From Trueperaceae bacterium (GTDB lineage Bacteria > Deinococcota > Deinococci > Deinococcales > Trueperaceae): a stretch of 64,000 nt of DNA. Positions 1 to 64,000 of the stretch are shown piece after piece. The DNA is taken from contig JAXHNB010000005.1 in NCBI GenBank assembly GCA_034520945.1, positions 544,001 to 608,000 of the forward strand, in the 5' to 3' direction. The translations under genes were made by a program, and so were the position numbers. Positions within the stretch are counted from its first letter, which is position 1; every line of letters starts with the position of its first letter. The notes beneath the pieces were generated by a model, which searched no databases, was not told the origin of the DNA, and saw nothing but the letters and a program-made list of their open reading frames with translations.

Positions 1-1
1 C

Positions 2-742
2 ATCGACATCCGGCAGTTCGGCAACGAACGCGTGCACGATCAGCTGGTGTCGCAACTCGAGGAGCTGCGTCAGGCGGGCGCCACCTCGCTGGTGCTGGAC
101 CTTCGCGACAACCCCGGCGGGCTGCTGACGCAGGGGATCATGGTCGCGGACGAGTTCCTGTCGGAGGGCGACATCGTGTTCCAGCGCGCCCGCGGCGTGA
201 CGCAGCGCATCGCCCGCGCCGACCCGCACGCCAACGAGATCCCCATGGTGGTGCTGGTGAACGAGAACTCCGCCTCCGCCTCCGAGATCGTGGCGGGCGC
301 GCTGCAGGAGAACGACCGCGCGCTGGTGGTGGGCGAGGAAACCTACGGCAAGGGCGTGGCGCAAAGCGTCATCTCCCTGGCCGACGGCGGGCAGTTGGCG
401 TTCACCTCGTTCGAGTGGCTGACGCCGGCGCGCGAGACGATCGCCCACGAAGGCATCGAGCCCGACGTGCACGCCGAGGACGAGCGCTACCCCAACACCA
501 TCAGCCTGGAGGGGCAGGGCGCCGAGGCCGGGCAGACCGTCGAGATCGTGGTGGACGGCGAGTCGCTCGGCTCCGCCACCGCGGACGAGGACGGCGAGTT
601 CCAGTTCGTCACCACCGGACCGCGTCCCGAGATCAGCCCGGTGCAGGGCGAAGCGATGGTGGACCTCGACGCCGACCCCGCGCTGCGCACCGCGGTGGAC
701 ACGCTGCTGAACCGGGTGGTGGCGGGCGGCGCCGCGGACTGA
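2..742 (+). CDS. S41 family carboxyl-terminal processing protease (CtpA-like), 5'-truncated by window edge
   Basis: LVLDLRDNPGGLL, NSASASEIVAGALQ (catalytic Ser) and GEETYGKG (catalytic Lys) motifs; frame open from position 2. Confidence 0.92.
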   Translation: MDIRQFGNERVHDQLVSQLEELRQAGATSLVLDLRDNPGGLLTQGIMVADEFLSEGDIVFQRARGVTQRIARADPHANEIPMVVLVNENSASASEIVAGALQENDRALVVGEETYGKGVAQSVISLADGGQLAFTSFEWLTPARETIAHEGIEPDVHAEDERYPNTISLEGQGAEAGQTVEIVVDGESLGSATADEDGEFQFVTTGPRPEISPVQGEAMVDLDADPALRTAVDTLLNRVVAGGAAD

Positions 743-760
743 GCCCGCCGGCAGGGCGCC

Positions 761-1519
761 GTGATCCAGGTCGACGCGCTCTCCAAGCGCTACGGGCGCG
801 TCACCGCGGCGCAGGGCGTCACGCTGCGCGCCCGTCCCGGTGAGGTGCTGGCGTTGCTGGGGCCCAACGGCGCGGGCAAGACCACCACCATCAAGGTCAT
901 CACCGGCATGATCCGTGCCAGCGCCGGCCGCGTCCTCGTGGCCGGCGTCGACGTGGCCCGCGACCCCGTGCGGGCCAAGGCGGCGCTGGGCTACGTGCCG
1001 GACCGGCCCTACCTGTACCCCAAACTGACCGGACGGGAGCTGCTGCGCTTCCTGGGCCGCCTGCGCGGCGTGGACGGCGTGGAGGCCCGCGCCGACGCCT
1101 GGCTGGAGCGCTTCGGCCTCACCGAGGTGCAGAACGAACGGATCGAGGCGTACTCGCACGGCATGCGCCAGAAGCTCACCTTCTGCGCCGCGTTGCTGCA
1201 CGACCCGCCGGTGGTGGTCATCGACGAGCCGATGGTGGGCCTGGACCCCCGCGCCGCCCGCGAGGTGCGCACCCTGATGCGGGAGCGCGCCGCGGCGGGC
1301 GGAACCGTGCTGCTGACCACGCACTCGATGGACGTGGCGCAGGAGGCCGCCGACCGGGTGGTGCTGATGCACCGCGGGCGGGTGGCGGCGGCGGGAACGC
1401 TGGCGGAACTGCGCGACCGGACCGGCGCGCAGGACGCCACCCTCGAGACGATCTTCCTGACCCTGACCGAGGAGGCGCAGGGCGCAGGGCCCGCAACGGC
1501 GGCGGGCGGCGACGGGTGA
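761..1519 (+). CDS. ABC transporter ATP-binding protein
   Basis: Walker A GPNGAGKTT, signature YSHGM, Walker B VVVIDEP, H-loop TTH. Confidence 0.95.
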   Translation: MIQVDALSKRYGRVTAAQGVTLRARPGEVLALLGPNGAGKTTTIKVITGMIRASAGRVLVAGVDVARDPVRAKAALGYVPDRPYLYPKLTGRELLRFLGRLRGVDGVEARADAWLERFGLTEVQNERIEAYSHGMRQKLTFCAALLHDPPVVVIDEPMVGLDPRAAREVRTLMRERAAAGGTVLLTTHSMDVAQEAADRVVLMHRGRVAAAGTLAELRDRTGAQDATLETIFLTLTEEAQGAGPATAAGGDG

Positions 1520-3162
1520 CGCTGCTGCGGATGCGCCTGGCGGCGCTCCGGAACGCGGTGCGGCACCGGCCGGTCCGCCACCTGGCGGCCTTGGCGGCCG
1601 TGACGCTGGCCGGGTGGGGCATCCTGGCCGCCACCCGGCGCGGCGTGCGCTTCGTGGACGACTTCCCCGCCATCGGCACCATCGCCGACGCGGTGCTGAT
1701 GCGCAGCCTGGAGGGGCTGTTCACGGTGTTGATGCTCGGCGTGGCGTTCAGCGTGCTGACCAGCGCCGTGACCACCCTGTACGCCTCGCAGGACCTGCCG
1801 CTCTTGCTGTCGCTGCCGGTGCCGCCCGCCCGCGTGTTCGCACTGAAGACGGTGGAGGTGTTCGCCGGCAGCGCCATGATCCCCGCGCTATTGACGGCGC
1901 CGGCCGTGCTGGGGTTGGGCCTGGAGCGGGGCGCGCCGGCTGCCTACTACCCGGTCGCCCTCACCGCGGTGCTGGCGTTGTACGCCCTGCCGGTGGCGTT
2001 GGGGGCGCTGGCGTCGCTGCTGCTGGTGCGCGCCGCCCCGCCGGGGCGGGCGGCGGAGGTGGCGACCGCCGCCAACGTGGTGTTGGCCGCCGGCCTGGTG
2101 CTGGGCCTGCGGGCGTTGCGCCCCGAGCGGCTGCAGGCGATGGACCCCGACGAGTTCGAGCGGATGCTGGAGGGGTTCGCCCGCCTGGAGTTCCTGTGGG
2201 CGCCGCCCGCCTGGGCCTCCCGGGCGACCTGGTCGGCGCTGGAGGGCAGCGCCTCGCCCTGGCTGTTCGGGCTGCTGGGGGTGGCGGCGGCGTCGTTGTG
2301 GGGGGTGTCGCGGGTGGCGGCGTTCGCGTACCGCAGCGGTTGGATCCGCGGGCTGGATTCGGTCCGTGCCGTGCGGGACCCTCGCCCGCGGCCGCCGCCG
2401 GCGTGGGAGCGGCCGCTGCACCGCCTCGGCCCGATCGGGTCGTTGTGGGTGAAGGACCTGCGCCTCACCGCGCGCGACCCGACGCAGTGGTCGCAACTGC
2501 TGGTGTTGCTGGCGCTGGCGGGCGTGTACCTGCTGAGCACCGCCAGCCTGGACGTGGGGCAACAGCGCTTCCGCGACGCGCTGGGCACCATGAACCTGGC
2601 GTTCGTGGCGTTCCTGCTGGTCGGGGTGGGGGTGCGGACCGCGTTCCCGCTGGTGTCGCTGGAGGGGGAGGGGTGGTGGCTGGTGCGCACCGCGCCGATC
2701 TCGACGGGCCGGTTGGTGGCGGCGAAGTTCCTGCAGGCGCTGCCGCCCATGCTGGCGTTGGGCCTGGCGGTCGGCGCGGGCGCCGCCTGGCTGCTGGACC
2801 TGTCCCCGCCGTTGGCGGCGGTCTCGCCCTGGGCGGGGGCGGGCGCGGCGCTGGCGGCGTGCGGGCTGGGGGTGGGGCTGGGCGCGGCGTGGCCGCGCTT
2901 CGACGCGGCCAGCCCCGCGGAGGTGCCGCTGACGCCCGGCGGCCTGGTGTACATGGGGGCGGGGATGAGCTACGCGCTGGCGCAGACGGTGATCCTGGCC
3001 TGGCCGGCGTGGCAGGTGCTGCGCACGCCCGGCGCGCCGGTGTGGCGCACGCCCGAGGGCATGCTGGCCGCCGGGCTGGCGGCCGCGTTGACGCTGGCGG
3101 TCACGGCGCTGCCGTTGGTGTTCGGCGCGCGCGCCCTGGCGCGGGTCGAGCTCGGCGATTGA
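1516..3162 (+). CDS. Putative ABC exporter permease
   Basis: Many hydrophobic segments; GTGA overlap with the ATPase; KDLRLTARDPTQWSQ and SLEGEGWWLVRTAP motifs typical of this permease family. Confidence 0.8.
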   Translation: MTLLRMRLAALRNAVRHRPVRHLAALAAVTLAGWGILAATRRGVRFVDDFPAIGTIADAVLMRSLEGLFTVLMLGVAFSVLTSAVTTLYASQDLPLLLSLPVPPARVFALKTVEVFAGSAMIPALLTAPAVLGLGLERGAPAAYYPVALTAVLALYALPVALGALASLLLVRAAPPGRAAEVATAANVVLAAGLVLGLRALRPERLQAMDPDEFERMLEGFARLEFLWAPPAWASRATWSALEGSASPWLFGLLGVAAASLWGVSRVAAFAYRSGWIRGLDSVRAVRDPRPRPPPAWERPLHRLGPIGSLWVKDLRLTARDPTQWSQLLVLLALAGVYLLSTASLDVGQQRFRDALGTMNLAFVAFLLVGVGVRTAFPLVSLEGEGWWLVRTAPISTGRLVAAKFLQALPPMLALGLAVGAGAAWLLDLSPPLAAVSPWAGAGAALAACGLGVGLGAAWPRFDAASPAEVPLTPGGLVYMGAGMSYALAQTVILAWPAWQVLRTPGAPVWRTPEGMLAAGLAAALTLAVTALPLVFGARALARVELGD

Positions 3163-3245
3163 CGGGGCGGTTGTCGCCCGCGCGCCTCGGGCGCACGCGA
3201 GGGCCCGGGCATCGCGCGGCCGGACCGGCGGCGCACGCGCCGGGC

Positions 3246-4820
3246 TCAGCGGCCGGGCAGGGCGGCGCGGACCTCCGGCCGCGCGTCCGGCGCGACCTGC
3301 GCCAGGTTCTCCGCGAAGCGGCGCGCCAGGTCGGCGGCGGTCGCGTCGTACGCGGCGGGGTCGGCCCAGGTGTCGCGCGGGCGCAGCAGGGCCGGGTCGA
3401 CCCGCGGCACCTCGTGCGGGACGGACAGGCCGAAGGCGGGATCGCGCTGGGTGGGCACGGCGTCCAGCTCGCCGTTCAGGATGGCGCGCACCATGGCGCG
3501 GGTGGCGCGCAGGTCGATCCGCCGGCCGCTGCCGGCCGGCCCGCCCGTCCAGCCGGTGTTCACCAGCCACACCTGCGCGCCGTGCCGGTCCAGCCGCTCG
3601 GCCAGCATGCGGGCGTACACGGTGGCGGGGCGCGGCAGGAACGGCGCGCCGAAGCAGGCGCTGAAGGTGGCGGTCGGTTGGCTCACGCCGTGCTCGGTGC
3701 CGGCCAGCTTGGCGGTGTAGCCGGACAGGAAGTGCGCCATCGCCTCCTCGCGCGACAGGCGCGCCAGGGGCGGCAGCACCCCGAACGCGTCGGCGGTGAG
3801 GAACAGCACCCGGTCGGGATGCCCCGCGGTGCCCAGCGTCGACGCGCCGGCCACGTGCTCGATGGGGTAGGCCGCGCGGGTGTTCTCGGTGAGGCTGTCG
3901 TCGTGGAAGTCCAGCGTGCGCTCGGGGGTCAGCGTGACGTTCTCGAGCACCGTCCCGAAGCGGGTGCAGGCGGCGTGAATCTCGGGCTCCTTATCGGGCG
4001 ACAGTTCGATCGCCTTGGCGTAGCAGCCGCCCTCCAGGTTGGAGACGCCGGCGTCGGACCAGGCGTGCTCGTCGTCGCCGATCAGGGTGCGGTCCGCGTC
4101 GGCCGACAGGGTGGTCTTGCCGGTGCCGGAGAGGCCGAAGAACAACGCCACCCGGCCGGTGCGGCCCACGTTGGCGGAGCAGTGCATCGGCAGCACGCCG
4201 CGCGCCGGCAGCACGTCGTTCAGGGCCGAGAAGATGCTCTTCTTGATCTCCCCGCCGTAGCCGGTGCCGCCGATCAGCACCAAGCGGCGCTGCAGGTCCA
4301 GCGCCACCACCGTGCCGCTGCGCGTGCCGTGCCGGGCCGGATCGGCCTCGAAGTCGGGCAGGTCCAGCACCGTCCAGCCCTCGCTGCCTCCGCTGCGATC
4401 CCGCAGGAACAGGTTGTGGGCGAACAGGGCGTGCCAGGCGCGTTGCGTAATCACCGTGACGGAGGTGCGGATGTCCGGGTGCGCGCCGGCGGCCAGCGTC
4501 TGCAGGTAGACGCGGCGCCCGCGCAGCCAGTCGTTCATGTCTGCCAGGAGCCGCGCGAACGCGTCCGGGTCCATGCCGCGGTTCACCTCGCCCCAGGCGA
4601 CCCGCGCCTCGCTTTCGGCGTCGCGCACCAGGAAGCGGTCGAGGGGTGAGCGGCCGGTCGACGCGCCGGTGCGGACCACCAGCGGACCGGTCTCGGCCAG
4701 GCGGCCCTCGCCGGCCGCGATGGCGTGCTCGACCCAGGCGGCGGTGCTCCACTCGCGCACCACGTGCGCGTGGGCCAGGCCGGGCAGGTGCTCGGGCGTT
4801 GCGGGGCGGGGGGTGGTCAT
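3246..4820 (-). CDS. pckA: Phosphoenolpyruvate carboxykinase (ATP)
   Basis: TGRSP, YGGEIKK, MHCSAN, FFGLSGTGKTTLS, LIGDDEH, EGGCYAK and ENTRAAYP motifs. Confidence 0.97.
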   Translation of the reverse strand: MTTPRPATPEHLPGLAHAHVVREWSTAAWVEHAIAAGEGRLAETGPLVVRTGASTGRSPLDRFLVRDAESEARVAWGEVNRGMDPDAFARLLADMNDWLRGRRVYLQTLAAGAHPDIRTSVTVITQRAWHALFAHNLFLRDRSGGSEGWTVLDLPDFEADPARHGTRSGTVVALDLQRRLVLIGGTGYGGEIKKSIFSALNDVLPARGVLPMHCSANVGRTGRVALFFGLSGTGKTTLSADADRTLIGDDEHAWSDAGVSNLEGGCYAKAIELSPDKEPEIHAACTRFGTVLENVTLTPERTLDFHDDSLTENTRAAYPIEHVAGASTLGTAGHPDRVLFLTADAFGVLPPLARLSREEAMAHFLSGYTAKLAGTEHGVSQPTATFSACFGAPFLPRPATVYARMLAERLDRHGAQVWLVNTGWTGGPAGSGRRIDLRATRAMVRAILNGELDAVPTQRDPAFGLSVPHEVPRVDPALLRPRDTWADPAAYDATAADLARRFAENLAQVAPDARPEVRAALPGR

Positions 4821-4853
4821 GCGACCTCCAGGGAGAAGCGGGGGCGGAGCAGG

Positions 4854-7800
4854 TTACCAGCGTAGCGTGACGCCGAAGCGCGCTTCGCTCTCCGGCGTCG
4901 AGAACGACAGGCCCGACTCGATCGACAGGCCCGGCCGCAGGTCGTAGCGCAGCGTGGCGCCCAGCGCCGGCACCGGCGGGAGGGACGGGTCGTCCGGGAA
5001 GGCCAGCTCGGTGGAGAGGTCGAAGGCGACCGGGCCCAACTCGTAGGTGAGCGCCAGGGTGTTCGTCAAGGCGTCGCTGACCTCGCCGCCGGCCAGACGG
5101 CCGATCTGCAGGCTGGCGAACAGCCCCTCGTCCAGGTACCCCCCCAGGCGGAGCGACACCCCGAACGGATCATTGCTGCCGTCCAGCACGTTGCTGAGCG
5201 TGCTGGTGCGGATCTCGACGACGTCGATGCCGAGCGCTTCGCTGACGGCGGACTGCAGCTCGGACAGGATCAGCAGGTCGATGGCGCTGTCCAGCGCCGA
5301 GCGGGCCACCCCGCCCGCCAGCCCGGCCGCGCTGGGGTCGCCGGTCGGCGTGAGCCGCCCCAACGCCACCAGCGACACCAGCTCCGCTTCGGTCAGGGAC
5401 CGCGCGCCGGGGGTGAAGCCGTTCGCGCCCGGCAGGGTCACCATGGCGTCGCTGCTCAACACCGGGTCGAGGTCCAACCGGAACGGCCGCGATTCCCGCG
5501 GGGTGGGCACCACCTCGGCGTCGAAGGCCAAGCGCACGTCGAAGGTGCTGCCGGAGGGCGCTTCGAAGGTGGCGCCGCGCGGCATCGACTGCAGCACCGT
5601 GCGCTTGTCGAACACGGCGGTGGCGACCACCTCGAGGGTGGGGTAGACGCCGCGGGAGCGTTCGAAGGCGGCGACCCCCCGTTCCAGGTCGAACTCCCGC
5701 CCGGAGAAGCGGAAGGTGCCGCGCTGGGCCTCGGCCTCGCCGGCCAGGCGGGGTTCGGCGGCGGTCCCGCCGAGGACGAGGTCGGCCTCGAATTCGGCCG
5801 TGCCGAACGACTCCGAGAACGACAGCCGCCGGCCGACCAGCGCGATGTCGTCCAGCCGGATGCGCTGCAGGGCCGGGTTGGGCGTGCGCTGCGCCTCCGG
5901 CTCGGCGGGGGGCGGACGAATGCCCAGCGCGAAGCGGCCGCCCCGCACGGTGACGCCGCCCGAGATCACGAACGCCTCGGTGTAGCGAAGGCGCAGGTCC
6001 ACGTCGGAGGTGCTCTCGTCCAGCATGAACGCCGGCGCGCGCAACGCCAGGCCCTCCCCCTGCAGGCGCACGTCCAGCGGCCACAGGGTCCCCTCCAGCT
6101 GCAGCGGCGCGCCCATGCGGGCGTCCGCCTCCAGGCGGGGGCGCCCCTCCGCGTCCGCCCGCAGCGCGCCCCGCACCTCGCGCAACTCCCCGACGACGGG
6201 CAGCCGAACGGCTCCGTCCAACTCGATGGCGGCGTCCCGCAACCGCCACGGCGACAACGACAGCTGGCCCGACCCCTCCACGGTGAGCAGCCCGCCGACC
6301 GGCTCCACGCCGCTCAGTTCGGTCTGGACCGACAACGCCTCGTCCCGCAGGGTGGCGGTGCCGGTCTCCAAGCGGTAGCGCGCGCCGGCCAACGCCAGCT
6401 CCAGCCCGTCGGTCTCGATGTCCAGGCGGGGCGACGCCAGGCTGCCCTGCGCCCGTACGGTCAGGTCGCCGCGCGCGTCGGCGCCGAGGCGCGACAGCAC
6501 CGGAACCAGGCCCAACAGCGGGCCGGCGTCGGCGTCCTCGGCGCGCAGGGTGAAGTCCAACGCCTCGGGACGCAGCGTGCCGACCGCCGACCACTGCCCC
6601 TGCCCCTCGAAGGCGGCGTCGACCTCGACCCCGCCGTCCTGCAGCGCTGCGCTGAAGCGTCCGGTGGTGACGACCCCGGCGCGTTCCAGCCGCACGTGCT
6701 CGGTCGCCAGCCGCACGTCCGGCCGGCCGGGCGCGTCGTAGGGCAGCCGCACCCGCGCCACGCCCGTCACCTCCGCGACGGCGTCCAGCGCCCCGAAGCG
6801 GGCCTCCAACGCCGCCTGAGCGGGGAAGCGCTCCAGCGTCCACAGCACCTCCAGCGCCTCGCCGGTCAGGGTGCCCTGCACCGGACTGCCAGCCCAGGTG
6901 CCGCCGAAGTCGATCCCCTCCTCGCCGGCGCCGATCCGACCCGAAGCCTCCAGCTGCAGCGGCACCGCGCGCCCTCCGGTGGTCAGTTCGGGCGCGGTGA
7001 TCTGCGCCAGCAAACGCCGGCCCCGCAGCTCGATCACCGCGCTCATCCCCCCGCCGAGCCCCGGCAGGATGCGGGACACGGCCGGCACCTCGTCGAGCGG
7101 CAACTCCGTCAGGCGGACCGACACCGAGGTGGCGTCCGGGTCGGGCTCGCCCGGCGGGCGGTACGGCGCCGGCAGCCACTCGCGCAGGTCGGCGTTGCCC
7201 TCTGCCGATAGCCGCCCCGGCCCGCGCAGGGCGGCCTGCCCCGTCGCGGTGGCGCCGTCCGCGGCCAGGGTGGCGTCCAGCGTGCCGGTGGGCAGGCCCG
7301 GCAGCGCCACGGTGACGTCGTCGAAGTGAAGCTCGCCCTCCAGCCCCGCGCCCGGCGCCAACGCCAGGTCGGCCTGGACCGGCCCGCCGTCCACCTGCAG
7401 GTGCAGGGCGCGCCGCTCGCCCGCCCACGTCAGCCGCAGCGGCGCGCCCCGTTCGACGGCGGCGGCGTGACCGGCCTCCGCCGCGTGCACGCGGAGCTCG
7501 GCGGCGTCCATCCCGCCCTCCAGGTGGTACGCCAACGCCCCCGCCCCGAACGGCGCCCGCAGCAGGCTCAATAGCGGCGGCGGCACGGCGCCGTCGCCCT
7601 CGTCGGTGACGCGCCCGCTCAGGTCGGCGCGCCCCCCGCGCACCTCGCCGGCCAGGCTCAGGTCGCCCCACGCCCCCGCCCACGTCAGGTCCCGCACCGT
7701 GACGCCGGCGGGCGGGCGCCAATCGACGCGGCCCGACAGGGCGCCCTGCCCGCTGGCGCGGAGCCCGTCGGCCCAGGCCCGCTGGACGGCGGGCAGCGGC

Positions 7801-10800
7801 GCGTCGGCCGGCAGGTCGACCTGCAGGCGCCCCTCCGCCACGCCGCGCGGCGCGACCTCCAGGCGTGGCGACCCGTCCTCCGGCCGGCCGCGCAGCGTGA
7901 CCTCCCCGGCGGCGGTCGGGACGGTGGCGTGGCCCTCCACCCGCCAGGGCGCCCCGCGCAGCAGGTGCTCGGCCCGCAGTCGCGCACCCGCCCCCTCGGC
8001 GGCGCCCTCGGTGGCGATCCGCAGGTCCAGCGCGGGCCAGGCGTCCCCCGTCACCCGCAGCGCACCGCCGCCCGGCAGCCGCGCCTCCAGGTCCAGGTGC
8101 GCCTGCAGCTCCGGCCCGCCCGCGCGTACCTGGCCGGCCACGGCGACCGGCCCGTCCAGGGTCACCTCCAGCGCGGCGCCCGGCACGGCGCCCGCCCCCT
8201 GGGCGCGCCCTTCGGCGCGCACGGTGCCGGCCGGGGTGCGCAGCCCGTCGATCCGGATGGGGCCGGTCCAACCGCTCGCGTCGTGGGCCAGCTCGATCGT
8301 CACCTCGCCGCCGCGGAGGCGGCCGCTCGCGGCGAGGGTGGTGGCGTTCTCGGTGCGGGCGGCGCGCAGGCGCAGGCCGGCCCCCTCGTCAGGCCCGTCG
8401 TCGCCGATCTCGTCGCCCTCGGTGGGGGGCGCCTCGGCGAGCGTCCCGGCCAGCGTGCCGGTCGCGCCGCTGCCGTCGGCCTCGGCGTCGAGCCGCAGCG
8501 CGCCGGGCAGCGCCAGCCCGCCCAGCTGCACGTCCCATGCGCCGGTGGGAACGGCGACGCGGGCGGTCACCGCCCCGGCCTCGCTCCGGCCCGAGGCGTG
8601 CAGCGTGGTGCCGTCGCTGCGCAGCGCCAGCGGGGGGAGGTGCACGCCGGCCAGGGCGGCGCCGTGCAGCTCGCCGCGCAACCACGGGTCGGCGCGGGCG
8701 TCCAGCGCCAGCTGCAGGGTTCCCTCCGCGGCGCCATGCAGGCGCGCCAACGGCAGGTGCAGGCGCGCGGCGGGGTCGTCGCCCCGGAAGGGCGTCAGCG
8801 CGATCCGGACGCCGTCCAGGCCGTCTTGGCCGGCGAACACCAGGGAGGCCCCCTCCGCGCGGGCTTGCAGCGGGCCGCGGGGGGTGCGGAGCGTCCCGTC
8901 CGCCTGCAGCGCGTCCGGCCCGCCGCGGGCGGTGAGGGTCAGGCCGTACGCGTCGCTGGCCAGCTCGGCGTCGACCTCCAACCGGCGCGTGTCGGTGTTC
9001 AGGTGCAGGGCCAGGGGTCCCTGCACGCGTCCTTCCAGTCGGGCCTCCACGGCCAGGTCGGGCGCGCCGGCGGGACCGCTGAGGGAGGCGGCGCCGCTCA
9101 CGCCCACGCCGGCGATGCGCACCCGCTCCGCGTCCAGGCTGCCGTCCAGCTGCGCCGCCGTCCAGGGGCGGCCACGGGGCAGGTCGACGGTGAGCGGCCC
9201 GTGGAGCCGGCCGGTGGCCGCGCCGTCCAAAAGCACGCCGAGGTCGGCGTCGAGGCGCGCCTCCAGGCGGAGGCCGTCCTCCGTGCTGGCGCTGCCGCGC
9301 AGCTCGGCGCCGCGCGCGCGCAGCGCCCACGCCGGCACGCGCACCTCCGGCGCGTCGCCCCAGGCGCCGCCTGCGTGCAGTTCGCCGGCCAATTCGGGGT
9401 CGCGGATCTGGCCGACGCCGATCGCGTCGAACCAGGGCTTCAGCGGAACGCCCTCGAGGGTGGCGTCGGCGCGCCAGCCGCCGGGGTCGGCGGCGGCGTC
9501 TACGGTGAGGGCGTCGCCACTGAGGTCGAGGGTGAGGCCGCCTGGGTCCAGGTGGAGGCGTCCGTCGGCCATGGTGGTGCCGCGGAGGTGGAGGGGACCG
9601 TCGAGGGTGGGGGCGAGGGTGTCGCCGCTCAGGGCGAGGGGGGCGCGAAGGCGGAGCGGAGCGTCCTGGTCGGGGTCGGCGTGCAGGCGCGCCTGCAGTT
9701 CGCCGCCGCCGGACCAGCTGCCCGCCCACGGGGGGCCGGTGAGGCGCGCGTCGAGGTCGGCGCGCCCGGTCGCGCGAAGGGCGGCGTTGGGCGCGGCGTT
9801 CTGCGTTCCGTCCTGTGCTGCCTCCTGTGCCGCGTCCTGTATTGCGTCCTGCGCTGCGGCCGGCGTGGCGGTGCCGGCGGCCGCCTCCGCCAGGAGTTGG
9901 ACGCGCAGGGCGGGCCCTTCGCCGCTGAGGTCGGCGCGGAGCGGCGCGGTGCCCGCGGGCGCGCCGGCCGGCTCGCCCGCCCCCGGCGCCGGGCCGGCTT
10001 CGCCGGCCAGCGTGACCTCGGCCCGGCCGCCCCAGCCGTCCATCTCGTTCCAGCGCAGGCCGTCGGGGCCGGGGGTCAGCGTCACGCCCCCGGCGCGAAG
10101 GCCGTCGCCGTGCAGGCTCACACTGAGGGGCCGCGCGCCGTCCAGGCGGGCGTCCAGCGCCAGGCCGGGCGTGCGGGCGCCCAGGTCGACCGAGGTGCCG
10201 GTGGCGTGGAGGTGCAGGCGGAGGGGTCGGCGGGTCGGTTCGCCCCCGTCCGGTGGGGTCATCTCGGCGGTCAGCTCGGCGCCGGCCCGCAGGTCGGGCG
10301 GGCCGCCCTCCATGAGATCGAGCGAGGCGGTGGCGTCGCCCGTGGCGCGCAGGGTGCGCCCGCCGGCGCGGAGCGTGGCGTCGATGCGGACCGCGCCCGG
10401 CGGGCCGGCCACGCGGAGGTCGAGGTCGCTGTCGCCGCGCGTCAACTCCGCGTCGAGGTCGATCCGTCCGCTGGCGGCGTGCAGGCGCAGCCGCAGCGGG
10501 CCGTCCACCTCGCCGCGGAACGCCAGGTTGGCGGTGACGTCGGGGGCGACCAGCGACCCGCCCAGCGCCAGGTCGCCCTCGGCGGTGGTGCCGTCCACCG
10601 TGACGCCGTCCAGCGACAGGGCGCCGCTGAGGGTGGTGGCGCTCCAGGAGGCGTCGGTGGCGCGCTGCAGGTGGAGGGGACCGTGCACGCGGCCGGCCGC
10701 GGCGCCGTCCAGGAGCACGCCGAGGTCGGCGTCGACGTCGGCGCGGGCGGCCAGGTCGCCCAGCAGGTGCGCGCTGCCCGTCGCCCGGCCGGCGGCGGAA

Positions 10801-13800
10801 CGGACCGTCCAGTCGGGCACGCGCACCTCGGGGGCGTCCCCCCACGCGCCGGTCGCCTGCGCCTCGGCGTCCAGCGTGGCGTCGCTCAGGCGCACGCCGG
10901 GCAGGCCCGACAGCCACGGCGCCAAGGGGAGCCCCTCCGCGCGCGCGTCCACGTTCCAGCCGCCGGGGTCGGCGCGACCGTCCAGGGTGAGGGCGTCGCC
11001 GCTGAGGTCGAGGGTGAGGCCGCCTGGGCCTACCTGGAGGGTTCCCTCGGCGGTGGTGCTGCCGCGGAGGTAGAGGGGGCCGCCGAGGGTGGGGGCGGCG
11101 GCGTCGCCGCTCAGCTCGAGGGGGGCGCGGAGGTGGAGGGGCGGGTCCTCGTCGGGGTCGGCGTGCAGGCGCGCCTGCAGCTCGCCCCCGCCGGACCAGG
11201 TGCCCGCCCACGGCGGGCCGTGCAGGGTGGCGTCCAGGGTCAGGTCGCCCCCTGCGGGGCCGGCGCCGGCCGACGCCTCGACGCGGGCGCGCAGGCCGTC
11301 CGCCGCAGCCGCCAGCTCGGCGTGCAGTGTGGCGTCGCCCGCGGCGCCGGGCGTCAGGCCCAGTTCGGCCGTGCCGGCGTACCCGCCGCCGGCGTCCCAG
11401 CGCAGCCCGTCCGGGCCGGGCGTGAGCGTCAGGCCGAACGCCTGCAGCCCGTTGCCCTGCAATGACGCGGCGACCGGTTGGACGCCGTCCAGGTCGGCGC
11501 GGAGGGTGAGGCCCGGCAGCGACGCCCGCAGGGTGGCGGCCGTGGGGGGGCCGCGCAGGGTGACGCCGAGTGCCTGCGTTCCCACAACGCCCGGCGCGGC
11601 GGGTGGGGGTGCGTCGGGATCGGCCGGGACGGCCGCGTCCCCGTCCGCAGGTGCCACGGTGGGGGCCTCGCCCAGGCGTGCGGCGCCGCGCAGGTCCAGC
11701 TCCGGCCACACCTCGCCCGACAGGTCGGCGCGCAGCGCGGCGGGCGACCGCATCGCCAGGTCGGCCCGCTGCAGGGTGGCGCGCCCCCCGCGGACCTGCG
11801 CGGCGGCGCTGAACGTGCCGGCGACCGGCAGGCCGGCCCGGGCGGGCGCGGCGGCGTCCAGATCGACCGCGATCCCCTCCGCGCCGCTGCGGACCCCCAG
11901 CGAGGCGCGCGCGTCGGACGCCTCGGCCACCGCCACCAGCGAGCCGTCCTCGCCGCCGGCGGTGCGGACCGTGGCGGGCCCGCCCCAGGCGGTGCCGTCC
12001 AGGGTGAGGCGGCGCAGGTCGGCCGACAATTCGCCGTGCAGCGCGATCTCCGGCCCGACCGCCCGCACCTCCCAGGCCAGGCCGGGGGCGCTTCGCGTCA
12101 GGGTCGCCTCCGCCGGTCCGGCCAGCGCCCGGATGAGCGCGTCCCCGTCGCCCGTCCGCACGTCCAGCTCCACGGGCGTGCCCACCGCGCGGCCGGACAG
12201 GCGCGCGTCGGCCTGCACCTGCAGCCTGCCGTCCTCCATGCCGCCCTCGCCGCCGGGCCGGAGGCGCGCCCGCACCTCGCCGGAGGCGTCGCCGCTCAGC
12301 TCCGTGCCCAACCAGGCGCCCAGGCCGGCCAGGTCCAGGCTGCCCACGTCGGCGCGGCCCTCCAGGCCGCCGTCGCCCAGCGAGGCGGTGCCCCGCAGCA
12401 GCGTGCCGGGCCCGTCCGCCGGGTCGCGCGCCACGTCTGCTGCCAGCGCCCAGTCCGCCGTGCCCTGCGTCCCCTCGCCCTGGGCGTCGGCGCTGAGCCG
12501 CAGGATGCGGCCGGCGGGCGCGACTGCGGCGCTGGCCTGCGCCGCCCACGCGCCGTCTCGGTCCACGGTGGCGCGCAGGGTGGCGCCACGGGGGTCCAGC
12601 GCCCCGGCCGCGTCGGGCCAGGCGGCCGGGGTGGCCTGCACGTCCAGCACCACCCAGGCGTCCGCGTCCGGATCGTTCAGGTCCAGGCGCGCCTCGCCGG
12701 CCGCGCCACGGGCGGAGAGGGCGACCTGCGGGTCGGCCAGCGTGCCCGCAATGCGCACGCCCAGCGGGTGCGGTTGGCCGGCCACGCGGGCCGGCAGGGT
12801 CAGTGCCCCCGACGGCCGGCCGCCCGCCAGCCGCAGCGTTCCCCCCAGCGGGCCGCCGACCGCCACCTCCGCCAGGGTGCCGCGCACCTCCAGCCGTTGC
12901 GCCGCCAGGGCGTACGCCTCGCCGCCCAGCCGCGGCCACGACAGGCTGCCCGCCACCCGAACGTCGTCCAGCGAAGGCACGCCTCCCTCGGGGGCCTGCA
13001 GGCGCAGGTCGGCCTCGGCGCCGCTGCGGGCCTCCTGCGCCGTCACGGCCAGGTCGAGCGCCGGCCGCACCGTGCCGTCCGCCCGGCCCTGCAGCGACCG
13101 CCAGGCGCCGTCGGCCGTCAGCCGCAGGGCGGCGCCGTCGCCGCGAAGCTCCGCCTGCCCGAACGCGTCGTGCCGCACCTGCAGCGTGCCGTCCCAGGCC
13201 GGCCCCGGTCCTTCGTCTCGGCCGCGAGGTCGGCCCGGAGGCGGCCGTCCAGCCGCAGGCCCGCCAGGGCGGGCAGGAAGGTGCCGGGCGTCGCGCCCGC
13301 CGCCGTGACGTGCACGGCGCCGGGCTGCAGCGACGCGCTCAGCCCGGCGCCGCTCACCTCCAGGCGTGCGGGGTCGGGCCCCTCGCTCTGCACCTGCAAC
13401 GTGTCGTCCCCGACCGCCCACGCGCCCCGCAGCGACCAGGCGCGGCGGGTCAGGTCGACCGGTCCCTCCAGCGTGAGGGCGCCCGGCAGCTCGGCGTCCA
13501 GCGCGGCGGCGGACGACAGCACGGCGGCGGGCAGCTCGGCCTGCAGGGCGGCGGCGTCCAGCGGACCGCGCAGGCTGGATCGGGCGTCGCCGGGGCCGTC
13601 CAGTTGGAGGTCCAGCCGGGCGTCCGGGCCGAGCAGCTCGGCCCGGCCGTGCAGGCGGGCCGGCCGTGCGGTGCCGGCCTCACCGTCGCCGGACGCCGCG
13701 GCGTCGCCGGCCCCGATCTCGATCGGCAGGTCCACGTCTGCGGTGAGGCGGCCGTCCGTGAAGGCGAGGACGCTGTCGCCGAGCTCCAGCGTGGGCCATG

Positions 13801-16557
13801 CCCCGCCGTCCGGGGTCGGTCGCAGCGACCAGGGCAGGGGCCCGGCGCGGACGCCTCGCCACGCCTGGGCGGGGACGGTGCCGCCGCCGCGCAGCGCGCC
13901 CCCCTCCAGCCGCACGTCGCCCCAGGGGTGCGTGAGTTCGGCGGTGGGGTCCGTCCCCAGCGCGAGGGTGCCCGTCAGTTCGGCCGCGCCGGCGGGCGTG
14001 TCGACCCGGCCGTCCAGCATGCCGTCCCGCCACGCCACCTCCGCGGGGACGGGCCCGTCCAGCCGCAGCGTCGCCGCGCCGGTCACGCCGTCCCTGGACG
14101 CCTCCACGCCGTCCAACGTCAGCGTGCCGGTCAGCGGCACCCCCAGCGCCTCCGCCACGGGGGCCAGGGTCGCGTCGCCGTCCAGCGCCAGGCGCCACGG
14201 GTCGCGCCGCGCGATCGCCACCAGGCGGCGTTCAATGTCCGCACCGGTGCGGAGCGCCCCGCGGAACGGCTCGGCGGCGTCCAGGTCCAGCGCGCCGTCC
14301 AGGCGGGCGCCGGCCGTCTCGATCGTGACGGGGCCACGGCGGAATTCGGTGAGTTCGGCGCGGAGCTGCACGGCGCGCTGCAGCGTGACGCCCCGCAGGC
14401 GCGCCCCGGCCGGCAGGTCGGCGCGGACCGACAGGCCCGCCTCGCCCGCGTCGACCGTGATGCGTGCCGGGTCGGCCGCGACGCTCGCCTGGCCCCGCAG
14501 GGTGCCGGCGGGATCGGCGGCGTCGGCGCGGAGGGAGGCGTTCAACGGCCCGCGGGCGTCGCCCACCGCGACCGGCAGGCCGTGCAGCTCGGCCCGAAGC
14601 AGGCCGTCCCTCAGGGTCGCGTCGAGGCGGGGGCCGTTCAGCGCCAGCGTGACGCCGCGGCCCGGCGCCCAGCCGGCCTGCAGCGACGCCTCGACCGGGT
14701 CGGCCGCGACGGGCGGGACGGCCGCCTCCTCGGCGCGGAGCGTGCCGCGTGCCTGCAGCGGGGCGTCGTCGCTCGCGCCGAAGGGACGTCCGGTGATCGA
14801 ACCTTCGCTCACGGACAGGACCGCCTGGAACGGGCCGGCCCGAAGGGGGGTGGGGGCGAGGGACCAGGCGAGGTCGGCGCCGGCGTCGACCCGGCGTCGG
14901 CGTCGGTCGCGAGCGGCAGCCGCCCGGACAGCGACAGCGGCCCCAGGGCGGCCTCGATCTCCTCCAGCGCGCCGCCGCGCAGCACGCCGCGGGCCTCCCC
15001 GCGCAGGTCGGCGTCGAACTGCGCGCCGGGCAGGGACGGGGTCCACGGCGCCTCGCCCTGCAGCGCCAGCGTCCACGGAAGCTCGCTCGGGGGTCCGTCC
15101 AGGCGCAGTTCGGCGTGCAGCGGGTCCTGCCCGGCGGGGGTCCAGCCCGCCAGGCGCACCGCGCCGGTGACGGCGCCGTCCTGCCACGACAGCGCGCCGT
15201 CCACGGTTCCACCTGGCGTCACCTCGCCCTGCACCGACCCCTGGACCCCGCCGTCCGCGAGGGTGGCGTCCACCTGCAGGCGGGCGGCGTCGCCGAGGGC
15301 GCCGCGGGCGGTCACGTCGCCGCGCAGCGGGCCGGTTCGGAGGGTGGCGTCGGCGCTCAGGTCGCGGGCGGGGCCGTAGCGGGCGTCCTGCAGGCCCAGC
15401 GTCCACACCGGCTCGTCATTGCGTACGCCCGCGTTCACGGTGAGGGCGCCGCCGAGCGCCTCGCCGGTCGCGGCGGCGGACAGGCCGCCTGTGCGGGTGT
15501 AGCGCACCTCGTCGCTACGCAGCGTCAGCGGGCGGCCGTCCAGGGTGCCCTCCGCCTCCGCCCGGCCGTCGACGGTGACGTCGGTCCAGCCCGAGGCGTG
15601 GGCCCACAGGCGCGCCTCCCCGTCCGGCGTGAGGGCGGGCGGCAGCGCGTCGCCGGCGCCCCACGCCGCCACCTCGCGCAGGGGCGGCGTGGCGCGCAGG
15701 GAGGCGCTCCATGCCCGCGCCGGCACGTCGACCCGGCCGGTGGCCAGGACCGGCCCGCCCAGGCCGGTGCCGGACAGGGAGGTGCGCACCACGCCGCCGC
15801 GCAGTTCGATGGGTCCCTCGACCTGCGTCACCTCGAGGCCCACCACGGCGATCGCGCCGCCGCGTAGCTCCAGGTCGGCGCGCAGGCCGCCCTCCGGCGT
15901 GTAGGTCACCTTCCCCTCGCCGCGGCCGGCGGTCACGCCGCGCCACCAGTGCCGGCCGATGCGGGCGTCCACGTCCTGCACCTCGGCGTTCAGCGTCAGG
16001 GGCGCCAGGCCCAGCCGCGCGTCGAAGTCCAGCGCCCCCTCGTCCGTGCGCAGGCGGCCCGACGCCGCCACCCCCTGGCCGCTGCCGCGCACCTCGAGCT
16101 CCTCGGTGCGAAGGTCCGGCAGCGTCCACGGCGCGTCGTTGACCTCCAGGCGGACGCCCGCCAGGTCCAGGGCCCGCAGTTCCGGTCGGACCGGCAGGCC
16201 GCCCTGCCCGCCGCCGCCGGAATCCAGGGCGGCCGGGTCCAGCTGGACGCGGGCGCCGTCGACGGTGACCCACAACGGAAGCTCGCCCTGCAGCAGGCCC
16301 GGCAGGAACCAGCCCACCGTGGCGCGGTCCAGTTCGGCGTCCACGCCGGGGGCCCGCACGCGCGCGTCGCGGAGCGTCACCTGGCGCCAGGGGTTGCCGC
16401 CGCTGTCCTGCCAGGACAGCTCGTACCCGGCCGCGTCGGCGGCCTCTTGGGCGCGGTCCAGCAGCCAGCCGCGACCCGCGGGGGTGGCGGGCAGAAGCGC
16501 TGCGGCCAGCACCACCGCGGCCAGGAGGGTGAGGGTCAGAAGGGAACGTCTCGGCAT
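4854..16557 (-). CDS. Giant TamB/AsmA-like (DUF490 C-terminus) envelope protein, ~3,900 codons, split by two frameshifts (~14890 and ~13210)
   Basis: N-terminal TM anchor (MPRRSLLTLTLLAAVVLAAALL). Gly/Ala/Leu beta-taco-like sequence continues across three overlapping ORFs (14809-16569, 13118-15406, 4854-13421). TamB-like C-terminus (LGGTAAEPRLAG...GTFRFSGREF...GVTLRW). Confidence 0.8.
8865..11520 (-). repeat. Internal tandem duplication (~1.2-1.3 kb units) inside the TamB-like gene
   Basis: LTPGPDGLRW, WSGGGELQARLHADPD, PGGLTLDLSGDALT and DADLGVLLDGAA each occur twice (units ~10350-11520 and ~8865-10170). Confidence 0.85.
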
Positions 16558-16699
16558 CGGGGATCGCACGCGGGCGAGCCGCGTGCCTCAGCGAATGGTA
16601 GCACCGGCGGGTGAGCCCCCATGAACGGCCCTGGACGTGCCGGAGGGGCGTCGCGGGTCACCCGGCGGGCGGGCCGGCCTGCGGTAGCATGCGCGCCAT

Positions 16700-16975
16700 A
16701 TGGACCGTCCGCAACGACTGACCGCGTTGATCTCCGGCCGCGTGCAGGGCGTGGGGTTCCGCGCCTACGCCCGCCGCCGGGCGCTGGACCTGCGCCTGGC
16801 CGGCACGGCCGAGAACCTCGCGGACGGCCGGGTGGAGGTGGTGGCCGAGGGGCCCCGCAGCGAACTGGAGCAGTTGCTGATCCACCTTCGGCGCGGCCCG
16901 CCTCACGGCGAGGTGACCGACGTCGACGAGCATTGGAGCGAAGGGAGCGGCCTGCGTGGGTTTCACGTCAACTGA
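16700..16975 (+). CDS. acyP: Acylphosphatase
   Basis: [11 protein letters not shown] and [14 protein letters not shown] motifs, 91 aa. Confidence 0.96.
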
Positions 16976-16999
16976 GCACGCCCGCACGTCCCAGCGTGG

Positions 17000-17068
17000 G
17001 GACCGAACGCGTGCGGACCGAACGCGCCAGGGCCGAACGCGCCGGCGCCGAACGCGTCTGGACCGGGC
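17000..17068 (+). repeat. 15-bp-period tandem repeat (core CCGAACGCG x4) between acyP and trpC
   Basis: CCGAACGCG at 17003, 17018, 17033 and 17048, with a degenerate fifth copy at 17063. Confidence 0.85.
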
Positions 17069-17911
17069 GTGAAGGCGCCCGCCCCCCTGCGCACGAAGGA
17101 CCTGGCGGAGGTGCCGGGCGTGCTGGGCACCATCGCGCGGGAACGGGCCGGTGATTACGCCGGCGAACGCACCCCCGACGCGGTCGCCCCGGACGGCGCC
17201 GATCCCGCCCGGCTGCCGAACGCGCTGCGGGCGCCCGGCCTGTCGGTGATGGCCGAGATCAAGCGCGGCAGCCCCTCGGCCGGCACCATCGCGCCGCTGG
17301 ACCCGGTGCGGGCCGCCCGCGCGTATCAGCGCGGCGGCGCGGCGGCGCTGTCGGTGCTGACCGAACCGCGGCACTTCGGCGGCAGCCTCACGCACCTGCA
17401 GCGCGTGGCGGAGGTCAGCGAGCTGCCGGTGATGCGCAAGGAGTTCGTGGTGCATCCCTTGCAGGTGGCGGAGGCGGCCGACGCCGGCGCCGACGGCGTG
17501 CTGCTGATCGCCGCGGTGCTGGGCCCGGCCCTGGCCGACTACCTGGCGTACGCCCGCGCCTTCGGGCTGGCCGCGTTGGTGGAGGTGCATGGCGAGGCGG
17601 AGCTGGACGCGGCCCTGGCGGCCGGCACCGAGCTGCTGGGGGTCAACAACCGCGATCTGGGCACGCTGGAGGTGGACCTGAATGTGGCGCCGCGTCTGCT
17701 GTCGCACGCGCGGGCGGCCGGATTCGAAGGCGTGAGCGTCGCGGAGTCCGGCTACGCCCGCGCCGAGGAGCTGCGCCCCCTGCGGGGCGTGGCGGACGCG
17801 GTGCTGATCGGCACCTCCCTGGCCGGCAGCGAGGACCTGGAGGTCGCGCTGCGCACCCTGCGGGAGGGCCTGGACGCCGGCGAGGAGGGCGCGCCGAATG
17901 ACCGAAGCTGA
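17069..17911 (+). CDS. trpC: Indole-3-glycerol-phosphate synthase
   Basis: AEIKRGSPSAG, LSVLTEPRHFGGS, LVEVH, GVNNRDL and VAESG motifs. Confidence 0.96.
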   Translation: MKAPAPLRTKDLAEVPGVLGTIARERAGDYAGERTPDAVAPDGADPARLPNALRAPGLSVMAEIKRGSPSAGTIAPLDPVRAARAYQRGGAAALSVLTEPRHFGGSLTHLQRVAEVSELPVMRKEFVVHPLQVAEAADAGADGVLLIAAVLGPALADYLAYARAFGLAALVEVHGEAELDAALAAGTELLGVNNRDLGTLEVDLNVAPRLLSHARAAGFEGVSVAESGYARAEELRPLRGVADAVLIGTSLAGSEDLEVALRTLREGLDAGEEGAPNDRS

Positions 17912-18611
17912 GGGAACCACGATGCGGATCCTGATCACCGGTGCCTCCAGCGGGATCGGCGCCGCCACCGCCCGGGCGCTGGCCGGCCCCGGCCGCACGC
18001 TGCTGCTGAACGGCCGCAACGAGGCGGCCCTGCAGGAGGTGGCCGCGGAGGTCCGTGGCCTGGGCGGCACGGCCGAGGCCCACCCGGCCGACCTGGGCGA
18101 CGACGCCGCCGTCCAGCGCCTGGCGGACGGGGTGCGGCAGCCGTTGGACGTGCTGGTGCACGCCGCCGGCGTGGTGGGTTTGGGGTCGGTGGCGGAGTTG
18201 CCGGTCGCGGCGTTGGACGAGCAGTACCGCCTGAACGTGCGCGCGCCGTTCGCGCTGACGCAGGCGCTGCTGCCGCGCCTGCGCGAGGCGCGCGGCCTGG
18301 TGGTGTTCGTCAACTCCGGCGCCGGGCAGCGCGCCAAGCCGGACTGGGGCGGGTACGCCGCCTCGAAGTTCGCGCTGCGGGCGTTGGCGGACGCCCTCCG
18401 CGACGAGGAGGCCGCCGCCGGCGTGCGCGTCAGCAGCGTCTACCCGGGTCGGACCGCCACCCCCATGCAGCGCGAGGTGCGCCGGCAGGAGGGCGGGCCG
18501 TACCAGCCTGAGGCGTACCTGCGGCCCGAGGCGGTGGCGAACGTGATCAAAGACCTGATCGGTGTGCCCGCCTCCGCCACCGTGCCCGACGTGTCGGTGC
18601 GGCCCGGGTGA
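17898..18611 (+). CDS. SDR family oxidoreductase
   Basis: ITGASSGIG Rossmann motif and YAASK catalytic motif. Confidence 0.93.
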   Translation: MTEAEGTTMRILITGASSGIGAATARALAGPGRTLLLNGRNEAALQEVAAEVRGLGGTAEAHPADLGDDAAVQRLADGVRQPLDVLVHAAGVVGLGSVAELPVAALDEQYRLNVRAPFALTQALLPRLREARGLVVFVNSGAGQRAKPDWGGYAASKFALRALADALRDEEAAAGVRVSSVYPGRTATPMQREVRRQEGGPYQPEAYLRPEAVANVIKDLIGVPASATVPDVSVRPG

Positions 18612-19876
18612 GGGCCGGCGGTCCCCCCTCGCCCCGCACGCACCGGCTGGACAACGGCCTGCGCGTCGCGGTGCAGCCGCTGCCGGGCGTCGCCACCGTC
18701 GCGGCGCGCCTGCTGCTCCCACTCGGCGCGGCGCACGACCCGCCGGAGCTGCCGGGCCTGAGCGCGCTGGCGTGGGCGTGGGCGGAACGCGGCGCGGCCG
18801 GCCGGGACGCCCACGCGCACGCCGACGCCTGGGCCGAACTGGGCGCCCGCCCCGGCGGGCACGCCGGCCGCGAGGTCAGCGTCCGGGCCTTCACCGCCAC
18901 CCCCGACGTGCTGATCCCGGCGCTGCGGCTGCTGGCGGCGGAGGCGGCCGCGCCGACGCTGGCGAACGAGACCTTCGCGCTGGCCCGCACGCAGGCCCAA
19001 GACGAGTTGGACGCGCTGAGCGATCGGCCCGACGCGCAGTTGGACGAGGCGCTGAATGCCCACGCGTTCCGGCCGCCGTACGACCGCAGCGCCTACGGCA
19101 ACGACGAGGGTCTGGCCGCGGCCGACGCCGAGGCGGTCCGACGCGGCTACCTGCAGCGCGCCCGCCCCGACGGCGCGGTGCTGGCCGTCGCGGGCGGCAT
19201 GCCGGAGGCGGCGGCGTGGGCGGCGGTGGAGGCGACGTTCGGCGGCTGGACCGCCCCGGCGGACCCCGCGTCCGGACTGCCCGACCTGGCGTGGGCGCCG
19301 CCGGCGGGACACGACCTGGTGGGCGGCGGGCAGCAGGCGCACCTGGGCTGGGCCTGGCCGGTCCTGCCGCCCGGTGACCCGCGCGCCGCCGCGCAGGCGC
19401 TGGGGATGGCGGTGCTGAGCGCCGGGTCGGGCGCGCGCCTGTTCCGCGAGGTGCGCGAGGCGCGCGGCCTGGCGTACGCGGTGGAGGCCGGCACCCACAC
19501 CCTCGCCGGGACGGGCTGGGCCAGCGCCTACGCCGCCACCGGCCCCGAGCGGGCGGAGGAGGCCATGTCCGTGATCGAACGCATCCTCGATGAGCTGCCC
19601 GACGGCGTGGATGAGGAGGAACTGAGCCGCGCCCGCGCCGGCCTGCGGACCCGCGAGGCCCTCACCGCCGAGACCAGCGCCGGGCGGGCCGCCCAGGCGG
19701 CGCGCGACGTGTGGCTGCTGGGCCGCGCGCGCAGCCTACGGGCCCGCGACGAGTCCCTGATGGAACCTACCGCCGAAGATGTTCGCGCCGCCCTGGCCGC
19801 CTGGCCCGAGCGGCCACCGACCCGGGTGGCGCTGTGGCCCGAGCGAGCGCCGGCCCGCGCAGGGGAGGCGGCATGA
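18608..19876 (+). CDS. M16 family peptidase, non-catalytic subunit
   Basis: LDNGLRV N-terminus, RLFREVREARGLAYAV; lacks HxxEH. Confidence 0.88.
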   Translation: MRAGGPPSPRTHRLDNGLRVAVQPLPGVATVAARLLLPLGAAHDPPELPGLSALAWAWAERGAAGRDAHAHADAWAELGARPGGHAGREVSVRAFTATPDVLIPALRLLAAEAAAPTLANETFALARTQAQDELDALSDRPDAQLDEALNAHAFRPPYDRSAYGNDEGLAAADAEAVRRGYLQRARPDGAVLAVAGGMPEAAAWAAVEATFGGWTAPADPASGLPDLAWAPPAGHDLVGGGQQAHLGWAWPVLPPGDPRAAAQALGMAVLSAGSGARLFREVREARGLAYAVEAGTHTLAGTGWASAYAATGPERAEEAMSVIERILDELPDGVDEEELSRARAGLRTREALTAETSAGRAAQAARDVWLLGRARSLRARDESLMEPTAEDVRAALAAWPERPPTRVALWPERAPARAGEAA

Positions 19877-21156
19877 CGCGCCCCGACGCGCATTCGGACG
19901 CACCCCTCGAGCGCGCGAATCACACGGCCGTGCAGCGCGAGGTGCGCACCCTGCCCGGCGGCGTGACGCTGCTGATGGAGGTGGACCCGGCCGCGCCCAG
20001 CGCCGCGGCGGCGTGGCTGGCGCCGGTCGGCTCCCGCGACGAGCCGGACCAACGGGCGGGCGCGTCGCACCTGCTGGAGCACATGGCGTTCAAGGGCCCC
20101 GCCGAGCTGAACGCCGGCGAGCTGGACCGCCGCCTGGACGCCCTCGGCGCGGACGTGAACGCCTTCACCGGCGAGGACCGCACGGCGTACCACGGCACGG
20201 TCCTGCCCGAGCACCTGGGCGCGCTGAACGAGGCGCTGGCCGCCATGCTGCGGCCCGCGCTCCGACCCGAAGACCTGGAGGTCGAGCGCGCCGTGGTGCT
20301 GGAGGAGATCGCCATGACGCACGACCAGCCGGACGACCGCGCGCTGGAGACCGCCGCCGCCCGCTACTTCGCCGGTCACCCATTGGGCCGGCCGGTGCTG
20401 GGCACGCGCGCCAGCGTGGCGGGCCTCACCCGCGACGCGCTGGACGCATGGCGCGCCCGCCACTACGCCCCCGCCCGGCTGGTGGTGGCGCTGGCGGGCC
20501 GCTTCGACCCTGACGCCGAGGCCGACCGGGTGGCGCGCCTGGCCGAAGCCCTCGCGGCCGACGGATCCACGCCCGAGCCGCGCGTCGCGCCGACGCCGCA
20601 CGCCGGCCGCAGTCAGGAGGGAGATCCAAGCGTCACCCGCGCCTACGGCGCGATGCTGGCGCCCGGCGTGGCGGCCGATGAGGAGGCGCGGATCGCGGCG
20701 GCGCTGCTGGCCCGCGTGCTGGGCGAGCCGGGCCACGGCGCGCTGCACTGGGCGCTGGTCGATCCCGGCCTGGCGGAGCAGGCCGGCCTGGACCACGAGC
20801 CGGGCGCGGGGTTCGGCACCTGGACCGGCTGGTACGCCGCCGCGCCCGACCGGGCCGCGGAGGCCCGCGCCCGCTTCGAAGCGACCCTGCTGGAGGCGCA
20901 GGACGCCCCGCTGGACCCGGCGGCGTGGCACCGCGCCCGCCGCACCCTCGCCACCGACATCGCGTTGCGGGCCGAATCGAGCCTGGGCCGCGCCCTGGCG
21001 CTGGCCGACGCCTGGCTGGACCGGCGGGCGCTGCACGACCCCCGCGCCCTGCTGGCGCGCGTGCACGCCACCGAACCCGAAGAGGGCGAGGCGCTGCTGG
21101 CGCGCCGCCCCTTCGACGCCATGCACCTGCACGTGCTGGGGCCGGCGGGGGACTGA
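19873..21156 (+). CDS. M16 family zinc peptidase, catalytic subunit
   Basis: VGSRDE...GASHLLEHMAFKG (HxxEH) and NAFTGED; ATGA overlap with the previous gene. Confidence 0.92.
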   Translation: MTRPDAHSDAPLERANHTAVQREVRTLPGGVTLLMEVDPAAPSAAAAWLAPVGSRDEPDQRAGASHLLEHMAFKGPAELNAGELDRRLDALGADVNAFTGEDRTAYHGTVLPEHLGALNEALAAMLRPALRPEDLEVERAVVLEEIAMTHDQPDDRALETAAARYFAGHPLGRPVLGTRASVAGLTRDALDAWRARHYAPARLVVALAGRFDPDAEADRVARLAEALAADGSTPEPRVAPTPHAGRSQEGDPSVTRAYGAMLAPGVAADEEARIAAALLARVLGEPGHGALHWALVDPGLAEQAGLDHEPGAGFGTWTGWYAAAPDRAAEARARFEATLLEAQDAPLDPAAWHRARRTLATDIALRAESSLGRALALADAWLDRRALHDPRALLARVHATEPEEGEALLARRPFDAMHLHVLGPAGD

Positions 21157-21259
21157 GCGGTGGCCACGGCAGGTGGACGCGCCGGCGTCGCGCGTCCTTC
21201 ACCGCGCTCATGTCGCGACGGTACCCTGCCCCATGCCCGTGCGCCGGCCCCGCCCTCGC

Positions 21260-22033
21260 ATGACGTCGTTCCACGCTGCGGACCGCCCGGCCGTACGGGC
21301 GGTGCGGGCCGGGCAGACGTCCAGGAAGCGGTGGGGTCGCGCTGCCGTGCGGCTCGCCATGATCCTGCTCGCGCCGGTGCTGCTGAGCGCGGCGCTGGCG
21401 CAGGACGACGGCGAGCCGGGCGACGGTGCCGACACCGCCGCGCAGGACGCCGCCCCGCAGGTGGCGCGCCTCACCGTCGAGGCGGCCGGCGCGCAGTCGT
21501 ACGACCTCTCCACGGGCCGCACCGTGCTGGAGGACGGCGGCACCATCACCGACCTGGAGACCGGGCTGACGATCCGCGCGCCCTACATCGCGTACGTGGA
21601 GGGCGAGTCGATCGAGGCCCGCGACGCCGAGGCCGAGACCGACGCCGGCCTGCTGCGCGCGCCCCGCTTGAGCATCGACGTGCCCGCCCTGCGCGCCCGC
21701 GCGCCCGAGGGGGTCACCTTCCAACGCGAAGGGCTGGAGGTGCGCGCCGATTCCGCCGATTACCGCCTGGACGAGGAGTTGGTGCGCTTCGAACGCCCCC
21801 GCGGCAGCGATCCCCGCCTGGAGGCGGAGGCGTTGATCTACGACGCGCGGGACGGCGACGCGCTGCTGTTGGGGCCGTACCTGTTCCAGGACGGCGCCTT
21901 CACGCTGCGGGACGAACGCAGTGATGCCGTCCTGCAGTTGCGGCCCGTCGAGGCGGAGGACGGCACGCCCGGCTACCGCGCCGCCAACACGATCGACGAC
22001 GATCTATGGGCCCGCGTGGCGCCGCTTCGGTGA
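21260..22033 (+). CDS. Exported protein, possibly LptA/OstA-like beta-jellyroll
   Basis: Signal peptide (MILLAPVLLSAALA|QD) followed by beta-rich sequence; directly upstream of LptD-like and LptF/G genes; start codon uncertain. Confidence 0.55.
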   Translation: MTSFHAADRPAVRAVRAGQTSRKRWGRAAVRLAMILLAPVLLSAALAQDDGEPGDGADTAAQDAAPQVARLTVEAAGAQSYDLSTGRTVLEDGGTITDLETGLTIRAPYIAYVEGESIEARDAEAETDAGLLRAPRLSIDVPALRARAPEGVTFQREGLEVRADSADYRLDEELVRFERPRGSDPRLEAEALIYDARDGDALLLGPYLFQDGAFTLRDERSDAVLQLRPVEAEDGTPGYRAANTIDDDLWARVAPLR

Positions 22034-24190
22034 CGCCGCCGCGGTGCCTGGGCGGGTGGGCCCGGCGGGTGGCGTGCATGGGTGTCCTCGCGCTGGGGCT
22101 CGCGGTCGCGCAAGAGCAGACGTCGCTTCTGCCCGCCCAGATCCGCGCCGGCGTGCCGGAGGCGGAGCTGCCGGTCGGCGCGCCGTGCCAGGTGCCCGGC
22201 GCCGAGTTGGAGATCGAGGGGGTCGGACGGGCGGTGTACGACCGGATCGAGGTGGACAGCGCCGCCGGCACGGCGCACCTCTCGGGCGGCGTGTGCATCG
22301 AGGCGCCCGGCATGGACCTGGTGCTGCGGGTGGCGGAGATCGACCTGCGCGACATGAACGCCGGAGACGGCGCGCCGCCGCGCATCGAGGCGCGCGAGGT
22401 GCAGCTGGACGTCTCCGGCTGGCGGCTGCGGGTGGCGCGCCTGGACGGGCCGATCGATGCGCTCCGCGCCGAGGAGGTGTTCCTGTTCGCCCCCGGCGCG
22501 GCCGGCGCCGCCGCCACGGTCGAGCTGGAGGGGGAGCGGGCCACCCTGTCGCAGGTGGCGCTGAATACCACGTACTACCGCATCACCGCCCGGCAGGCGG
22601 TGCTGGACGGCGAGGTGCTGACCCTGTCGGATGCGCGCGGCACCAGTTGCAGCTGCGAGGTGCCGCGCTACCACCTGAGCGGCCGCCGGGTGCGGGTCGC
22701 GCATCGGCGGGGGCGGCGCCGAGATCGACGCGCCGGTGGTGGAGGTGCTGGGCGTGCGGGTCCCGCTGGGGGAGACCCTCACGCTCGGACCCGAAGGGCC
22801 GGACCTGGACGTGCCGTTCGTGCTGGGTCCGCGCGAGGACCTGGGCACCGTGGCGGCGTACGCGCCGCGCGGGCGGGACGGCGTGCGCGTAGAGCTGGGC
22901 GGCACGACGTCGCTGACGCCCGAACCGCTGGCCACCCTCCGCGCCGAGGCGGGCGGGACGCGCATTGCGCTGGAGGCCGACCCGCGCGGCCTGTGGCTGC
23001 AGGGCCGCGCGCGGCACCCGCTGGGCGGCGGGGCGTGGCTCGACGCCTTCAGCGACACCCGCCTGCGCGACGGCGATGAGCGGCGCCTGCGCGCCGGCCT
23101 GACGAGCGGCATCGACCCCGAAACCCGCCTCCCGCTGGGCACGGGCGGCGAGCTGCGCGTCCAAGGGGCGTTGCGGGCCGGCGCCGAGATCGCCGCCGAG
23201 CCCGACCGGGACGTGGCCGGCCCGCGCCTACCGTTCCGGGCCGAGGCCCGCCTGCGCACGCCGCTCACCTCGTGGGCGCGGGCGGACCTGCGCCTCACCG
23301 GCACCGCCACCGCCTACCCCGGCATGACCCCGGGCGGGCGGGCCGCGCTGGACGTTGCGCCGTCGCTGCGGTTGGAGGGGCCGCTCGGGCCGGCGTCCGG
23401 CCGGCTGGTGCTGGGCGCACGGCGGCGCGTCACGATCGGGGATGGGCCGTTCGAATTCGACGACGTATCCGCCCGGGCGCGCCTCCGGGCCGACGGGCGG
23501 TTGCGTGCCGGGCCGCTGACGCTGCAGGCCCGCGGGGTGCGCCGCCTGGCGCCGGAGACGCCCGGTTGGGAGGCGCTGTCCGGCCGCGCGACGGCCGAGC
23601 TGGCGCTGGGGGCGGACTGGACGCTGCGGCCCGCACTGCGGGCGGAACTCGCCGGCCTGGCCGGTGGGCCAAGCGGCGAGGACTGGCTGCAGGCCGGCGC
23701 CACGGCGGAGGGGCCGATCGCGGGGCACGCCTCGAGCTTCGGGCTGCAGGTCCGCAGCGGCGCGCGGGACCTGACCCTGCGGCGGGTGCGCGCCTCCGCC
23801 GCGACGGGGTTCGAAGTGTCGATGCCCGGCGGGTCGGTCGTGCTGGAGCCGTCGTTGAGCGTGGACGTCGCGCCGCTGCTGCGCGGCGCCGGCGGCCCGG
23901 CCCTGCACGCGCACGGCCTGCGCGTCACCGTGAACGACTGCTGCGGCGGGTGGATGCTGGGCTACGAACGTGAGGACGGCGAAACCCGCCTGGCGTTCGG
24001 CGTGACCCTGCCGCCGCTGCAGCTGGACCGGCCGCCCCAACCCTCCCTGCCCACCATCCCGCCGCTGCCGTCGTTGGAGCCCTCGCCGGACCCCTCCCCG
24101 CAACCTGGCGACTCGGGCGCGGCGCCCGGCGAGCCCGGGCCCGCCCTCGCCGGGGCCTCGGGTCGGGCGGAAGGTCGTGACGCCCGATGA
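22030..24190 (+). CDS. LptD-like outer-membrane protein, one frameshift near 22700
   Basis: Signal peptide, jellyroll-like N-part ending GTSCSCEVPRYHL, alternating beta-strand C-part with NDCCGGW; joined from ORFs 22006-23079 and 22736-24190. Confidence 0.6.
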
Positions 24191-25311
24191 GACGCCTCGA
24201 CCGCGCCCTCCTCGCCGAAGGCATCCCCGCGCTGGTGTTCGGCGCGCTGCTGTACGGCGTGCTGGCCGTCATGAGCGCCACCCTGCCGCGCCTGCAGTGG
24301 CTGGTGGGCGCCTCGGTGCCGGAGCTGCTGGCGTGGCTGGCGGCGCAACTGCCGACGGCGCTGGCGCAGACGATGCCGATCGCGCTGGTGCTGGCGGTGC
24401 TGCTGACGTTCGGGCGGATGGCGGGCGACCGGGAGTTGCTGGCGTGGCGGGCGGGCGGCGTGTCCCTGCCGCGGATCGTGCGGCCGATGCTGATCCTGGG
24501 CGCCGTCCTGACGCTGGGCACGCTGGCGATCCACCAGTGGGTCACGCCCCGCACGCACGCCTGGGTGGCGGGCGAGTACTGGCGCATGACCGCCGGCGGC
24601 TCCGGCCTGTTCCGCCTGGCCGGCCGCAGCCTGCCGGTGGCGGGGTTCACGCTGCACTTCGGCGGGGTGGACCGCGGCAGCGGCACCATCGAGGACGTGC
24701 GCATCGAGCAGTGGCAGGGCGAACGCCTCACCCTGCTCCGCGCCGAGCAGGGCCGCTTCGACGGCGGCGACCTGGTCCTCACCGGGCACCGCACGCAGAT
24801 CCTCGACCTGGCCGCCCTGGACGGCGCGTACGCCGACGCCGCTGCGCGGCTGCGGGCGTTGGTGCCGCTGGACAACCGCGCCCGCGACGCGTCGTCGCCG
24901 CTCAGGATCGAGCTGGGCGCGCAGGCGGACGACCTGGCGGCGCGCTTCTCGCAGGGCGGGTTCGAGGACCCCCGCTCCTTGAGCGAACTGGCGCAGGACT
25001 GGCAGCGCGAGGGCGCGCTGGTGACGGAACGCCGCACCGCCGGCGCGACCTTCATGCGGCGCCTGGCGGAACCGTTCGCCAACCTGGTGCTGCTGCTGGT
25101 CGCCGTGCCGCTCTCCCTGGGCTGGGCGCGGGGGCGCGGCGTGGCGTTCGGGCTGTCGCTGGTCGTCACGCTGGTGTGGTACCTGCTGCTGACGGTAGGG
25201 CAGTTCGCCGCGCAGGCCGGCACCGTGCCGGTGTGGGCGGGCCCGTGGTCCGCCAACGTGCTGCTGGGCGCGATCGGGGTGGCGTTGATGATGCGGTTGC
25301 GGACGCGATAG
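24187..25311 (+). CDS. LptF/LptG (YjgP/YjgQ) family permease
   Basis: PIALVLAVLLTFGRMAGDRELLAWRAGGVS motif, 3+3 TM layout, C-terminal WSANV. Confidence 0.92.
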   Translation: MRRLDRALLAEGIPALVFGALLYGVLAVMSATLPRLQWLVGASVPELLAWLAAQLPTALAQTMPIALVLAVLLTFGRMAGDRELLAWRAGGVSLPRIVRPMLILGAVLTLGTLAIHQWVTPRTHAWVAGEYWRMTAGGSGLFRLAGRSLPVAGFTLHFGGVDRGSGTIEDVRIEQWQGERLTLLRAEQGRFDGGDLVLTGHRTQILDLAALDGAYADAAARLRALVPLDNRARDASSPLRIELGAQADDLAARFSQGGFEDPRSLSELAQDWQREGALVTERRTAGATFMRRLAEPFANLVLLLVAVPLSLGWARGRGVAFGLSLVVTLVWYLLLTVGQFAAQAGTVPVWAGPWSANVLLGAIGVALMMRLRTR

Positions 25312-25339
25312 GCGCCGGACCGAAAGGCGGGTCGGGCGG

Positions 25340-26800
25340 CTACGCCGCGTCGGCGAAGTCCGCGAGCACCAACTGGTTGGGGCCCGCCTCCTTCGCGCGG
25401 TACAGGGCCACGTCGGCCGCTCGCAGGATCGCCTCGGGTTCGTCCACCTTCGGCGTGCTCAGCGCCAGCCCACCGCTCATGCCCATCCGTACGGTGTTGC
25501 CATCCAGGTCGAACGGCCGCCGCACCGCCTCGAGGATGGTCGCTGCGACCTCGCGGGCCACCCGCTCGTCGCCCGCTCCCTCCAACAGCACCGTGAACTC
25601 GTCCCCGCCGAAGCGGGCTACCGTGTCGGTCCTGCGTATGGACGAGGCGAGGCGCTGCGCCAACTGCTGGAGGAACGCATCGCCGGCGCCGTGACCGAGC
25701 TCGTCGTTGATGCTCTTGAACTTGTCCGTGTCGAGGTACATGACGGCGAAACCCGCCGCCGGATCGCGTTGCTGGCGCAACACGGCGTGTTCCAGCCGGT
25801 CCATGAACAACGCGCGGTTCGGCAAGCCGGTCAGCACGTCGTGCTGCGCGTCGTGCTGGAGTTTGGCGTTGGCGGCGCGCAGCTTGGCGGTCCGTTCCCG
25901 CGCCGTCGCGGCCAGCCGTTCGTTCGACGCCGCCAGCGCCCGCCGTGACGCCAGCAGGCCGCGCAAAAGGACGTAGGCGCCGCCTGCCGTGGCGAGCCCC
26001 ACGCCCGACAGCACCAGCAGCAACAACCGCATGCTGGCCTGCGCTTGCCCGTGCACCGGCCGCGCCAACGCTGCCCGCAGGACCACCGCCGGATCGCCGT
26101 ACAGGTCGGGGACGGGGAGGTACGCGGCCAGCTCGTTCTCGCTGGCCTCTTCGAGGCGAGGTTCGCTTGCGCCCGTCGGCGCCCGCGCGGTCAGCTGGAG
26201 CCGCGTCGCGGATTCGAGGCGGTCCAGTGCCTTGCGGTCCAGGCGCAGGGCGGCCAGCATCGTGCCCTGGCGCGGACCGGTCAGGTCACTGTGTACGATC
26301 GGCGCGGACGCGACCAGCGCAGGTCCCCTGGGCAGCGCGACCACGCCCGTGACCACGTCGTCCGGTTCGTCGTGCCGCAAGAGGAGGTCACGTTCCGCCA
26401 CGTGCGCCAGCAGTTCGGCGTGGAGGAGGTCGGCGCCGCGGGCGGGGTCGCGCCACACGAGCGCGCCGACGACCTCTGCCTGGTCGTTCAGGAACGACAA
26501 CAGGTCGAGGTCGAAGTTGCGGAGCACATTCTGCGTCAGGTTTCTTTCGACGTACGCCTGGTTGCCGTCCTGAACGAAGCGGTAGGTGTCGTCCCACGGG
26601 GCCCAATCCCCGACGACGTGGCCGAGTCGGGCCTGCTCGCCCCGTAGCGCCCGGCGCAGCCGGTCCATGTCTTCGATGGCCACGGTCCGCTCGACCGCGT
26701 CGAAGCCCCGCCACATCGCCGCCGACGTTGCCAGGTACACCACGGCCACGAGCGCGGCGACGACAGCTCCAACGGCGACAGCGAGGAGTAGGCGGCCCAC
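25340..26800 (-). CDS. CHASE4-domain diguanylate cyclase
   Basis: TM, DWAPWDDTYRF (CHASE4), TM, HDVLTGLPNR, RxxD I-site (RRTD) and intact GGDEF. Confidence 0.93.
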   Translation of the reverse strand: MGRLLLAVAVGAVVAALVAVVYLATSAAMWRGFDAVERTVAIEDMDRLRRALRGEQARLGHVVGDWAPWDDTYRFVQDGNQAYVERNLTQNVLRNFDLDLLSFLNDQAEVVGALVWRDPARGADLLHAELLAHVAERDLLLRHDEPDDVVTGVVALPRGPALVASAPIVHSDLTGPRQGTMLAALRLDRKALDRLESATRLQLTARAPTGASEPRLEEASENELAAYLPVPDLYGDPAVVLRAALARPVHGQAQASMRLLLLVLSGVGLATAGGAYVLLRGLLASRRALAASNERLAATARERTAKLRAANAKLQHDAQHDVLTGLPNRALFMDRLEHAVLRQQRDPAAGFAVMYLDTDKFKSINDELGHGAGDAFLQQLAQRLASSIRRTDTVARFGGDEFTVLLEGAGDERVAREVAATILEAVRRPFDLDGNTVRMGMSGGLALSTPKVDEPEAILRAADVALYRAKEAGPNQLVLADFADAA

Positions 26801-26955
26801 AATACGAGCATCGTACGTACCGGCGGCGCCCGGGAAGCGAACGGCAGCGACGAACGCTTGGCGCTCCGCCCGCGGCGCGCTCCCGTGGCGGCGCCAGGCG
26901 CCGGTAGTGAACGAGGAACGCCGTGCCCCGCCTAGGTGCTAGATTGACAGGCCTG

Positions 26956-29151
26956 ATGCCGGGCCTCCTGGACGACCTCACGCGCCAACTGGACTACCTC
27001 GACCCGCCGCAGGTGTCGAAGGTCGAGGAGGCGTACCAGGTGGCGGAGGACGCGCACCGCCACATGTCCCGCATGTCGGGCGAGCCCTACATCACCCATC
27101 CCGTCGCCGTCACCGCCCTGCTGGCCGAGATGCACCTGGACGCCGACGCGCTGGTGGCGGGCCTGCTGCACGACACGGTCGAGGACACCGAACTGACGCT
27201 GGACGACATCGAGCGGCGCTTCGGCGACACCGTCCGCAAGATCGTCGAGGGCGAAACCAAGATCAGCAAGCTGGCCGTCCGCGTCTACGCCGACGAGCAG
27301 TCCGAGAACCTGCGGCAGATGCTGCTGTCGATGATCAGCGACGTGCGCATCATCCTGGTCAAGCTGGCCGACCGGCTGCACAACATGCGCACCCTCGGCC
27401 CCATGCCGCCGCACAAGCAGCAACGCATCGCCAAGGAGACGATCGAGATCTTCGCGCCGCTGGCGCACCGCCTGGGGATCAGCCACATCAAGAACGAGCT
27501 GGAGGACCTGTCGTTCCGGTACCTGGAGCCGGAGCGCTACCAGCAGCTGCAGCGGCAGGTCCGCATGCGGCACGCCGAACGGGAGGAGTACGTCCAGGTC
27601 GCCATCGGCAAGCTGGAGGACCGCCTGACGCAGGAGGGCCTGTCGTACGAGCTGGCCGGCCGCAGCAAGCACCTGTACTCCATCCACCGCAAGATGCAGC
27701 GCGACAACAAGGGCCTGGACCAGATCTTCGACCTGCTGGCCATCCGTGTCGTCCTGGATTCGGAACACAGCGCCACCGAACTGGAGGGCGAGGAGGCGGA
27801 GAAGGCGGTCTGCTACCGCGCGCTGGGGATCGTGCACAGCCTGTGGACGCCCATCCCCGGCCGCTTCAAGGACTACGTCGCCGTGCCGAAACCGAACGGG
27901 TACCAGAGCCTGCACACCACCGTGATCGGCACGCGCGGCCAACCGATCGAGGTGCAGATCCGCACCCGCGCCATGCACCAGATCGCCGAGTTCGGCGTCG
28001 CCGCCCACTGGGCGTACAAGCAGGGCATCAGCGACACCGACGAGGTCGCCCGCCGCCTCAGCTGGATGCAGCAACTCCTCGACGCCGACGAGGACGCCGA
28101 CTCCGCCGGCGCCTTCGTCGACGCCGTCAAGCACGACCTCCTCGGCGCACGCGTCCTGGTGTTCACCCCCGCCGGCGACGTCCTGAACCTGCCGCGCGGC
28201 AGCACCCCCATCGACTTCGCGTACCAGGTGCACACCCAGGTGGGCCACCGCTGCATCGGCGCGCGCGTGAATGGTGAGATCGTGCCGCTCAGCCACGAGT
28301 TGCAGACCGGCGACCGGGTCGAGATCCTCACCAACCGCTCCAGCAACTACGGCCCCAGCCAGGACTGGCTCAAGATGACCGCCACCCGCAGCGCCCGGCA
28401 GAAGATCCGGCACTACTTTCGGTTGCAGGAACGCCAAGGCAACATCGAGTCCGGCAAGCGCACCCTGGAGCGCGCCCTTCGCCGCCACAAGCTGGGCATC
28501 GCGCCCTACACCACCCGCGCCAAGCTGGAGAAGGCCACCGAGGAACTGATCGGCAGCGACAACCCCGACGACCTGTACCTGGCCCTCGCCAACCGCCGCC
28601 TGCACCCCCGCCAGGCGGTCGAGGCGCTGGCACCGGAAACGGCGCAGGACCGCAAGCCCACCCTGCCCGCCCCGCCGACCGACACCAAGAGCGTCAGCGG
28701 CGTGTTCGTCGACGGCCTGGACTCGCCCGCCAACCTGGCGCAGTGCTGCAGCCCCGTCCGCGGCGACGACGTCGTCGGCTACATCACCCGCGGCCGCGGC
28801 GTCAGCGTGCACCGCGTCGACTGCCCCAACGTGCGGCACCTGATGACCAGCGAACCGGAACGCTTCGTCAACGTCACCTGGGACACCCCGTCGGGCGAGG
28901 TGTTCCCCGTCGACTTCGAGGTCGTTGCCGTCGACCGGCCGGGTCTGTTGAAAGACGTCCTGGACGTGATCGCGGGCATGAACAAGTCCGCCACCCGGGT
29001 GGAGGCCGACGTGCAGTCCGCCACCGAGGCCCGCATCCACTTCCGCGTCGACGTCCGCGACCAGGGCGAGATCACCTTCATCAAGGACACCGTCGGCCGC
29101 ATCGCCGACGTGACCCGCATCTACCGCAGCAAGCCGGGCCTCAAGGCGTAG
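26956..29151 (+). CDS. rel: Bifunctional (p)ppGpp synthetase/hydrolase, long RSH
   Basis: HD domain (LLHDTVEDT, KLADRLHNMRT), synthetase (PKPNGYQSLHT, EVQIRT), TGS (DFAYQVHT), CC (QCCSP, HRVDC) and ACT (DRPGLL). Confidence 0.96.
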   Translation: MPGLLDDLTRQLDYLDPPQVSKVEEAYQVAEDAHRHMSRMSGEPYITHPVAVTALLAEMHLDADALVAGLLHDTVEDTELTLDDIERRFGDTVRKIVEGETKISKLAVRVYADEQSENLRQMLLSMISDVRIILVKLADRLHNMRTLGPMPPHKQQRIAKETIEIFAPLAHRLGISHIKNELEDLSFRYLEPERYQQLQRQVRMRHAEREEYVQVAIGKLEDRLTQEGLSYELAGRSKHLYSIHRKMQRDNKGLDQIFDLLAIRVVLDSEHSATELEGEEAEKAVCYRALGIVHSLWTPIPGRFKDYVAVPKPNGYQSLHTTVIGTRGQPIEVQIRTRAMHQIAEFGVAAHWAYKQGISDTDEVARRLSWMQQLLDADEDADSAGAFVDAVKHDLLGARVLVFTPAGDVLNLPRGSTPIDFAYQVHTQVGHRCIGARVNGEIVPLSHELQTGDRVEILTNRSSNYGPSQDWLKMTATRSARQKIRHYFRLQERQGNIESGKRTLERALRRHKLGIAPYTTRAKLEKATEELIGSDNPDDLYLALANRRLHPRQAVEALAPETAQDRKPTLPAPPTDTKSVSGVFVDGLDSPANLAQCCSPVRGDDVVGYITRGRGVSVHRVDCPNVRHLMTSEPERFVNVTWDTPSGEVFPVDFEVVAVDRPGLLKDVLDVIAGMNKSATRVEADVQSATEARIHFRVDVRDQGEITFIKDTVGRIADVTRIYRSKPGLKA

Positions 29152-29206
29152 GGGTTGCGCTGGGCGCGACGGCGTCAGGCGGGCGGGTCCGGGTAGCCTG
29201 GGCGCC

Positions 29207-29725
29207 ATGAGCGAACCCCGCGACAAGATCGGCGTCCTGTTCGTGTGCATGGGCAACATCTGCCGCAGCCCCACCGCCGAGGGCGTGTTCCGCGACAAGC
29301 TGGACCGTGCCGGCCTGGCGGACCGTGTCGAGGTCGATTCGGCCGGGACGGGCGACTGGCACGTCGGTCAAGCCCCGGACTCGCGCGCGCAGGAGGCGGC
29401 GAAGCGCCGCGGCATCGACCTGTCCGACATCCGTGGCCGGCAGGTGGAGCCCAGTGACCTGTCGCGCTTCGACTACCTGCTGGCGATGGACGGCGGCAAC
29501 CTGTGGAGCCTGCAGGCCCTGGCGCACGGCGCCCGCGGCCGCGCCGGCGCGGAGGACGGCGACCCGCCCCGCATCCAGAAGCTGCTGGAGTTCGCGCCCG
29601 ATGCGCCCCGCAGCGACGTGCCCGACCCCTATGCCGGCGGGGAGCGGGGCTTCGAGGAGGTGCTGGATCTGATCGACGCCGCCACCGACGGCCTGCTGGA
29701 GGAGGTGCGGGGGCGGCTGTCGTGA
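29207..29725 (+). CDS. Low-molecular-weight protein tyrosine phosphatase
   Basis: VCMGNICRSP P-loop and DVPDPY. Confidence 0.95.
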   Translation: MSEPRDKIGVLFVCMGNICRSPTAEGVFRDKLDRAGLADRVEVDSAGTGDWHVGQAPDSRAQEAAKRRGIDLSDIRGRQVEPSDLSRFDYLLAMDGGNLWSLQALAHGARGRAGAEDGDPPRIQKLLEFAPDAPRSDVPDPYAGGERGFEEVLDLIDAATDGLLEEVRGRLS

Positions 29726-30591
29726 GCAACGGCGGCTCGCTGGAGGCGGCCGTCGCGGAGGCGTTGGGCGCGTCCGTGACGGCGTCGGAGGCGCTGAGTG
29801 GCGGCATGATCGGCGCGGTCCGGCGCGTGTCCCTGTCGGACGGCCGGCGCGTGGTGGCCAAGACCAGCCCCGGCGGTGGGCTGGAGGTGGAGGCGTTCAT
29901 GCTGCGCACCCTGGCTGCGTCGAGCCCGCTGCCGGTGCCGGCGGTGCTGCACGCCAGTGATGACCTGCTGGTGCTGGAGGAACTGCCCGGACGTCCCGGC
30001 GTGCGCAGCGACGCGGCGCAGGCGCACCTGGCCGAGCTGCTGGCGGAGACGCACGCGGTCGAGGGGCCGGCATTCGGGCTGGAGCGAAACACGCTGCTGG
30101 GGCCGTTCGAGCTGCCCAATGGCTGGATGGAGGACGGGGTGGCGTTCTTCCGGGAGCGGCGGTTGCGATGGGCGTTGGGGTTGGCGGCGGAATCCGGGCA
30201 CCTGCCGAAGGGGCTTCAGGGCGAGATCGAGGGGGTCGCGGCCCGCTTGCCAGAGCTGCTGGGCGACTACGCGCCCCGGCCGGTGCTGCTGCACGGCGAC
30301 CTGTGGTCCGGCAACGTCCTCAGCGACGGTGAGCGCGTCACGGGCGTGCTGGACCCGGCGGTGCACTACGGCGACGCCGAGACGGAGTTGGCGTTCATCG
30401 ACTTGTTCGGCGGGGTGGGGCAGGCGTTCTGGCGCCGCTACGACGGGCTGGCGGGCGTCCCTGAAGCGTTCTGGGCGTGGCGGCGGGCCTTGTGGCAGTT
30501 GGTGCCACTGCTGGTGCACGTGGCGTTGTTCGGCGGTGGGTACGTGGGGCCGCTCCGCGCGCGGGTGCAGCAGGTCGTGCGGGCTTCGTGA
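29722..30591 (+). CDS. Fructosamine kinase family protein
   Basis: LLHGDLWSGNV and LDPAVHYGDAETELA motifs; GTGA overlap. Confidence 0.92.
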   Translation: MSNGGSLEAAVAEALGASVTASEALSGGMIGAVRRVSLSDGRRVVAKTSPGGGLEVEAFMLRTLAASSPLPVPAVLHASDDLLVLEELPGRPGVRSDAAQAHLAELLAETHAVEGPAFGLERNTLLGPFELPNGWMEDGVAFFRERRLRWALGLAAESGHLPKGLQGEIEGVAARLPELLGDYAPRPVLLHGDLWSGNVLSDGERVTGVLDPAVHYGDAETELAFIDLFGGVGQAFWRRYDGLAGVPEAFWAWRRALWQLVPLLVHVALFGGGYVGPLRARVQQVVRAS

Positions 30592-30624
30592 TGGTCGTGC
30601 TGGCGCTTTGGGCACAGGTAAGGC

Positions 30625-30729
30625 CCCGCCGGAGACCAACGGCACCTGACGATCACCCCTTATGGCTGCTCCTTCCGGCCTGACCAGGTTCGGGGGTCGC
30701 CACCGCGTTGGGCCAGCGGGACCGGCGAG
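30625..30729 (-). ncRNA. ffs: Signal recognition particle RNA (small bacterial SRP, 4.5S)
   Basis: Minus strand reads GAACCTGGTCAGGCCGGAAGGAGCAGCCATAAGG (conserved helix 8 with GGAA loop). Ends pair (CTCGCCGG/CCGGCGGG). TGnTAGGCT extended -10 lies just upstream. Confidence 0.9.
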
Positions 30730-30997
30730 AGCCTATCACGGGAGGCAGGCGCACCGGAGGCGCGGCTGGACATGGGCTCGCCGCGGCGTGTGACGGGGCT
30801 GCGCCGGCATGGACTGGGCGATGAAGGGCAATTGAGGGTCGCCGCGCCACTTGTGGCGAATCTGTAAGAGTCCTGTGAGAATTCGGGAGTAGAGTCATAG
30901 GTGAACGCAGGCAAAGGGCTTGTGTTCGAACTTCAAAAGGGAACGCCCGACGATCATTCATCCCTACTCGGACGTTCCAGATCGAAAGGAGCGCATC

Positions 30998-31441
30998 ATG
31001 CGCAACAAGAGTACCGGGGGTTTCACCCTCATCGAGCTGCTGATCGTGATTGCGATCATCGGGATTCTGGCAGCGGTTCTCATTCCGAACTTGCTGAACG
31101 CTCGCGAACGCGCGTTCGATGCTGGGGCACAGACCTGTCTTCGGGAACTCAGCACACAGGCCGAAGTAGCGGCCAGCAACTCGCCATTCGTGTACACCGA
31201 TTTGGTCGTCGACAACAGCAAGAATCCGCCCACTGTGGCCATTGACGGAGCTACTGCGGAGCCCGTCAACTCGTGTGAGAACGTGACCATCACGTCCAGT
31301 ATCGCGGACACCACATTCGGTTTCGCCGCGATTCACAACAGTGGCACGACGGCGTACGGAGTCACGAACGGTAGTGGAGTCGAGCCCTACACTGAGATTA
31401 CCTTCAACGGAACTGCTCCGGGCGTTCCGACACAACCATAA
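30998..31441 (+). CDS. pilA: Type IV major pilin
   Basis: MRNKSTG-G|FTLIELLIVIAIIGILAAVLIPNLL class III signal, strong RBS (GAAAGGAG), two Cys. Confidence 0.9.
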   Translation: MRNKSTGGFTLIELLIVIAIIGILAAVLIPNLLNARERAFDAGAQTCLRELSTQAEVAASNSPFVYTDLVVDNSKNPPTVAIDGATAEPVNSCENVTITSSIADTTFGFAAIHNSGTTAYGVTNGSGVEPYTEITFNGTAPGVPTQP

Positions 31442-31505
31442 GGCTGACGGCGTTCAGACTGATGCAGTTGGCGCCCTTCGGGGCGCCCACTTTGTGAGGC
31501 GCGAC

Positions 31506-31868
31506 ATGCACCCACTCTTCCGTCGTGGGGGATTCACGCTAATCGAGGTCCTCGTTGTCATCGCGATTGTAGCTGTGCTCGCGGCGGTCCTCATACCGGT
31601 GGTTCTCGCCCCTCGTGGGCTCGCGTACGACACCGCCACGCAGACGTGCTTGAAGGAGGTCGGCACCCGCCAAGAGGCGATCGCAACTGAGAGCCCCTTC
31701 GAGTATGATCCCGCCTTCGATCCGAGTACAGTCGCCGCCTGCGAAGGTGTGAATGTGACCGTGGACCACGTCGAGGACGACGACTACAGGTACACGGGCC
31801 TGCACGATTACGGCGAGTACCTGTATGAGGTGACGCCGGGAACGCCGGTCAAGAGGGTCAACGAGTGA
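31506..31868 (+). CDS. Second type IV pilin-like protein (paralog of the upstream pilin)
   Basis: G|FTLIEVLVVIAIVAVLAAVLIP; shares QTCLxE...SPF motif with the first pilin. Confidence 0.88.
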   Translation: MHPLFRRGGFTLIEVLVVIAIVAVLAAVLIPVVLAPRGLAYDTATQTCLKEVGTRQEAIATESPFEYDPAFDPSTVAACEGVNVTVDHVEDDDYRYTGLHDYGEYLYEVTPGTPVKRVNE

Positions 31869-31900
31869 CCTAACGCCCTCTCTTGATTCGCTGTGCTGAG

Positions 31901-31932
31901 AGCCCCGCCCTTGTGGCGGGGCTATCTTCGTT
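31901..31932 (+). terminator. Intrinsic terminator hairpin after the pilin genes; target of the group IIC intron
   Basis: AGCCCCGCC-CTTGT-GGCGGGGCT followed by ATCTTCGTT. Confidence 0.8.
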
Positions 31933-31933
31933 G

Positions 31934-32848
31934 GTGCGCCCGGCAGGGCGCGTTCACTTGGAGGTGAGAGTCCTCTGCAGGCCCGGCAAGGGGAACTGCT
32001 AGCCGATGGCAAGGGTGCCCGTCGTGAGGTGGGATCTGAAGGAAGCCGGAGGCAAAGCGCTGGCCCGACGAATAGGAATCGCATAGGAGGCGGTCATGCT
32101 GGATGAGGAGTCCAAAGTCTCTGAAGTCCGGTTCTTGCACGGAGGGTATGGCCGTAGATGCGGCGGGCATAAGCGTGAAGGTGGATGCGCATTACCCGGG
32201 GAGGCCTACCGGTTGGCCTGTGTGCTACTGGCATCGAGAGGTGCTGGGATGGGCCGGTAGGAGTCAGCCGAGGGCGTAGTAGGTCCTTCGACCGGACTGA
32301 AGGCCTGAACAGGGAGTGACGGACGGAGCTCGAGTTTCGATGGTGAGTGGAGACGCAGACAAGATGGCTGGGATGCCTGATTCCCACCCGGAGAGTAGCG
32401 GCCGGATGTCGCTGGGGCATGGGTTGGGTGCGTCAAGCGCCACGGCAGCGAGGGATCACTCCGATCCGGAATTGCTGGTGTTGATGGACGTGGTGGTCGA
32501 ACGCGGGAACATGACTGCGGCCTACAAGCGGGTGGTTGGCAACAGGGGTGCAGCGGGCGTGGATGGCATGTCCGTTGATGACTTGAAGCCGTGCCTGAAC
32601 GAGTGTTGGTCGCGGGTGAAGGAGGAGTTGTTGGCTGGTCGGTACGAGCCGGCGCCGGTGCGGGTTGTTGAGATTCCCAAGCCGGGCGGTGGGGTGCGTG
32701 TTCTTGGCATTCCGACGGTGATGGACCGGTTGGTGCAGCAGGCGTTGCTTCAGGTGTTGTCGCCTGTTTTCGATCCTGGCTTTTCCGAGTCGAGCTATGG
32801 GTTCCGCCCTGGCCGGAGTGCACATCAGGCCGTGTTGAACGCACGATC
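31934..32848 (+). mobile_element. Group IIC intron, 3'-truncated (ribozyme D1-D3 plus start of RT ORF)
   Basis: 5' GTGCGCCCGGCA; IIC-type motifs GGTGAGAGTCC, GCAAGGGTG, ATCTGAAGGAAGC, TTACCCGGGGAGG and AGTCAGCCGAGGGCGTAGTAG; begins 10 nt after a terminator hairpin; D5/D6 not found. Confidence 0.9.
32340..32848 (+). pseudogene. ltrA: Group II intron reverse transcriptase/maturase N-terminal fragment
   Basis: NRGAAGVDG (RT0), VEIPKPGGGVRVLGIPTVMDR (RT1-2), SYGFRPGRSAHQAV (RT2a); cut before RT3 and YADD; start codon uncertain. Confidence 0.9.
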
Positions 32849-33464
32849 CTCTCGTTCCGACGTTCGTGGGGTCGTTTTGCGGGGGGTTTCGGGGGGGCGT
32901 GTTTTGCGTGTCAGGCGTTGGTGTAGCGTTCGGTGGGGATGTTGAGCAGGTTCAGTACTTGGTGTTGGGTGTTAGTGAGGGTGATCGGGTAGGTGTGCAG
33001 GATGGTTCCGTTGTGGGTGATGGCGTGCCGGGTGATGCCGGCGTAGAGCTTGAGGATGAGGTTGCTGGTGGGTCGGCTGGTGGGGCGCCCTTCGGGGTAG
33101 AGCGGCAGGCCATGAATGTGGTGGTGGGTCATGGCTTGGCGTAGTTCGCGTTCGATGAGGGCGCCGGTGAGGAGCGCGAGGAAGTCGATGATCAGGAGGG
33201 CGTGGATGCGGCCGGGGTTCTTGAGCAGGACGGGCGCGATCTCGAGGCCGCTCTTGGCGTCGCTGAAGCGTCGTTCCACGCCGTGCTGGCGCTTGTGCGC
33301 GTCGAGCGCCTGCTCGGGCGTGAGGGTGCGGTCGTTGCTGATGAGGGGGAACATCCCATCGCTCGCGCGCGTGAGGGTCAGCGCTTCTTCATTGACATGG
33401 TGGTGGATGGTCCACTTGCGTTTGTCGACGCGCTTGTAGGTGGTGTTCGGTCCGGGCCGGCCGG
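32849..33464 (-). mobile_element. IS1634-family element, 3' remnant (transposase C-terminus and right end)
   Basis: Minus frame GRPGPNTTYKR...DGMFPLISND...HKRQHGVERRFSDAKSGLEIAPVLLKNPGRIHAL (stop at 32911); terminus CTCTCGTTCCG interrupts the RT. Confidence 0.78.
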
Positions 33465-34742
33465 TGGACCTCCCCCGGCGAGGTGGACCGGGCTTGGGCG
33501 CCTTGGATCATGCGGGCACCGTCCTGCGAGCGTACTGGGTTTCCCACTCCACTGGGGTGAGCATGCCCAGGGTGGAGTGACGCCGACGCTGGTTGTACGT
33601 CACCTCCAGCCAGAAGAAGAGCGCGGTTCTCAGTTCCTCCCTCGACCGCCACGCGTGGCGGTCGAGGAGCTCCGTCTGCAACGACGCGAAGAAGCTTTCC
33701 ATCACAGCGTTATCGTGGGGGCTTCCCCGACCGCTCATGCTACTGACCAGGCCCAAACCGGATAGCGTCTCGCCGAAACGAATCGAGGTGTACGTCGCTC
33801 CGCGGTCGGAGTGATGGATCAGGCCGCCGTTCAGGTCGCGCCGGCCGGCGGCCATGGCGACGGCGTCGACCACCAGCTCGGTGGACGCCTGCGTACCCAT
33901 GGACCACCCCACGATCCGTTTCGATGCCGCATCGAGGACGGCCGCCAGGTACAACCAGCCGTCGTCCGTAAGGTGCTGCGTCACGTCCGCGAACCACACG
34001 CGGTTGGGCACCTCCACCTCGAAGGCACGTTGGATGCGATCCGGCGCGACGCGCTCCGCCAGTGAGGCCTCCTGCGCCTTGCGGCGGCCCTGCTTGCGGC
34101 GGTGCACCCCCTGCAAGCCCGCAGCCCGCATGAGGCGCTCCACGCGCTTTGTGGAGACGTACCAGCCGTGCTCCAGGCGCAGCTCGGCGTGCACCCGTGG
34201 TGAGCCGTACGTGCCGTCCGACGCGGCGTGAATCTCACGGATGACGCGAAGCAGCTCATCGTCCTCCTGGGCCCTCTGGGACGGCGGGCGGTCCCGCCAG
34301 GCGTAGTACCCCGCCCGAGCAATGTTCAGAACGCGGCACATGGTTCTGACGCTGTGGTTCGCCTTCTCCGCATCGACGAACCGATAGACGCTTACCGCGT
34401 CGATCGGTCGTCCGTCGCGAAGAAGGCTGCCGCCTTTCGGAGAATCTCCCGTTCCTCACGCAACACGCGGTTCTCGCGTTTCAAACGGCGGATCTCCGCG
34501 CTTTCCTCGACCGCCTGCGGGTTCTCCTGGACTTCGGCGTCCCGCACCCACTTCCGGATCGAGTACGCGCTCACGCCCAGTTCCTCCGCCAGTTTCCGGA
34601 AGCCCTTGCCGCTCTCCCGGTAGAGGCGTACGACCTCCTGTTTGTACTCGCTGCTGTACCGCTTGGCCATTCGGACCAGTCCTTTCCTTCCCGGAACCTA
34701 CCAGGAAGCAGTCACATGGTCCACGAGGCCGGAGGAACTCCA
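33465..34742 (-). mobile_element. IS3-family element (1,278 bp): orfA 34392-34670, orfB 33508-~34395
   Basis: 25-bp imperfect IRs TGGACCTCCCCCGGCGAGGTGGACC / TGGAGTTCCTCCGGCCTCGTGGACC; HTH orfA; DDE orfB (WFADVT, HHSDRG, DNAVMESFF); no target duplication. Confidence 0.93.
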
Positions 34743-34959
34743 CACCCACACCAGCCGCAGTACCTCCCTGATCTTCCGCATCGAAACCCTCTTTCCAGGC
34801 ATGCGGCACCTCCAACGGCACCGTACGCCCCCAAGAATCCCCAACCCGCACCCCACCCCGGGAGGCTGGCGGAATCGATCGGAATCCGGTGGCGCCATCA
34901 ACCGGAATCAGATGGCGACATGAATCGGAATCAGGTGGCGACAACGACCGGAATATCCA
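34743..34959 (-). mobile_element. IS21-family left end plus first 20 codons of istA, cut by the IS3
   Basis: TGGATATTCC terminus, ~23-bp internal repeats (GCCACCTGATTCCG-like), MPGKRVSMRKIREVLRL from 34802. Confidence 0.85.
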
Positions 34960-35963
34960 TCGCTGAAGAACGACAACCGGACCGGCACCAGTTCCGCCTG
35001 ATCCAACTTCGCGCGGGCGCCCTCGGTGGCGTCGATGGCGAGGACCACCACCTCCCCTTCCGCGGCGGGCGCCACCTGCAGGCGCGTCACCAGCTCCGCC
35101 AGCCACTCCAGGTACAGCTCGGCCGCCAGGGCGCTGAACCCGTAACGGTCCGTGAGTTCGTGGTGCATGCCCTCCCGCGCAGCGGGCGCGCCCGGCAGGA
35201 TCGCGCCGGCCGGCACGTCCAGCTCCCCCGCCTCGCGCGGGTGGCGCTGCAAGACCCAACGGACCTGCTCGACCTCGAGCGTGCTCCACCCCACCCGCGC
35301 GGCCAAAACCTCCGCAGGTGCCTCGTGCGCGTCGCGCACGCGCACGACCCCAGCCAGCAGCGCCTTCCAGGCCGACGGCGTCACGCCCAACGCGGCGCGT
35401 TCCTCCTCCAGCGCGCCTCCCGCCAGGAGGCGCCCCACAAGCCACGCCACCACGCCCAACGCCTCCAGCTGCTCCTGGCGACCCCCGACGTGCGGCAGCC
35501 ACACGCCCGCCTCCCGCTACGGCTGGAGGCGGCCCGCCAACGCCGAAGGGGACAAGCTCGCCCACGCCCCCACGTCCGCCAGGCTCGCCCACCCGCCGGC
35601 GCGGTGCACCTCGAGAAGCCACCGCACGATCCGGGCGCGCTGCAGGCCCGCAAGGCCCCACGCCTCCCACGCCCACCTGTCCTCCAGCACGTCCACCGCC
35701 GTGATCATCACCGGCGCCCGCCGTGCCGCCGAGTGCCGCCTGGAACGCGTCAGCGGCGCAGGCAAGCGCACCTGTCCCGGCAGGACCGCCAACCCCAACG
35801 ACGGCAACCACCCCAGGCTCGCGCGCGCCAACACCTCCGCCTCCAAGGGGCTACGACCGAACTCCACCCGCAACGCCCGCTCGATCACCACCCCCACCCC
35901 CTTCAAGCGCACCGAACGCATCTCGAACGCGATCCGTTGCCGGTAATTCCGAACCCGACCCAC
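34960..35963 (-). pseudogene. DUF1670-like ORF1, copy 1 (in-frame TAG at 35517-35519; truncated by IS21)
   Basis: Clear paralog of 38049-39626 (LQRARIVRWLLEVHRAGGWASL, WLPHVGG, AIDATEGARAKL, LVPVRL). Confidence 0.85.
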
Positions 35964-36019
35964 CCCGTCACCCCCTCCAAGACAAGAACGAGGAGGCTAT
36001 CGTACTGGCAAACCGCTAT

Positions 36020-37997
36020 CCCGCCTTCGACACCTCGTGGGCATGCGCGGGGGTGGGGTCGTGCGTGGGACGGGGTTCGTAGGGTCGTAGGTGCGCGTCG
36101 GGGGGCTTGCGATGGGCATAAGCTTGTGGATAACGAGCTTGTCCTGTTCGTAGGTGACGTGCTATCGTGTGGGCATGTACGTTCGGGAGGTGAAGTCGGG
36201 CGGGCATGCCTACTTGTCGTTGGCGCACAACCGGCGCGATCCGGACAGCGGGCAGGTGAAGGCGGAGGTGCTGTACAACTTCGGTCGGAAGGACCGCATC
36301 GACCAGAACGCGTTGCGGCGCCTGGTGCGCAGCCTGGCGCGGTTCCTGGAGCCCGGCGAGGTGGAGCAGTTGGCGGGGTCGGGCGCGCTGGGCGACCTGG
36401 GCGCGTTCGTGCGGGCGAAACGGCTGGGCGGCACGCACGTGCTGGACGGGATCTGGGCGCGTCTCGGCATCGACGAGGCGTTACGCGGGCTGTTGAAGGC
36501 GCGGCGGTTCCGCACGCCGGTCGAACGGCTCCTGTTCGCGTTGGTGGCGCAACGGGCGTTGAACCCGGGCAGCAAGCTGGACGTGGAGTCTTGGGTGCGG
36601 GACGAGACGCACGTGAACGGCCTCGAGCAGCGTGGACGTGCAACAGCTCTACCGCGCCATGGACTTCCTGCTTGAGGCGCACGACGAGATTCAACGCGAG
36701 GTGTTCTGGAGCGTCAGCAACCTCTTCAACCTCGAGGTGGACGTGATCTTCGTGGATACCACCAGCGTGTACTTCGAGATCGAAGGCGAAGACGAGGCGC
36801 CCGTCGACGACGAGGCTGGGAACGGCGACGAAGGCGAGGGCGACGAGGGTGCCGAGGGCGCCGAGGCCTTGCGGATGCGCGGGCACTCCAAGGACGCCCG
36901 GCCGGACCTGGCGCAGGCCGTTGTGGCGTTCGCCGTCACCCGCGACGGGATTCCCGTCCGGTGTTGGGTGTGGCCCGGCAACACGGCGGACGTGAACGTC
37001 GTCGAGGAAGTGAAGCGGGACCTGAACGATTGGAAGCTGGACCGCGTGATCGTGGTGGCCGACACCGGCTTCAACATCGCAAGCGAACCGCCGCACCCTG
37101 CAGGGCGCGGCGGACGCGTACATCCTGGGCGAGAAACTCCGGCTCGGACCGAACGGCACCCTGCCGGAGGCGTTGCGGCGGCCCGGCCGGTACAAGACCC
37201 TTCAGAACGGGTTGCGGATCAAGGAGGTCACCACGCAGCGGGGCAGCGTGATGGCCCGGCGCTTCGTGGTGGTGCACAACCCTGAGCAGGCCAAACGGGA
37301 CCAGGCGAAACGCGACGAGATCGTCGCGGACACCGAGATGCGCCTCGCGAACATGAACCAGCTCGACGGGGAGGCGCACACCAAGGCCGCGTGCGACCTG
37401 CGCGCGCACCCGAGCTTCGGGCGGTACGTCCGGCAGACCAAGACCGGGCTCTTGCGGTTGGACAAGGGCAAGATCGCGCGGGAGGCGAAACTGGACGGGA
37501 AGTTCCTGGTCAGCACCAGCGATCCGCACCTCCCCGCCGAGGACGTCGCCATGGGGTACAAGCAACTGCACGAGGTGGAACGCGTCCACCGGGACTTGAA
37601 GCACACCGTCGACGTCCGGCCCGTCTACCACCGCCGAGCCGATCGGATTCGCGCGCACATGATCCTCTGCTGGCTGGCGCTCCTCCTGATCCGCGTGGCG
37701 GAGAACGAGACCGGCCGGACCTGGTTTCAGCTCAAACGAACCCTGCATTCCTTGTCCGTCGCGGAGCACACCACCGAGGCCGGCCCCATCGTGCAAACCA
37801 ACCGGCCCAACACCGAGCAGAAAGCCGTCCTGGACGCCGTGAACCTGAGACCACCCCCCAGGTACCTGGCGTTCCCCACCCCCACCAAGGCCGCCTGAAG
37901 GCGTAGACACAAACCCCAGACCGCCTTCAACGGCCGTTCTAGCGTCCCACACTTCCCGCACGGCCGATCCTTATGACCACCAACTGTCGAGCGCGGG
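36020..37997 (+). mobile_element. IS1634-family element; transposase 36175-37898 with two frameshifts (~36630, ~37080)
   Basis: 25-bp imperfect IRs CCCGCCTTCGACACCTCGTGGGCAT / CCCGCGCTCGACAGTTGGTGGTCAT; FVDTTSVYFE, GHSKDARPDL, WPGNTAD, VVADTG and YKQLHEVERVHRDLK motifs. Confidence 0.88.
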
Positions 37998-38048
37998 ATA
38001 GCGGTCATGTGGTAGGAAGGGGTACGTTCTTGGGTTGGGAGGGTGCTG

Positions 38049-39626
38049 GTGGGTAGGTCGCGGCGGTATCGGGAGCGGATCGAGGCGGAGACGCGTTCGG
38101 TGGCGGTGAAGGGCGTGTCGGCGGTGATCGCGCGGGCATTGCGAACGGAGTTCGGCCGGAGCCGGATGGAGGCGGAGGCGTTGGCGGCGCGGAGCGTGGC
38201 GTGGCTGCCGGCGTTGGGGGTGGGCCTGGCGCCGGGACGAGCGACGCTGTCGGTGCCGGCGACGGCGTCGCGTCGTTGGGCACGGGAGCGCAGGCGCATG
38301 GCGACCCTATCGCTGGTGGACGTGGAGCGCGACACGGAGGCGTGGCGGCGTTGGGGCTTGCCCGCGCTGCAGCGGGCCCGGGCGGTGCGCTGGCTGCTCG
38401 AGGTCCACCGGCAGGGGGGTTGGGCGAGCCTGAGCGAGGTGGCGGCGTGGGCGAACCTGACGCCGACGGCGCTCTCATCGCGGTTGCGGCCGTTGCGGGA
38501 GGTGGGCGTGTGGCTGCCGCACGTCGGCGGGCCGGCGGCGTCGGACGCGGCGTGGGGCGTGGAGGCCTGGCTGCTGGGTCGGCACTTGGGGGGCGGCGAC
38601 CTCGCGGCGGCGCTGGAACTGGCGGGGTATGGCGATGCGGCATGGCGGGGGGTGCTGGAAGCCGCCGCGCGGATGATGGCGCTGCATGAGGCCGGCACCG
38701 AACCCGAGGAGATCGCGGGCGTGGTGGGGCGCAGCGTTCGCGAGGTGCGCGAGGGCCTGCGGGTGGTCGCGGATCACGGCGGTCTGGACCTCCCCGCGGT
38801 ATCGGCGCTGCCTCCCTCGCAGGCACGGGGGGAGGAGATCGAGGGGGAACTGGTCGAGCGGTTCGGGTTCTCGCGCGTGGCGGCGGGCCTGTACCGGGCG
38901 TGGTTGGCGCGCCTGGCGGGCGAACTGGCCGCGCCGGGCGCGGGCGAGGGCGAGCTGACCTTCTTCGCGATCGACGCGGGCGAGGGCGCCCGCGCGAAAC
39001 TGACGGAGGCGAAGCTGGTACCGGTCCGCCTGACGTTCATCACCGACGCGGACCTGGCGTTGGGGCCGCGCGGGCTGGTCCCGACGCGGGTGGCGGAAAT
39101 GAAGTTCGCGCGGATCGAACGGCTCGCCCGCCAAGCCCGTGAGCAGGGCGCCCTGCTGACCCTGCCGGACTTGGCGGTCCTGCTCGGAATGCACGTCGAC
39201 GCCATCCGGCATCACCTGGCGGAGCATCCCGACGTGCTGGTCCCCACCCGCGGGCGCGTCAAGGACATCGGGCGGGGCGTGAGCCACAAGACCTGGATCG
39301 TGGAGCTGTACCTGCAGATGCACTCCGAGAGCGAGATCGTCGAGCGCACCCAGCACGCGTACGAGAGCGTCGAAGCGTACCTCAGGGAGTTCGCGCGGGT
39401 GTTGATCCTTGCCGATCGCGGCATGAACGCGGTGATGATCCGGCGCGTCACGCACCGCTCGATGTCACTGGTGAACGGCTACCTCGAGTTGTACCGGCGT
39501 TACGACCGGCCCGAGCATCACTTCCGGTTGTCGCAACTGCGTGACGCGTTCACCCGCGAGGACCTCCTCGGCGGCGAAAAGGGGGGGCACCACCGTGCTT
39601 CCCGTACCGGGGACGGCACGCCGTGA
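38049..39626 (+). CDS. DUF1670-like protein ORF1 (one degenerate and one full repeat)
   Basis: QAREQGALLTLPDLA...VPTRGRVKDIGRGVSHKTWIVELYL...TQHAYESVEAYLREF; GTG start aligned with copy 1. Confidence 0.75.
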   Translation: MGRSRRYRERIEAETRSVAVKGVSAVIARALRTEFGRSRMEAEALAARSVAWLPALGVGLAPGRATLSVPATASRRWARERRRMATLSLVDVERDTEAWRRWGLPALQRARAVRWLLEVHRQGGWASLSEVAAWANLTPTALSSRLRPLREVGVWLPHVGGPAASDAAWGVEAWLLGRHLGGGDLAAALELAGYGDAAWRGVLEAAARMMALHEAGTEPEEIAGVVGRSVREVREGLRVVADHGGLDLPAVSALPPSQARGEEIEGELVERFGFSRVAAGLYRAWLARLAGELAAPGAGEGELTFFAIDAGEGARAKLTEAKLVPVRLTFITDADLALGPRGLVPTRVAEMKFARIERLARQAREQGALLTLPDLAVLLGMHVDAIRHHLAEHPDVLVPTRGRVKDIGRGVSHKTWIVELYLQMHSESEIVERTQHAYESVEAYLREFARVLILADRGMNAVMIRRVTHRSMSLVNGYLELYRRYDRPEHHFRLSQLRDAFTREDLLGGEKGGHHRASRTGDGTP

Positions 39627-40567
39627 CCTGGCAGCACGAGGTGTTCGGCCCCATGCTGGAGCGCACCCTGGAGAACGCCCAGGTGCACTGCCTCGCCACG
39701 CGGTACGACCTCTCCCGCGACTCTCGCCTCGCGCGCGCCATCGTCACCAAGGTCAATACCGCCCTCGACACGGAAGAGCGAAGGCGCGGCGTGCAACGCG
39801 TCCATACCGGCGAACTGCTGATCCGCACCGGCCGCGGCCCGCTCGTCCTGCCGCTACGCACCCCAGAACTGCTCCAGCGCGTCATTGACGGTGAACGCTG
39901 GGACCGCGTGCGACGCGACATCCTCACCGAAAGCGCCGATCGGTACCGACAGCTGTTCCCCGACGCGCACCCCCAAGACGTGCGCGACTTCCTCCGCGCC
40001 CTCTATCCCGGCCGCATGCCACGCACGGCCGGCACCCATCCCGCCGTCGGGCCGCGCCGCACGCGCCCGTGGGGAAGCACCATCCCCGGCGGCACGCCCG
40101 CCCCCGAGCTGGACCTCGCACGGGCGGAACGCCGCACGCAGCGCGGCCCACCCAGGCCCGCCCACGAGCAAGACACCCTCATGGCCCTCACGCGCTACCT
40201 CGGCACCGAGGCCGGCATTCCCCCAGCCGTGCAGGAACCGATGCTGCTCGAGTTGAGCGCGCTACGCGCCCGTTTCCACCCCCGCGTCGGCATGCTCGCC
40301 AGCGGCCACATGCCCCTCGCCGCCATGCACGCCGATGCCGGCCGGAACCTCTGGCGCGCCAGTCGCGACCAACCCCTCGCGCCCATCACCATCAGCGTCC
40401 TGCAAGGTGGGTATTCCAGGCGTTTTCGGCCACCGATTCCACGGGAAAGCGGCCACTGATTCCACGGGATTCCGGCCACCTGTTCCAGGGGATTTCGGCC
40501 GCCCTTCCCGGGAGGGGTAGGGCGGGAATCTCGTTGGGCTTACGGTGCTTCCGTGAGGGGAGGCCGT

Positions 40568-42160
40568 ATGCCGAGGAAGAGGTTGTCGATGCGGAAGGTC
40601 AGAGAGGTATTGCGCTTGTTGTGGGGCCAGCGTCGGAGCGCGCGGGAGGTGGCCGTAAGCTGCAACCTGGCACGCAGCAGCGTCCGAGAGTACGAGCGGA
40701 GGGCCGAAGCTGCGGGCTTGTCATGGCCGCTGCCGGACGTGGACGACGGGACGCTGGAGAACACGCTGTTCCCCCCACGGCCTGGGGCGAAGGAGGTCGA
40801 ACGGCCGTTGCCGGACTGGGACGCGGCGGACCGGGAGTTGCGGCGGAACAAGCGGGTGACGCGCCTCCTTTTGTGGGAGGAGTACCGCGCAGCGCATCCG
40901 CTGGGGTACGCGTACAGCAAGTATTGTGAGGGCCTGCGCACCTGGCGTGACTCGCTGGACGTCTCCATGCGGCAGGTGCATTACGCGGGCGAGAAGGCGT
41001 TCGTCGATTACGCCGGGGACACGATTCCCATCGTCGATGCCGCTACGGGCGAGGTTCGCGACGCGCACGTGTTCGTCGGGGCGTTGGGCGCCAGCCAGTA
41101 CGCGTACGTGGAGGCCACCTGGACGCAGGCCCTGCCGGACTGGATCGCGTCGCACGTGCGGATGCTCGCCTACTTCAGGGGGTGCCCCGAAATCCTCGTG
41201 CCCGACAACCTTAAGGCCGGCGTGAAGAGCCCGCACCTGTTCGAGCCGGAGGTCAACCCGACCTACCTCGAGTTCGCGCGGCACTACGATGTCGCGGTGA
41301 TTCCCGCCCGCCGCCGCCGGCCCAAGGACAAGGCGGTGGTGGAGTCGGGCGTGCAGGTGGTGGAACGCTGGATTCTGGCGCGCCTCAGGAACCGGACGTT
41401 CTTCACGCTTGCGGAAGCGAACGACGCGATCTGGGCGTTGCTGGAGGAGTACAACGAGCGGCCGTTCCAGAAGCGGCCCGGCTCGAGGCGCTCCATGTTC
41501 CTGGAGCTCGACCGGCCGGCCTTGCGGCCGCTGCCCGCCGCGCGGTACGTGTTCGCGGAGTGGTCGAAGGTCCGACCGCACATCGATTACCACGTCCAGA
41601 TCGACAAGCACTTCTACAGTGTCCCCTACCAACTCCGCAAGAAACAGCTCGATGCGCGCGTGACGGCCTCGACGATCGAGGTGTTCCACCGCAACGCGCG
41701 GGTGGCGAGCCACGCCCGCTCGTACCAGAAGGGCGGGCACACCACCGTCAAGGAGCACATGCCCAAAGCGCACCAGGAGCACGCCGGCATGACAGAAGAG
41801 ACCTTATTCGCGTGGGCTGGCCGGATGGGGCCCGCCACCGTCGCGTTCACGGAGGGCGCCATCGCCGCGCGGACGCACCCGCAGCAGGCGTTCCGGTCCT
41901 GCGTTGGCACCCTGAACCTCGGCAAGACGTACGGCAACGACCGGCTCGAGAACGCCTGCGCGCGCGCCGTGAAGCTCCGCTCGTACTCCCTCAAGAGCGT
42001 CAAGGCGATCCTGAAGAACCGTCTCGACGAGCAACCCCTCGAAACGCCCCAAGCGGCCGCCCCACCGAAAACGCAGCATGAGAACGTCCGCGGCGGCGCG
42101 TACTACGCGGCTCCCAGCGAGCCTCGCGAAGAAGAGCAGGAGGGCCAGCCGGCATGCTGA
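40568..42160 (+). CDS. istA: IS21 transposase IstA
   Basis: FVDYAG, VPDNLK and [11 protein letters not shown] motifs; YSVPY. Confidence 0.95.
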
Positions 42161-42914
42161 CGCACCCCACGCTCGAGAAACTCCGGACCCTGCAGTTGCG
42201 CGGCATGGCTGCCGCCCTCGAAGACCAAGCCCGCACGCCCGACATCGAAACCCTCTCCTTCGAAGAACGATTGGGACTGCTGTTGGACCGCGAGGAAACG
42301 ACCCGCGCCGATCGGCGCCTCAAGACCCGCCTCACCCAAGCGAAACTACGCGTGCCGGCCAGCATCGAGGACATCGACTACCAAGCGAAACGAAACCTGG
42401 ACAAGAGCGTCCTGCTGAACCTCGCCAACTGCAATTGGATCGAGCGGCACCAGAACCTCGTCATTACCGGCCCCACCGGCGTCGGCAAGACCTACCTCGC
42501 CTGCGCCCTCGCGCACAAGGCCTGCCAAGAGGGCCACAAGGCCCTCTACCAACGCCTCCCCAGGCTCCTGCACGACCTGGAGATCGCCAAAGGCGACGGC
42601 CGCTACCGAAGCATGCTCGCCAGCCTCCAACGCATCGATCTCATCGCCCTCGACGACTGGGGGTTACCCCCATGAGCGACACCAACCGGCGGGACCTCCT
42701 CGAACTCCTCGACGACCGCTACGCCACCAGAAGCACGCTCATCACCAGCCAACTGCCCGTCGACGCCTGGCACGACTACCTGAACGATCCCACCCTCGCC
42801 GACGCCATCCTGGACCGCTTCATCCACAACGCCCACCGACTCGACCTACGCGGCGACAGCATGCGCAAAACCCGCGGCCGATTGACAGACCACCAGGCCA
42901 CAAGCAACAGTTAA
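42154..42914 (+). CDS. istB: IS21 helper ATPase IstB, frameshift near 42665
   Basis: [16 protein letters not shown]; continues in another frame (ITSQLP...ADAILDR...GDSMRK). Confidence 0.9.
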
Positions 42915-43778
42915 CCCACCTGCCCGCCCCCCAGGGAGAGGGCGGCCGCAATCACCCGGAACGGGTGGCCGGATAACCCCGGAATCACCGGCCGGAATCA
43001 ACCGGAAACGGCGGCCGAATAGCGTGGAATAGCCACAAGGCACCGAACGAGGCACCCTGCAAGCCAACCCGCCCGCCAGCGGCGACGCGTACCTCCAGCT
43101 TCACGGCACCCGCATGGCGCGCGCCCTCAGCGAAGCGTACCTCCAAGACGGCCTGCTCTCCTTCACCGAACTGCAGTGGATCTTCCTCGCCAGCCACGCC
43201 AGCGTCTCCCGCGCCATCGACCATTACCAACGCACGCACCACGTCATCCTGCCCTGCCCCGGCACCGTCCTCGACATGGGCCGCATGCTCACCCACAAGG
43301 ACCTCATCATCAAACTCCATCTACAAGGCCACACCGTCCTCGAGATCAGCGACCGCACCCACCACAACCCCCGCAGCATCGACGCCTACCTCAAAACGTT
43401 CGACGCCGTCCTCATCCTCAAGACCTACCACCTCCCCACCCCCCTCATCGCCACCGTCCTCGGCCACGGCCAAGAACTCATCCACGAATACCTCGACATC
43501 ATCGACGCCTACCTCAAACCCACCCACGCCATCCGCGAACACCTCCAACAACGAGGCGTCACCATCCCCACTCAAACACCACATGCCGGTTGACACAGCA
43601 AGGTCCACACCGGCGATCCGTCCGTTATCCTGGGACACGGTCGCTCTCCTTTCTGGGTCACGAGCCCGTCAGTTACAGATGGGATGTAGAGGCCGCCCTC
43701 CGCCTGACGCAGTCACCCGTCGCGGGGCTGCTCTACCCTGTGGTGACGGGCTGGGTTGGCCCGGAAGGGAGGACGGCC

Positions 43779-44855
43779 ATGATCCAGGATACGTCTTCGG
43801 TTTCGCCTTGCATCGCAGGGGTCGACATTGGGGACGACACCTCCAGCGTGTGCATCTTGGATGCGGCATCGGGAGACGTGCTGGAGGAAACCCGCGTTCG
43901 GACGCGCGTGGCGGACGTGGAGCGGTACTTCGCGCGGTTGGACCCATTGCGTGTCGCCATTGAGACCGGGACGCACTCGTCGTGGATCGCGCGCGCCATC
44001 AGCGACGCGGGGCAAGACGTCACGATCGCCAACGCCGCGCACGTCCGGTTGATTCACGGCAGCAAACGCAAGAACGACCGGCTGGACGCCGAGAAACTCG
44101 GGCGCCTCCTCCGGTACGACCGGGCGTTGCTCGCGCCCATCACGCACCGGGGTCGCGCCGCGCAACTGGACCTTTCCGTTCTCCGTGCACGGGACGCGCT
44201 GGTCAGGGCGCGCACGCTCCTGATCAACCACGTGCGCGGGGTGGTGAAGTCCTACGGGCAGCGCATCCCCAAGTGCGAGACGAGCGCGTTCTCCAAGCAC
44301 GCCGCCTCGCACGTTCCCCCGGACCTGCTGCCCGCCCTGCAACCGCAGATCGAGGCGATCGCGCACCTCACAGAGCAGATCCGCAGCGCCGATCGGCGCG
44401 TAGCGGAGCTGTGCCGCACGACCCACCCCGAGACGGCCGTCCTGACGCAAGTACACGGCGTGGCCGAAACCACCGCCTTGACGTACGTCCTCACTCTCGA
44501 AGACCCCAACAGGTTCCACCGCAGTCGCGACGTCGGCGCGTACCTCGGTCTCACACCCGGCCAACGACAATCCGGCGGCAGGGATCCCGATAGGCACATC
44601 ACCAAGGCCGGCGATCGTGCGCTACGCAGGCTGCTGATTCAGTGCGCCCAACGCATCCTCGGCAAGCGCGGCATCGACAGTGACCTCAAGCGGCACGGGC
44701 AACGCATCATGCAACCCGGCACCAAGGAGGCGAAACGACGTGCCGTGGTCGCCGTCGCCCGCAAGCTCGCCATCCTCCTGCATCGACTCTGGATCACCGG
44801 CGAGGTGTACGAACCGCTCCACAACAACCAACCGAAACCGACCCCCTTGACGTGA
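43779..44855 (+). CDS. IS110-family (DEDD) recombinase/transposase
   Basis: GVDIG, VAIETG and KNDRLDA motifs; GLTPGQRQSGG (catalytic Ser); ITKAGD; VAVARKLA. Confidence 0.95.
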   Translation: MIQDTSSVSPCIAGVDIGDDTSSVCILDAASGDVLEETRVRTRVADVERYFARLDPLRVAIETGTHSSWIARAISDAGQDVTIANAAHVRLIHGSKRKNDRLDAEKLGRLLRYDRALLAPITHRGRAAQLDLSVLRARDALVRARTLLINHVRGVVKSYGQRIPKCETSAFSKHAASHVPPDLLPALQPQIEAIAHLTEQIRSADRRVAELCRTTHPETAVLTQVHGVAETTALTYVLTLEDPNRFHRSRDVGAYLGLTPGQRQSGGRDPDRHITKAGDRALRRLLIQCAQRILGKRGIDSDLKRHGQRIMQPGTKEAKRRAVVAVARKLAILLHRLWITGEVYEPLHNNQPKPTPLT

Positions 44856-44859
44856 GTTG

Positions 44860-45207
44860 AGTTCGCGCTCGGCGCGCGGCACGGACGAGGATCGCACCTG
44901 GGGCGTGCCCACCTTCCGGGACGGGTGACTGCGACGGCTGGCTCTGGCTCTACGAAGCCGCTTTACAGAGTGCAGCACCCAACTTGGATGTACCCCACCC
45001 TGCACCGAGCCGACCTACCGGCTCACCACGAGTGCGCATGGAAGAACAAGGCAAGGGCACCCCCGCATCAAGGCGCGCACCCCGCCCGCCACCGCCAGGC
45101 GCGACCGGCCCGTCAAGAACTACAAACCGCACCCAAGCAAACGCGGCGAAAACCACACCCCCGCGTCGGCGCCAACCTACGTTGACACGAAGCGGCCTCA
45201 ACATGGA
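44860..45207 (+). ncRNA. Predicted seek/bridge RNA region of the IS1111-type element
   Basis: GCTGGCTCT (44937-44945) is the reverse complement of the right flank AGAGCCAGC; TTACAG (44963-44968) matches the left flank; CATGGAAGA (45037-45045) matches the circle junction; boundaries approximate. Confidence 0.7.
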
Positions 45208-45448
45208 AGAGTGCAGCACCCAACTTGGGTGTACCCCACCCTGCACCGAGCCGACCTACCGGCTCACCACGAGTGCGCATGGAAGAACAAGGCAAGGGGA
45301 CCCCGCATCGAGGCGCGAACCCCCGCCCCCACCGCCAGGCGCGACCGGCCCGTCAAGAACTACAAACCGCACCCAAGCAAACGCGGCGAAAACCACACCC
45401 CCCGCGTCGACGCCGCCCTACGTTGACACGAAGCGGCCTCAACATGGA
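44967..45448 (+). repeat. 241-bp tandem duplication (44967-45207, 45208-45448) of the IS right end
   Basis: Two near-identical units, each ending TTGACACGAAGCGGCCTCAACATGGA, with scattered differences. Confidence 0.95.
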
Positions 45449-46763
45449 AGAGCCAGCGGGGCGCGGTCCCGCCCTGCGATTGGTGTCGATGGTTCCGCTA
45501 TTGGTCGCGGCGATCCTTCGCCCCGGTTGGTGGCAGCCCTACGTGAGTTTGGGACTGGGACTCACCCTCGGGTTCGTCGTGTTCACGATCTCACTGGCGG
45601 GACAGGTGTTGGCGGTGATCGCACTCGCTGGCCTAACCACGCTGCACGCGATTCGCAACCGCAACGCGTTGATCCAGCACGTCAAGGCCGTCGCGGTCCG
45701 CGCGTCGGTTCTTGTCGCGCTGGTAGCGGTGGGATTCACATTCGCGCTGCAACTCGTCGAGCCGGAGGCCATTCAGGTCCTCGGCGGGGGCGTCAACCTA
45801 ACGGACGTTCGCGAGCCGGAGGAGGAGGACCTGACGAAGGACAACCTGCGCCAAACGTTCAGGGAGCGCGGGGTGTGGATCGCGGACGCGCTCCGTCGCG
45901 GTGCAGAGCGCTTTCCGGTCGGGACGGGCGCTGGCAGCACGCGGCACATCTTCTCGTCGATCCAGTCCCACCCTGGCGTCGAGTCCGTCGACGTCCACAA
46001 CTACTACGTGCAGACGTTCATGACGCTGGGGCCCATCGGCGCGCTTGCACTGGTCTGGTGGTTGTTCGGTGCGGTTCACCTTGCATTCCTGCGTGGGCGT
46101 GTTGCGCTCGGCGTCGCAGGTGTCCTGTTCGCGATTCACCTCGGCTTCGACGTTGCCGGCTACTTCCCGGGCGTGATGATGAGCTTCATGCTTCTTGCTG
46201 GTGCGGGGGCCGCGACGGAGAAGCGGGCGTTTGCGCTCCCCAATGGGAGTGCTCCCGCGCACCGCATGCTCGGACTCGTCGCGTTGGTGGCGGTGTTCGC
46301 GTTCGTGGCGTACTGGGCGGTGTGGTCGCTTCCTTGCCAGGAACTCGATTGTGCCCTTGGGCGCCGCCTGGCGGAGCGAACCACGGTATCGGACGTCATG
46401 GCGCGTTCGACCGAGGCAGATCGGCTGCGCCTGGCCGCAGGGGCGGCACGCCTGAATCCCGATTCGTTGGCGGAGCGCCGTCGATTCGTCCATGAACTCG
46501 AGACCACGGTGTGGCGTTCCGGCGTGGATCCGTTGCCCGTGCTGCGCGAGCATGAGCGCTTGGTCGATGACTTTCGCGTGGCGGATCCCTACATCTACTG
46601 GGATTGGATCGAAGCGGCGACGCGCGCGGGAGATCGCGAAATGGCGTGCGAAGCTCGCCTTCGAGGATGGCAGGTGTTCGGCTTTCGCGGTTCGCACGTC
46701 CTTGCGCCGTCAGAGCGCTCTGCCGATGCGATGCAGGAGCCCGTGACGGTGCACTGTCGGTGA
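45449..46763 (+). CDS. O-antigen ligase/pilin glycosylation-like membrane protein, 5' end possibly lost to IS insertions
   Basis: Multiple TMs; R..VW...PVGTGAGS...DVHNYYVQTFMTLGPIG and IHLGFD motifs of Wzy_C/WaaL type; lies in a pilin locus. Confidence 0.7.
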
Positions 46764-47115
46764 CGACGTGGTTCGATCGCGTTTACGTACATTACCCGGG
46801 CGAGTTCGTGCATTAGATTGTTACGTGCTGGACCGCACGGTTGGTCCCCGTTGAATTCTGATTGGACGTACACAGGCGATCAGTAGGCTGAATGTGGTAC
46901 GAGCCTCGGCGGCGGCATTGCGCCTTCAGTATCAGAGCCCCGTTGCCATCACGGCAAGATACACTCACCTACAGTCCCTACGCGGAAGGCTGCACAAGCA
47001 ACTTGAGCCTCTACGCAACCCAGAGCGGTTCAGGAATACCCGCCCCCCCAAACGTGGGTGGTGCGCCAGCCAACCGGCGGCGATAGTCATAAGCATGAGG
47101 ATTCGAGGCGAACTG

Positions 47116-47607
47116 ATGCTACGACACCCCGTCGGCATGGGACGCGACGCCGTCTCCATGATGGAAATCCTTATCGTGTTGGCGATCCTCGGCATTCTTT
47201 TTTCTATCTCGATTTCCGCAAGGACGGACGATGCGGGCCGCACGGCTCGGGACATGGCGAGACTATTTACGCAGGCGCGTTTCGAGGCGGTGAAGCGAGA
47301 GGCTCCAGTAGCCGTTGTGTGGAACGACGATGACAGTGTGCGCAGGCTCGAGGTGCGAGCAGGTGTAGCCACTTGTGCCGATGCGGGGACACTCGTGCGT
47401 ACGCTTGACGCGTCCGATCGGCGTGTGCGGTCCGTGAGCGTTGGTCTCGATGGCGCAGGGTTGATATGGCTTCCGAGCAACATCGCGCGCACATGCTCGA
47501 ATGATGTCTTCACGGGCACGGGCAATGAATCAAGAGTTGTCGTCGAAGGCCGTCGTTCCACATTCGAAGTCACGATTTCGCCGGCCGGCTTCGTGGAGGT
47601 GCAGTGA
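47116..47607 (+). CDS. FimT/GspH-like minor pilin
   Basis: A|VSMMEILIVLAILGIL and QARFEAVKR; atypical cleavage site. Confidence 0.78.
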   Translation: MLRHPVGMGRDAVSMMEILIVLAILGILFSISISARTDDAGRTARDMARLFTQARFEAVKREAPVAVVWNDDDSVRRLEVRAGVATCADAGTLVRTLDASDRRVRSVSVGLDGAGLIWLPSNIARTCSNDVFTGTGNESRVVVEGRRSTFEVTISPAGFVEVQ

Positions 47608-48077
47608 TGGTTGCAGGTAGCAGGTTGACAGCATCAAAGTCGAGGCGTGCTGGGCTGACGTTGCTTGAGGTGATCATCGCCGTTGCCATACTGGCCATCG
47701 GCATCCTTGCAGCGGCTGGCCTGCAGACCACGGCCCTGCGCACTACGAGAAACGTGTCGTTGATTCAAGCGTTGACGGAACGAGCCAATGAGGAGTTGGC
47801 ATTTCAGCGTAGCGTCTTTGACCGGGATCTCGAGCCGACCGCTGGTGCCTGTTCATCACCCGTGTCCGACTCGGATCCCTACAGGGATGAAATCGTGTGT
47901 ACGGTCGAAGTCTTCGACTGCGTCGTCACGGCCGGTTCCAGCGCCGCATGTGATGATTCCGGGGCCGGCAACGCGTTTCTCGTACGCGTGACAACGACAT
48001 CCCCGCTCGGCCCCCGAGAGGTCGTGCTTCAGCGCGTTCTCGGCGAGCGACCCTACTTCGACGGGGCTGAAGAATGA
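47604..48077 (+). CDS. PilV-like minor pilin
   Basis: G|LTLLEVIIAVAILAIGILAAAGLQ. Confidence 0.85.
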   Translation: MMVAGSRLTASKSRRAGLTLLEVIIAVAILAIGILAAAGLQTTALRTTRNVSLIQALTERANEELAFQRSVFDRDLEPTAGACSSPVSDSDPYRDEIVCTVEVFDCVVTAGSSAACDDSGAGNAFLVRVTTTSPLGPREVVLQRVLGERPYFDGAEE

Positions 48078-48730
48078 GCGTGCATGGCGCACGGCGCTCG
48101 TCGCAAGGCGTCACGTTGATCGAACTCCTCGTCGCACTTGCGATCATGGGAGTCCTTCTCGCCGCCTTGGCGTCCATCTTGAACACCACGAACACCGCGT
48201 ACCGGACCCACGCCCGTGCGGTCGACCAGTCGGAGGTTCGTTTCCTAGTTACGCAGATTCTTCGCTACCACGTTCGGCTCGCAGGCTACGTGGGATCCAC
48301 CGGAGAGCAGGTTAATACCGTATGCGGCCGCTCTGTCGAGGCTACTAAAGGTTCCGGTAGTGGATCCGACGCTCTCACCATTCGCTACTTCGAAGATCGC
48401 AGGTACGAAGCGGATGAGCCGACCAACAGCACACTTTGTTCGAACGGCGATTCCGTCACGCACATCACGTTTTCTGCGTCTGATGGATTTTTCACGCAGG
48501 ATGGGGAGGCGGTTGTCGAAGGAGTCACGGGCTTCGAGGTCGAGGAGTTCGTGGCTTCGTCGGATGAGGCCATCGCCCCGTTCGAGGTATCGGCCGAGCA
48601 ACTCGGTCAGCTTACAGGTGTGCGGATCGGTGTGCAATTCGAGGAAGCTGCACCACTGAACCTGACGATTCCGTTCGCGAATCGCCAGAACGATTTTTTC
48701 GGAAGCGTCGTGGAGGAGGAGACCAACTGA
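48074..48730 (+). CDS. PilW-like minor pilin
   Basis: G|VTLIELLVALAIMG and VRLAGY. Confidence 0.85.
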   Translation: MSVHGARRSSQGVTLIELLVALAIMGVLLAALASILNTTNTAYRTHARAVDQSEVRFLVTQILRYHVRLAGYVGSTGEQVNTVCGRSVEATKGSGSGSDALTIRYFEDRRYEADEPTNSTLCSNGDSVTHITFSASDGFFTQDGEAVVEGVTGFEVEEFVASSDEAIAPFEVSAEQLGQLTGVRIGVQFEEAAPLNLTIPFANRQNDFFGSVVEEETN

Positions 48731-50373
48731 TGAAGCGTCCCGGGTATTGGAGTGGGCACATGTGCCAGCCTATTGAGTGCGTTGTACAGGATCAGACAAG
48801 GGGCGTGAGCGTCACCGCAAGGGACGGGATCGCGCTTGTCTCCTCTCTACTGATTCTCGTCATTGTCGCTGGCCTCGGTGCCTCGTCGATGTGGCTTGCC
48901 ACCATGAATGCAAGGACCACGGAGAACGTCCGGAGCCAGGCGATTGCGAAGAACGCCTCTCAAACGGCAATGGACCTGTCCCGGCTCGCATTGCAATCGC
49001 ACTACCGCGACAGCGGCGCGTTCCCAGAAGAGGGTAACTTCACGGTCCCGTCGCTGAAACTTGCCGGTAGCGAGGGAGCGCAAGCAGTCTACGAGCTCGT
49101 CTCTTACACCCTAATGACGGAAGACGACCGCGTCGAGCTTGAGATTCAAGGAAGTGGGCCGAACGGTGCGCGCCACACCACGTCCGCGCGACTCATCGCC
49201 GAAGTCGATGTGGCAGAAGGGGCTCCTTCGGGAGGAGACGAGATGATCCCCGGCCTGTTTTCCGAGACGGCTGTTCACCTTGCGGGTGGCAGTCCGAGGT
49301 TGCGGGACATGCCGGTGCATGGAAACGAGCGCGTGACGATGGGGCGGCCGACTTTTCAGACCTGCAGGGACGAACGCGACGAGTCGGGCGACTGCGAAGA
49401 CGGGTTTGTGACTGAGTTCTTCTCAGACCCCACGGCACCGGAATACCCGATCTCGACCGCAAACGGCTCTAACTGCGACGTAGGAGGCGTCAACGATCAG
49501 CGCTGCCGCGACGGCGGGACCCAGGAAGTCCACGTCGCCTATGAAGAACGTCTGTCCCTCGCTGCGGAAGGTGCGCTTCGGCACGGGTCCGTTGACATGA
49601 ACAGCGATTCGTGCGATCGCGTCGACACGCGCTGCTACACGGGTGACGTCACATTCAGTTCACCGGATGACATTCCTTCCGGTGTTACGCGGATCATCGC
49701 CGATGGCGACGTCGCGATTTTGAGTTCGGGTGGCGGCGGAGGTGACGGAGGCGGCGGTCCTCCCGCCGGAAAGGGCCCGCCCGGTCGAGGTGGCGGCGGT
49801 TCGTCCGATGATGACGAGGATGACGAAGCCGACCTCGAGGGTGTGACGCTGATCAGTACGGGTGGAGGGGTCCAGCTTCCCGATCGCTTTTCAATCAAGG
49901 ACACGGCGATCTTCTCGCACGACAGCCTCGACTTCAAGAAGGACTTCTCTGCGTACGGTAAGGTGACCATCGCGTCGAAGGGGGCGACCGTATTGGATGA
50001 GGAAAACGGTGGCGATGCCGACGAGGGCGACGGCTGTGCAGATCCGCTTCGCGGTGTTCACTTCCGGGGGCAGTCGCCAGCACTGCAAGACGGTGACGTG
50101 ACGTTGCTCGTTGTCTCCGAGGAATGCATCAAGATCAGCGGGATGCCTTTTGCCGACATACGTGGGTACTTCGTGTCGGGTGCTGGGGCGCACTTGGCTG
50201 GCGCTCCGCACTCGTCCTTCTTCGGAGGGATCGCGTCTAAGGGCGACGTGAAGATCGCGGGGACGCCAAATACTTCCTGGGATTCGGGAGTCGAACTCGA
50301 CAGCGACTACGAAGTCGCCCCGCCAACGACAGACTACACGGATGCTGTCGTTTCGTTCGTCACGTTGCGTTGA
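48730..50373 (+). CDS. PilX/ComZ-like large pilin with beta-solenoid-like C-terminus
   Basis: G|IALVSSLLILV lacking Glu5; long Gly/Asp/Cys-rich C-terminal region; fourth gene of the minor pilin operon; start may be GTG 48805. Confidence 0.78.
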   Translation: MKRPGYWSGHMCQPIECVVQDQTRGVSVTARDGIALVSSLLILVIVAGLGASSMWLATMNARTTENVRSQAIAKNASQTAMDLSRLALQSHYRDSGAFPEEGNFTVPSLKLAGSEGAQAVYELVSYTLMTEDDRVELEIQGSGPNGARHTTSARLIAEVDVAEGAPSGGDEMIPGLFSETAVHLAGGSPRLRDMPVHGNERVTMGRPTFQTCRDERDESGDCEDGFVTEFFSDPTAPEYPISTANGSNCDVGGVNDQRCRDGGTQEVHVAYEERLSLAAEGALRHGSVDMNSDSCDRVDTRCYTGDVTFSSPDDIPSGVTRIIADGDVAILSSGGGGGDGGGGPPAGKGPPGRGGGGSSDDDEDDEADLEGVTLISTGGGVQLPDRFSIKDTAIFSHDSLDFKKDFSAYGKVTIASKGATVLDEENGGDADEGDGCADPLRGVHFRGQSPALQDGDVTLLVVSEECIKISGMPFADIRGYFVSGAGAHLAGAPHSSFFGGIASKGDVKIAGTPNTSWDSGVELDSDYEVAPPTTDYTDAVVSFVTLR

Positions 50374-50396
50374 CGCGCGGATTTGTGTACGAACGG

Positions 50397-50430
50397 AGGC
50401 CACGTCGGCGTTGTCCGGCGTGGCCTTTTG
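50397..50430 (+). terminator. Intrinsic terminator after the minor pilin operon
   Basis: AGGCCACGTCGG-CGTTGT-CCGGCGTGGCCT followed by TTTG. Confidence 0.7.
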
Positions 50431-50640
50431 TCCTGGGCGCGAAGTTGAATCAACCAGTAGGTCTTTTGGTTCTCTCGTATCCAGGGGCTGCAACTGGGGA
50501 TGGTGGAAGGCCGCGGACTAGGGAATCGGCGTGCACCGTTCTAACTACGCCCGACTGGCCGCGGACCGTTTGTCAATGCGCGCTCTTGTCGGCCATGGGC
50601 TTCCTGTGCTCTACTTTCCTCCATGGCGCTTCGCGCGTCG

Positions 50641-50761
50641 CCTATCCAGAGCAGGCAAGGGACCTGGCCCTGTGACCCTGCGGCAACCAGCGGTCATCTC
50701 CGCGGGTGCTTCCTCCAGCCGGACGGACGGCTACGATGGCCGGGCCCTCCGGGAAGATAGG
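50641..50761 (+). promoter_or_regulatory. SAM-I (S-box) riboswitch
   Basis: CCTATCCAGAG...AGGGACCTGGCCC.TGA..CGGCAACC...GGTGC..TCC...AAGATAGG with P1 CCTATC/GATAGG; upstream of met genes. Confidence 0.92.
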
Positions 50762-51090
50762 GGCGAAAGCCTCGTCTTCGTGTCCAGCCCCGAGATGAAA
50801 GGGGCGGAAGGAGGCGAGAGATGCAAAGCGACACCACGACACGAACCCTGTTCCACCCGGTGATGGGCCCACGAATGCCGCGGGCGGCCGTGCGCTGACC
50901 GCCCGATCGCCGCTGCTGCCGCTCTAGGCCCATTGCCGACCGCGCAGACCTGAGCAGATCCGGGCCGGCGCCAGACCGCCGGACCCCACGCCGCATCCCG
51001 CACCGCACTTCGCGCTGCCGGGGTGCGCGCGTCTACGTCGTGACCGCCGAACCCGACACCCCGCACGCCCCCTCGCGAAGGAGACCGTTC

Positions 51091-52407
51091 ATGTCCCACC
51101 GTTTCGAAACCCTGCAGATCCACGCCGGCTACGAAGAGGTCGAAGCGACCACCAAGGCCCGCGCCGTCCCCATCTACCAGACGACCGCCTACAACTTCGA
51201 CGACGCCGATCACGCCGCGCGCCTCTTCGGCCTGCAGGAGTTCGGCAACATCTACAGCCGCATCATGAACCCCACCAACGACGTGCTCGAGAAGCGCCTC
51301 ACCGCCCTGGAGGGCGGCGTCATGGGCCTGGCGTTGGCCTCGGGGCACGCCGCGGAGTTCCTGGCGATCCTCACCGTGGCGCAGGCGGGCGACAACATCG
51401 TGTCCAGCCCGCACCTGTACGGCGGGACCCGCAACATGTTCGACGTCACCCTGCCGCGGCTGGGGATCGAGGTGCGCTTCACCGGCCCCGACGCCACCCC
51501 CGAGGAGTTCGACGCGCTGATCGACGACAAGACCCGCGCCGTGTACGTCGAGACGCTGCCGAACCCGTCCCTGAAGCTGCTGGACACCGACGCCATCGCC
51601 GAGGCGGCGCACGCGAAGGGCGTGGCGGTGTTCGTGGACAACACCAGCGCCATGGGCGGCTACCTGTACCGCGCCATCGATCACGGCGCCGACGTGGTCA
51701 TCCACAGCGCCACCAAGTGGATCAACGGGCACGGCACCAGCATCGGCGGGGTGCTGGTCGACGCCGGCACCATGCAGTGGGGCAACGGCCGCTACCCGCT
51801 GTTCACCGAGCCCAGCCCCAGCTATCACGGCATGAACTTCTGGGAGACCTTCGGACCCGAAGGGCCGTTCGGCAACATCGCCTTCGCCATCCGCGCGCGG
51901 GTGGAGGGCCTCCGCGACGTCGGCGCGGCGCTGGCGCCGCACAACGCCTGGCTGCACCTGCAGGGGCTCGAGACGCTCAGCCTGCGGGCGGATCGCTGCA
52001 TCGAGAACACGCACGCCCTCACGCAGTGGCTGCAGGCCCGCGACGGCGTCATCAACGTGAATCACCCCGACCTGCCCGACCACCCGGACAACGCCCGCGC
52101 GGTGCAGGACTTCCCCCGTGGCGCCGGCGGGGTGCTGACCTTCGAGCTGGAGGGCGGGCACGAGGCCGGCAAGCGCTTCCTGAACGCCCTGCAGTTGTGC
52201 TCGCGCCTGGTGAACCTCGGCGACGCCAAGACCAGCGTCACGCACCCCGCCAGCACCACCCACTCGCAGCTGGACGAGGACGCGTTGCGCGCCGCGGGCG
52301 TCACGCCGGGACTGATCCGCATCGCGACCGGCCTGGAGCACATCGATGACCTCACCGCCGACCTGGCGCAGGCGCTCGAGGCGGCGAGGGAACCCCAACC
52401 GGCATGA
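51091..52407 (+). CDS. metY: O-acetylhomoserine sulfhydrylase (aminocarboxypropyltransferase)
   Basis: [30 protein letters not shown] (PLP Lys), [22 protein letters not shown]. Confidence 0.93.
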
Positions 52408-53789
52408 ACGGAAACGACCGCCACGAGCCTGGCGGCGTGCCGCCCCCGGACGGGCCCAGTGAGGCCCGCCCGGACGGCGCGCAGGGCTTCGCCACCCGGC
52501 AGCTGCACGCCGGCCAGCGGCCCGACCCGGCGACCGGCGCGCGGGCGGTGCCGATCTACGCCACCACCAGCTACCAGTTCCAGGACGCCGCCCACGCCGA
52601 AGGCGTCTTCGCCGGCACGGCGGCGGGCAACCAGTACGGCCGCATGGACAACCCCACGGTCCGGGTGCTGGCCGACCGCCTGGCCGACCTGGAGGGGCGC
52701 CCCCCAGGCTCGGGCGTGGTGCTCTCCAGCGGGCAGGCCGCCACCAGCGCCGTGATGCTGGCGCTCGCCTCGCCCGGCCGCGAGTGGCTGGTCACCAACC
52801 AGCTGTTCGGCGGCACCGCCGCGGTGGCCAACAAGATCCTGGACCCCCTGGGCGTGCGCGTGCGCTACGTGGACCCCGACCCGGACGCCGTCCGCGCCGC
52901 CGCCGGCCCGGACACGGTGGGGGTGTGGGTCGAGACCCTCGCCAACCCCAGCGGCACCGTGCCCGACCTGCCGGCCCTGGCGGACGCCGCCCACGCGGCC
53001 GGCGCGCCGCTCGTCGTGGACAACACCTTCGCCTGCGGCGGGTACCTGTGCCTTCCGCTGGCGCAGGGCGCCGACGCGGTGGTGCACTCCGCCACCAAGT
53101 GGATCGGCGGGCACGGCGTGGCGCTCGGCGGCGCGGTGATCGACGGCGGCAGCTTCGACTGGCACGCCGACCCGGACCGGCACCCCGGCTTCCACCGCCC
53201 CGACGCCCGCGGCCGCACCGTGCTCCAGAAGGCGCCGCATGCGCCCCTGGCGGCGCGCGTCAAGGACCTCGGCCTCACCACCATGGGCATGACGTTGGGC
53301 CCGCAGGAGGCGTTCCTGCTGCTGCAGGGCCTGGAGACCCTCAGCCTGCGGGTGCAGCGCTGCTGCGACACCGCCCTGGCGTTGGCGCCGCGATTGGGCG
53401 AGCTCGAAGGCGTACGCGAGGTGGTCTACCCGGGCCTGCCCGGCCACCCCAGCCACCAGGTGGCGCGGCGCGTGCTGCGTCACGGCTACGGCGCGGTGCT
53501 GGGCCTGGCGTTCGAGGACGAGGCCACCGCCCGCGGCACGCTGGATCGCTTGCGTCTGATCAGCCACCTGGCCAACATCGGGGACGCCAAGACGGTCGCC
53601 ATCCACCCGTGGACCACCACCCACGCCGGCCTGCGGGAGCCGGCCCGCCGCGCCGCCGGCGTCACGCCCGACCTGGTGCGGCTGTCCGTGGGGTTGGAGG
53701 ACCCCGGCGACATCCTGGCCGACCTGGCGCAGGCCGTGCGCGGTGCGCGCGAGGCGCGGCCGCACCCGGGGGAGGAGGGCAACGCATGA
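52404..53789 (+). CDS. Second MetY-family PLP enzyme
   Basis: [41 protein letters not shown]. Confidence 0.88.
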
Positions 53790-55060
53790 AGCCGCGCTCC
53801 TGGGGCACGCACGAGGGCGGCCCGCGTGAGCCCGGCAGCGACAAGCCCCTCCACCTGGTGCACGAGACCTGGGGGGACCACGAGGCGCTGCTGGCCCGCA
53901 CCCGCGCCGGGCCCGGCGGGCGCGTCGGGCAGGTCGACACGCACGTCATGGACGTCGCCGGCCCCAACGATCCATTGCCGCTGGAGCGCGGCGGGGAGTT
54001 GCAACCGGTCGCGCTGGCGTACGAGACCTACGGCGAGCTGAACGCCCGCGGCGACAACGCGATCGTGATCTGTCACGCGCTCACCGGCAGCGCGCACGCC
54101 GCCGGCGTGCACGCCCGCGAGGAGGTGCCCGGCTGGTGGGACCCCTTGATCGGGCCGGGCAAGCCGGTCGATACGGATCGGTTCTTCGTGATCAGCAGCA
54201 ACGTGTTCGGCGGATGTTACGGCTCCACCGGTCCCACCTCGCTCGATCCCCACACTGGCCGGCCGTACGGACCCGCCTTTCCGCGGTTCACCATCCGCGA
54301 CATGGTGCGCGCCCAGAAGCGCCTGGCCGACCGCCTGGGCGTCCGGCACGTCGCGGCGGTGATCGGCGGGTCGATGGGCGGCATGCAGGCGCTGGAGTGG
54401 GCCGCCATGTACCCCGAGCAGGTGGGCGCCATTGCGCCGGTCGCCATCGGCGCGCGGCACTCCGCCTGGGCGATCGGCCTGAACGAGGTGGCGCGGCGCG
54501 CCATCACCGCCGATCCCGCCTGGAACGGCGGGCGCTACCCGGCCGGGCAGCAGCCCGAGACCGGCCTGGGCCTGGCCCGCGCCATCGCCATGCTGTCGTA
54601 CCGCAGCTTCGACTCCCTGGAGGCCAAGTTCGGCCGCGAGCGCGTCCGCGCGCAGCAGGAGGAGGGCGAGTCGGCTTCAGAGGCCCGCAGCGACGTGCTG
54701 GGCCGCCTGATGTCGGTGGGCTTCGAGATCGAAAGCTACCTCAACTACCAGGGCGTCAAGATGAGCCAACGCTTCGACGCGAACACCTACCTGTACCTGA
54801 CGCGCGCCATGGACGACCACGACCTCGCCGAGGGCCGCGGCCGCACCGCGGAGGTGCTGGCCGGCATGACCATGCCGGCGCTGGTGATCAGCATCGACTC
54901 CGACGTGCTGTACCCCGAACGCGAACAGCGCGAACTGGTGGAGCACCTGCCCCGCGCCCGCTACGCCACGCTGCGCAGCCCGCACGGGCACGACGCGTTC
55001 CTGATCGAGTTTCCGCAGGTGGCGGCGCAGCTCAGGCGGTTCTTGAACGAGGTGGCGTAG
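53786..55060 (+). CDS. metX: Homoserine O-acetyltransferase
   Basis: CHALTGSAH, GGCYGSTGP, GGSMGG, RFDAN, SDVLYP and HGHDAFL motifs. Confidence 0.96.
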   Translation: MKPRSWGTHEGGPREPGSDKPLHLVHETWGDHEALLARTRAGPGGRVGQVDTHVMDVAGPNDPLPLERGGELQPVALAYETYGELNARGDNAIVICHALTGSAHAAGVHAREEVPGWWDPLIGPGKPVDTDRFFVISSNVFGGCYGSTGPTSLDPHTGRPYGPAFPRFTIRDMVRAQKRLADRLGVRHVAAVIGGSMGGMQALEWAAMYPEQVGAIAPVAIGARHSAWAIGLNEVARRAITADPAWNGGRYPAGQQPETGLGLARAIAMLSYRSFDSLEAKFGRERVRAQQEEGESASEARSDVLGRLMSVGFEIESYLNYQGVKMSQRFDANTYLYLTRAMDDHDLAEGRGRTAEVLAGMTMPALVISIDSDVLYPEREQRELVEHLPRARYATLRSPHGHDAFLIEFPQVAAQLRRFLNEVA

Positions 55061-55147
55061 CGGGGCTCGCGCCAGGCGCTTGGGCCGTCGCGAACGTCGT
55101 CCCCTGGCCTGGTATCGTGGGATCGCAGGCGGGGGTGAGGTGGCGTC

Positions 55148-55570
55148 GTGGACATGTTCGATCCCGACACGAAGGCACGATTGGACCAGTACCTTGCCGG
55201 GCGGCCCGAAATCCTGGCGGCCCTTCTGTTCGGATCCCATGCGCGAGGCGAGGCTAGGCCGGGCAGCGATGTCGATCTGGGCGTTCTCCTCGACCGGGAG
55301 AAGGCACGGGAGGGCTTGTACCGGTCGAGGCTGATGTCCGAGCTCATGGAGGTTCTCGGTACGCCGCACGTGGACGTCGTGATCCTCGATGATGCCCCAC
55401 CGCTGCTGCTGCATCGCGTGCTGCGGGATGGGCATCTTCTGTACTCCGTCGACGATCGCGCCGTTGCCGAGTTCACCATCCGGGCGATGCAGAAGTACGA
55501 GGATACGAAGCCGCTCCGTGAGCTTCAGGCCAACCGCCTGCGCGCAAAGCTCGACGCCGTTCGCGACTGA
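55148..55570 (+). CDS. mntA: MNT antitoxin (type VII TA, MntA-like)
   Basis: LFGSHARGEARPGSDVDLG (GSx10DxD). Confidence 0.9.
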   Translation: MDMFDPDTKARLDQYLAGRPEILAALLFGSHARGEARPGSDVDLGVLLDREKAREGLYRSRLMSELMEVLGTPHVDVVILDDAPPLLLHRVLRDGHLLYSVDDRAVAEFTIRAMQKYEDTKPLRELQANRLRAKLDAVRD

Positions 55571-55576
55571 GTCGAC

Positions 55577-56035
55577 GTGACCGGCGCACACCTCGACCAC
55601 GAAGCCGTGAGGCGGCGCCTCGCGCACATGATGGAAGCGGTGGAGGTGCTGAGAGAGTACCAGGGAATGACGTTCGACGAACTGGCGCGAAGCCCGAAGG
55701 TGCACTGGGCCGTTCAGCACGGCCTGCAGCTTTGCGTGCAAGCGGTCTTGGACCTGGCTTCGCATTTGGTCGCGGTGCACGACGTGCCCGTGCACGAGGA
55801 GTACCGAAACAACCTTCTGGCGTTGGCGCCGCTCGGTGTCCTGCCGGAGGCATTCGCGCGGCGGATCGCACCCATGGCCGGGTTCAGGAACATCCTCGTG
55901 CACCAGTACCTCGACGTCGATCTCGAAGAGGTGCACACGCTTCTGAATGAGCACCTGGATGACTTCGCGGAGTTCGCCCAACGGATCGAAGCATTCCTCG
56001 AGTCGCGAGAGGAGCCGGGGGAGGCACGAGGCTGA
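55577..56035 (+). CDS. hepT: HEPN RNase toxin (HepT/DUF86-like)
   Basis: GFRNILVHQY (Rx4HxY). Confidence 0.9.
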   Translation: MTGAHLDHEAVRRRLAHMMEAVEVLREYQGMTFDELARSPKVHWAVQHGLQLCVQAVLDLASHLVAVHDVPVHEEYRNNLLALAPLGVLPEAFARRIAPMAGFRNILVHQYLDVDLEEVHTLLNEHLDDFAEFAQRIEAFLESREEPGEARG

Positions 56036-56232
56036 ACAGCCGACCGTCGTTGCTTCCGTCGTCGCTGCGCTCGTGCGGGAGGCGACGCATGGGCGGGGCG
56101 CTGCGCTTCGTGCTGCACGCGTCGACGGAGCGGAGGTCGCGGCCGAGCTCACGCGACGCGCACGCGGATCCGCGTGCGGCCCGTCGCCCGCGCCTGTTCA
56201 CGGCTCCCCGCCCACCAGCGCCCGCAGGAAGC

Positions 56233-56613
56233 GAGGCCCGAAGCGACGTGCTGGGCCGCCTGATGTCGGTCGGCTTCGAGATCGAGAGCTACCTGAACGA
56301 CCAGGGCGTCAAGATGAGCCAACGCTTCGACGCCAACACCTACCTGTACCTGACGCGCGCCATGGACGACCACGACCTCGCCGAGGGCCGCGGCCGCACC
56401 GCGGAGGTGCTGGCCGGCATGACCATGCCGGCGTTGGTGATCAGCATCGATTCCGACGTGCTGTACCCCGAACGCGAGCAGCGCGAGCTGGTGGAGCACC
56501 TGCCCCGCGCCCGCTACGCCACCCTGCGCAGCCCGCACGGGCACGACGCGTTCCTGATCGAGTTTCCGCAGGTGGCGGCGCAGCTTCGGCGGTTCTTGAA
56601 CGAGGTGGCGTAG
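56233..56613 (+). pseudogene. metX 3' end duplicate 1 (381 bp, near-identical to 54680-55060)
   Basis: EARSDVLG...FLNEVA* repeated with few substitutions. Confidence 0.95.
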
Positions 56614-56666
56614 GCGGGAGCTACGAGGCCGCTGGGCAGGTTCGCTCGAAGGTCATTCGCAGTGGG

Positions 56667-57077
56667 CTATTCCAGGCTCTCCAATAGAAAGGACCGTACG
56701 GTTCGTACCCGGACGGGAACATCGGTCCTGCGCATCAGTCCACCGAAGTGGCGGAGATCGCCGGTCAGGAAGATGTCCGCTCCGATGGCGACGGCCGTGC
56801 CGTAGATCGGCGCGTCCTTGGGTGGTAGATCGAAGCGCGATTCGTCGTTCGTGACGTCAGGCACGACGTGCACGACACGCGTTCGAGACCCGAAGCGCTG
56901 CATGGCGTGACGGCGCTTGCGCTTCAGGTTCCGCTCCGCCTCGATCAGGCACGTTCGGCTCGTCAGCAGGACCAGGCGCTCGTCGTCGCCAAGGGACCAC
57001 AGCAGGTCGAAGACGGGGCCACCCACGGCCGCGCTGAACAGGATGTTGGCGTCGAGAAACGTCTTCAGCGGTTCCAC
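56667..57077 (-). CDS. PIN-domain toxin (VapC-like)
   Basis: FLDANILFS, KDAPI and FLTGDLRHF motifs. Confidence 0.9.
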   Translation of the reverse strand: MEPLKTFLDANILFSAAVGGPVFDLLWSLGDDERLVLLTSRTCLIEAERNLKRKRRHAMQRFGSRTRVVHVVPDVTNDESRFDLPPKDAPIYGTAVAIGADIFLTGDLRHFGGLMRRTDVPVRVRTVRSFLLESLE

Positions 57078-57319
57078 GCGGCCCGCGCGCGTTCGAGTTC
57101 CTCGTCGGACATCGATGCTGCCTGCTCGAACTCGGCGATGCGGTCGTCGTCGTACAGCTCGATCGGGACGACTTCGACCGGTTCGAGCACGACACGGCCA
57201 TCATCGACCCGAACGCGGAACGCGTCGCCGGCACGCAAGCCAAGGGCCCGCCGGAGCCCTGCGGGGAGGGTGACCTGGCCACGCGGGGAAAGCTGAACCA
57301 GCGGCTCGACGGTGCTCAT
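57065..57319 (-). CDS. AbrB/MazE-family antitoxin
   Basis: LSPRGQVTLPAGLRRALGLRAGD; overlaps the PIN gene. Confidence 0.9.
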   Translation of the reverse strand: MSTVEPLVQLSPRGQVTLPAGLRRALGLRAGDAFRVRVDDGRVVLEPVEVVPIELYDDDRIAEFEQAASMSDEELERARAAWNR

Positions 57320-57361
57320 GATGTCAGAATAGCAGACAATCCGAAATGCGTAGGCTCGATC

Positions 57362-57643
57362 GCGTCAAGCTGTCCAAGCGCTTCGACGCGAACACCTAAC
57401 CTCTACATCACCCGCGCCATGGACCATCACGACGCGATCGAGGGCCGCGGTCGCCTGGCGCAGGTGCTGGGCCGGATGACGATGCCGGCATGGGTGATGA
57501 AGATCGACTCGGACGTGCTGTACCCTGAGAGGGAGCCGCGGGAGCTGGTCGAGCACCTGCCCCGCGCCCGCTACGCCACCCTACGCAGTCCGCACGGGCA
57601 CGACGCGTTCCTGATCGAGTTTCCGCAAATAGCGGCGCTCTAG
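57362..57643 (+). pseudogene. metX 3' end duplicate 2 (divergent allele, frameshifted)
   Basis: VKLSKRFDANT..LYITRAMDHHD...SPHGHDAFLIEFPQIAAL*. Confidence 0.9.
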
Positions 57644-57659
57644 TAGGGCACCTTACTCG

Positions 57660-58035
57660 AGTCTGGGCTTGGGAAGCTACCGCACGGCATGGGTGATGCT
57701 CCAGAAGCTGCAGCCGGCGATGGTGCGGCTCGGCAGGGACTCGCTGCAGGGCACCGTCGAGGGGGACGAGACGTACCTGGGGGCAAGCGAACCGGGGGTC
57801 CATGGCCGCCCGCTGGTCGGCAAAGCGTTGGTGGTGATCGCCGTGGAGACGGCCGGCAAAAGGAGCGGACGCGTCCACCTGCGCCACGTGCCAGATGGTT
57901 TCAAGGCGAGCCTGCTCGGCTTCATCAGCGATTGCGTGGAGCCCGGGAGTCTCGTGCACACCGACGGGTGGCGAGGCTACGCCGGACTGCCTGCAGCCGG
58001 GTGCACGCACCGCATCACCGCCACTCGGGGTGATG
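57660..58035 (+). mobile_element. IS1595-family transposase internal fragment
   Basis: GSYRTAWVMLQKL, VEGDETYLG, VHTDGWRGY. Confidence 0.8.
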
Positions 58036-58069
58036 GTGAACTTGAACCTCCCTCGGCGAGGTCGACCGA

Positions 58070-58350
58070 GCTTGGCCGCCTTCGCTGCGAGCGCGGTCTT
58101 CGCACCGGTCATCGACGTCAAAGCCAAGCAATTTCCTGGCGGCGGTGCGTCGTACAGGGATCGTGGCAGAGGGCGCCTCCGGCTGATCCCCGGGGACACG
58201 TTGCTGACCCAGCTGCAGCAGGACTACCGCCAGATGTCGCAGGCGGGCATGTTCGTCGCAGAACCACCTGCATTCGACCAGATTCTCGAGCACCTGGCAG
58301 AACTCGAGGAGACCATCAATGCCGCCTGTGGGGCAGCTCCGATCGCCTGA
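58070..58350 (+). pseudogene. AbiEii-like nucleotidyltransferase toxin C-terminal fragment
   Basis: LRLIP...LQQDYRQM..MF..PPAFDQIL..L..LE..IN pattern; no N-terminus. Confidence 0.6.
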
Positions 58351-58396
58351 ACGACCCCCGACCGGTCACGCGCAGAGCGACGCCTCGTCGCCCTCG

Positions 58397-58685
58397 CCCA
58401 ACCCCGGATGGATCGGCAGCGACACCACTCGCTCGCACACCTCCGCGACGACCGGCGGCGACGCCGGCGCGCCCATCACCGGCTGCGCGCTGAGCGCCAG
58501 CGGGTAGAAGCGCTGATGCGCGATCCGGATGGTGCCGCAGCTTGATGCGCAGCACCGCTGCCTGCAGCGCGCTCGACGGCCGGACGGAGCTCGTCCCAGA
58601 GGCCGTCGACTTCGGACGCGAGATCGAGCATGGGGATGGGCGGACGGTTCGCGTCGGGCATCGGGCGGAGTGTACCGCGGCGTGT
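58397..58685 (-). pseudogene. Internally deleted relic of a degT allele (promoter + 5' end, middle snippet, 3' end)
   Basis: MPDANRPPIPMLDLASEVDGLWDEL / ALQAAVLRIKL / IAHQRFYPLALSAQPVMG...SLPIHPGL, collinear with 60149-61276. Confidence 0.85.
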
Positions 58686-58764
58686 GCCGCCTACTGGCGA
58701 GGATCGTGCGCAGACCACGTCATCGATCGATTGGGCGCTTTACGATGGATCGATCGAAGGGAGC

Positions 58765-58974
58765 ATGATGGAGACCGTGAAGATCTCACCCAAGTTCCAG
58801 GTCGTCATCCCTAAGCGCATCCGTGAAGCGTTGACGCTCGAGCCCGGGCAGTACCTCGACATGGTCGTCGTGGACGGGCGGATCGAGATGATCCCAGTTC
58901 CGTCGCTGAAGGAGGCGCGCGGATTCCTCCACGGCATCGACACCAGCGTGCCTCGCGACGAAGACCGGGTATGA
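58765..58974 (+). CDS. AbrB/MazE-family antitoxin
   Basis: VKISPKFQVVIPKRIREAL; ATCGATCGA repeats upstream. Confidence 0.92.
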   Translation: MMETVKISPKFQVVIPKRIREALTLEPGQYLDMVVVDGRIEMIPVPSLKEARGFLHGIDTSVPRDEDRV

Positions 58975-59345
58975 ACGTCGTCGACTCCAGCGCATGGCTC
59001 GCGTACTTCGCCGGGACGCGCAATGCCGATGCATTCGCCACCGTGATCGAGCGGCCCGAGGAACGCCTCGTACCCACACTCACCCTGTTCGAGGTCTTCA
59101 AGCGGGTGCTCGTCCAACGCGGTGAGACCGATGCCGTGCGGGCGGTCTCGATCATGCGGTCCGGATCGCGAACCGTGGACCTCGACGCAGGATTGGCGAT
59201 CACGGCGGCGCGCCTCTCCGCGACCGCGCCGCTTCCCCTCGCCGATGCGATCATCCTCGCCACAGCGAAGGCGTACGACGCCGTCCTCTGGACGCAGGAC
59301 GCGGACTTCCGAGACATGCCCGGCGTCGAGTACCGCGCCCCCTGA
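58971..59345 (+). CDS. vapC: VapC PIN toxin
   Basis: VVDSSAWLAYF, LADAIILATA and WTQDADF motifs; ATGA coupling. Confidence 0.92.
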   Translation: MNVVDSSAWLAYFAGTRNADAFATVIERPEERLVPTLTLFEVFKRVLVQRGETDAVRAVSIMRSGSRTVDLDAGLAITAARLSATAPLPLADAIILATAKAYDAVLWTQDADFRDMPGVEYRAP

Positions 59346-59381
59346 CCGCCCTACCCCGGCGGCGCCTCCCACGCCTTCATA

Positions 59382-59585
59382 TCAGGCCGGATTCCTTGGG
59401 TCGCCCGGGTCGATGATCTCGACGCCGAGGTCGCGCATGTCGCGGATGTTTCGCGTTACGAGCATGAGGCCGTGAACGATGGCCGTGGCCACGAGGAGCG
59501 AGTCGATCACGGGAAGGGATCGTCCGCGAGCTGCGTGTCGGCCGCGGAGACGTCCCAGGCCGTCGCGACGGCCTGGTCGATCCGC
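59382..59585 (-). pseudogene. 3' fragment of a VapC PIN gene similar to 61320-61745
   Basis: RIDQAVATAW..GRSLPVIDSLLVATAIVHGLMLVTRNIRD. Confidence 0.85.
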
Positions 59586-59753
59586 ATCGACTCCGACGTG
59601 CTGTACCCCGAACGCGAGCAGCGCGAGCTCGTCGAGCTCCTGCCGCGGGCGCGGTGCGCGACCCTGCGCAGCCCGCACGGGCACGACGCGTTCCTGATCG
59701 AGTTCCCGCAGGTGGCAGCGCAGCTGCGGCGGTTCTTGAACGAGGTGGCGTAG
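59573..59753 (+). pseudogene. metX 3' end duplicate 3
   Basis: IDSDVLYPEREQRELVELLPRARCATLRSPHGHDAFLIEFPQVAAQLRRFLNEVA*. Confidence 0.92.
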
Positions 59754-59843
59754 GAGAGGGTAGGGGAGGGAGCGCAGCGTCTCCCGCGCGTCATTCCGGT
59801 GCTGCTGGTCTCACCGCATGGGCTGGAGGACAGGCGCCCGCGC

Positions 59844-60107
59844 CTACTGGAGCTGCGACGCTAGCCGCTTTTCGTTCTCGACAGCCGCCTCCGCGAAGGC
59901 TCGCGTTTCGGCCTCCAGGTCGATGTCGCCCGGCGGTACGCCTGGCAACCGCCGGTACAAGTCCATTACCGATTCCGGCTTTTGGACGCGGCCCACCAGG
60001 CGTCCGTCCTCCGCCTCGAAGGTGATTCGGTCGCCCGGTCGGAGGTTCAACGCCTCACGCACGTGCTTGGGAATGGTGATCCGTCCGCGTCGTCCCAGCT
60101 TGGTCAT
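59844..60107 (-). CDS. Orphan AbrB-family antitoxin/regulator
   Basis: TKLGRRGRITIPKHVREALNLRPGD; no toxin ORF downstream. Confidence 0.85.
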   Translation of the reverse strand: MTKLGRRGRITIPKHVREALNLRPGDRITFEAEDGRLVGRVQKPESVMDLYRRLPGVPPGDIDLEAETRAFAEAAVENEKRLASQLQ

Positions 60108-60148
60108 GAAGACACGTCCTCTCTCCGCCGTGCCACCATCATGCCACC

Positions 60149-61276
60149 TCACCCCTGCACGACGCCACGCACGACCTCCGCCACCCGCCCCACCTGCTCC
60201 GGCGTCAACCCCGGATGCACGGGCAGCGACAGCACCCGCGCACTGGCCGCGTCCGCCACGGGCCGCGCCTGGGGCGTGCCCATCACCGGCTGCGAGCTCA
60301 GCGGCACCGGGTAGAAGCGCTGGTGCGCGATGCCGGCCTCGTCCAGGGCCCCGCGTACCTTCTCCAGGCGCTCCTCGGGGAGTTGCACGGTGAACTGGTG
60401 GAAGACGTGATCGTCGTGCAATGGGGGCAGGTCCACGCCGTCCGTGTCACTCAGGAGCTCGTGGTACCACCCGGCCACGCGGCGGCGGGCGGCGCTCGCC
60501 AGGGCCACGCGCGGCAGCTTGACCCGCAGGATGGCGGCCTGTAGCGCGTCCAGGCGCGAGTTGTGCCCCAGCATGTCGTGCACGTACTTGGCGTTCGGGC
60601 GGGAACCGTGCGTCCGCAGGCGCCGGATCGTCTGCGCCAGCTCGTCGTCCTGGGTGGTCAGCAGCCCCGCGTCGCCGTACGCCCCCAGCGTCTTGGTGGG
60701 GTAGAAGCTGAACGCCCCCAGCGTGCCCAGCGTGCCGGCCTTCGCGCCGTCCGCGGCAGTGCACCGCGCGCCGAACGCCTGCGCCGCGTCCTCGACGACG
60801 GCCAGGTCGTGCGCCTCGGCGATCTCGGTGATGCGGTTCATGTCCGCCGGCAGCCCGAACAGGTGCACCGGCAGGATCGCCCGCGTGCGGTCGCTCAGCA
60901 GCGGCGGGATCGTGTCCGGGTCCAGGTTCAGGGTTTCGGGGTCGATGTCGCCGAACACGGGGGTGGCGCCGCGCCGCAGGATCGCTTCGCTGGTGGCGAA
61001 GAAGCTGAACGGGGTGGTGATCACCTCGTCGCCGGCACCGATCCCGAGCGCCTCCAGGGCGATCACCAGCGCGTCCGTCCCGCTGTTCAGGCCGACGGCG
61101 TGGCCCGCCTCTAGGTCCTCCGCGGCCTCCGCTTCGAACGCCGCCACCTCGGGCCCGCCGACGAACTGGCCGGAGCGCAGCACGCGCTCGATGGCGGGTT
61201 GAAGCTCGTCCCAGAGCGTCTCTACCTCGCCGGCGAGGTCCAGCATTGGGATGGGTTCGTGCGGCGCGCTTGGCAT
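60149..61276 (-). CDS. DegT/DnrJ/EryC1/StrS sugar aminotransferase
   Basis: NSGTDAL, PVHLFG, VEDAAQAFG, SFYPTKTLGAYGDAG and NSRLDALQAA motifs. Confidence 0.95.
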   Translation of the reverse strand: MPSAPHEPIPMLDLAGEVETLWDELQPAIERVLRSGQFVGGPEVAAFEAEAAEDLEAGHAVGLNSGTDALVIALEALGIGAGDEVITTPFSFFATSEAILRRGATPVFGDIDPETLNLDPDTIPPLLSDRTRAILPVHLFGLPADMNRITEIAEAHDLAVVEDAAQAFGARCTAADGAKAGTLGTLGAFSFYPTKTLGAYGDAGLLTTQDDELAQTIRRLRTHGSRPNAKYVHDMLGHNSRLDALQAAILRVKLPRVALASAARRRVAGWYHELLSDTDGVDLPPLHDDHVFHQFTVQLPEERLEKVRGALDEAGIAHQRFYPVPLSSQPVMGTPQARPVADAASARVLSLPVHPGLTPEQVGRVAEVVRGVVQG

Positions 61277-61319
61277 CGGCGGCAGTGTACCGCGGGGTGC
61301 GTGCACGGCCAGCGTGCCG

Positions 61320-61745
61320 TCAGGGGCTACGCGAAGGGTCGACGAGGTCGACCGGTAGGCCGTCGAAGTCCCGTACGTTCAGGGTGACCAAGGTCAGATC
61401 GTGAGCGATCGCCGTGGCCGCCAACAGCGAGTCGATCACCGGAAGTGTCCGTCCTCGCCGAACCGAGTCTCCTCGGAGTTCACCCCACGCGAGGGCGACC
61501 CTCGCGTCAATGCTGAGGATCCGCCCCTCGTAGTTGGGGATCATGACGTCGTGGAGCCACCGGACGTACGGTTCTCCGCGTGCGCCCAGTCGGGCGGCAC
61601 CTTGGGCGACCTCTCCGATCGTGAGCGTACTGAGGTATGTCGATCCGGCATCGAGGGAATCCAGCCACGCCACCACGTTGGGATCAGGGGCCCGTTTTCC
61701 GGGTTCGGACAGCACGTTCGTATCGAGGAGGTACCCCGAGCTCAC
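61320..61745 (-). CDS. vapC: VapC PIN toxin
   Basis: YLLDTNVLSE, IDSLLAATA and VTLNVRDF motifs. Confidence 0.93.
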   Translation of the reverse strand: MSSGYLLDTNVLSEPGKRAPDPNVVAWLDSLDAGSTYLSTLTIGEVAQGAARLGARGEPYVRWLHDVMIPNYEGRILSIDARVALAWGELRGDSVRRGRTLPVIDSLLAATAIAHDLTLVTLNVRDFDGLPVDLVDPSRSP

Positions 61746-61996
61746 GGAAGCTCGGTGTCGCGACCCATATCATCGAGCCGCTCGAGGGGGAGGTCGTCCA
61801 TGGCAGGCATGTCCCCAAGGGCTTCGAGAACCGATTGGCGTGGCTGAACGAAGCGCCGATATCGGTGGATGCTCATCACGACGGCCGTGGCGACCCCATG
61901 CCTGGTCACGATGGTGTCTTCCCCTTCTTCCGCACGACGAACGATGTCGCTGAAGCGAGCTTTTGCATCTTGAAGCTTGCGCGTTCGAGTCTGCAC
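61742..61996 (-). CDS. Phd/YefM-family antitoxin
   Basis: LQDAKARFSDIVRRA...VTRHG; GTG start after AAAGGA. Confidence 0.9.
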   Translation of the reverse strand: MQTRTRKLQDAKARFSDIVRRAEEGEDTIVTRHGVATAVVMSIHRYRRFVQPRQSVLEALGDMPAMDDLPLERLDDMGRDTELP

Positions 61997-62025
61997 GATT
62001 CCATCCTTTCGGCACCGGAACACAT

Positions 62026-62054
62026 CTGACTAGTCAGCCTAGTCTTAGTCTAGC
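62026..62054 (-). promoter_or_regulatory. Likely TA promoter/operator
   Basis: Palindrome CTGACTAGTCAG plus CTAG repeats overlapping TAGACT/TAGGCT -10-like hexamers upstream of the Phd antitoxin. Confidence 0.55.
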
Positions 62055-62491
62055 AGGCCAAGGACGATCTCGAGCCAACCTTCGCGACCCTTCCGACACC
62101 CTCGCGAGCCACGCGGGTGGCGATGAAGCTGAAGGGGGTGGCGATCACCTCGTTACCGCAGCAGGAGGGAGTCCAACATGGCGCTCACGACGCCTTGGGC
62201 CACGCCGAGCCCCGTATGTGCGGCGCCGAGGCAAAGGCGCATGTTCATAGCCCTGCATGCGCAACCTGCGCGCGCCGGTCGCCCTTGCGGAACGCGGTCG
62301 GTACGGCGCCGAGAGGCGCGTGGCGGGCGCGGCCGTCGTGTCGGGCCGAACCGCTGCGGCCCTGCCCTTGACCCGACCATGCATCACGGCGCATGATGAT
62401 GTTCACGCGCTCGCGTGAGAGTGGGGAGAACACATGCGTGGTCCTGGCGCACTTGGTGAGTTCACATGGCGGGGTACGCCATGAACGGCTC

Positions 62492-64000: not shown

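Follow-up and report, generated by a model that had tools for sequence, protein, structure and literature searches.

Two DUF1670 units abut the two tips of one IS1634-family insertion sequence and probably dock there as site-specific mobile elements

The window analyzed here is a stretch of 64,000 nucleotides from a Trueperaceae bacterium (contig JAXHNB010000005.1, positions 544,001 to 608,000). Within it, an IS1634-family insertion sequence is placed directly between two DUF1670 units, of which the left one is a remnant and the right one is interrupted by an IS21-family element. The features are as follows, in window coordinates.

34914..36019, minus strand: left DUF1670 unit, a remnant with the left terminus, a 56-nt leader and residues ~1-350 of ORF1
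36012..36019, minus strand: terminal 8-mer of the left unit, adjoining the IS IRL; ACCGCTAT, which is ATAGCGGT in reverse complement
36020..37997, plus strand: IS1634-family insertion sequence, 1978 bp; IRL CCCGCCTTCGACA at 36020-36032, IRR TGTCGAGCGCGGG at 37985-37997
37998..43598, plus strand: right DUF1670 unit; left end ATAGCGGTCATGTGGTAGG, right end ACCACATGCCGGTTGACACAG, both in agreement with units in other loci
37998..38005, plus strand: ATAGCGGT, terminal 8-mer of the right unit, adjoining the IS IRR
38049..39626, plus strand: right-unit ORF1, starting with the GTG at 38049 and coding for 525 aa; PF07900, 160.7 bits
39623..40407, plus strand: N-terminal part of ORF2 of the right unit, residues about 1-262 (tblastn against the ORF2 of locus L027)
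40408..43035, plus strand: IS21-family element inside ORF2 (Pfam matches), with istA at 40553-42160 and istB in two frames
43036..43593, plus strand: C-terminal part of ORF2 of the right unit, DUF1670 domain; PF07900, 109.7 bits

According to a passage of PMC2266710, IS1634-family elements are 1500-2000 bp long and share the terminal consensus C-----YT. The ends of the element at 36020-37997, CCCGCCTT and CCCGCGCT (reverse complement), agree with this consensus, and its 1978 bp lie within the family range. Its transposase frame is not intact, being split over three frames (36175-36675, 36632-37285 and 37173-37898) by two +1 frameshifts near 36631 and near 37073. All three pieces matched the family model NCBIfam NF033559 (model positions 2-96, 99-221 and 255-482 of 483), scoring 43.5, 129.4 and 148.0 bits, so that two of them singly exceeded the cut-off of 100 bits. 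The frameshifts may be assembly errors, and loose ends at 37075 and 37080 in run X2 point tentatively to a variant lacking the second. This insertion sequence is present once in the genome, which also contains a 74% relative on C6. Relatives in genome G484 bear 5-bp target duplications, the family criterion being 5-6 bp; a target duplication of the window copy would lie beyond the units, since both of its flanks are unit ends.

The right unit measures about 2.97 kb once the IS21 insertion is subtracted. It ends at about 43598 (…CCGGTTGACACAG), and a run X3 contig shows a loose end precisely at 43599; the initial annotation had set this end too far out, at a CCGTTAT that lies downstream. An IS110-family gene at 43671-45210 belongs to an element separate from the right unit. 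ORF1 of the right unit is intact (start given as 38043/38049) and is made up of two HTH-rich modules, the C-terminal of which is the DUF1670 domain (Pfam gathering cut-off for PF07900, 25 bits). It has 108 homologues, mainly on contigs of 2-7 kb. Read across the IS21 element, ORF2 forms one frame of 445 aa. The IS21 element is flanked by a 5-bp duplication, CAAGG, at 40403-40407 and 43036-43040, and a run X3 contig that joins 40402 to 43036 represents the form without it. The left unit is a truncated copy from which ORF2 and the right end are absent. Its ORF1 remnant occupies the minus strand between 35963 and about 34914 and contains an in-frame TAG (35517-35519); Pfam gave no DUF1670 domain in it because this copy ends upstream of the domain. 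The two ORF1s are 50.6% identical over 348 aa (tblastn), which bears out the earlier observation that a different DUF1670-like ORF1 diverges from each side of the insertion sequence.

Direct reading also confirmed that the insertion sequence is bounded, at its exact terminal bases, by an inverted 8-mer. The left junction reads ...ggcaaACCGCTAT|CCCGCCTTCGACACC... at 36012-36019|36020, and the right junction reads ...CTGTCGAGCGCGGG|ATAGCGGTcatg... at 37997|37998-38005. A two-gene DUF1670 unit begins with each of these 8-mers, and both units point outward from the insertion sequence. In the whole window, ATAGCGG occurs three times and CCGCTAT twice. The probability of an exact inverted 8-mer at both junctions by chance is ~4^-8, and the same type of junction recurs elsewhere; the double abutment is unlikely to be accidental, as had been proposed. 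When read-derived contigs were compared with the junctions, the left one was bridged without mismatch in two runs, X1 (contig spanning 35485-36079) and X2 (35485-36052); both runs derive from a single sample, possibly the source sample. For the right junction, no bridging piece was found among the matches listed, so its support comes from the assembly and from junctions of the same type seen in other assemblies.

The two 8-mers form a perfect inversion and directly continue the IS repeats, and this, together with the missing right junction among the listed read-derived matches, would fit an ordinary insertion sequence in which ACCGCTAT/ATAGCGGT form the outer part of a 21-bp inverted repeat and the DUF1670 flanks reflect coincidence, an old inverted duplication or an artefact. 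We consider this highly improbable. The 8-mer is missing in related IS copies: the closest relative, in L002 (77% nucleotide identity), ends in CTGGCGTTCGACAG/CTGTCGAACGCCAG with no ATAGCGGT outside, and three unit-free copies of a related element in G484 end CCGGAG…CTCCGG, two of the three with clear 5-bp duplications. The related genomes G019 and G020 contain IS1634 relatives and no DUF1670. Conversely, the units of L027 and L124, which have no IS nearby, begin with the same 8-mer, the motif (G)ATAGCGGT is common to 28 distinct unit left ends, and contig L029 starts with GATAGCGGTG, one base ahead of the 8-mer. An IS start at 36020 agrees with the family consensus C-----YT, the flanking ORF1s are only about 50% identical, which excludes a recent duplication, and the left junction is bridged by independent contigs. 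By sequence comparison, the junction 8-mer is assignable to the DUF1670 unit and not to the inverted repeat of the insertion sequence.

To compare flanks, we used 75 fetched loci plus whole genomes and, since the genome has a single copy of the window element, related IS elements. For clade A, the clade of the window, the count covered left-junction rows whose flank extends for 600 nt or more. In 15 of 24 such rows, an IS1634 transposase gene lay 94-474 nt away with its inverted repeat adjoining the left end of the unit; counted by distinct flanks, 14 of 22 were at IS1634 ends (10 via IRR and 4 via IRL). In clade B, the right end of the unit adjoined IS1634 in 11 of 16 rows, always at the IS end proximal to the transposase C-terminus. 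The loci are contigs from metagenomes; the counts are inflated by kinship, and chimeras are possible at repeats. L048 provided a second case with units on both IS tips. The IS1634 partners at base-precise junctions encode transposases only 28-61% identical to one another. No transposase gene was detected nearby in the other rows (9/24 in clade A and 5/16 in clade B), and some non-IS flanks carry an IS-end look-alike, CTGnnGAAnnCnG. A logo of 28 distinct clade-A flanks had strong positions at T-12, G-11, G-8, A-7, A-6, C-3 and G-1, and the non-IS flanks hold the IS-end core in the same register as the IS ends; by eye, the right flanks of clade-A units shared no motif. Some flanks, among them those of L031 and the L072-L082 subfamily (GGTGGATTTAG), are a poor fit to the IS core, and unit subfamilies may therefore have different targets. 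Furthermore, within some subfamilies (L028, L061, L064-68) a stretch of 12-13 nt on the left of the unit is conserved although the outer flanks differ, and these bases could travel with the unit.

Near-identical units (98.8-100%) with diverged or unrelated neighbours were present in four families. The units of L070 and L071 are 100% identical over 3080 nt, while their flanks agree at 32 of 65 positions; the corresponding values are 1582/1601 and 53/71 for L051 and L053, 3000/3000 and 55/68 for L065 and L068, and 2999/3000 and 41/70 for L065 and L067. In addition, 100% identical units in L087, L088 and L089 adjoin a non-IS look-alike and two different IS1634 elements. In G484, the 5-bp duplication TTGAA frames the IS and the unit jointly and not the IS alone, and the paralogous locus L136 is an empty site matching this composite. 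Taken together, the same sequence with sharp boundaries in different flanks and the empty composite site demonstrate that the DUF1670 unit is a mobile element. No empty site was found for the unit alone, and a search of all loci compared for right ends running into left ends, as in a circle or tandem junction, gave three regex matches, none of which is a junction. A crossover core consisting of direct repeats shared by the left flank and the right end was also considered, and rejected because the empty site L136 puts ATAGCGGTTGACAAGG outside the target. A −35/−10 promoter across a circle junction (TTGACA … TGnTATAAT, spacing ~19), picked out by eye in both clades, was likewise set aside as unsupported.

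The initial annotation had left two alternatives, that the units target IS1634 termini or that the insertion sequence targets the left end of the unit, with two such insertions recombining later. The comparison favours the former, because the junction recurs with such divergent transposases, because near-identical units adjoin different IS ends or non-IS look-alikes, and because non-IS flanks keep the IS-end core in the same register. The latter supposes that IS1634 prefers the left boundary of the unit and that the mirror layout arose through two insertions and recombination between the IS copies. It would accommodate the two IS orientations at unit left ends (10 via IRR, 4 via IRL), and insertion sequences that target the ends of other elements are known, as the title of Partridge and Hall (2003), cited in PMC11187229, indicates. 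However, the genome has a single copy of the window element and hence holds no reciprocal recombination product, and an inserting IS would be expected to carry its own duplication on both sides, whereas in G484 the duplication lies outside the unit. The IS repeat also sits in the exact register of the look-alike 13-mers at IS-free units, which would require a precise 13-mer deletion, and fewer events are needed if the unit moves, given identical units beside different IS types. We therefore regard the preference of IS1634 for the unit as improbable.

In Pfam, ORF1 and ORF2 of the right unit gave PF07900 only, with no DEDD transposase domain (PF01548/PF02371), and Pfam and NCBIfam revealed no recognizable catalytic domain in the unit-encoded proteins. 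The AF2 model of the right ORF1 (pLDDT 86) had no match in the PDB at E<=1e-3 when searched whole with Foldseek, and a fold search with the C-terminal domain returned HTH-type matches only (Z<6). The loop PTRGRxKDIGRGVTHK is invariant, as are several Tyr, Arg and Ser residues. DUF1670 proteins resemble DNA binders with multiple HTH modules, and a full-text literature search found no paper containing 'DUF1670' or 'PF07900'. Clade-B units encode a further protein, ORF0, which among 5235 ORFs scored matched an HMM of IS1634 transposase N-termini in 13 loci (E 1e-11 to 2e-7) and more weakly in three others. A BLASTP comparison of ORF0 with one transposase gave no significant match, and the link was seen only with the HMM of N-termini; this profile match suggests that ORF0 derives from the N-terminus of an IS1634 transposase.

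Among 401 genomes of one phylum, 30 contained DUF1670, 158 IS1634 and 21 both (Fisher p = 7e-4, uncorrected for kinship). DUF1670 was found in none of 10 other genomes of the source genus and, with an ORF1 profile, in 3 of 364 genomes of the source phylum; the units look imported. A tblastn search of a plasmid collection with ORF1 gave no match.

Could the DUF1670 genes instead be cargo, or a non-autonomous passenger, of the IS1634 transposase? The IS and the unit would then move as one piece, using the far end of the IS and the far end of the unit; solo units would be derivatives, and the abutment would reflect descent. The TTGAA around the composite in G484 is a duplication typical of the family, and composites alike over their full length stand in different flanks (L053 and L059, 88%; L097 and L098, 99.9%). 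Clade-B units carry the transposase N-terminal gene and begin with an IS1634-like repeat (CTTCTTCTACCG compared with CAACTTCTACAG of the L093 IS), so that a clade-B unit with an inverted IS is bounded by two IS-type outer ends. No catalytic fold was detected in DUF1670, and IS1634 is present in 21 of the 30 DUF1670 genomes; the remaining 9 had no IS1634 match, which counts against joint movement but could be due to incomplete assemblies. On the other hand, in the four families above, units with 98.8-100% identity have as neighbours IS ends that are only 49-81% alike, or IS of different types, and the left end of clade-A units is unlike the IS repeat. Mirror-oriented units at both tips of one IS, as in the window and L048, are impossible from one composite. 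Moreover, by eye, no duplication frames the composites of L053, L062 and L097 or the solo units of L027, L070 and L124. Joint movement is, in our judgement, unlikely, although it is the strongest of the alternatives.

The reading we prefer, with a probability of roughly 65%, is that DUF1670 units are site-specific mobile elements that dock, without duplication, on the outer edge of IS1634-type inverted repeats. The comparison shows the anatomy of the units, the recurrence and fixed register of the junctions, the independent movement of the unit and the missing duplication. A unit spans about 3 kb, with an ORF1 of ~525 aa and an ORF2 of ~445 aa, both multi-HTH proteins of the DUF1670 type, between asymmetric ends (ATAGCGGT-n-ATnTGATA … TATCA-n-ATAGCGGTTGACARGG). 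It would insert in a single orientation and with base precision against the outer edge of an IS1634-family terminal inverted repeat, or against sequences resembling that repeat (CTGysGAAnnCnG). In the window, two different unit lineages would have struck both tips of one IS1634 copy, and all three elements would later have decayed through transposase frameshifts, truncation of the left unit and IS21 insertion into the right one. We infer that it is the unit that selects the IS tip, not the IS that selects the unit, and that the target would be recognized by the unit's own DNA-binding proteins, including ORF0 in clade B. The benefit would be a harmless landing site ('safe site') and/or proximity to a transposase. 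The catalyst might be the DUF1670 pair itself, as an unrecognized recombinase, or the IS1634 transposase acting in trans, in the 'IR-targeting' manner of IS30. More tentatively, and at somewhat less than even odds, the pair may be a new HTH-built site-specific integration machine, lacking any known catalytic fold, of a parasite that reads the IS1634 terminal repeat and docks on IS1634 tips without duplication, with one branch using ORF0, a DNA-binding domain acquired from the IS1634 transposase.

Elements that home to transposon ends remodel the mobile elements by which genes pass from one bacterium to another, and their targeting components now serve as genome-engineering tools. What is new here is the IS-tip target of the DUF1670 units and the apparently captured transposase N-terminal gene: a widespread family of ~3 kb would home to IS1634 with no recognizable transposase and no room for a guide RNA. 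If DUF1670 proteins do the chemistry, they would be a new type of recombinase with a readable DNA target; if they instead recruit the IS1634 transposase, this would be clear hyper-parasitism of one mobile element on another. In both cases, DUF1670 gains a testable role, and docking at IS tips would account for the DUF1670 genes found beside IS1634 transposases in annotations.

To our knowledge, few families of elements that home to the ends of other transposons have been recognized; Partridge and Hall (2003) reportedly described elements targeting the terminal inverted repeats of other transposable elements. In Tn7-type elements, a dedicated DNA-binding target selector (TnsD/TniQ) places the element beside a conserved sequence in one orientation, and Tn5053-type 'res hunters' land on parts of other mobile elements. 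By analogy with both, a DUF1670 DNA-binding protein would read a conserved sequence and place the unit alongside, but the core Tn7 proteins TnsA, TnsB and TnsC are absent from the DUF1670 unit. IS110/IS1111-type IR-targeters encode a DEDD transposase and an RNA guide. DUF1670 units have neither, and their non-coding ends are only about 50-100 nt long. The two are alike as small elements that home to another element's terminal inverted repeat in a fixed position and orientation without duplication, on the description given in PMC11187229, but IR-targeters insert inside the repeat whereas DUF1670 units adjoin its outer edge. In the 'IR-targeting' of IS30 and the targeted transposition of IS911, an element integrates next to the inverted repeat of a resident IS and forms an abutted IR-IR junction, as outlined in sections of PMC9333248. 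The strong orientation specificity and the missing duplication described there are shared by the DUF1670 units. In IS30, the incoming and resident elements are the same IS, both bound by one DDE transposase. In contrast, the incoming DUF1670 unit differs from its target IS and is without a recognizable transposase.

The nest of mobile elements in the window, on contig C5 of a genome with 71% G+C, surrounds an insertion sequence (IS) of the IS1634 family. Its termini, CCCGCCTTCGACA… and …TGTCGAGCGCGGG, are inverted repeats, and both these ends and its length agree with the terminal consensus C-----YT and the size range of 1500-2000 bp that the available text of PMC2266710 gives for the family. 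Three overlapping ORFs match the transposase model NF033559 at model positions 2-96, 99-221 and 255-482, so two frame changes interrupt the transposase gene. This is the only copy in the genome, apart from a 74% relative on another contig. As the initial annotation had reported, inverted 8-mers lie directly outside the IS ends, ACCGCTAT (36012-36019) and ATAGCGGT (37998-38005), as read in the assembly; no read-derived contig among the rows listed spanned the right junction (37997/37998). A gene whose protein begins with (M/V)GR…RYR.RI starts 51-56 nt outward of each 8-mer, and the two sides do run into different ORF1 genes of the DUF1670 type, which share 50.6% identity over 348 residues. The features of the window are as follows.

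36020-37997: IS1634-family insertion sequence, 1978 bp (transposase model NF033559)
Minus strand: left ORF1, with an in-frame TAG, ending near residue 350
37998 to about 43598: right unit, its ORF2 split by an IS21-family element
38049-39626, plus strand: right ORF1, intact (Pfam DUF1670, 160.7 bits)
40408-43035: IS21-family element within ORF2, with the 5-bp duplication CAAGG
42154-42914: istB of the IS21 element, in two frames
43671-45210: IS110-family element (DEDD_Tnp_IS110 and Transposase_20), 72 nt past the right unit end
34392-34670 (orfA) and 33508-34341 (orfB), minus strand: IS3-family element, next after the repeats at 34700-34950
32316-32945: seemingly truncated ORF with the first part of a reverse-transcriptase domain (RVT_1, residues 120-177)

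Homologues of ORF1 numbered 108, mostly on contigs of 2-7 kb, and loci were fetched from species genomes (13) and metagenomes (62). In every fetched locus, ORF2 (about 445 aa) comes after ORF1 (about 520 aa); the two are paralogues, and ORF2 likewise carries DUF1670. When unit boundaries were defined by near-identical copies in different flanks, the left terminus read (G)ATAGCGGT-n-ATATGATA and the right terminus …TATCA-n-ATAGCGGTTGACARGG. Several contigs consist of the unit alone, and one of them (L029) spans GATAGCGGTG to GCGGTTGACGCAG. The ORF2 frame of the window, read across the IS21 insertion, gives 445 aa; in addition, 40402 is joined to 43036 with nothing between them in a contig of run X3, which belongs to another study, and this run has a loose end precisely at 43599. 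CCGTTAT, previously taken for the right end of the unit, falls past the true end at about 43598.

Other elements lie close to the units. A second copy of the IS110-family element, 99.9% identical, is present on contig C6 of the same genome, and in runs X3 and X4 contigs break at the left boundary of the element (43672/43673). After 42658, an extra G is present in contigs from runs X1 and X2 (depth 64 and 57), so that the istB copy of the window, or the assembly, is missing one base that other copies have. At 34700-34950 the left unit stops amid repeated CGGAATC/CCGGAAT motifs, which resemble the multiple terminal repeats at the IS21 right end (43000-43035); a further IS21-type element may end in this stretch. 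The reverse-transcriptase ORF may be what is left of a group II intron, at the border of the IS nest.

On sequence comparison, the 8-mer is part of the unit and not of IS1634. The initial annotation had asked whether it belonged to the repeat of the IS itself; the closest relative of the window IS (L002, 77% nt identity) has the repeats CTGGCGTTCGACAG/CTGTCGAACGCCAG with no ATAGCGGT outside them, and the 8-mer also begins units with no IS nearby (L027 and L124). Furthermore, three related IS copies in a complete genome (G484), all without a unit, end in CCGGAG…CTCCGG; 5-bp duplications are clear at two of them (TCATA and TATGA), and the third has a shorter one, about ATTA. Two IS1634 copies of this genome about 10 kb apart (L133 and L132; G484:C1:2445993-2447900 and 2458143-2460050) have mutually reverse-complementary flanks, including the 5-bp duplication (TCATA / TATGA), and therefore lie within a large inverted duplication.

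A tblastn search with one IS1634 transposase placed an IS1634 transposase gene beside the unit in many loci. Units whose ORF1 shares 45% identity or more with that of the window form clade A and those with 32-40% clade B, and junctions were counted only where a row had 600 nt or more of flank. The loci are mostly metagenome contigs, and kinship inflates the counts. In clade A, 15 of 24 left-junction rows have a transposase gene 94-474 nt off with the IS repeat abutting the unit, and no transposase gene lies beside the unit in 9; with repeated flanks collapsed, 14 of 22 abut the IS, 10 via IRR and 4 via IRL. In clade B the IS adjoins the right end of the unit in 11 of 16 rows, the transposase being invariably encoded on the other strand with its C-terminal end 89-134 nt from the unit, and no transposase gene lies beside the right junction in the other 5. 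L048 likewise has a unit left end beyond the far tip of the IS, 43 nt from the contig start, and is the second such case. The unit-adjacent transposases are only 28-61% identical to the query, and all those scored belong to NF033559; where the gene is missing from the flank, a short remnant of an IS end (L051, L068, L104 and L038) or a mere look-alike is often present. The logo of 28 distinct clade-A flanks, C-13 T-12 G-11 y s G-8 A-7 A-6 n n C-3 n G-1, is the outward-read IS repeat in a fixed register, and no motif was seen by eye in clade-A right flanks or clade-B left flanks. These results collectively show that the junction recurs at IS1634 ends in one register.

Another flank, GGTGGATTTAG, is conserved in the L072-L082 subfamily, whose target may be a different element; the subfamily is low in GC, and the gene upstream in L077 (424-2195) encodes a transposase of another family (DDE_Tnp_1_6 and DUF772). 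The IS-free unit of L027 lies within a perfect 13-bp palindrome (TGTCAAAATCCGG … 16 nt … CCGGATTTTGTCA; 5930-5945 and 8925-8970) located 3' of an aminotransferase gene, and its target looks like a hairpin with an arm that mimics the IS1634 repeat. In L134 (G484:C1:142683-146784), the right repeat of an internally deleted IS1634, CTGTCGAACTCCGG, is followed by TCTGATAGAAAC, which resembles the inner unit left end minus its first ~10 bases; an IS-unit junction of this type may have decayed here.

In four families, units that are 98.8-100% identical have different neighbours. L070 and L071 are 100% identical over 3080 nt with a flank match of 32/65; unit and flank matches are 1582/1601 and 53/71 for L051 and L053, 3000/3000 and 55/68 for L065 and L068, and 2999/3000 and 41/70 for L065 and L067. 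Among the 100% identical units L087, L088 and L089, one adjoins a non-IS sequence (core GATTCGACA) and the other two adjoin IS1634 elements of different types. The unit has thus moved on its own, and the main rival, in which IS and unit are mobilised together, does not fit these identical units or the mirror arrangement in the window. This rival, which we consider improbable, fits some composites and the one in G484, where a 5-bp duplication, TTGAA, brackets IS and unit and the uninterrupted site is seen in the paralogue L136. Since TTGAA frames the whole composite and L136 is empty, the IS did not insert beside a pre-existing unit there, which argues against the reverse order also proposed initially, IS insertion at the unit left end; either the unit slipped between the IS tip and the duplication, or the two arrived together. 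No duplication was seen by eye at the solo units L027, L070 and L124, nor did the fetched loci include an unoccupied site for any solo unit. Taken together, the identical units in different flanks, the G484 composite and the solo units favour insertion of the unit, with no duplication made, at the outer edge of IS1634-type repeats. We give about two chances in three to site- and orientation-specific insertion at the tip of an IS1634-type repeat. The register, the recurrence, the independent movement of the unit and the lack of a duplication are established and favour the earlier proposal that the units target IS1634 ends; we infer that it is the unit that seeks out the IS, and that its own proteins carry out the recognition.

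Among 401 genomes of one phylum, DUF1670 occurs in 30, IS1634 in 158 and both in 21 (odds ratio 4.0, Fisher p = 7e-4, uncorrected for kinship), and an IS1634 match is absent in 9 of the 30 DUF1670 genomes. Of 14 control genomes, only Methanosarcina acetivorans matches both.

In its AF2 model (pLDDT 86), ORF1 consists of helices and two β-hairpins and can be read as a predicted HTH-rich module present twice; a Foldseek search of this model against the PDB gave no match at E<=1e-3. The C-terminal DUF1670 domain modelled alone (pLDDT 85.9) matched solely HTH DNA-binding domains, with Z<6. Across the two clades, a PTRGRxKDIGRGVTHK loop and a number of Tyr, Arg and Ser residues do not vary, and the ORF2 version of the loop is P..G...DMGR..THK. 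The left end of clade-B units holds an additional, third gene, the small ORF0 (about 80-100 aa). When 5235 ORFs were scored with an HMM of the N-termini of 13 IS1634 transposases, ORF0 matched at E 1e-11 to 2e-7 in 13 loci and more weakly in L101 (2e-5), L095 (1e-3) and L096 (0.012). In addition, the clade-B left end (CTTCTTCTACCG) is similar to the L093-type IS repeat (CAACTTCTACAG). Clade B has thus acquired the left arm of an IS1634, together with a domain that presumably binds the repeat.

In the mechanism we propose, the unit would insert without duplication at the outer edge of an IS1634-type repeat, and in the window two unit lineages would have inserted at both tips of one IS. The catalyst could be the DUF1670 pair itself or, by analogy with IR-targeting by IS30, the IS1634 transposase recruited in trans. 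In IS30 IR-targeting, as the available text of PMC9333248 describes it, insertion beside a resident repeat yields abutted IR-IR junctions in one orientation. A full-text literature search found no paper with 'DUF1670' or 'PF07900'. IS4321 and IS5075 target the terminal repeats of Tn21-family transposons. The units resemble these elements and IS30 in their repeat-targeting behaviour; unlike them, they have no DEDD or DDE enzyme according to Pfam and so fall in neither family. We place the DUF1670 units among the repeat-targeting mobile elements, and their machinery may be new.

Follow-up and report, generated by a model that had tools for sequence, protein, structure and literature searches.

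A two-gene DUF1670 element with conserved ends and its association with the tips of IS1634-family insertion sequences

In a 64,000-nt stretch of a Trueperaceae contig (the window), two translationally coupled DUF1670-like genes lie among insertion sequences. From the letters alone it had been suggested that they form a mobile element with no known transposase. Is this pair indeed the whole content of a mobile element, where does such an element insert, and what could move it? Our best explanation, which taken as a whole we consider somewhat more probable than its opposite, is that the locus (copy 1) is a dead copy of an insertion-sequence-like element of ~3.0 kb, the sole genes of which are two overlapping DUF1670 paralogues.

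Two DUF1670 copies around one IS1634

The features are compiled in Table 1. After subtraction of the inserted IS21-family element and one CAAGG, copy 1 has a length of 2966 bp; its terminal letters are ATAGCGGTCATGTGG... on the left and ...ATGCCGGTTGACAC on the right. The GTG start of ORF2 (39623) overlaps with the stop of ORF1 (GTGA), and ORF2 is an open frame of 445 aa if the IS21 and a single CAAGG are left out. The CAAGG is a 5-bp duplication around the IS21 (40403-40407 and 43036-43040), of which contig C9 holds a second copy, 99.9% identical over 2628 bp. Both the coupled paralogous pair (525 aa; 445 aa when repaired) and the IS21 within ORF2 had been described in the sequence-only reading, and both are confirmed. 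From 43671 onward an IS110 with DEDD_Tnp_IS110 and Transposase_20 domains is the neighbour of copy 1.

Table 1. Position of the DUF1670 copies, their genes and the insertion sequences in contact with them
Feature	Position	Strand	Basis
DUF1670 element, copy 1	37998..43596	+	Ends set by comparison with relatives and the empty site of L006
ORF1, 525 aa, intact; two tandem DUF1670 modules	38049..39626	+	PF07900, Atlas structure rows, AF2
ORF2 5' part, residues 1-261	39623..40407	+	
ORF2 3' part, a DUF1670 module	43041..43593	+	PF07900 1.2e-30; in frame once IS21 is removed; right-end alignment
IS21-family element interrupting ORF2	40408..43035	+	NF033546 2.5e-80, IstB, terminal inverted repeat
Flanking dinucleotide GG, with which the right inverted repeat of IS1634 ends; candidate core of a crossover or duplication	37996..37997	+	
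DUF1670 element, copy 2, diverged	34914..36019 (left coordinate ~34914)	-	tblastn 50.6% identity, inverted repeats, GC3 frames
Second IS21-type left end, fragment (23-nt terminal repeats and istA start); truncates copy 2	34745..34954	-	Repeat search
IS1634-family IS, 1978 bp	36020..37997	+	NF033559, own inverted repeats, tip definition from solo copies

A second, diverged copy on the minus strand had likewise been noticed. By tblastn it shares 50.6% identity with ORF1 residues 8-351, and it has GGATAGCGGT and the leader motifs in common with copy 1. Its frame is broken internally near 35517, it ends after ORF1 residue ~351 at an IS21-type end, and its left end abuts the IS1634 tip opposite to copy 1. 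This IS1634 stands as an IS by itself, the inverted repeats of which (CC-N4-TTCGACA ... TGTCGA-N5-GG) close at 36020 and 37997; both DUF1670 units fall outside, and copy 1 adjoins the terminal GG exactly. Thus, two different lineages of the DUF1670 element occupy both tips of one IS1634. The transposase gene of the latter is decayed and frameshifted into three frames (36154-36675, 36617-37285 and 37050-37898); NF033559 matches exceed the cut-off in this genome, and intact homologues reach 1e-105. The earlier statement that no known transposase is present stands for the two DUF1670 proteins, neither of which matches a known transposase or recombinase family in Pfam or NCBIfam, but it had overlooked this decayed gene directly upstream (36154-37898), which is part of the separate IS. 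Later on, ORF2 of copy 1 was split by an IS21, and copy 2 was truncated by a further IS21 end. The genome itself holds one full and one partial copy, that is 1.3 copies, and none of the genomes was shown to have many full ones.

Ends, empty site and distribution

The left terminus ATAGCGG (37998) is conserved in relatives and coincides with the exact boundary at an empty site; here the sequence-only reading was right to the base. On the right, the homology among relatives stops 5-7 nt past the ORF2 stop, and therefore we place the end of copy 1 at 43596, followed by AG (43597-43598), instead of at the CCGTTAT(CC) of 43622-43630 which had been proposed. The 9-bp inverted repeat proposed earlier does not exceed chance, as an 8-of-9 inverted match of the flanks appeared in 176 out of 300 shuffles. 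The ends of the family are in fact asymmetric, with an inverted core of 12-15 bp (ATATGRTGGTAT / ATACCAYCATAT) that has a directly oriented ATAGCGGT on either side. On the right, the terminus of the family (..GGTTGACNN) overlaps the ORF2 stop codon, and according to the right-end alignment the final codons and the stop of ORF2 in copy 1 sit within the right terminal repeat. The same dinucleotide RG is found on either side in 11 of the 12 loci having both ends. Copy 1 breaks this rule, with GG on the left versus a mismatching AG on the right. The repeated dinucleotide is the sole footprint of insertion, and it fits a 2-bp duplication, a crossover core or a part of the element.

Homologs of ORF1 number 108, mostly of ~528 aa and all with PF07900, and the ORF1+ORF2 pair is kept down to ~30% identity among the examined loci. 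Near-identical elements were found in differing flanks (L045/L047/L048; L069/L070/L071; L065/L067; L080/L081), and one contig of 3010 bp (L008) consists of the element plus G and AG only. Most informative is L006. Uninterrupted copies of a MITE (L133-L135, L138) read ..AAAATCCGG directly followed by CCACTGGCC.., and between these bases L006 carries ATAGCGG...GGTTGACAG(GG), an insert of 2.98 kb compared with the empty site, with an ambiguity of only 2 nt (GG). The flanking genes are 205-424 nt apart at the orthologous loci in three relatives versus 3521 nt in L006. This exact empty site, in a MAG, is the only one found. A right-left junction, as in a circle or tandem, was present in none of the fetched loci. 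The distribution of the pair is patchy: strong pairs occur in 3 of 364 genomes of the phylum, in 0 of 10 of the genus and in 0 of 14 of the family sample. The DUF1670 family altogether comprises 782 representative clusters from Bacteria and Archaea, over many phyla. These results support a mobile element family with conserved ends in which the DUF1670 pair makes up all of the coding content, as the sequence-only reading had proposed, and the element is very probably both mobile and site-specific.

The two proteins

ORF1 matches PF07900 (DUF1670) with an E-value of 4.4e-47 (160.7 bits), the C-terminus of ORF2 with 1.2e-30 (106.9 bits) and an intact ORF2 homolog from L028 with 118.4 bits, all of them above the gathering score of 25 bits. 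The match of the N-terminal half of ORF1 is weak (0.0072); in the Atlas structure rows, residues 10-271 and 259-507 each align to single-module proteins. With 525 and 445 aa, ORF1 and ORF2 each comprise about two modules. ORF1 and ORF2 are paralogs (BLASTP 34% identity over 148 aa, E 2e-20; hhalign probability 99.7%), and a natural fusion of both exists (P0110, 930 aa; ORF1 part E 5e-59, ORF2 part E 2e-52). The AF2 models of ORF1 (pLDDT 90) and of the ORF2 homolog (pLDDT 84) are nearly all helical with two beta hairpins each, and their C-terminal parts resemble HTH/wHTH DNA-binding domains (Z ~5-6.6). Judged by these models, both proteins look like arrays of HTH domains, that is multi-HTH DNA binders.

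That no known transposase or recombinase family or fold would be recognised was borne out by profile, structure-model and Foldseek searches of the pair. At E <= 0.01, Pfam returned only PF07900 for ORF1 and the ORF2 3' part and nothing for the ORF2 5' part, NCBIfam nothing for ORF1 or either part of ORF2, and PADLOC and PHROGs 0 families for ORF1, the intact ORF2 homolog of L028 and the small third gene ORF0 of a sister subfamily, so that an anti-phage defence or phage family was rejected for these three. Relaxing Pfam to E <= 1 added sub-threshold rows only. As to a DDE transposase, no DDE/rve-type profile matched ORF1 or ORF2 in Pfam or NCBIfam, and as to a serine recombinase, no resolvase domain appeared in Pfam, the run at E <= 1 included. 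For a tyrosine recombinase there was no Phage_integrase match in Pfam, and the GHS-x5-Y stretch sits in a predicted HTH; for an HUH (Y1/Y2) transposase there was neither a Pfam match nor a His-hydrophobic-His among the conserved columns. Membership in IS110 (DEDD) was dismissed as well, since DEDD_Tnp_IS110 and Transposase_20 are absent from both proteins. With whole-protein models Foldseek had no match at E <= 0.001, and a best VIA Z of 6.5-7.6 is no more than noise gives for helical models. The models revealed neither a catalytic fold nor a catalytic motif, and an RNase H-like alpha/beta fold is absent among the VIA and Foldseek rows, although single domains can escape a search with whole proteins. 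Among 60 modules that are 24-36% identical, the residues R401, G402, D406, G408, H413, H436 and Y444 vary hardly or not at all. The best candidate for an active site would be the segment with the highest conservation, PTRG-x3-D-x-G-x-G-x-S/T-H-K; H436 and Y444 fall in a seemingly ordinary HTH turn and recognition helix.

The landing site and possible mechanisms

Insertion takes place in one orientation and exactly after the terminal RG of the motif CTGYSRAA-N4-RG. This motif is the tip of IS1634-family inverted repeats and, in one genome, a look-alike inside a multi-copy MITE. An IS1634 transposase homolog (NF033559, 1e-105) is found in the window as well as in 23 of the 95 fetched loci. Within the subfamily of the window, 8 of the 12 loci whose upstream flank is 1.8 kb or longer have it upstream, and in the sister subfamily it lies downstream in 8 of 12 and upstream in 0 of 7. 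Solo IS1634 tips have CNCRGG at the end (five out of five), in agreement with the consensus C-----YT given for the family ends by De Palmenaer et al. 2008 (PMC2266710). Furthermore, ORF0 shares 40% identity over 53 aa with the N-terminus of the IS1634 transposase (E 3e-7).

Adjacency per se is symmetric evidence, and no IS1634 target duplication proving the order of insertion or naming the later arrival was recovered in our loci. It could therefore be IS1634 that inserts beside resident DUF1670 ends, the DUF1670 unit having no preference of its own. However, IS1634 would then have to recognise two different sequences, since it adjoins the left end in one subfamily but the right end in its sister, whereas a single motif, the IS tip, accounts for both subfamilies under the opposite model. 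Moreover, the two tips of one IS1634 bear diverged DUF1670 copies in head-to-head position in the window as well as in L029, L006 has its insertion in a MITE that carries a motif like the IS1634 tip and no IS1634, and the IS1634 in L076 and L080 have no flanking duplication. The targets of IS1634 are described in the same paper as AT-rich 5-6-bp tracts without site specificity (PMC2266710). This reverse targeting is thus very unlikely, and we regard it as likely that the DUF1670 element targets IS1634 tips. That the three genes occur together in many loci, and that L071/L076 and L080/L081 share the DUF1670 unit and IS1634 while the far left flank differs, could also mean that the pair is cargo or accessory to a longer IS1634-type transposon (transposase, ORF1 and ORF2) moving as one unit. 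This is highly improbable, as the complete IS1634 inverted-repeat pair excludes the DUF1670 unit, identical units adjoin different IS1634 elements (e.g. L070 versus L071) or none, two opposite arrangements exist, and contigs of ~3.0 kb contain the unit alone. Scarcely credible, finally, is a non-mobile pair of resident transcription regulators that lies by chance in an IS-rich island: the HTH-type folds and the mere 1.3 copies in the genome would suit it, but not the conserved ends, the identical copies in different flanks, the exact empty site, the patchy distribution or the stop codon embedded in the terminal repeat.

More serious, if still rather unlikely, is that the element is mobile without cutting its own DNA. 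The DUF1670 proteins would then serve only in end binding and target choice, or in regulation, and strand cleavage and transfer would come from the neighbouring IS1634 DDE transposase or a host recombinase. Catalysis in trans remains a reading because both proteins look like multi-HTH DNA binders, with all-helical models and no catalytic fold. The polar, base-exact association with IS1634 tips, the homology of ORF0 and the presence of an IS1634 transposase over the cut-off in 4 of 5 element-holding genomes point in the same direction. Against it, the ends of the DUF1670 element are unlike IS1634 inverted repeats, only 2 nt are repeated without a 5-6-bp duplication of the IS1634 type, and the MAG with the clean insertion (G041) has sub-threshold IS1634 fragments only. 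The family also spans many bacterial and archaeal phyla, and two large paralogs kept to 30% identity are an unusual load for a passive element.

In the reading which we prefer, ORF1 and ORF2 would act as one multi-HTH complex that binds the subterminal repeats and the IS1634 tip and that steers, if it does not itself perform, a conservative recombination around a 2-nt core, like serine recombinases or IS110 enzymes. Movement would probably go via an excised intermediate, and in the sister subfamily ORF0 probably provides the recognition of the IS1634 end. As the element has only two DUF1670 genes without a recognisable DNA-cutting enzyme and lands exactly at an IS tip, its movement probably follows a mechanism that is still undescribed; that the pair itself is the catalyst is close to an even call, and the autonomy and the two-subunit recombinase suggested in the sequence-only reading are only putative. 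Only tentatively, therefore, do we suggest that the DUF1670 proteins could be a new recombinase or transposase class of HTH modules, working as a paralog hetero-oligomer in conservative, orientation-specific insertion with a 2-nt core, of which one branch homes to the terminal nucleotides of IS1634 as a 'parasite of a parasite' and the sister branch captured an IS1634 end-binding domain (ORF0) as target selector. The linkage to IS1634 and the kinship of ORF0 with its transposase would also fit a dependence on IS1634.

A widespread family behaves as an insertion sequence although its sole products are two paralogous, uncharacterised DNA-binding proteins, and where genomes are annotated, DUF1670 genes ought to be taken as mobile DNA. 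Should the two proteins be the enzyme, they would form a new recombinase class whose insertion is base-exact and orientation-specific, a property of interest for engineering genomes; if not, a new kind of hitch-hiker exploits another IS. Either way, homing to IS1634 tips is a clear, testable case of one mobile element as landing pad for another. A full-text literature search on DUF1670/PF07900, with ISfinder outside its scope, found no paper.

To our knowledge, the well-studied prokaryotic insertion sequences all use DDE, DEDD, HUH, serine or tyrosine enzymes. Elements of IS110/IS1111 (DEDD; e.g. IS621 with its bridge RNA) insert in an orientation- and sequence-specific manner without real target duplication, have a 2-nt donor-target core and asymmetric ends, and often land in repeats or ends of other elements. 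The DUF1670 element is like them in its oriented, sequence-specific insertion, candidate 2-nt core, asymmetric ends and landing in other elements, but it has two paralogous multi-HTH proteins versus one DEDD enzyme. Serine-recombinase elements (IS607 family, large serine integrases) recombine conservatively at a central dinucleotide, which would leave a repeated 2 nt and no longer duplication, as seen here; however, the DUF1670 pair has no resolvase match and its models no alpha/beta catalytic domain. In Tn7 with TnsD/attTn7 and in Tn7-like selectors, a DNA-binding protein reads a conserved sequence, and insertion occurs at a fixed position and orientation beside it. The recognised sequence is spared, just as the IS1634 tip stays intact here, but the DUF1670 element has no TnsA/B/C homologs and no 5-bp duplication and is, with two genes, only 3 kb long. 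Likeness to the IS1634 family itself lies in the transposase N-terminal domain of ORF0 and in the TTGACA of the element's right end, which is similar to TTCGACAG of the IS1634 repeat. In contrast, ORF1 and the IS1634 transposase reach an hhalign probability of only 0.6%, the element lies outside the IS1634 repeats, and its footprint is 2 nt versus the 5-6 bp of IS1634 (PMC2266710).

The DUF1670 gene pair and its surroundings

The G+C content of the window DNA is approximately 67%. The features in and around the gene pair, ORF1 and ORF2, are compiled in the table. ORF2 is interrupted at position 40407 by an IS21-family element, on either side of which CAAGG is found as a 5-bp duplication. Contig C9 of the same genome carries another copy, 99.9% identical, which fixes the limits of this IS21 and also indicates that it was recently active. 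Its IstB match covers profile positions 162–234 only, in an ORF of 278 aa, therefore istB is possibly frameshifted or its start was miscalled. Reconstructed without the IS21 and one CAAGG, ORF2 is open over 445 aa. As the sequence-only reading had suggested, an HMM search of both ORFs finds DUF1670 (PF07900) in ORF1 and also in the C-terminus of ORF2 (1.2e-30). Judged from sequence comparison, ORF1 and ORF2 are paralogs (BLASTP: 34% identity over 148 aa, E 2e-20; hhalign: probability 99.7%, 231 columns).

A diverged partial copy (copy 2) has a broken frame and is truncated by a further IS21-type end (34745–34954). DUF1670 copies beyond copies 1 and 2 were not found in the 10 contigs (3.47 Mb) of this genome. 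Both copies are separated by a decayed member of the IS1634 family of DDE insertion sequences; intact homologs of its transposase match NCBIfam NF033559 at 1e-105 and 7.9e-106. With ORF2 split by the IS21, copy 2 truncated and the IS1634 frameshifted, the DUF1670 copy in the window is dead. The neighboring IS110-family element recurs on contig C6 with 99.9% identity, and about 241 nt of its 3' region are duplicated in tandem (repeats 44967–45452, 94–98% identical). On the other side, positions 32562–34700 hold further mobile-DNA wreckage, in which a reverse-transcriptase fragment is cut off beside the C-terminal piece of a second IS1634 transposase.

Features of the DUF1670 region in the window, and location of the small gene ORF0 in fetched loci of the sister subfamily
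Feature	Position	Strand	Remarks
Reverse-transcriptase fragment	within 32562–34700		RVT_1 at 6e-9, only first 54 profile positions
Second IS1634 transposase, C-terminal fragment	32911–33507	minus	
IS3-type element	33508–34697	minus	next after second IS1634 fragment
DUF1670 copy 2	~34914–36019	minus	50.6% identity with ORF1 residues 8–351
IS1634-family insertion sequence	36020–37997		between copies 1 and 2; transposase gene decayed, three frames
ORF1	38049–39626		525 aa; Pfam DUF1670 (PF07900), E 4.4e-47
ORF2 start (GTG)	39623		overlaps stop of ORF1
IS21-family element inside ORF2	40408–43035		2628 bp; NF033546 (istA) at 2.5e-80; 93-nt imperfect terminal repeats
IS110-family element	43671 to beyond 45200		DEDD_Tnp_IS110 and Transposase_20
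ORF0	L018:38–316; L076:2343–2591		also in relatives

Mobility and ends of the element

At E ≤ 0.001 we found 108 homologs of ORF1, mostly of about 528 aa and all of them with PF07900. Among the 106 homolog clusters with a contig on record, 82 have contigs of 6 kb at most, many of them near 3.0 kb; this is a hint only, since most contigs of that collection are short. One contig (L008, 3010 bp) contains, apart from the element, only a single G to its left and AG to its right. From species genomes 21 loci were fetched and 74 from metagenomes, and among these the ORF1+ORF2 pair is retained down to about 30% identity. Pairwise DNA comparison revealed near-identical elements for which the similarity ends sharply on both sides and the flanks are unlike: L045/L047/L048 (100% over 3080 nt), L069/L070/L071, L065/L067 and L080/L081. 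Strong pairs exist in 3 out of 364 species genomes of the phylum, but in none of 10 other genomes of the genus and none of the 14 in the family sample. This patchy distribution lets us conclude that the unit was acquired horizontally. For the family as a whole, matches at E ≤ 0.001 were found in 782 representative clusters.

In locus L006 (genome G041) the element interrupts a multi-copy MITE, about 225 nt in length. Four of the nine uninterrupted MITE copies among those listed, from G041 and its relatives, are of the L006 variant and read ..GGTGTCAAAATCCGG|CCACTGGCC.., and between these bases L006 carries ATAGCGG....GGTTGACAG(GG). The comparison thus provides a base-exact empty site, of the kind for which a search had been proposed, and together with the occurrence of alike elements in unlike flanks it bears out the earlier claim of a mobile unit with conserved ends. 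The insert is 2978–2980 bp long; the sole ambiguity is the GG: it may have arisen as a 2-bp duplication, may serve as a crossover core, or may be the element's own final two bases. In three relatives, the genes on either side of the orthologous locus lie 205–424 nt apart, compared to 3521 nt in L006; their intergenic DNA is too diverged and a base-exact empty allele was not obtained there. The MITE (L129–L138 in G041, G372 and G373; L006:5869–5946 and 8927–about 9070) carries a palindrome at its center between the TIRs CTAAGTGGGGG.../...CCCTTACTTAG; dozens of its copies occur in G041 and relatives, often at contig ends.

In 11 out of 12 loci with both ends, the dinucleotide preceding ATAGCGG is the same as the one following TTGACNN (GG/GG in six, AG/AG in five), the exception being the window's copy with GG/AG. 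Since some copies are related and hence not independent, the count was also made by lineage, where the match holds for seven out of eight.

In all members of the window's subfamily the left end is ATAGCGGT, or one of its variants ATACCGG and ATAGCCC, and then come ATATGGTAT-like bases; the first base of this end coincides with position 37998 as originally proposed. By eye, TGnTATATT-like bases just within this end resemble an extended -10 promoter. At the right, the homology between copies ceases 5–7 nt past the ORF2 stop, inside ..ATACCATAT-AGCGGTTGAC-NN, and the terminal repeat includes the final codons and the stop of ORF2. Therefore, the window's element ends at 43596. The right end suggested before, CCGTTAT(CC) at 43622–43630, had to be given up: it sits in 72 nt of unrelated flank (43599–43670) that matched nothing tested and that precede the IS110. 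The 9-bp inverted repeat built on it is due to chance, as shuffling gave an 8-of-9 inverted match between the flanks 176 times out of 300. The inverted core proper reads ATATGRTGGTAT / ATACCAYCATAT in the window's subfamily and ATATGATGGTTTAAA / TTTAAACCATCATAT in a sister subfamily; on its outer side, at either end of the element, lies ATAGCGGT, in direct rather than inverted orientation. The element measures 2966 bp in the window (IS21 removed) and 2794–3076 bp in eleven other loci. Right-end/left-end junctions, indicating circles or tandems, were found in none of the fetched loci.

Probable targeting of the tips of IS1634 elements

The sequence-only reading had seen no known transposase. 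This is correct for ORF1 and ORF2 themselves, but the IS1634-family element beside them had been overlooked. A homolog of its decayed transposase is present in 23 of the 95 fetched loci, and the association is polar. Of the 12 loci in the window's subfamily whose upstream flank spans 1.8 kb or more, eight have the transposase upstream; in seven of these it is on the same strand, with the 3' end of its gene toward ORF1. In the sister subfamily, 12 loci have 1.8 kb or more of downstream flank, and in eight of them the transposase is downstream and convergent; it is upstream in none of seven. This subfamily possesses a third small gene, ORF0 (82–92 aa), in a 330-nt leader. ORF0 shows 40% identity over 53 aa (E 3e-7) to the N-terminus of the neighboring IS1634 transposase, and no match in Pfam, PADLOC or PHROGs.

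The IS1634 elements beside DUF1670 units have inverted repeats of their own. In solo copies (genome G042) these end with ..CTGCGGAA-CNCR-GG in five out of five tips; a right repeat of IS1634 reads ..CTGTCGAA-N4-GG. The solo-copy tips agree with the passage of PMC2266710 giving C-----YT as end consensus and 1.5–2.0 kb as size of IS1634 elements. Since the repeat runs through CNCR-GG, the left end of the DUF1670 element directly adjoins the terminal base of the IS1634. A variable spacer outside the IS was also considered for the 4 nt separating TGTCGAA from GG, but the solo copies place these within the repeat.

Such a neighborhood could mean that the DUF1670 element is cargo of the IS1634, or a target of it. 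Four observations argue that it seeks IS1634 tips instead. The same unit adjoins different IS1634 elements (L070 versus L071); two DUF1670 left ends flank both tips of one IS1634 in the window and in L029, with a protein identity of only about 50% between the two copies in the window; the two subfamilies offer different ends to one IS1634 motif; and the MITE site in L006 has the identical TGTCAAA-N4-GG motif without any IS1634. Matching repeats of 5–6 nt, which as IS1634 target duplications would mark the order of insertion, were not found around L011, L035, L076 and L080. As our comparison shows, the 3-kb, asymmetric-ended element inserts one-way and exactly at the RG closing a CTGYSRAA-N4-RG motif, leaving a repeat of at most 2 nt and keeping the IS1634 tip intact.

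Proteins, mechanism and likeness to known systems

ORF1 consists of two DUF1670 modules in tandem: its N-terminal half weakly matches PF07900 (0.0072) and in Atlas rows residues 10–271 and 259–507 each align with single-module proteins of about 270 aa. The family proteins listed are mostly of about 265–290 or 505–535 aa; four of the best 150 have about 930–950 aa. P0110, P0111, P0114 and P0117 (930–952 aa) show three matched stretches each. P0110, the one examined of four long proteins, is a natural fusion of ORF1 (E 5e-59) and ORF2 (E 2e-52), which supports a joint function. The predicted ORF1 + ORF2 complex had a median score of 0.22 (mark 0.32) and counts neither way.

A subfamily with one ORF1-like gene (L020–L024, L091–L097; about 40% identical, residues 1–410) lacks ORF2. 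This gene, preceded by a conserved G+C-rich hairpin, may represent a DUF1670 gene that has been domesticated and is not mobile; its upstream DNA is alike in several Bacillota MAGs. In family f5 and others of the phylum (G032, G040, G167–G178, G224), proteins longer than 1000 aa have a weak DUF1670-like segment (profile positions ~35–148, E 1e-4 to 5e-10), which may be a reused HTH module of DUF1670 type.

The AlphaFold2 models of ORF1 (pLDDT 90, pTM 0.80) and of the intact ORF2 homolog of L028 (pLDDT 84, pTM 0.74) are helical almost throughout, with two beta hairpins apiece. A recombinase fold, as expected for the proposed two-subunit recombinase, did not emerge: a Foldseek comparison of the ORF1 model with the PDB yielded nothing at E ≤ 0.001. 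Wide VIA-align searches with both models reached best Z values of 6.5 and 7.6, in the noise range for helical models, and returned only generic helical bundles and HTH domains, the C-terminal parts being like HTH/wHTH DNA-binding domains of MarR, LysR, DeoR, TrpR and LuxR types. A profile search of solved structures found no relative by sequence (best E 0.23, Lrp/AsnC HTH proteins), PADLOC and PHROGs gave no matches, and hhalign finds no relation of ORF1 to the IS1634 transposase. Over 60 modules at 24–36% identity, the top-conserved stretch is PTRG-x3-D-x-G-x-G-x-S/T-H-K (R401, G402, D406, G408, H413); H436, Y444, D374 and R358 are conserved as well. H436 and Y444 are within an ordinary-looking HTH. 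The spacing H413...GHS-x5-Y444 is tyrosine-recombinase-like, but this reading was dropped because the GHS-x5-Y444 stretch folds as an ordinary HTH.

A complex of ORF1 and ORF2 would bind the subterminal ATAGCGGT/ATATGG repeats together with the IS tip, and might promote a conservative exchange at the dinucleotide in the manner of serine recombinases or IS110 enzymes. That the DUF1670 pair itself cuts DNA has an even chance at best; searches with Pfam, NCBIfam, PADLOC and PHROGs and by fold brought up neither a fold nor a profile of a nuclease or recombinase. That the pair recruits another enzyme for the cutting is somewhat less likely.

In full-text literature searches, no paper was found for 'DUF1670' or 'PF07900'. 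New here are the long form of the DUF1670 element with double modules, its homing to the tips of IS1634, an empty site resolved to the base with a footprint of 2 nt, natural fusions of ORF1 with ORF2, and an ORF0 derived from IS1634. Profile tests place the DUF1670 element in none of the known transposase classes. In its behavior it is most like serine-recombinase elements or IS110, and its target choice is similar to that of Tn7 at attTn7.
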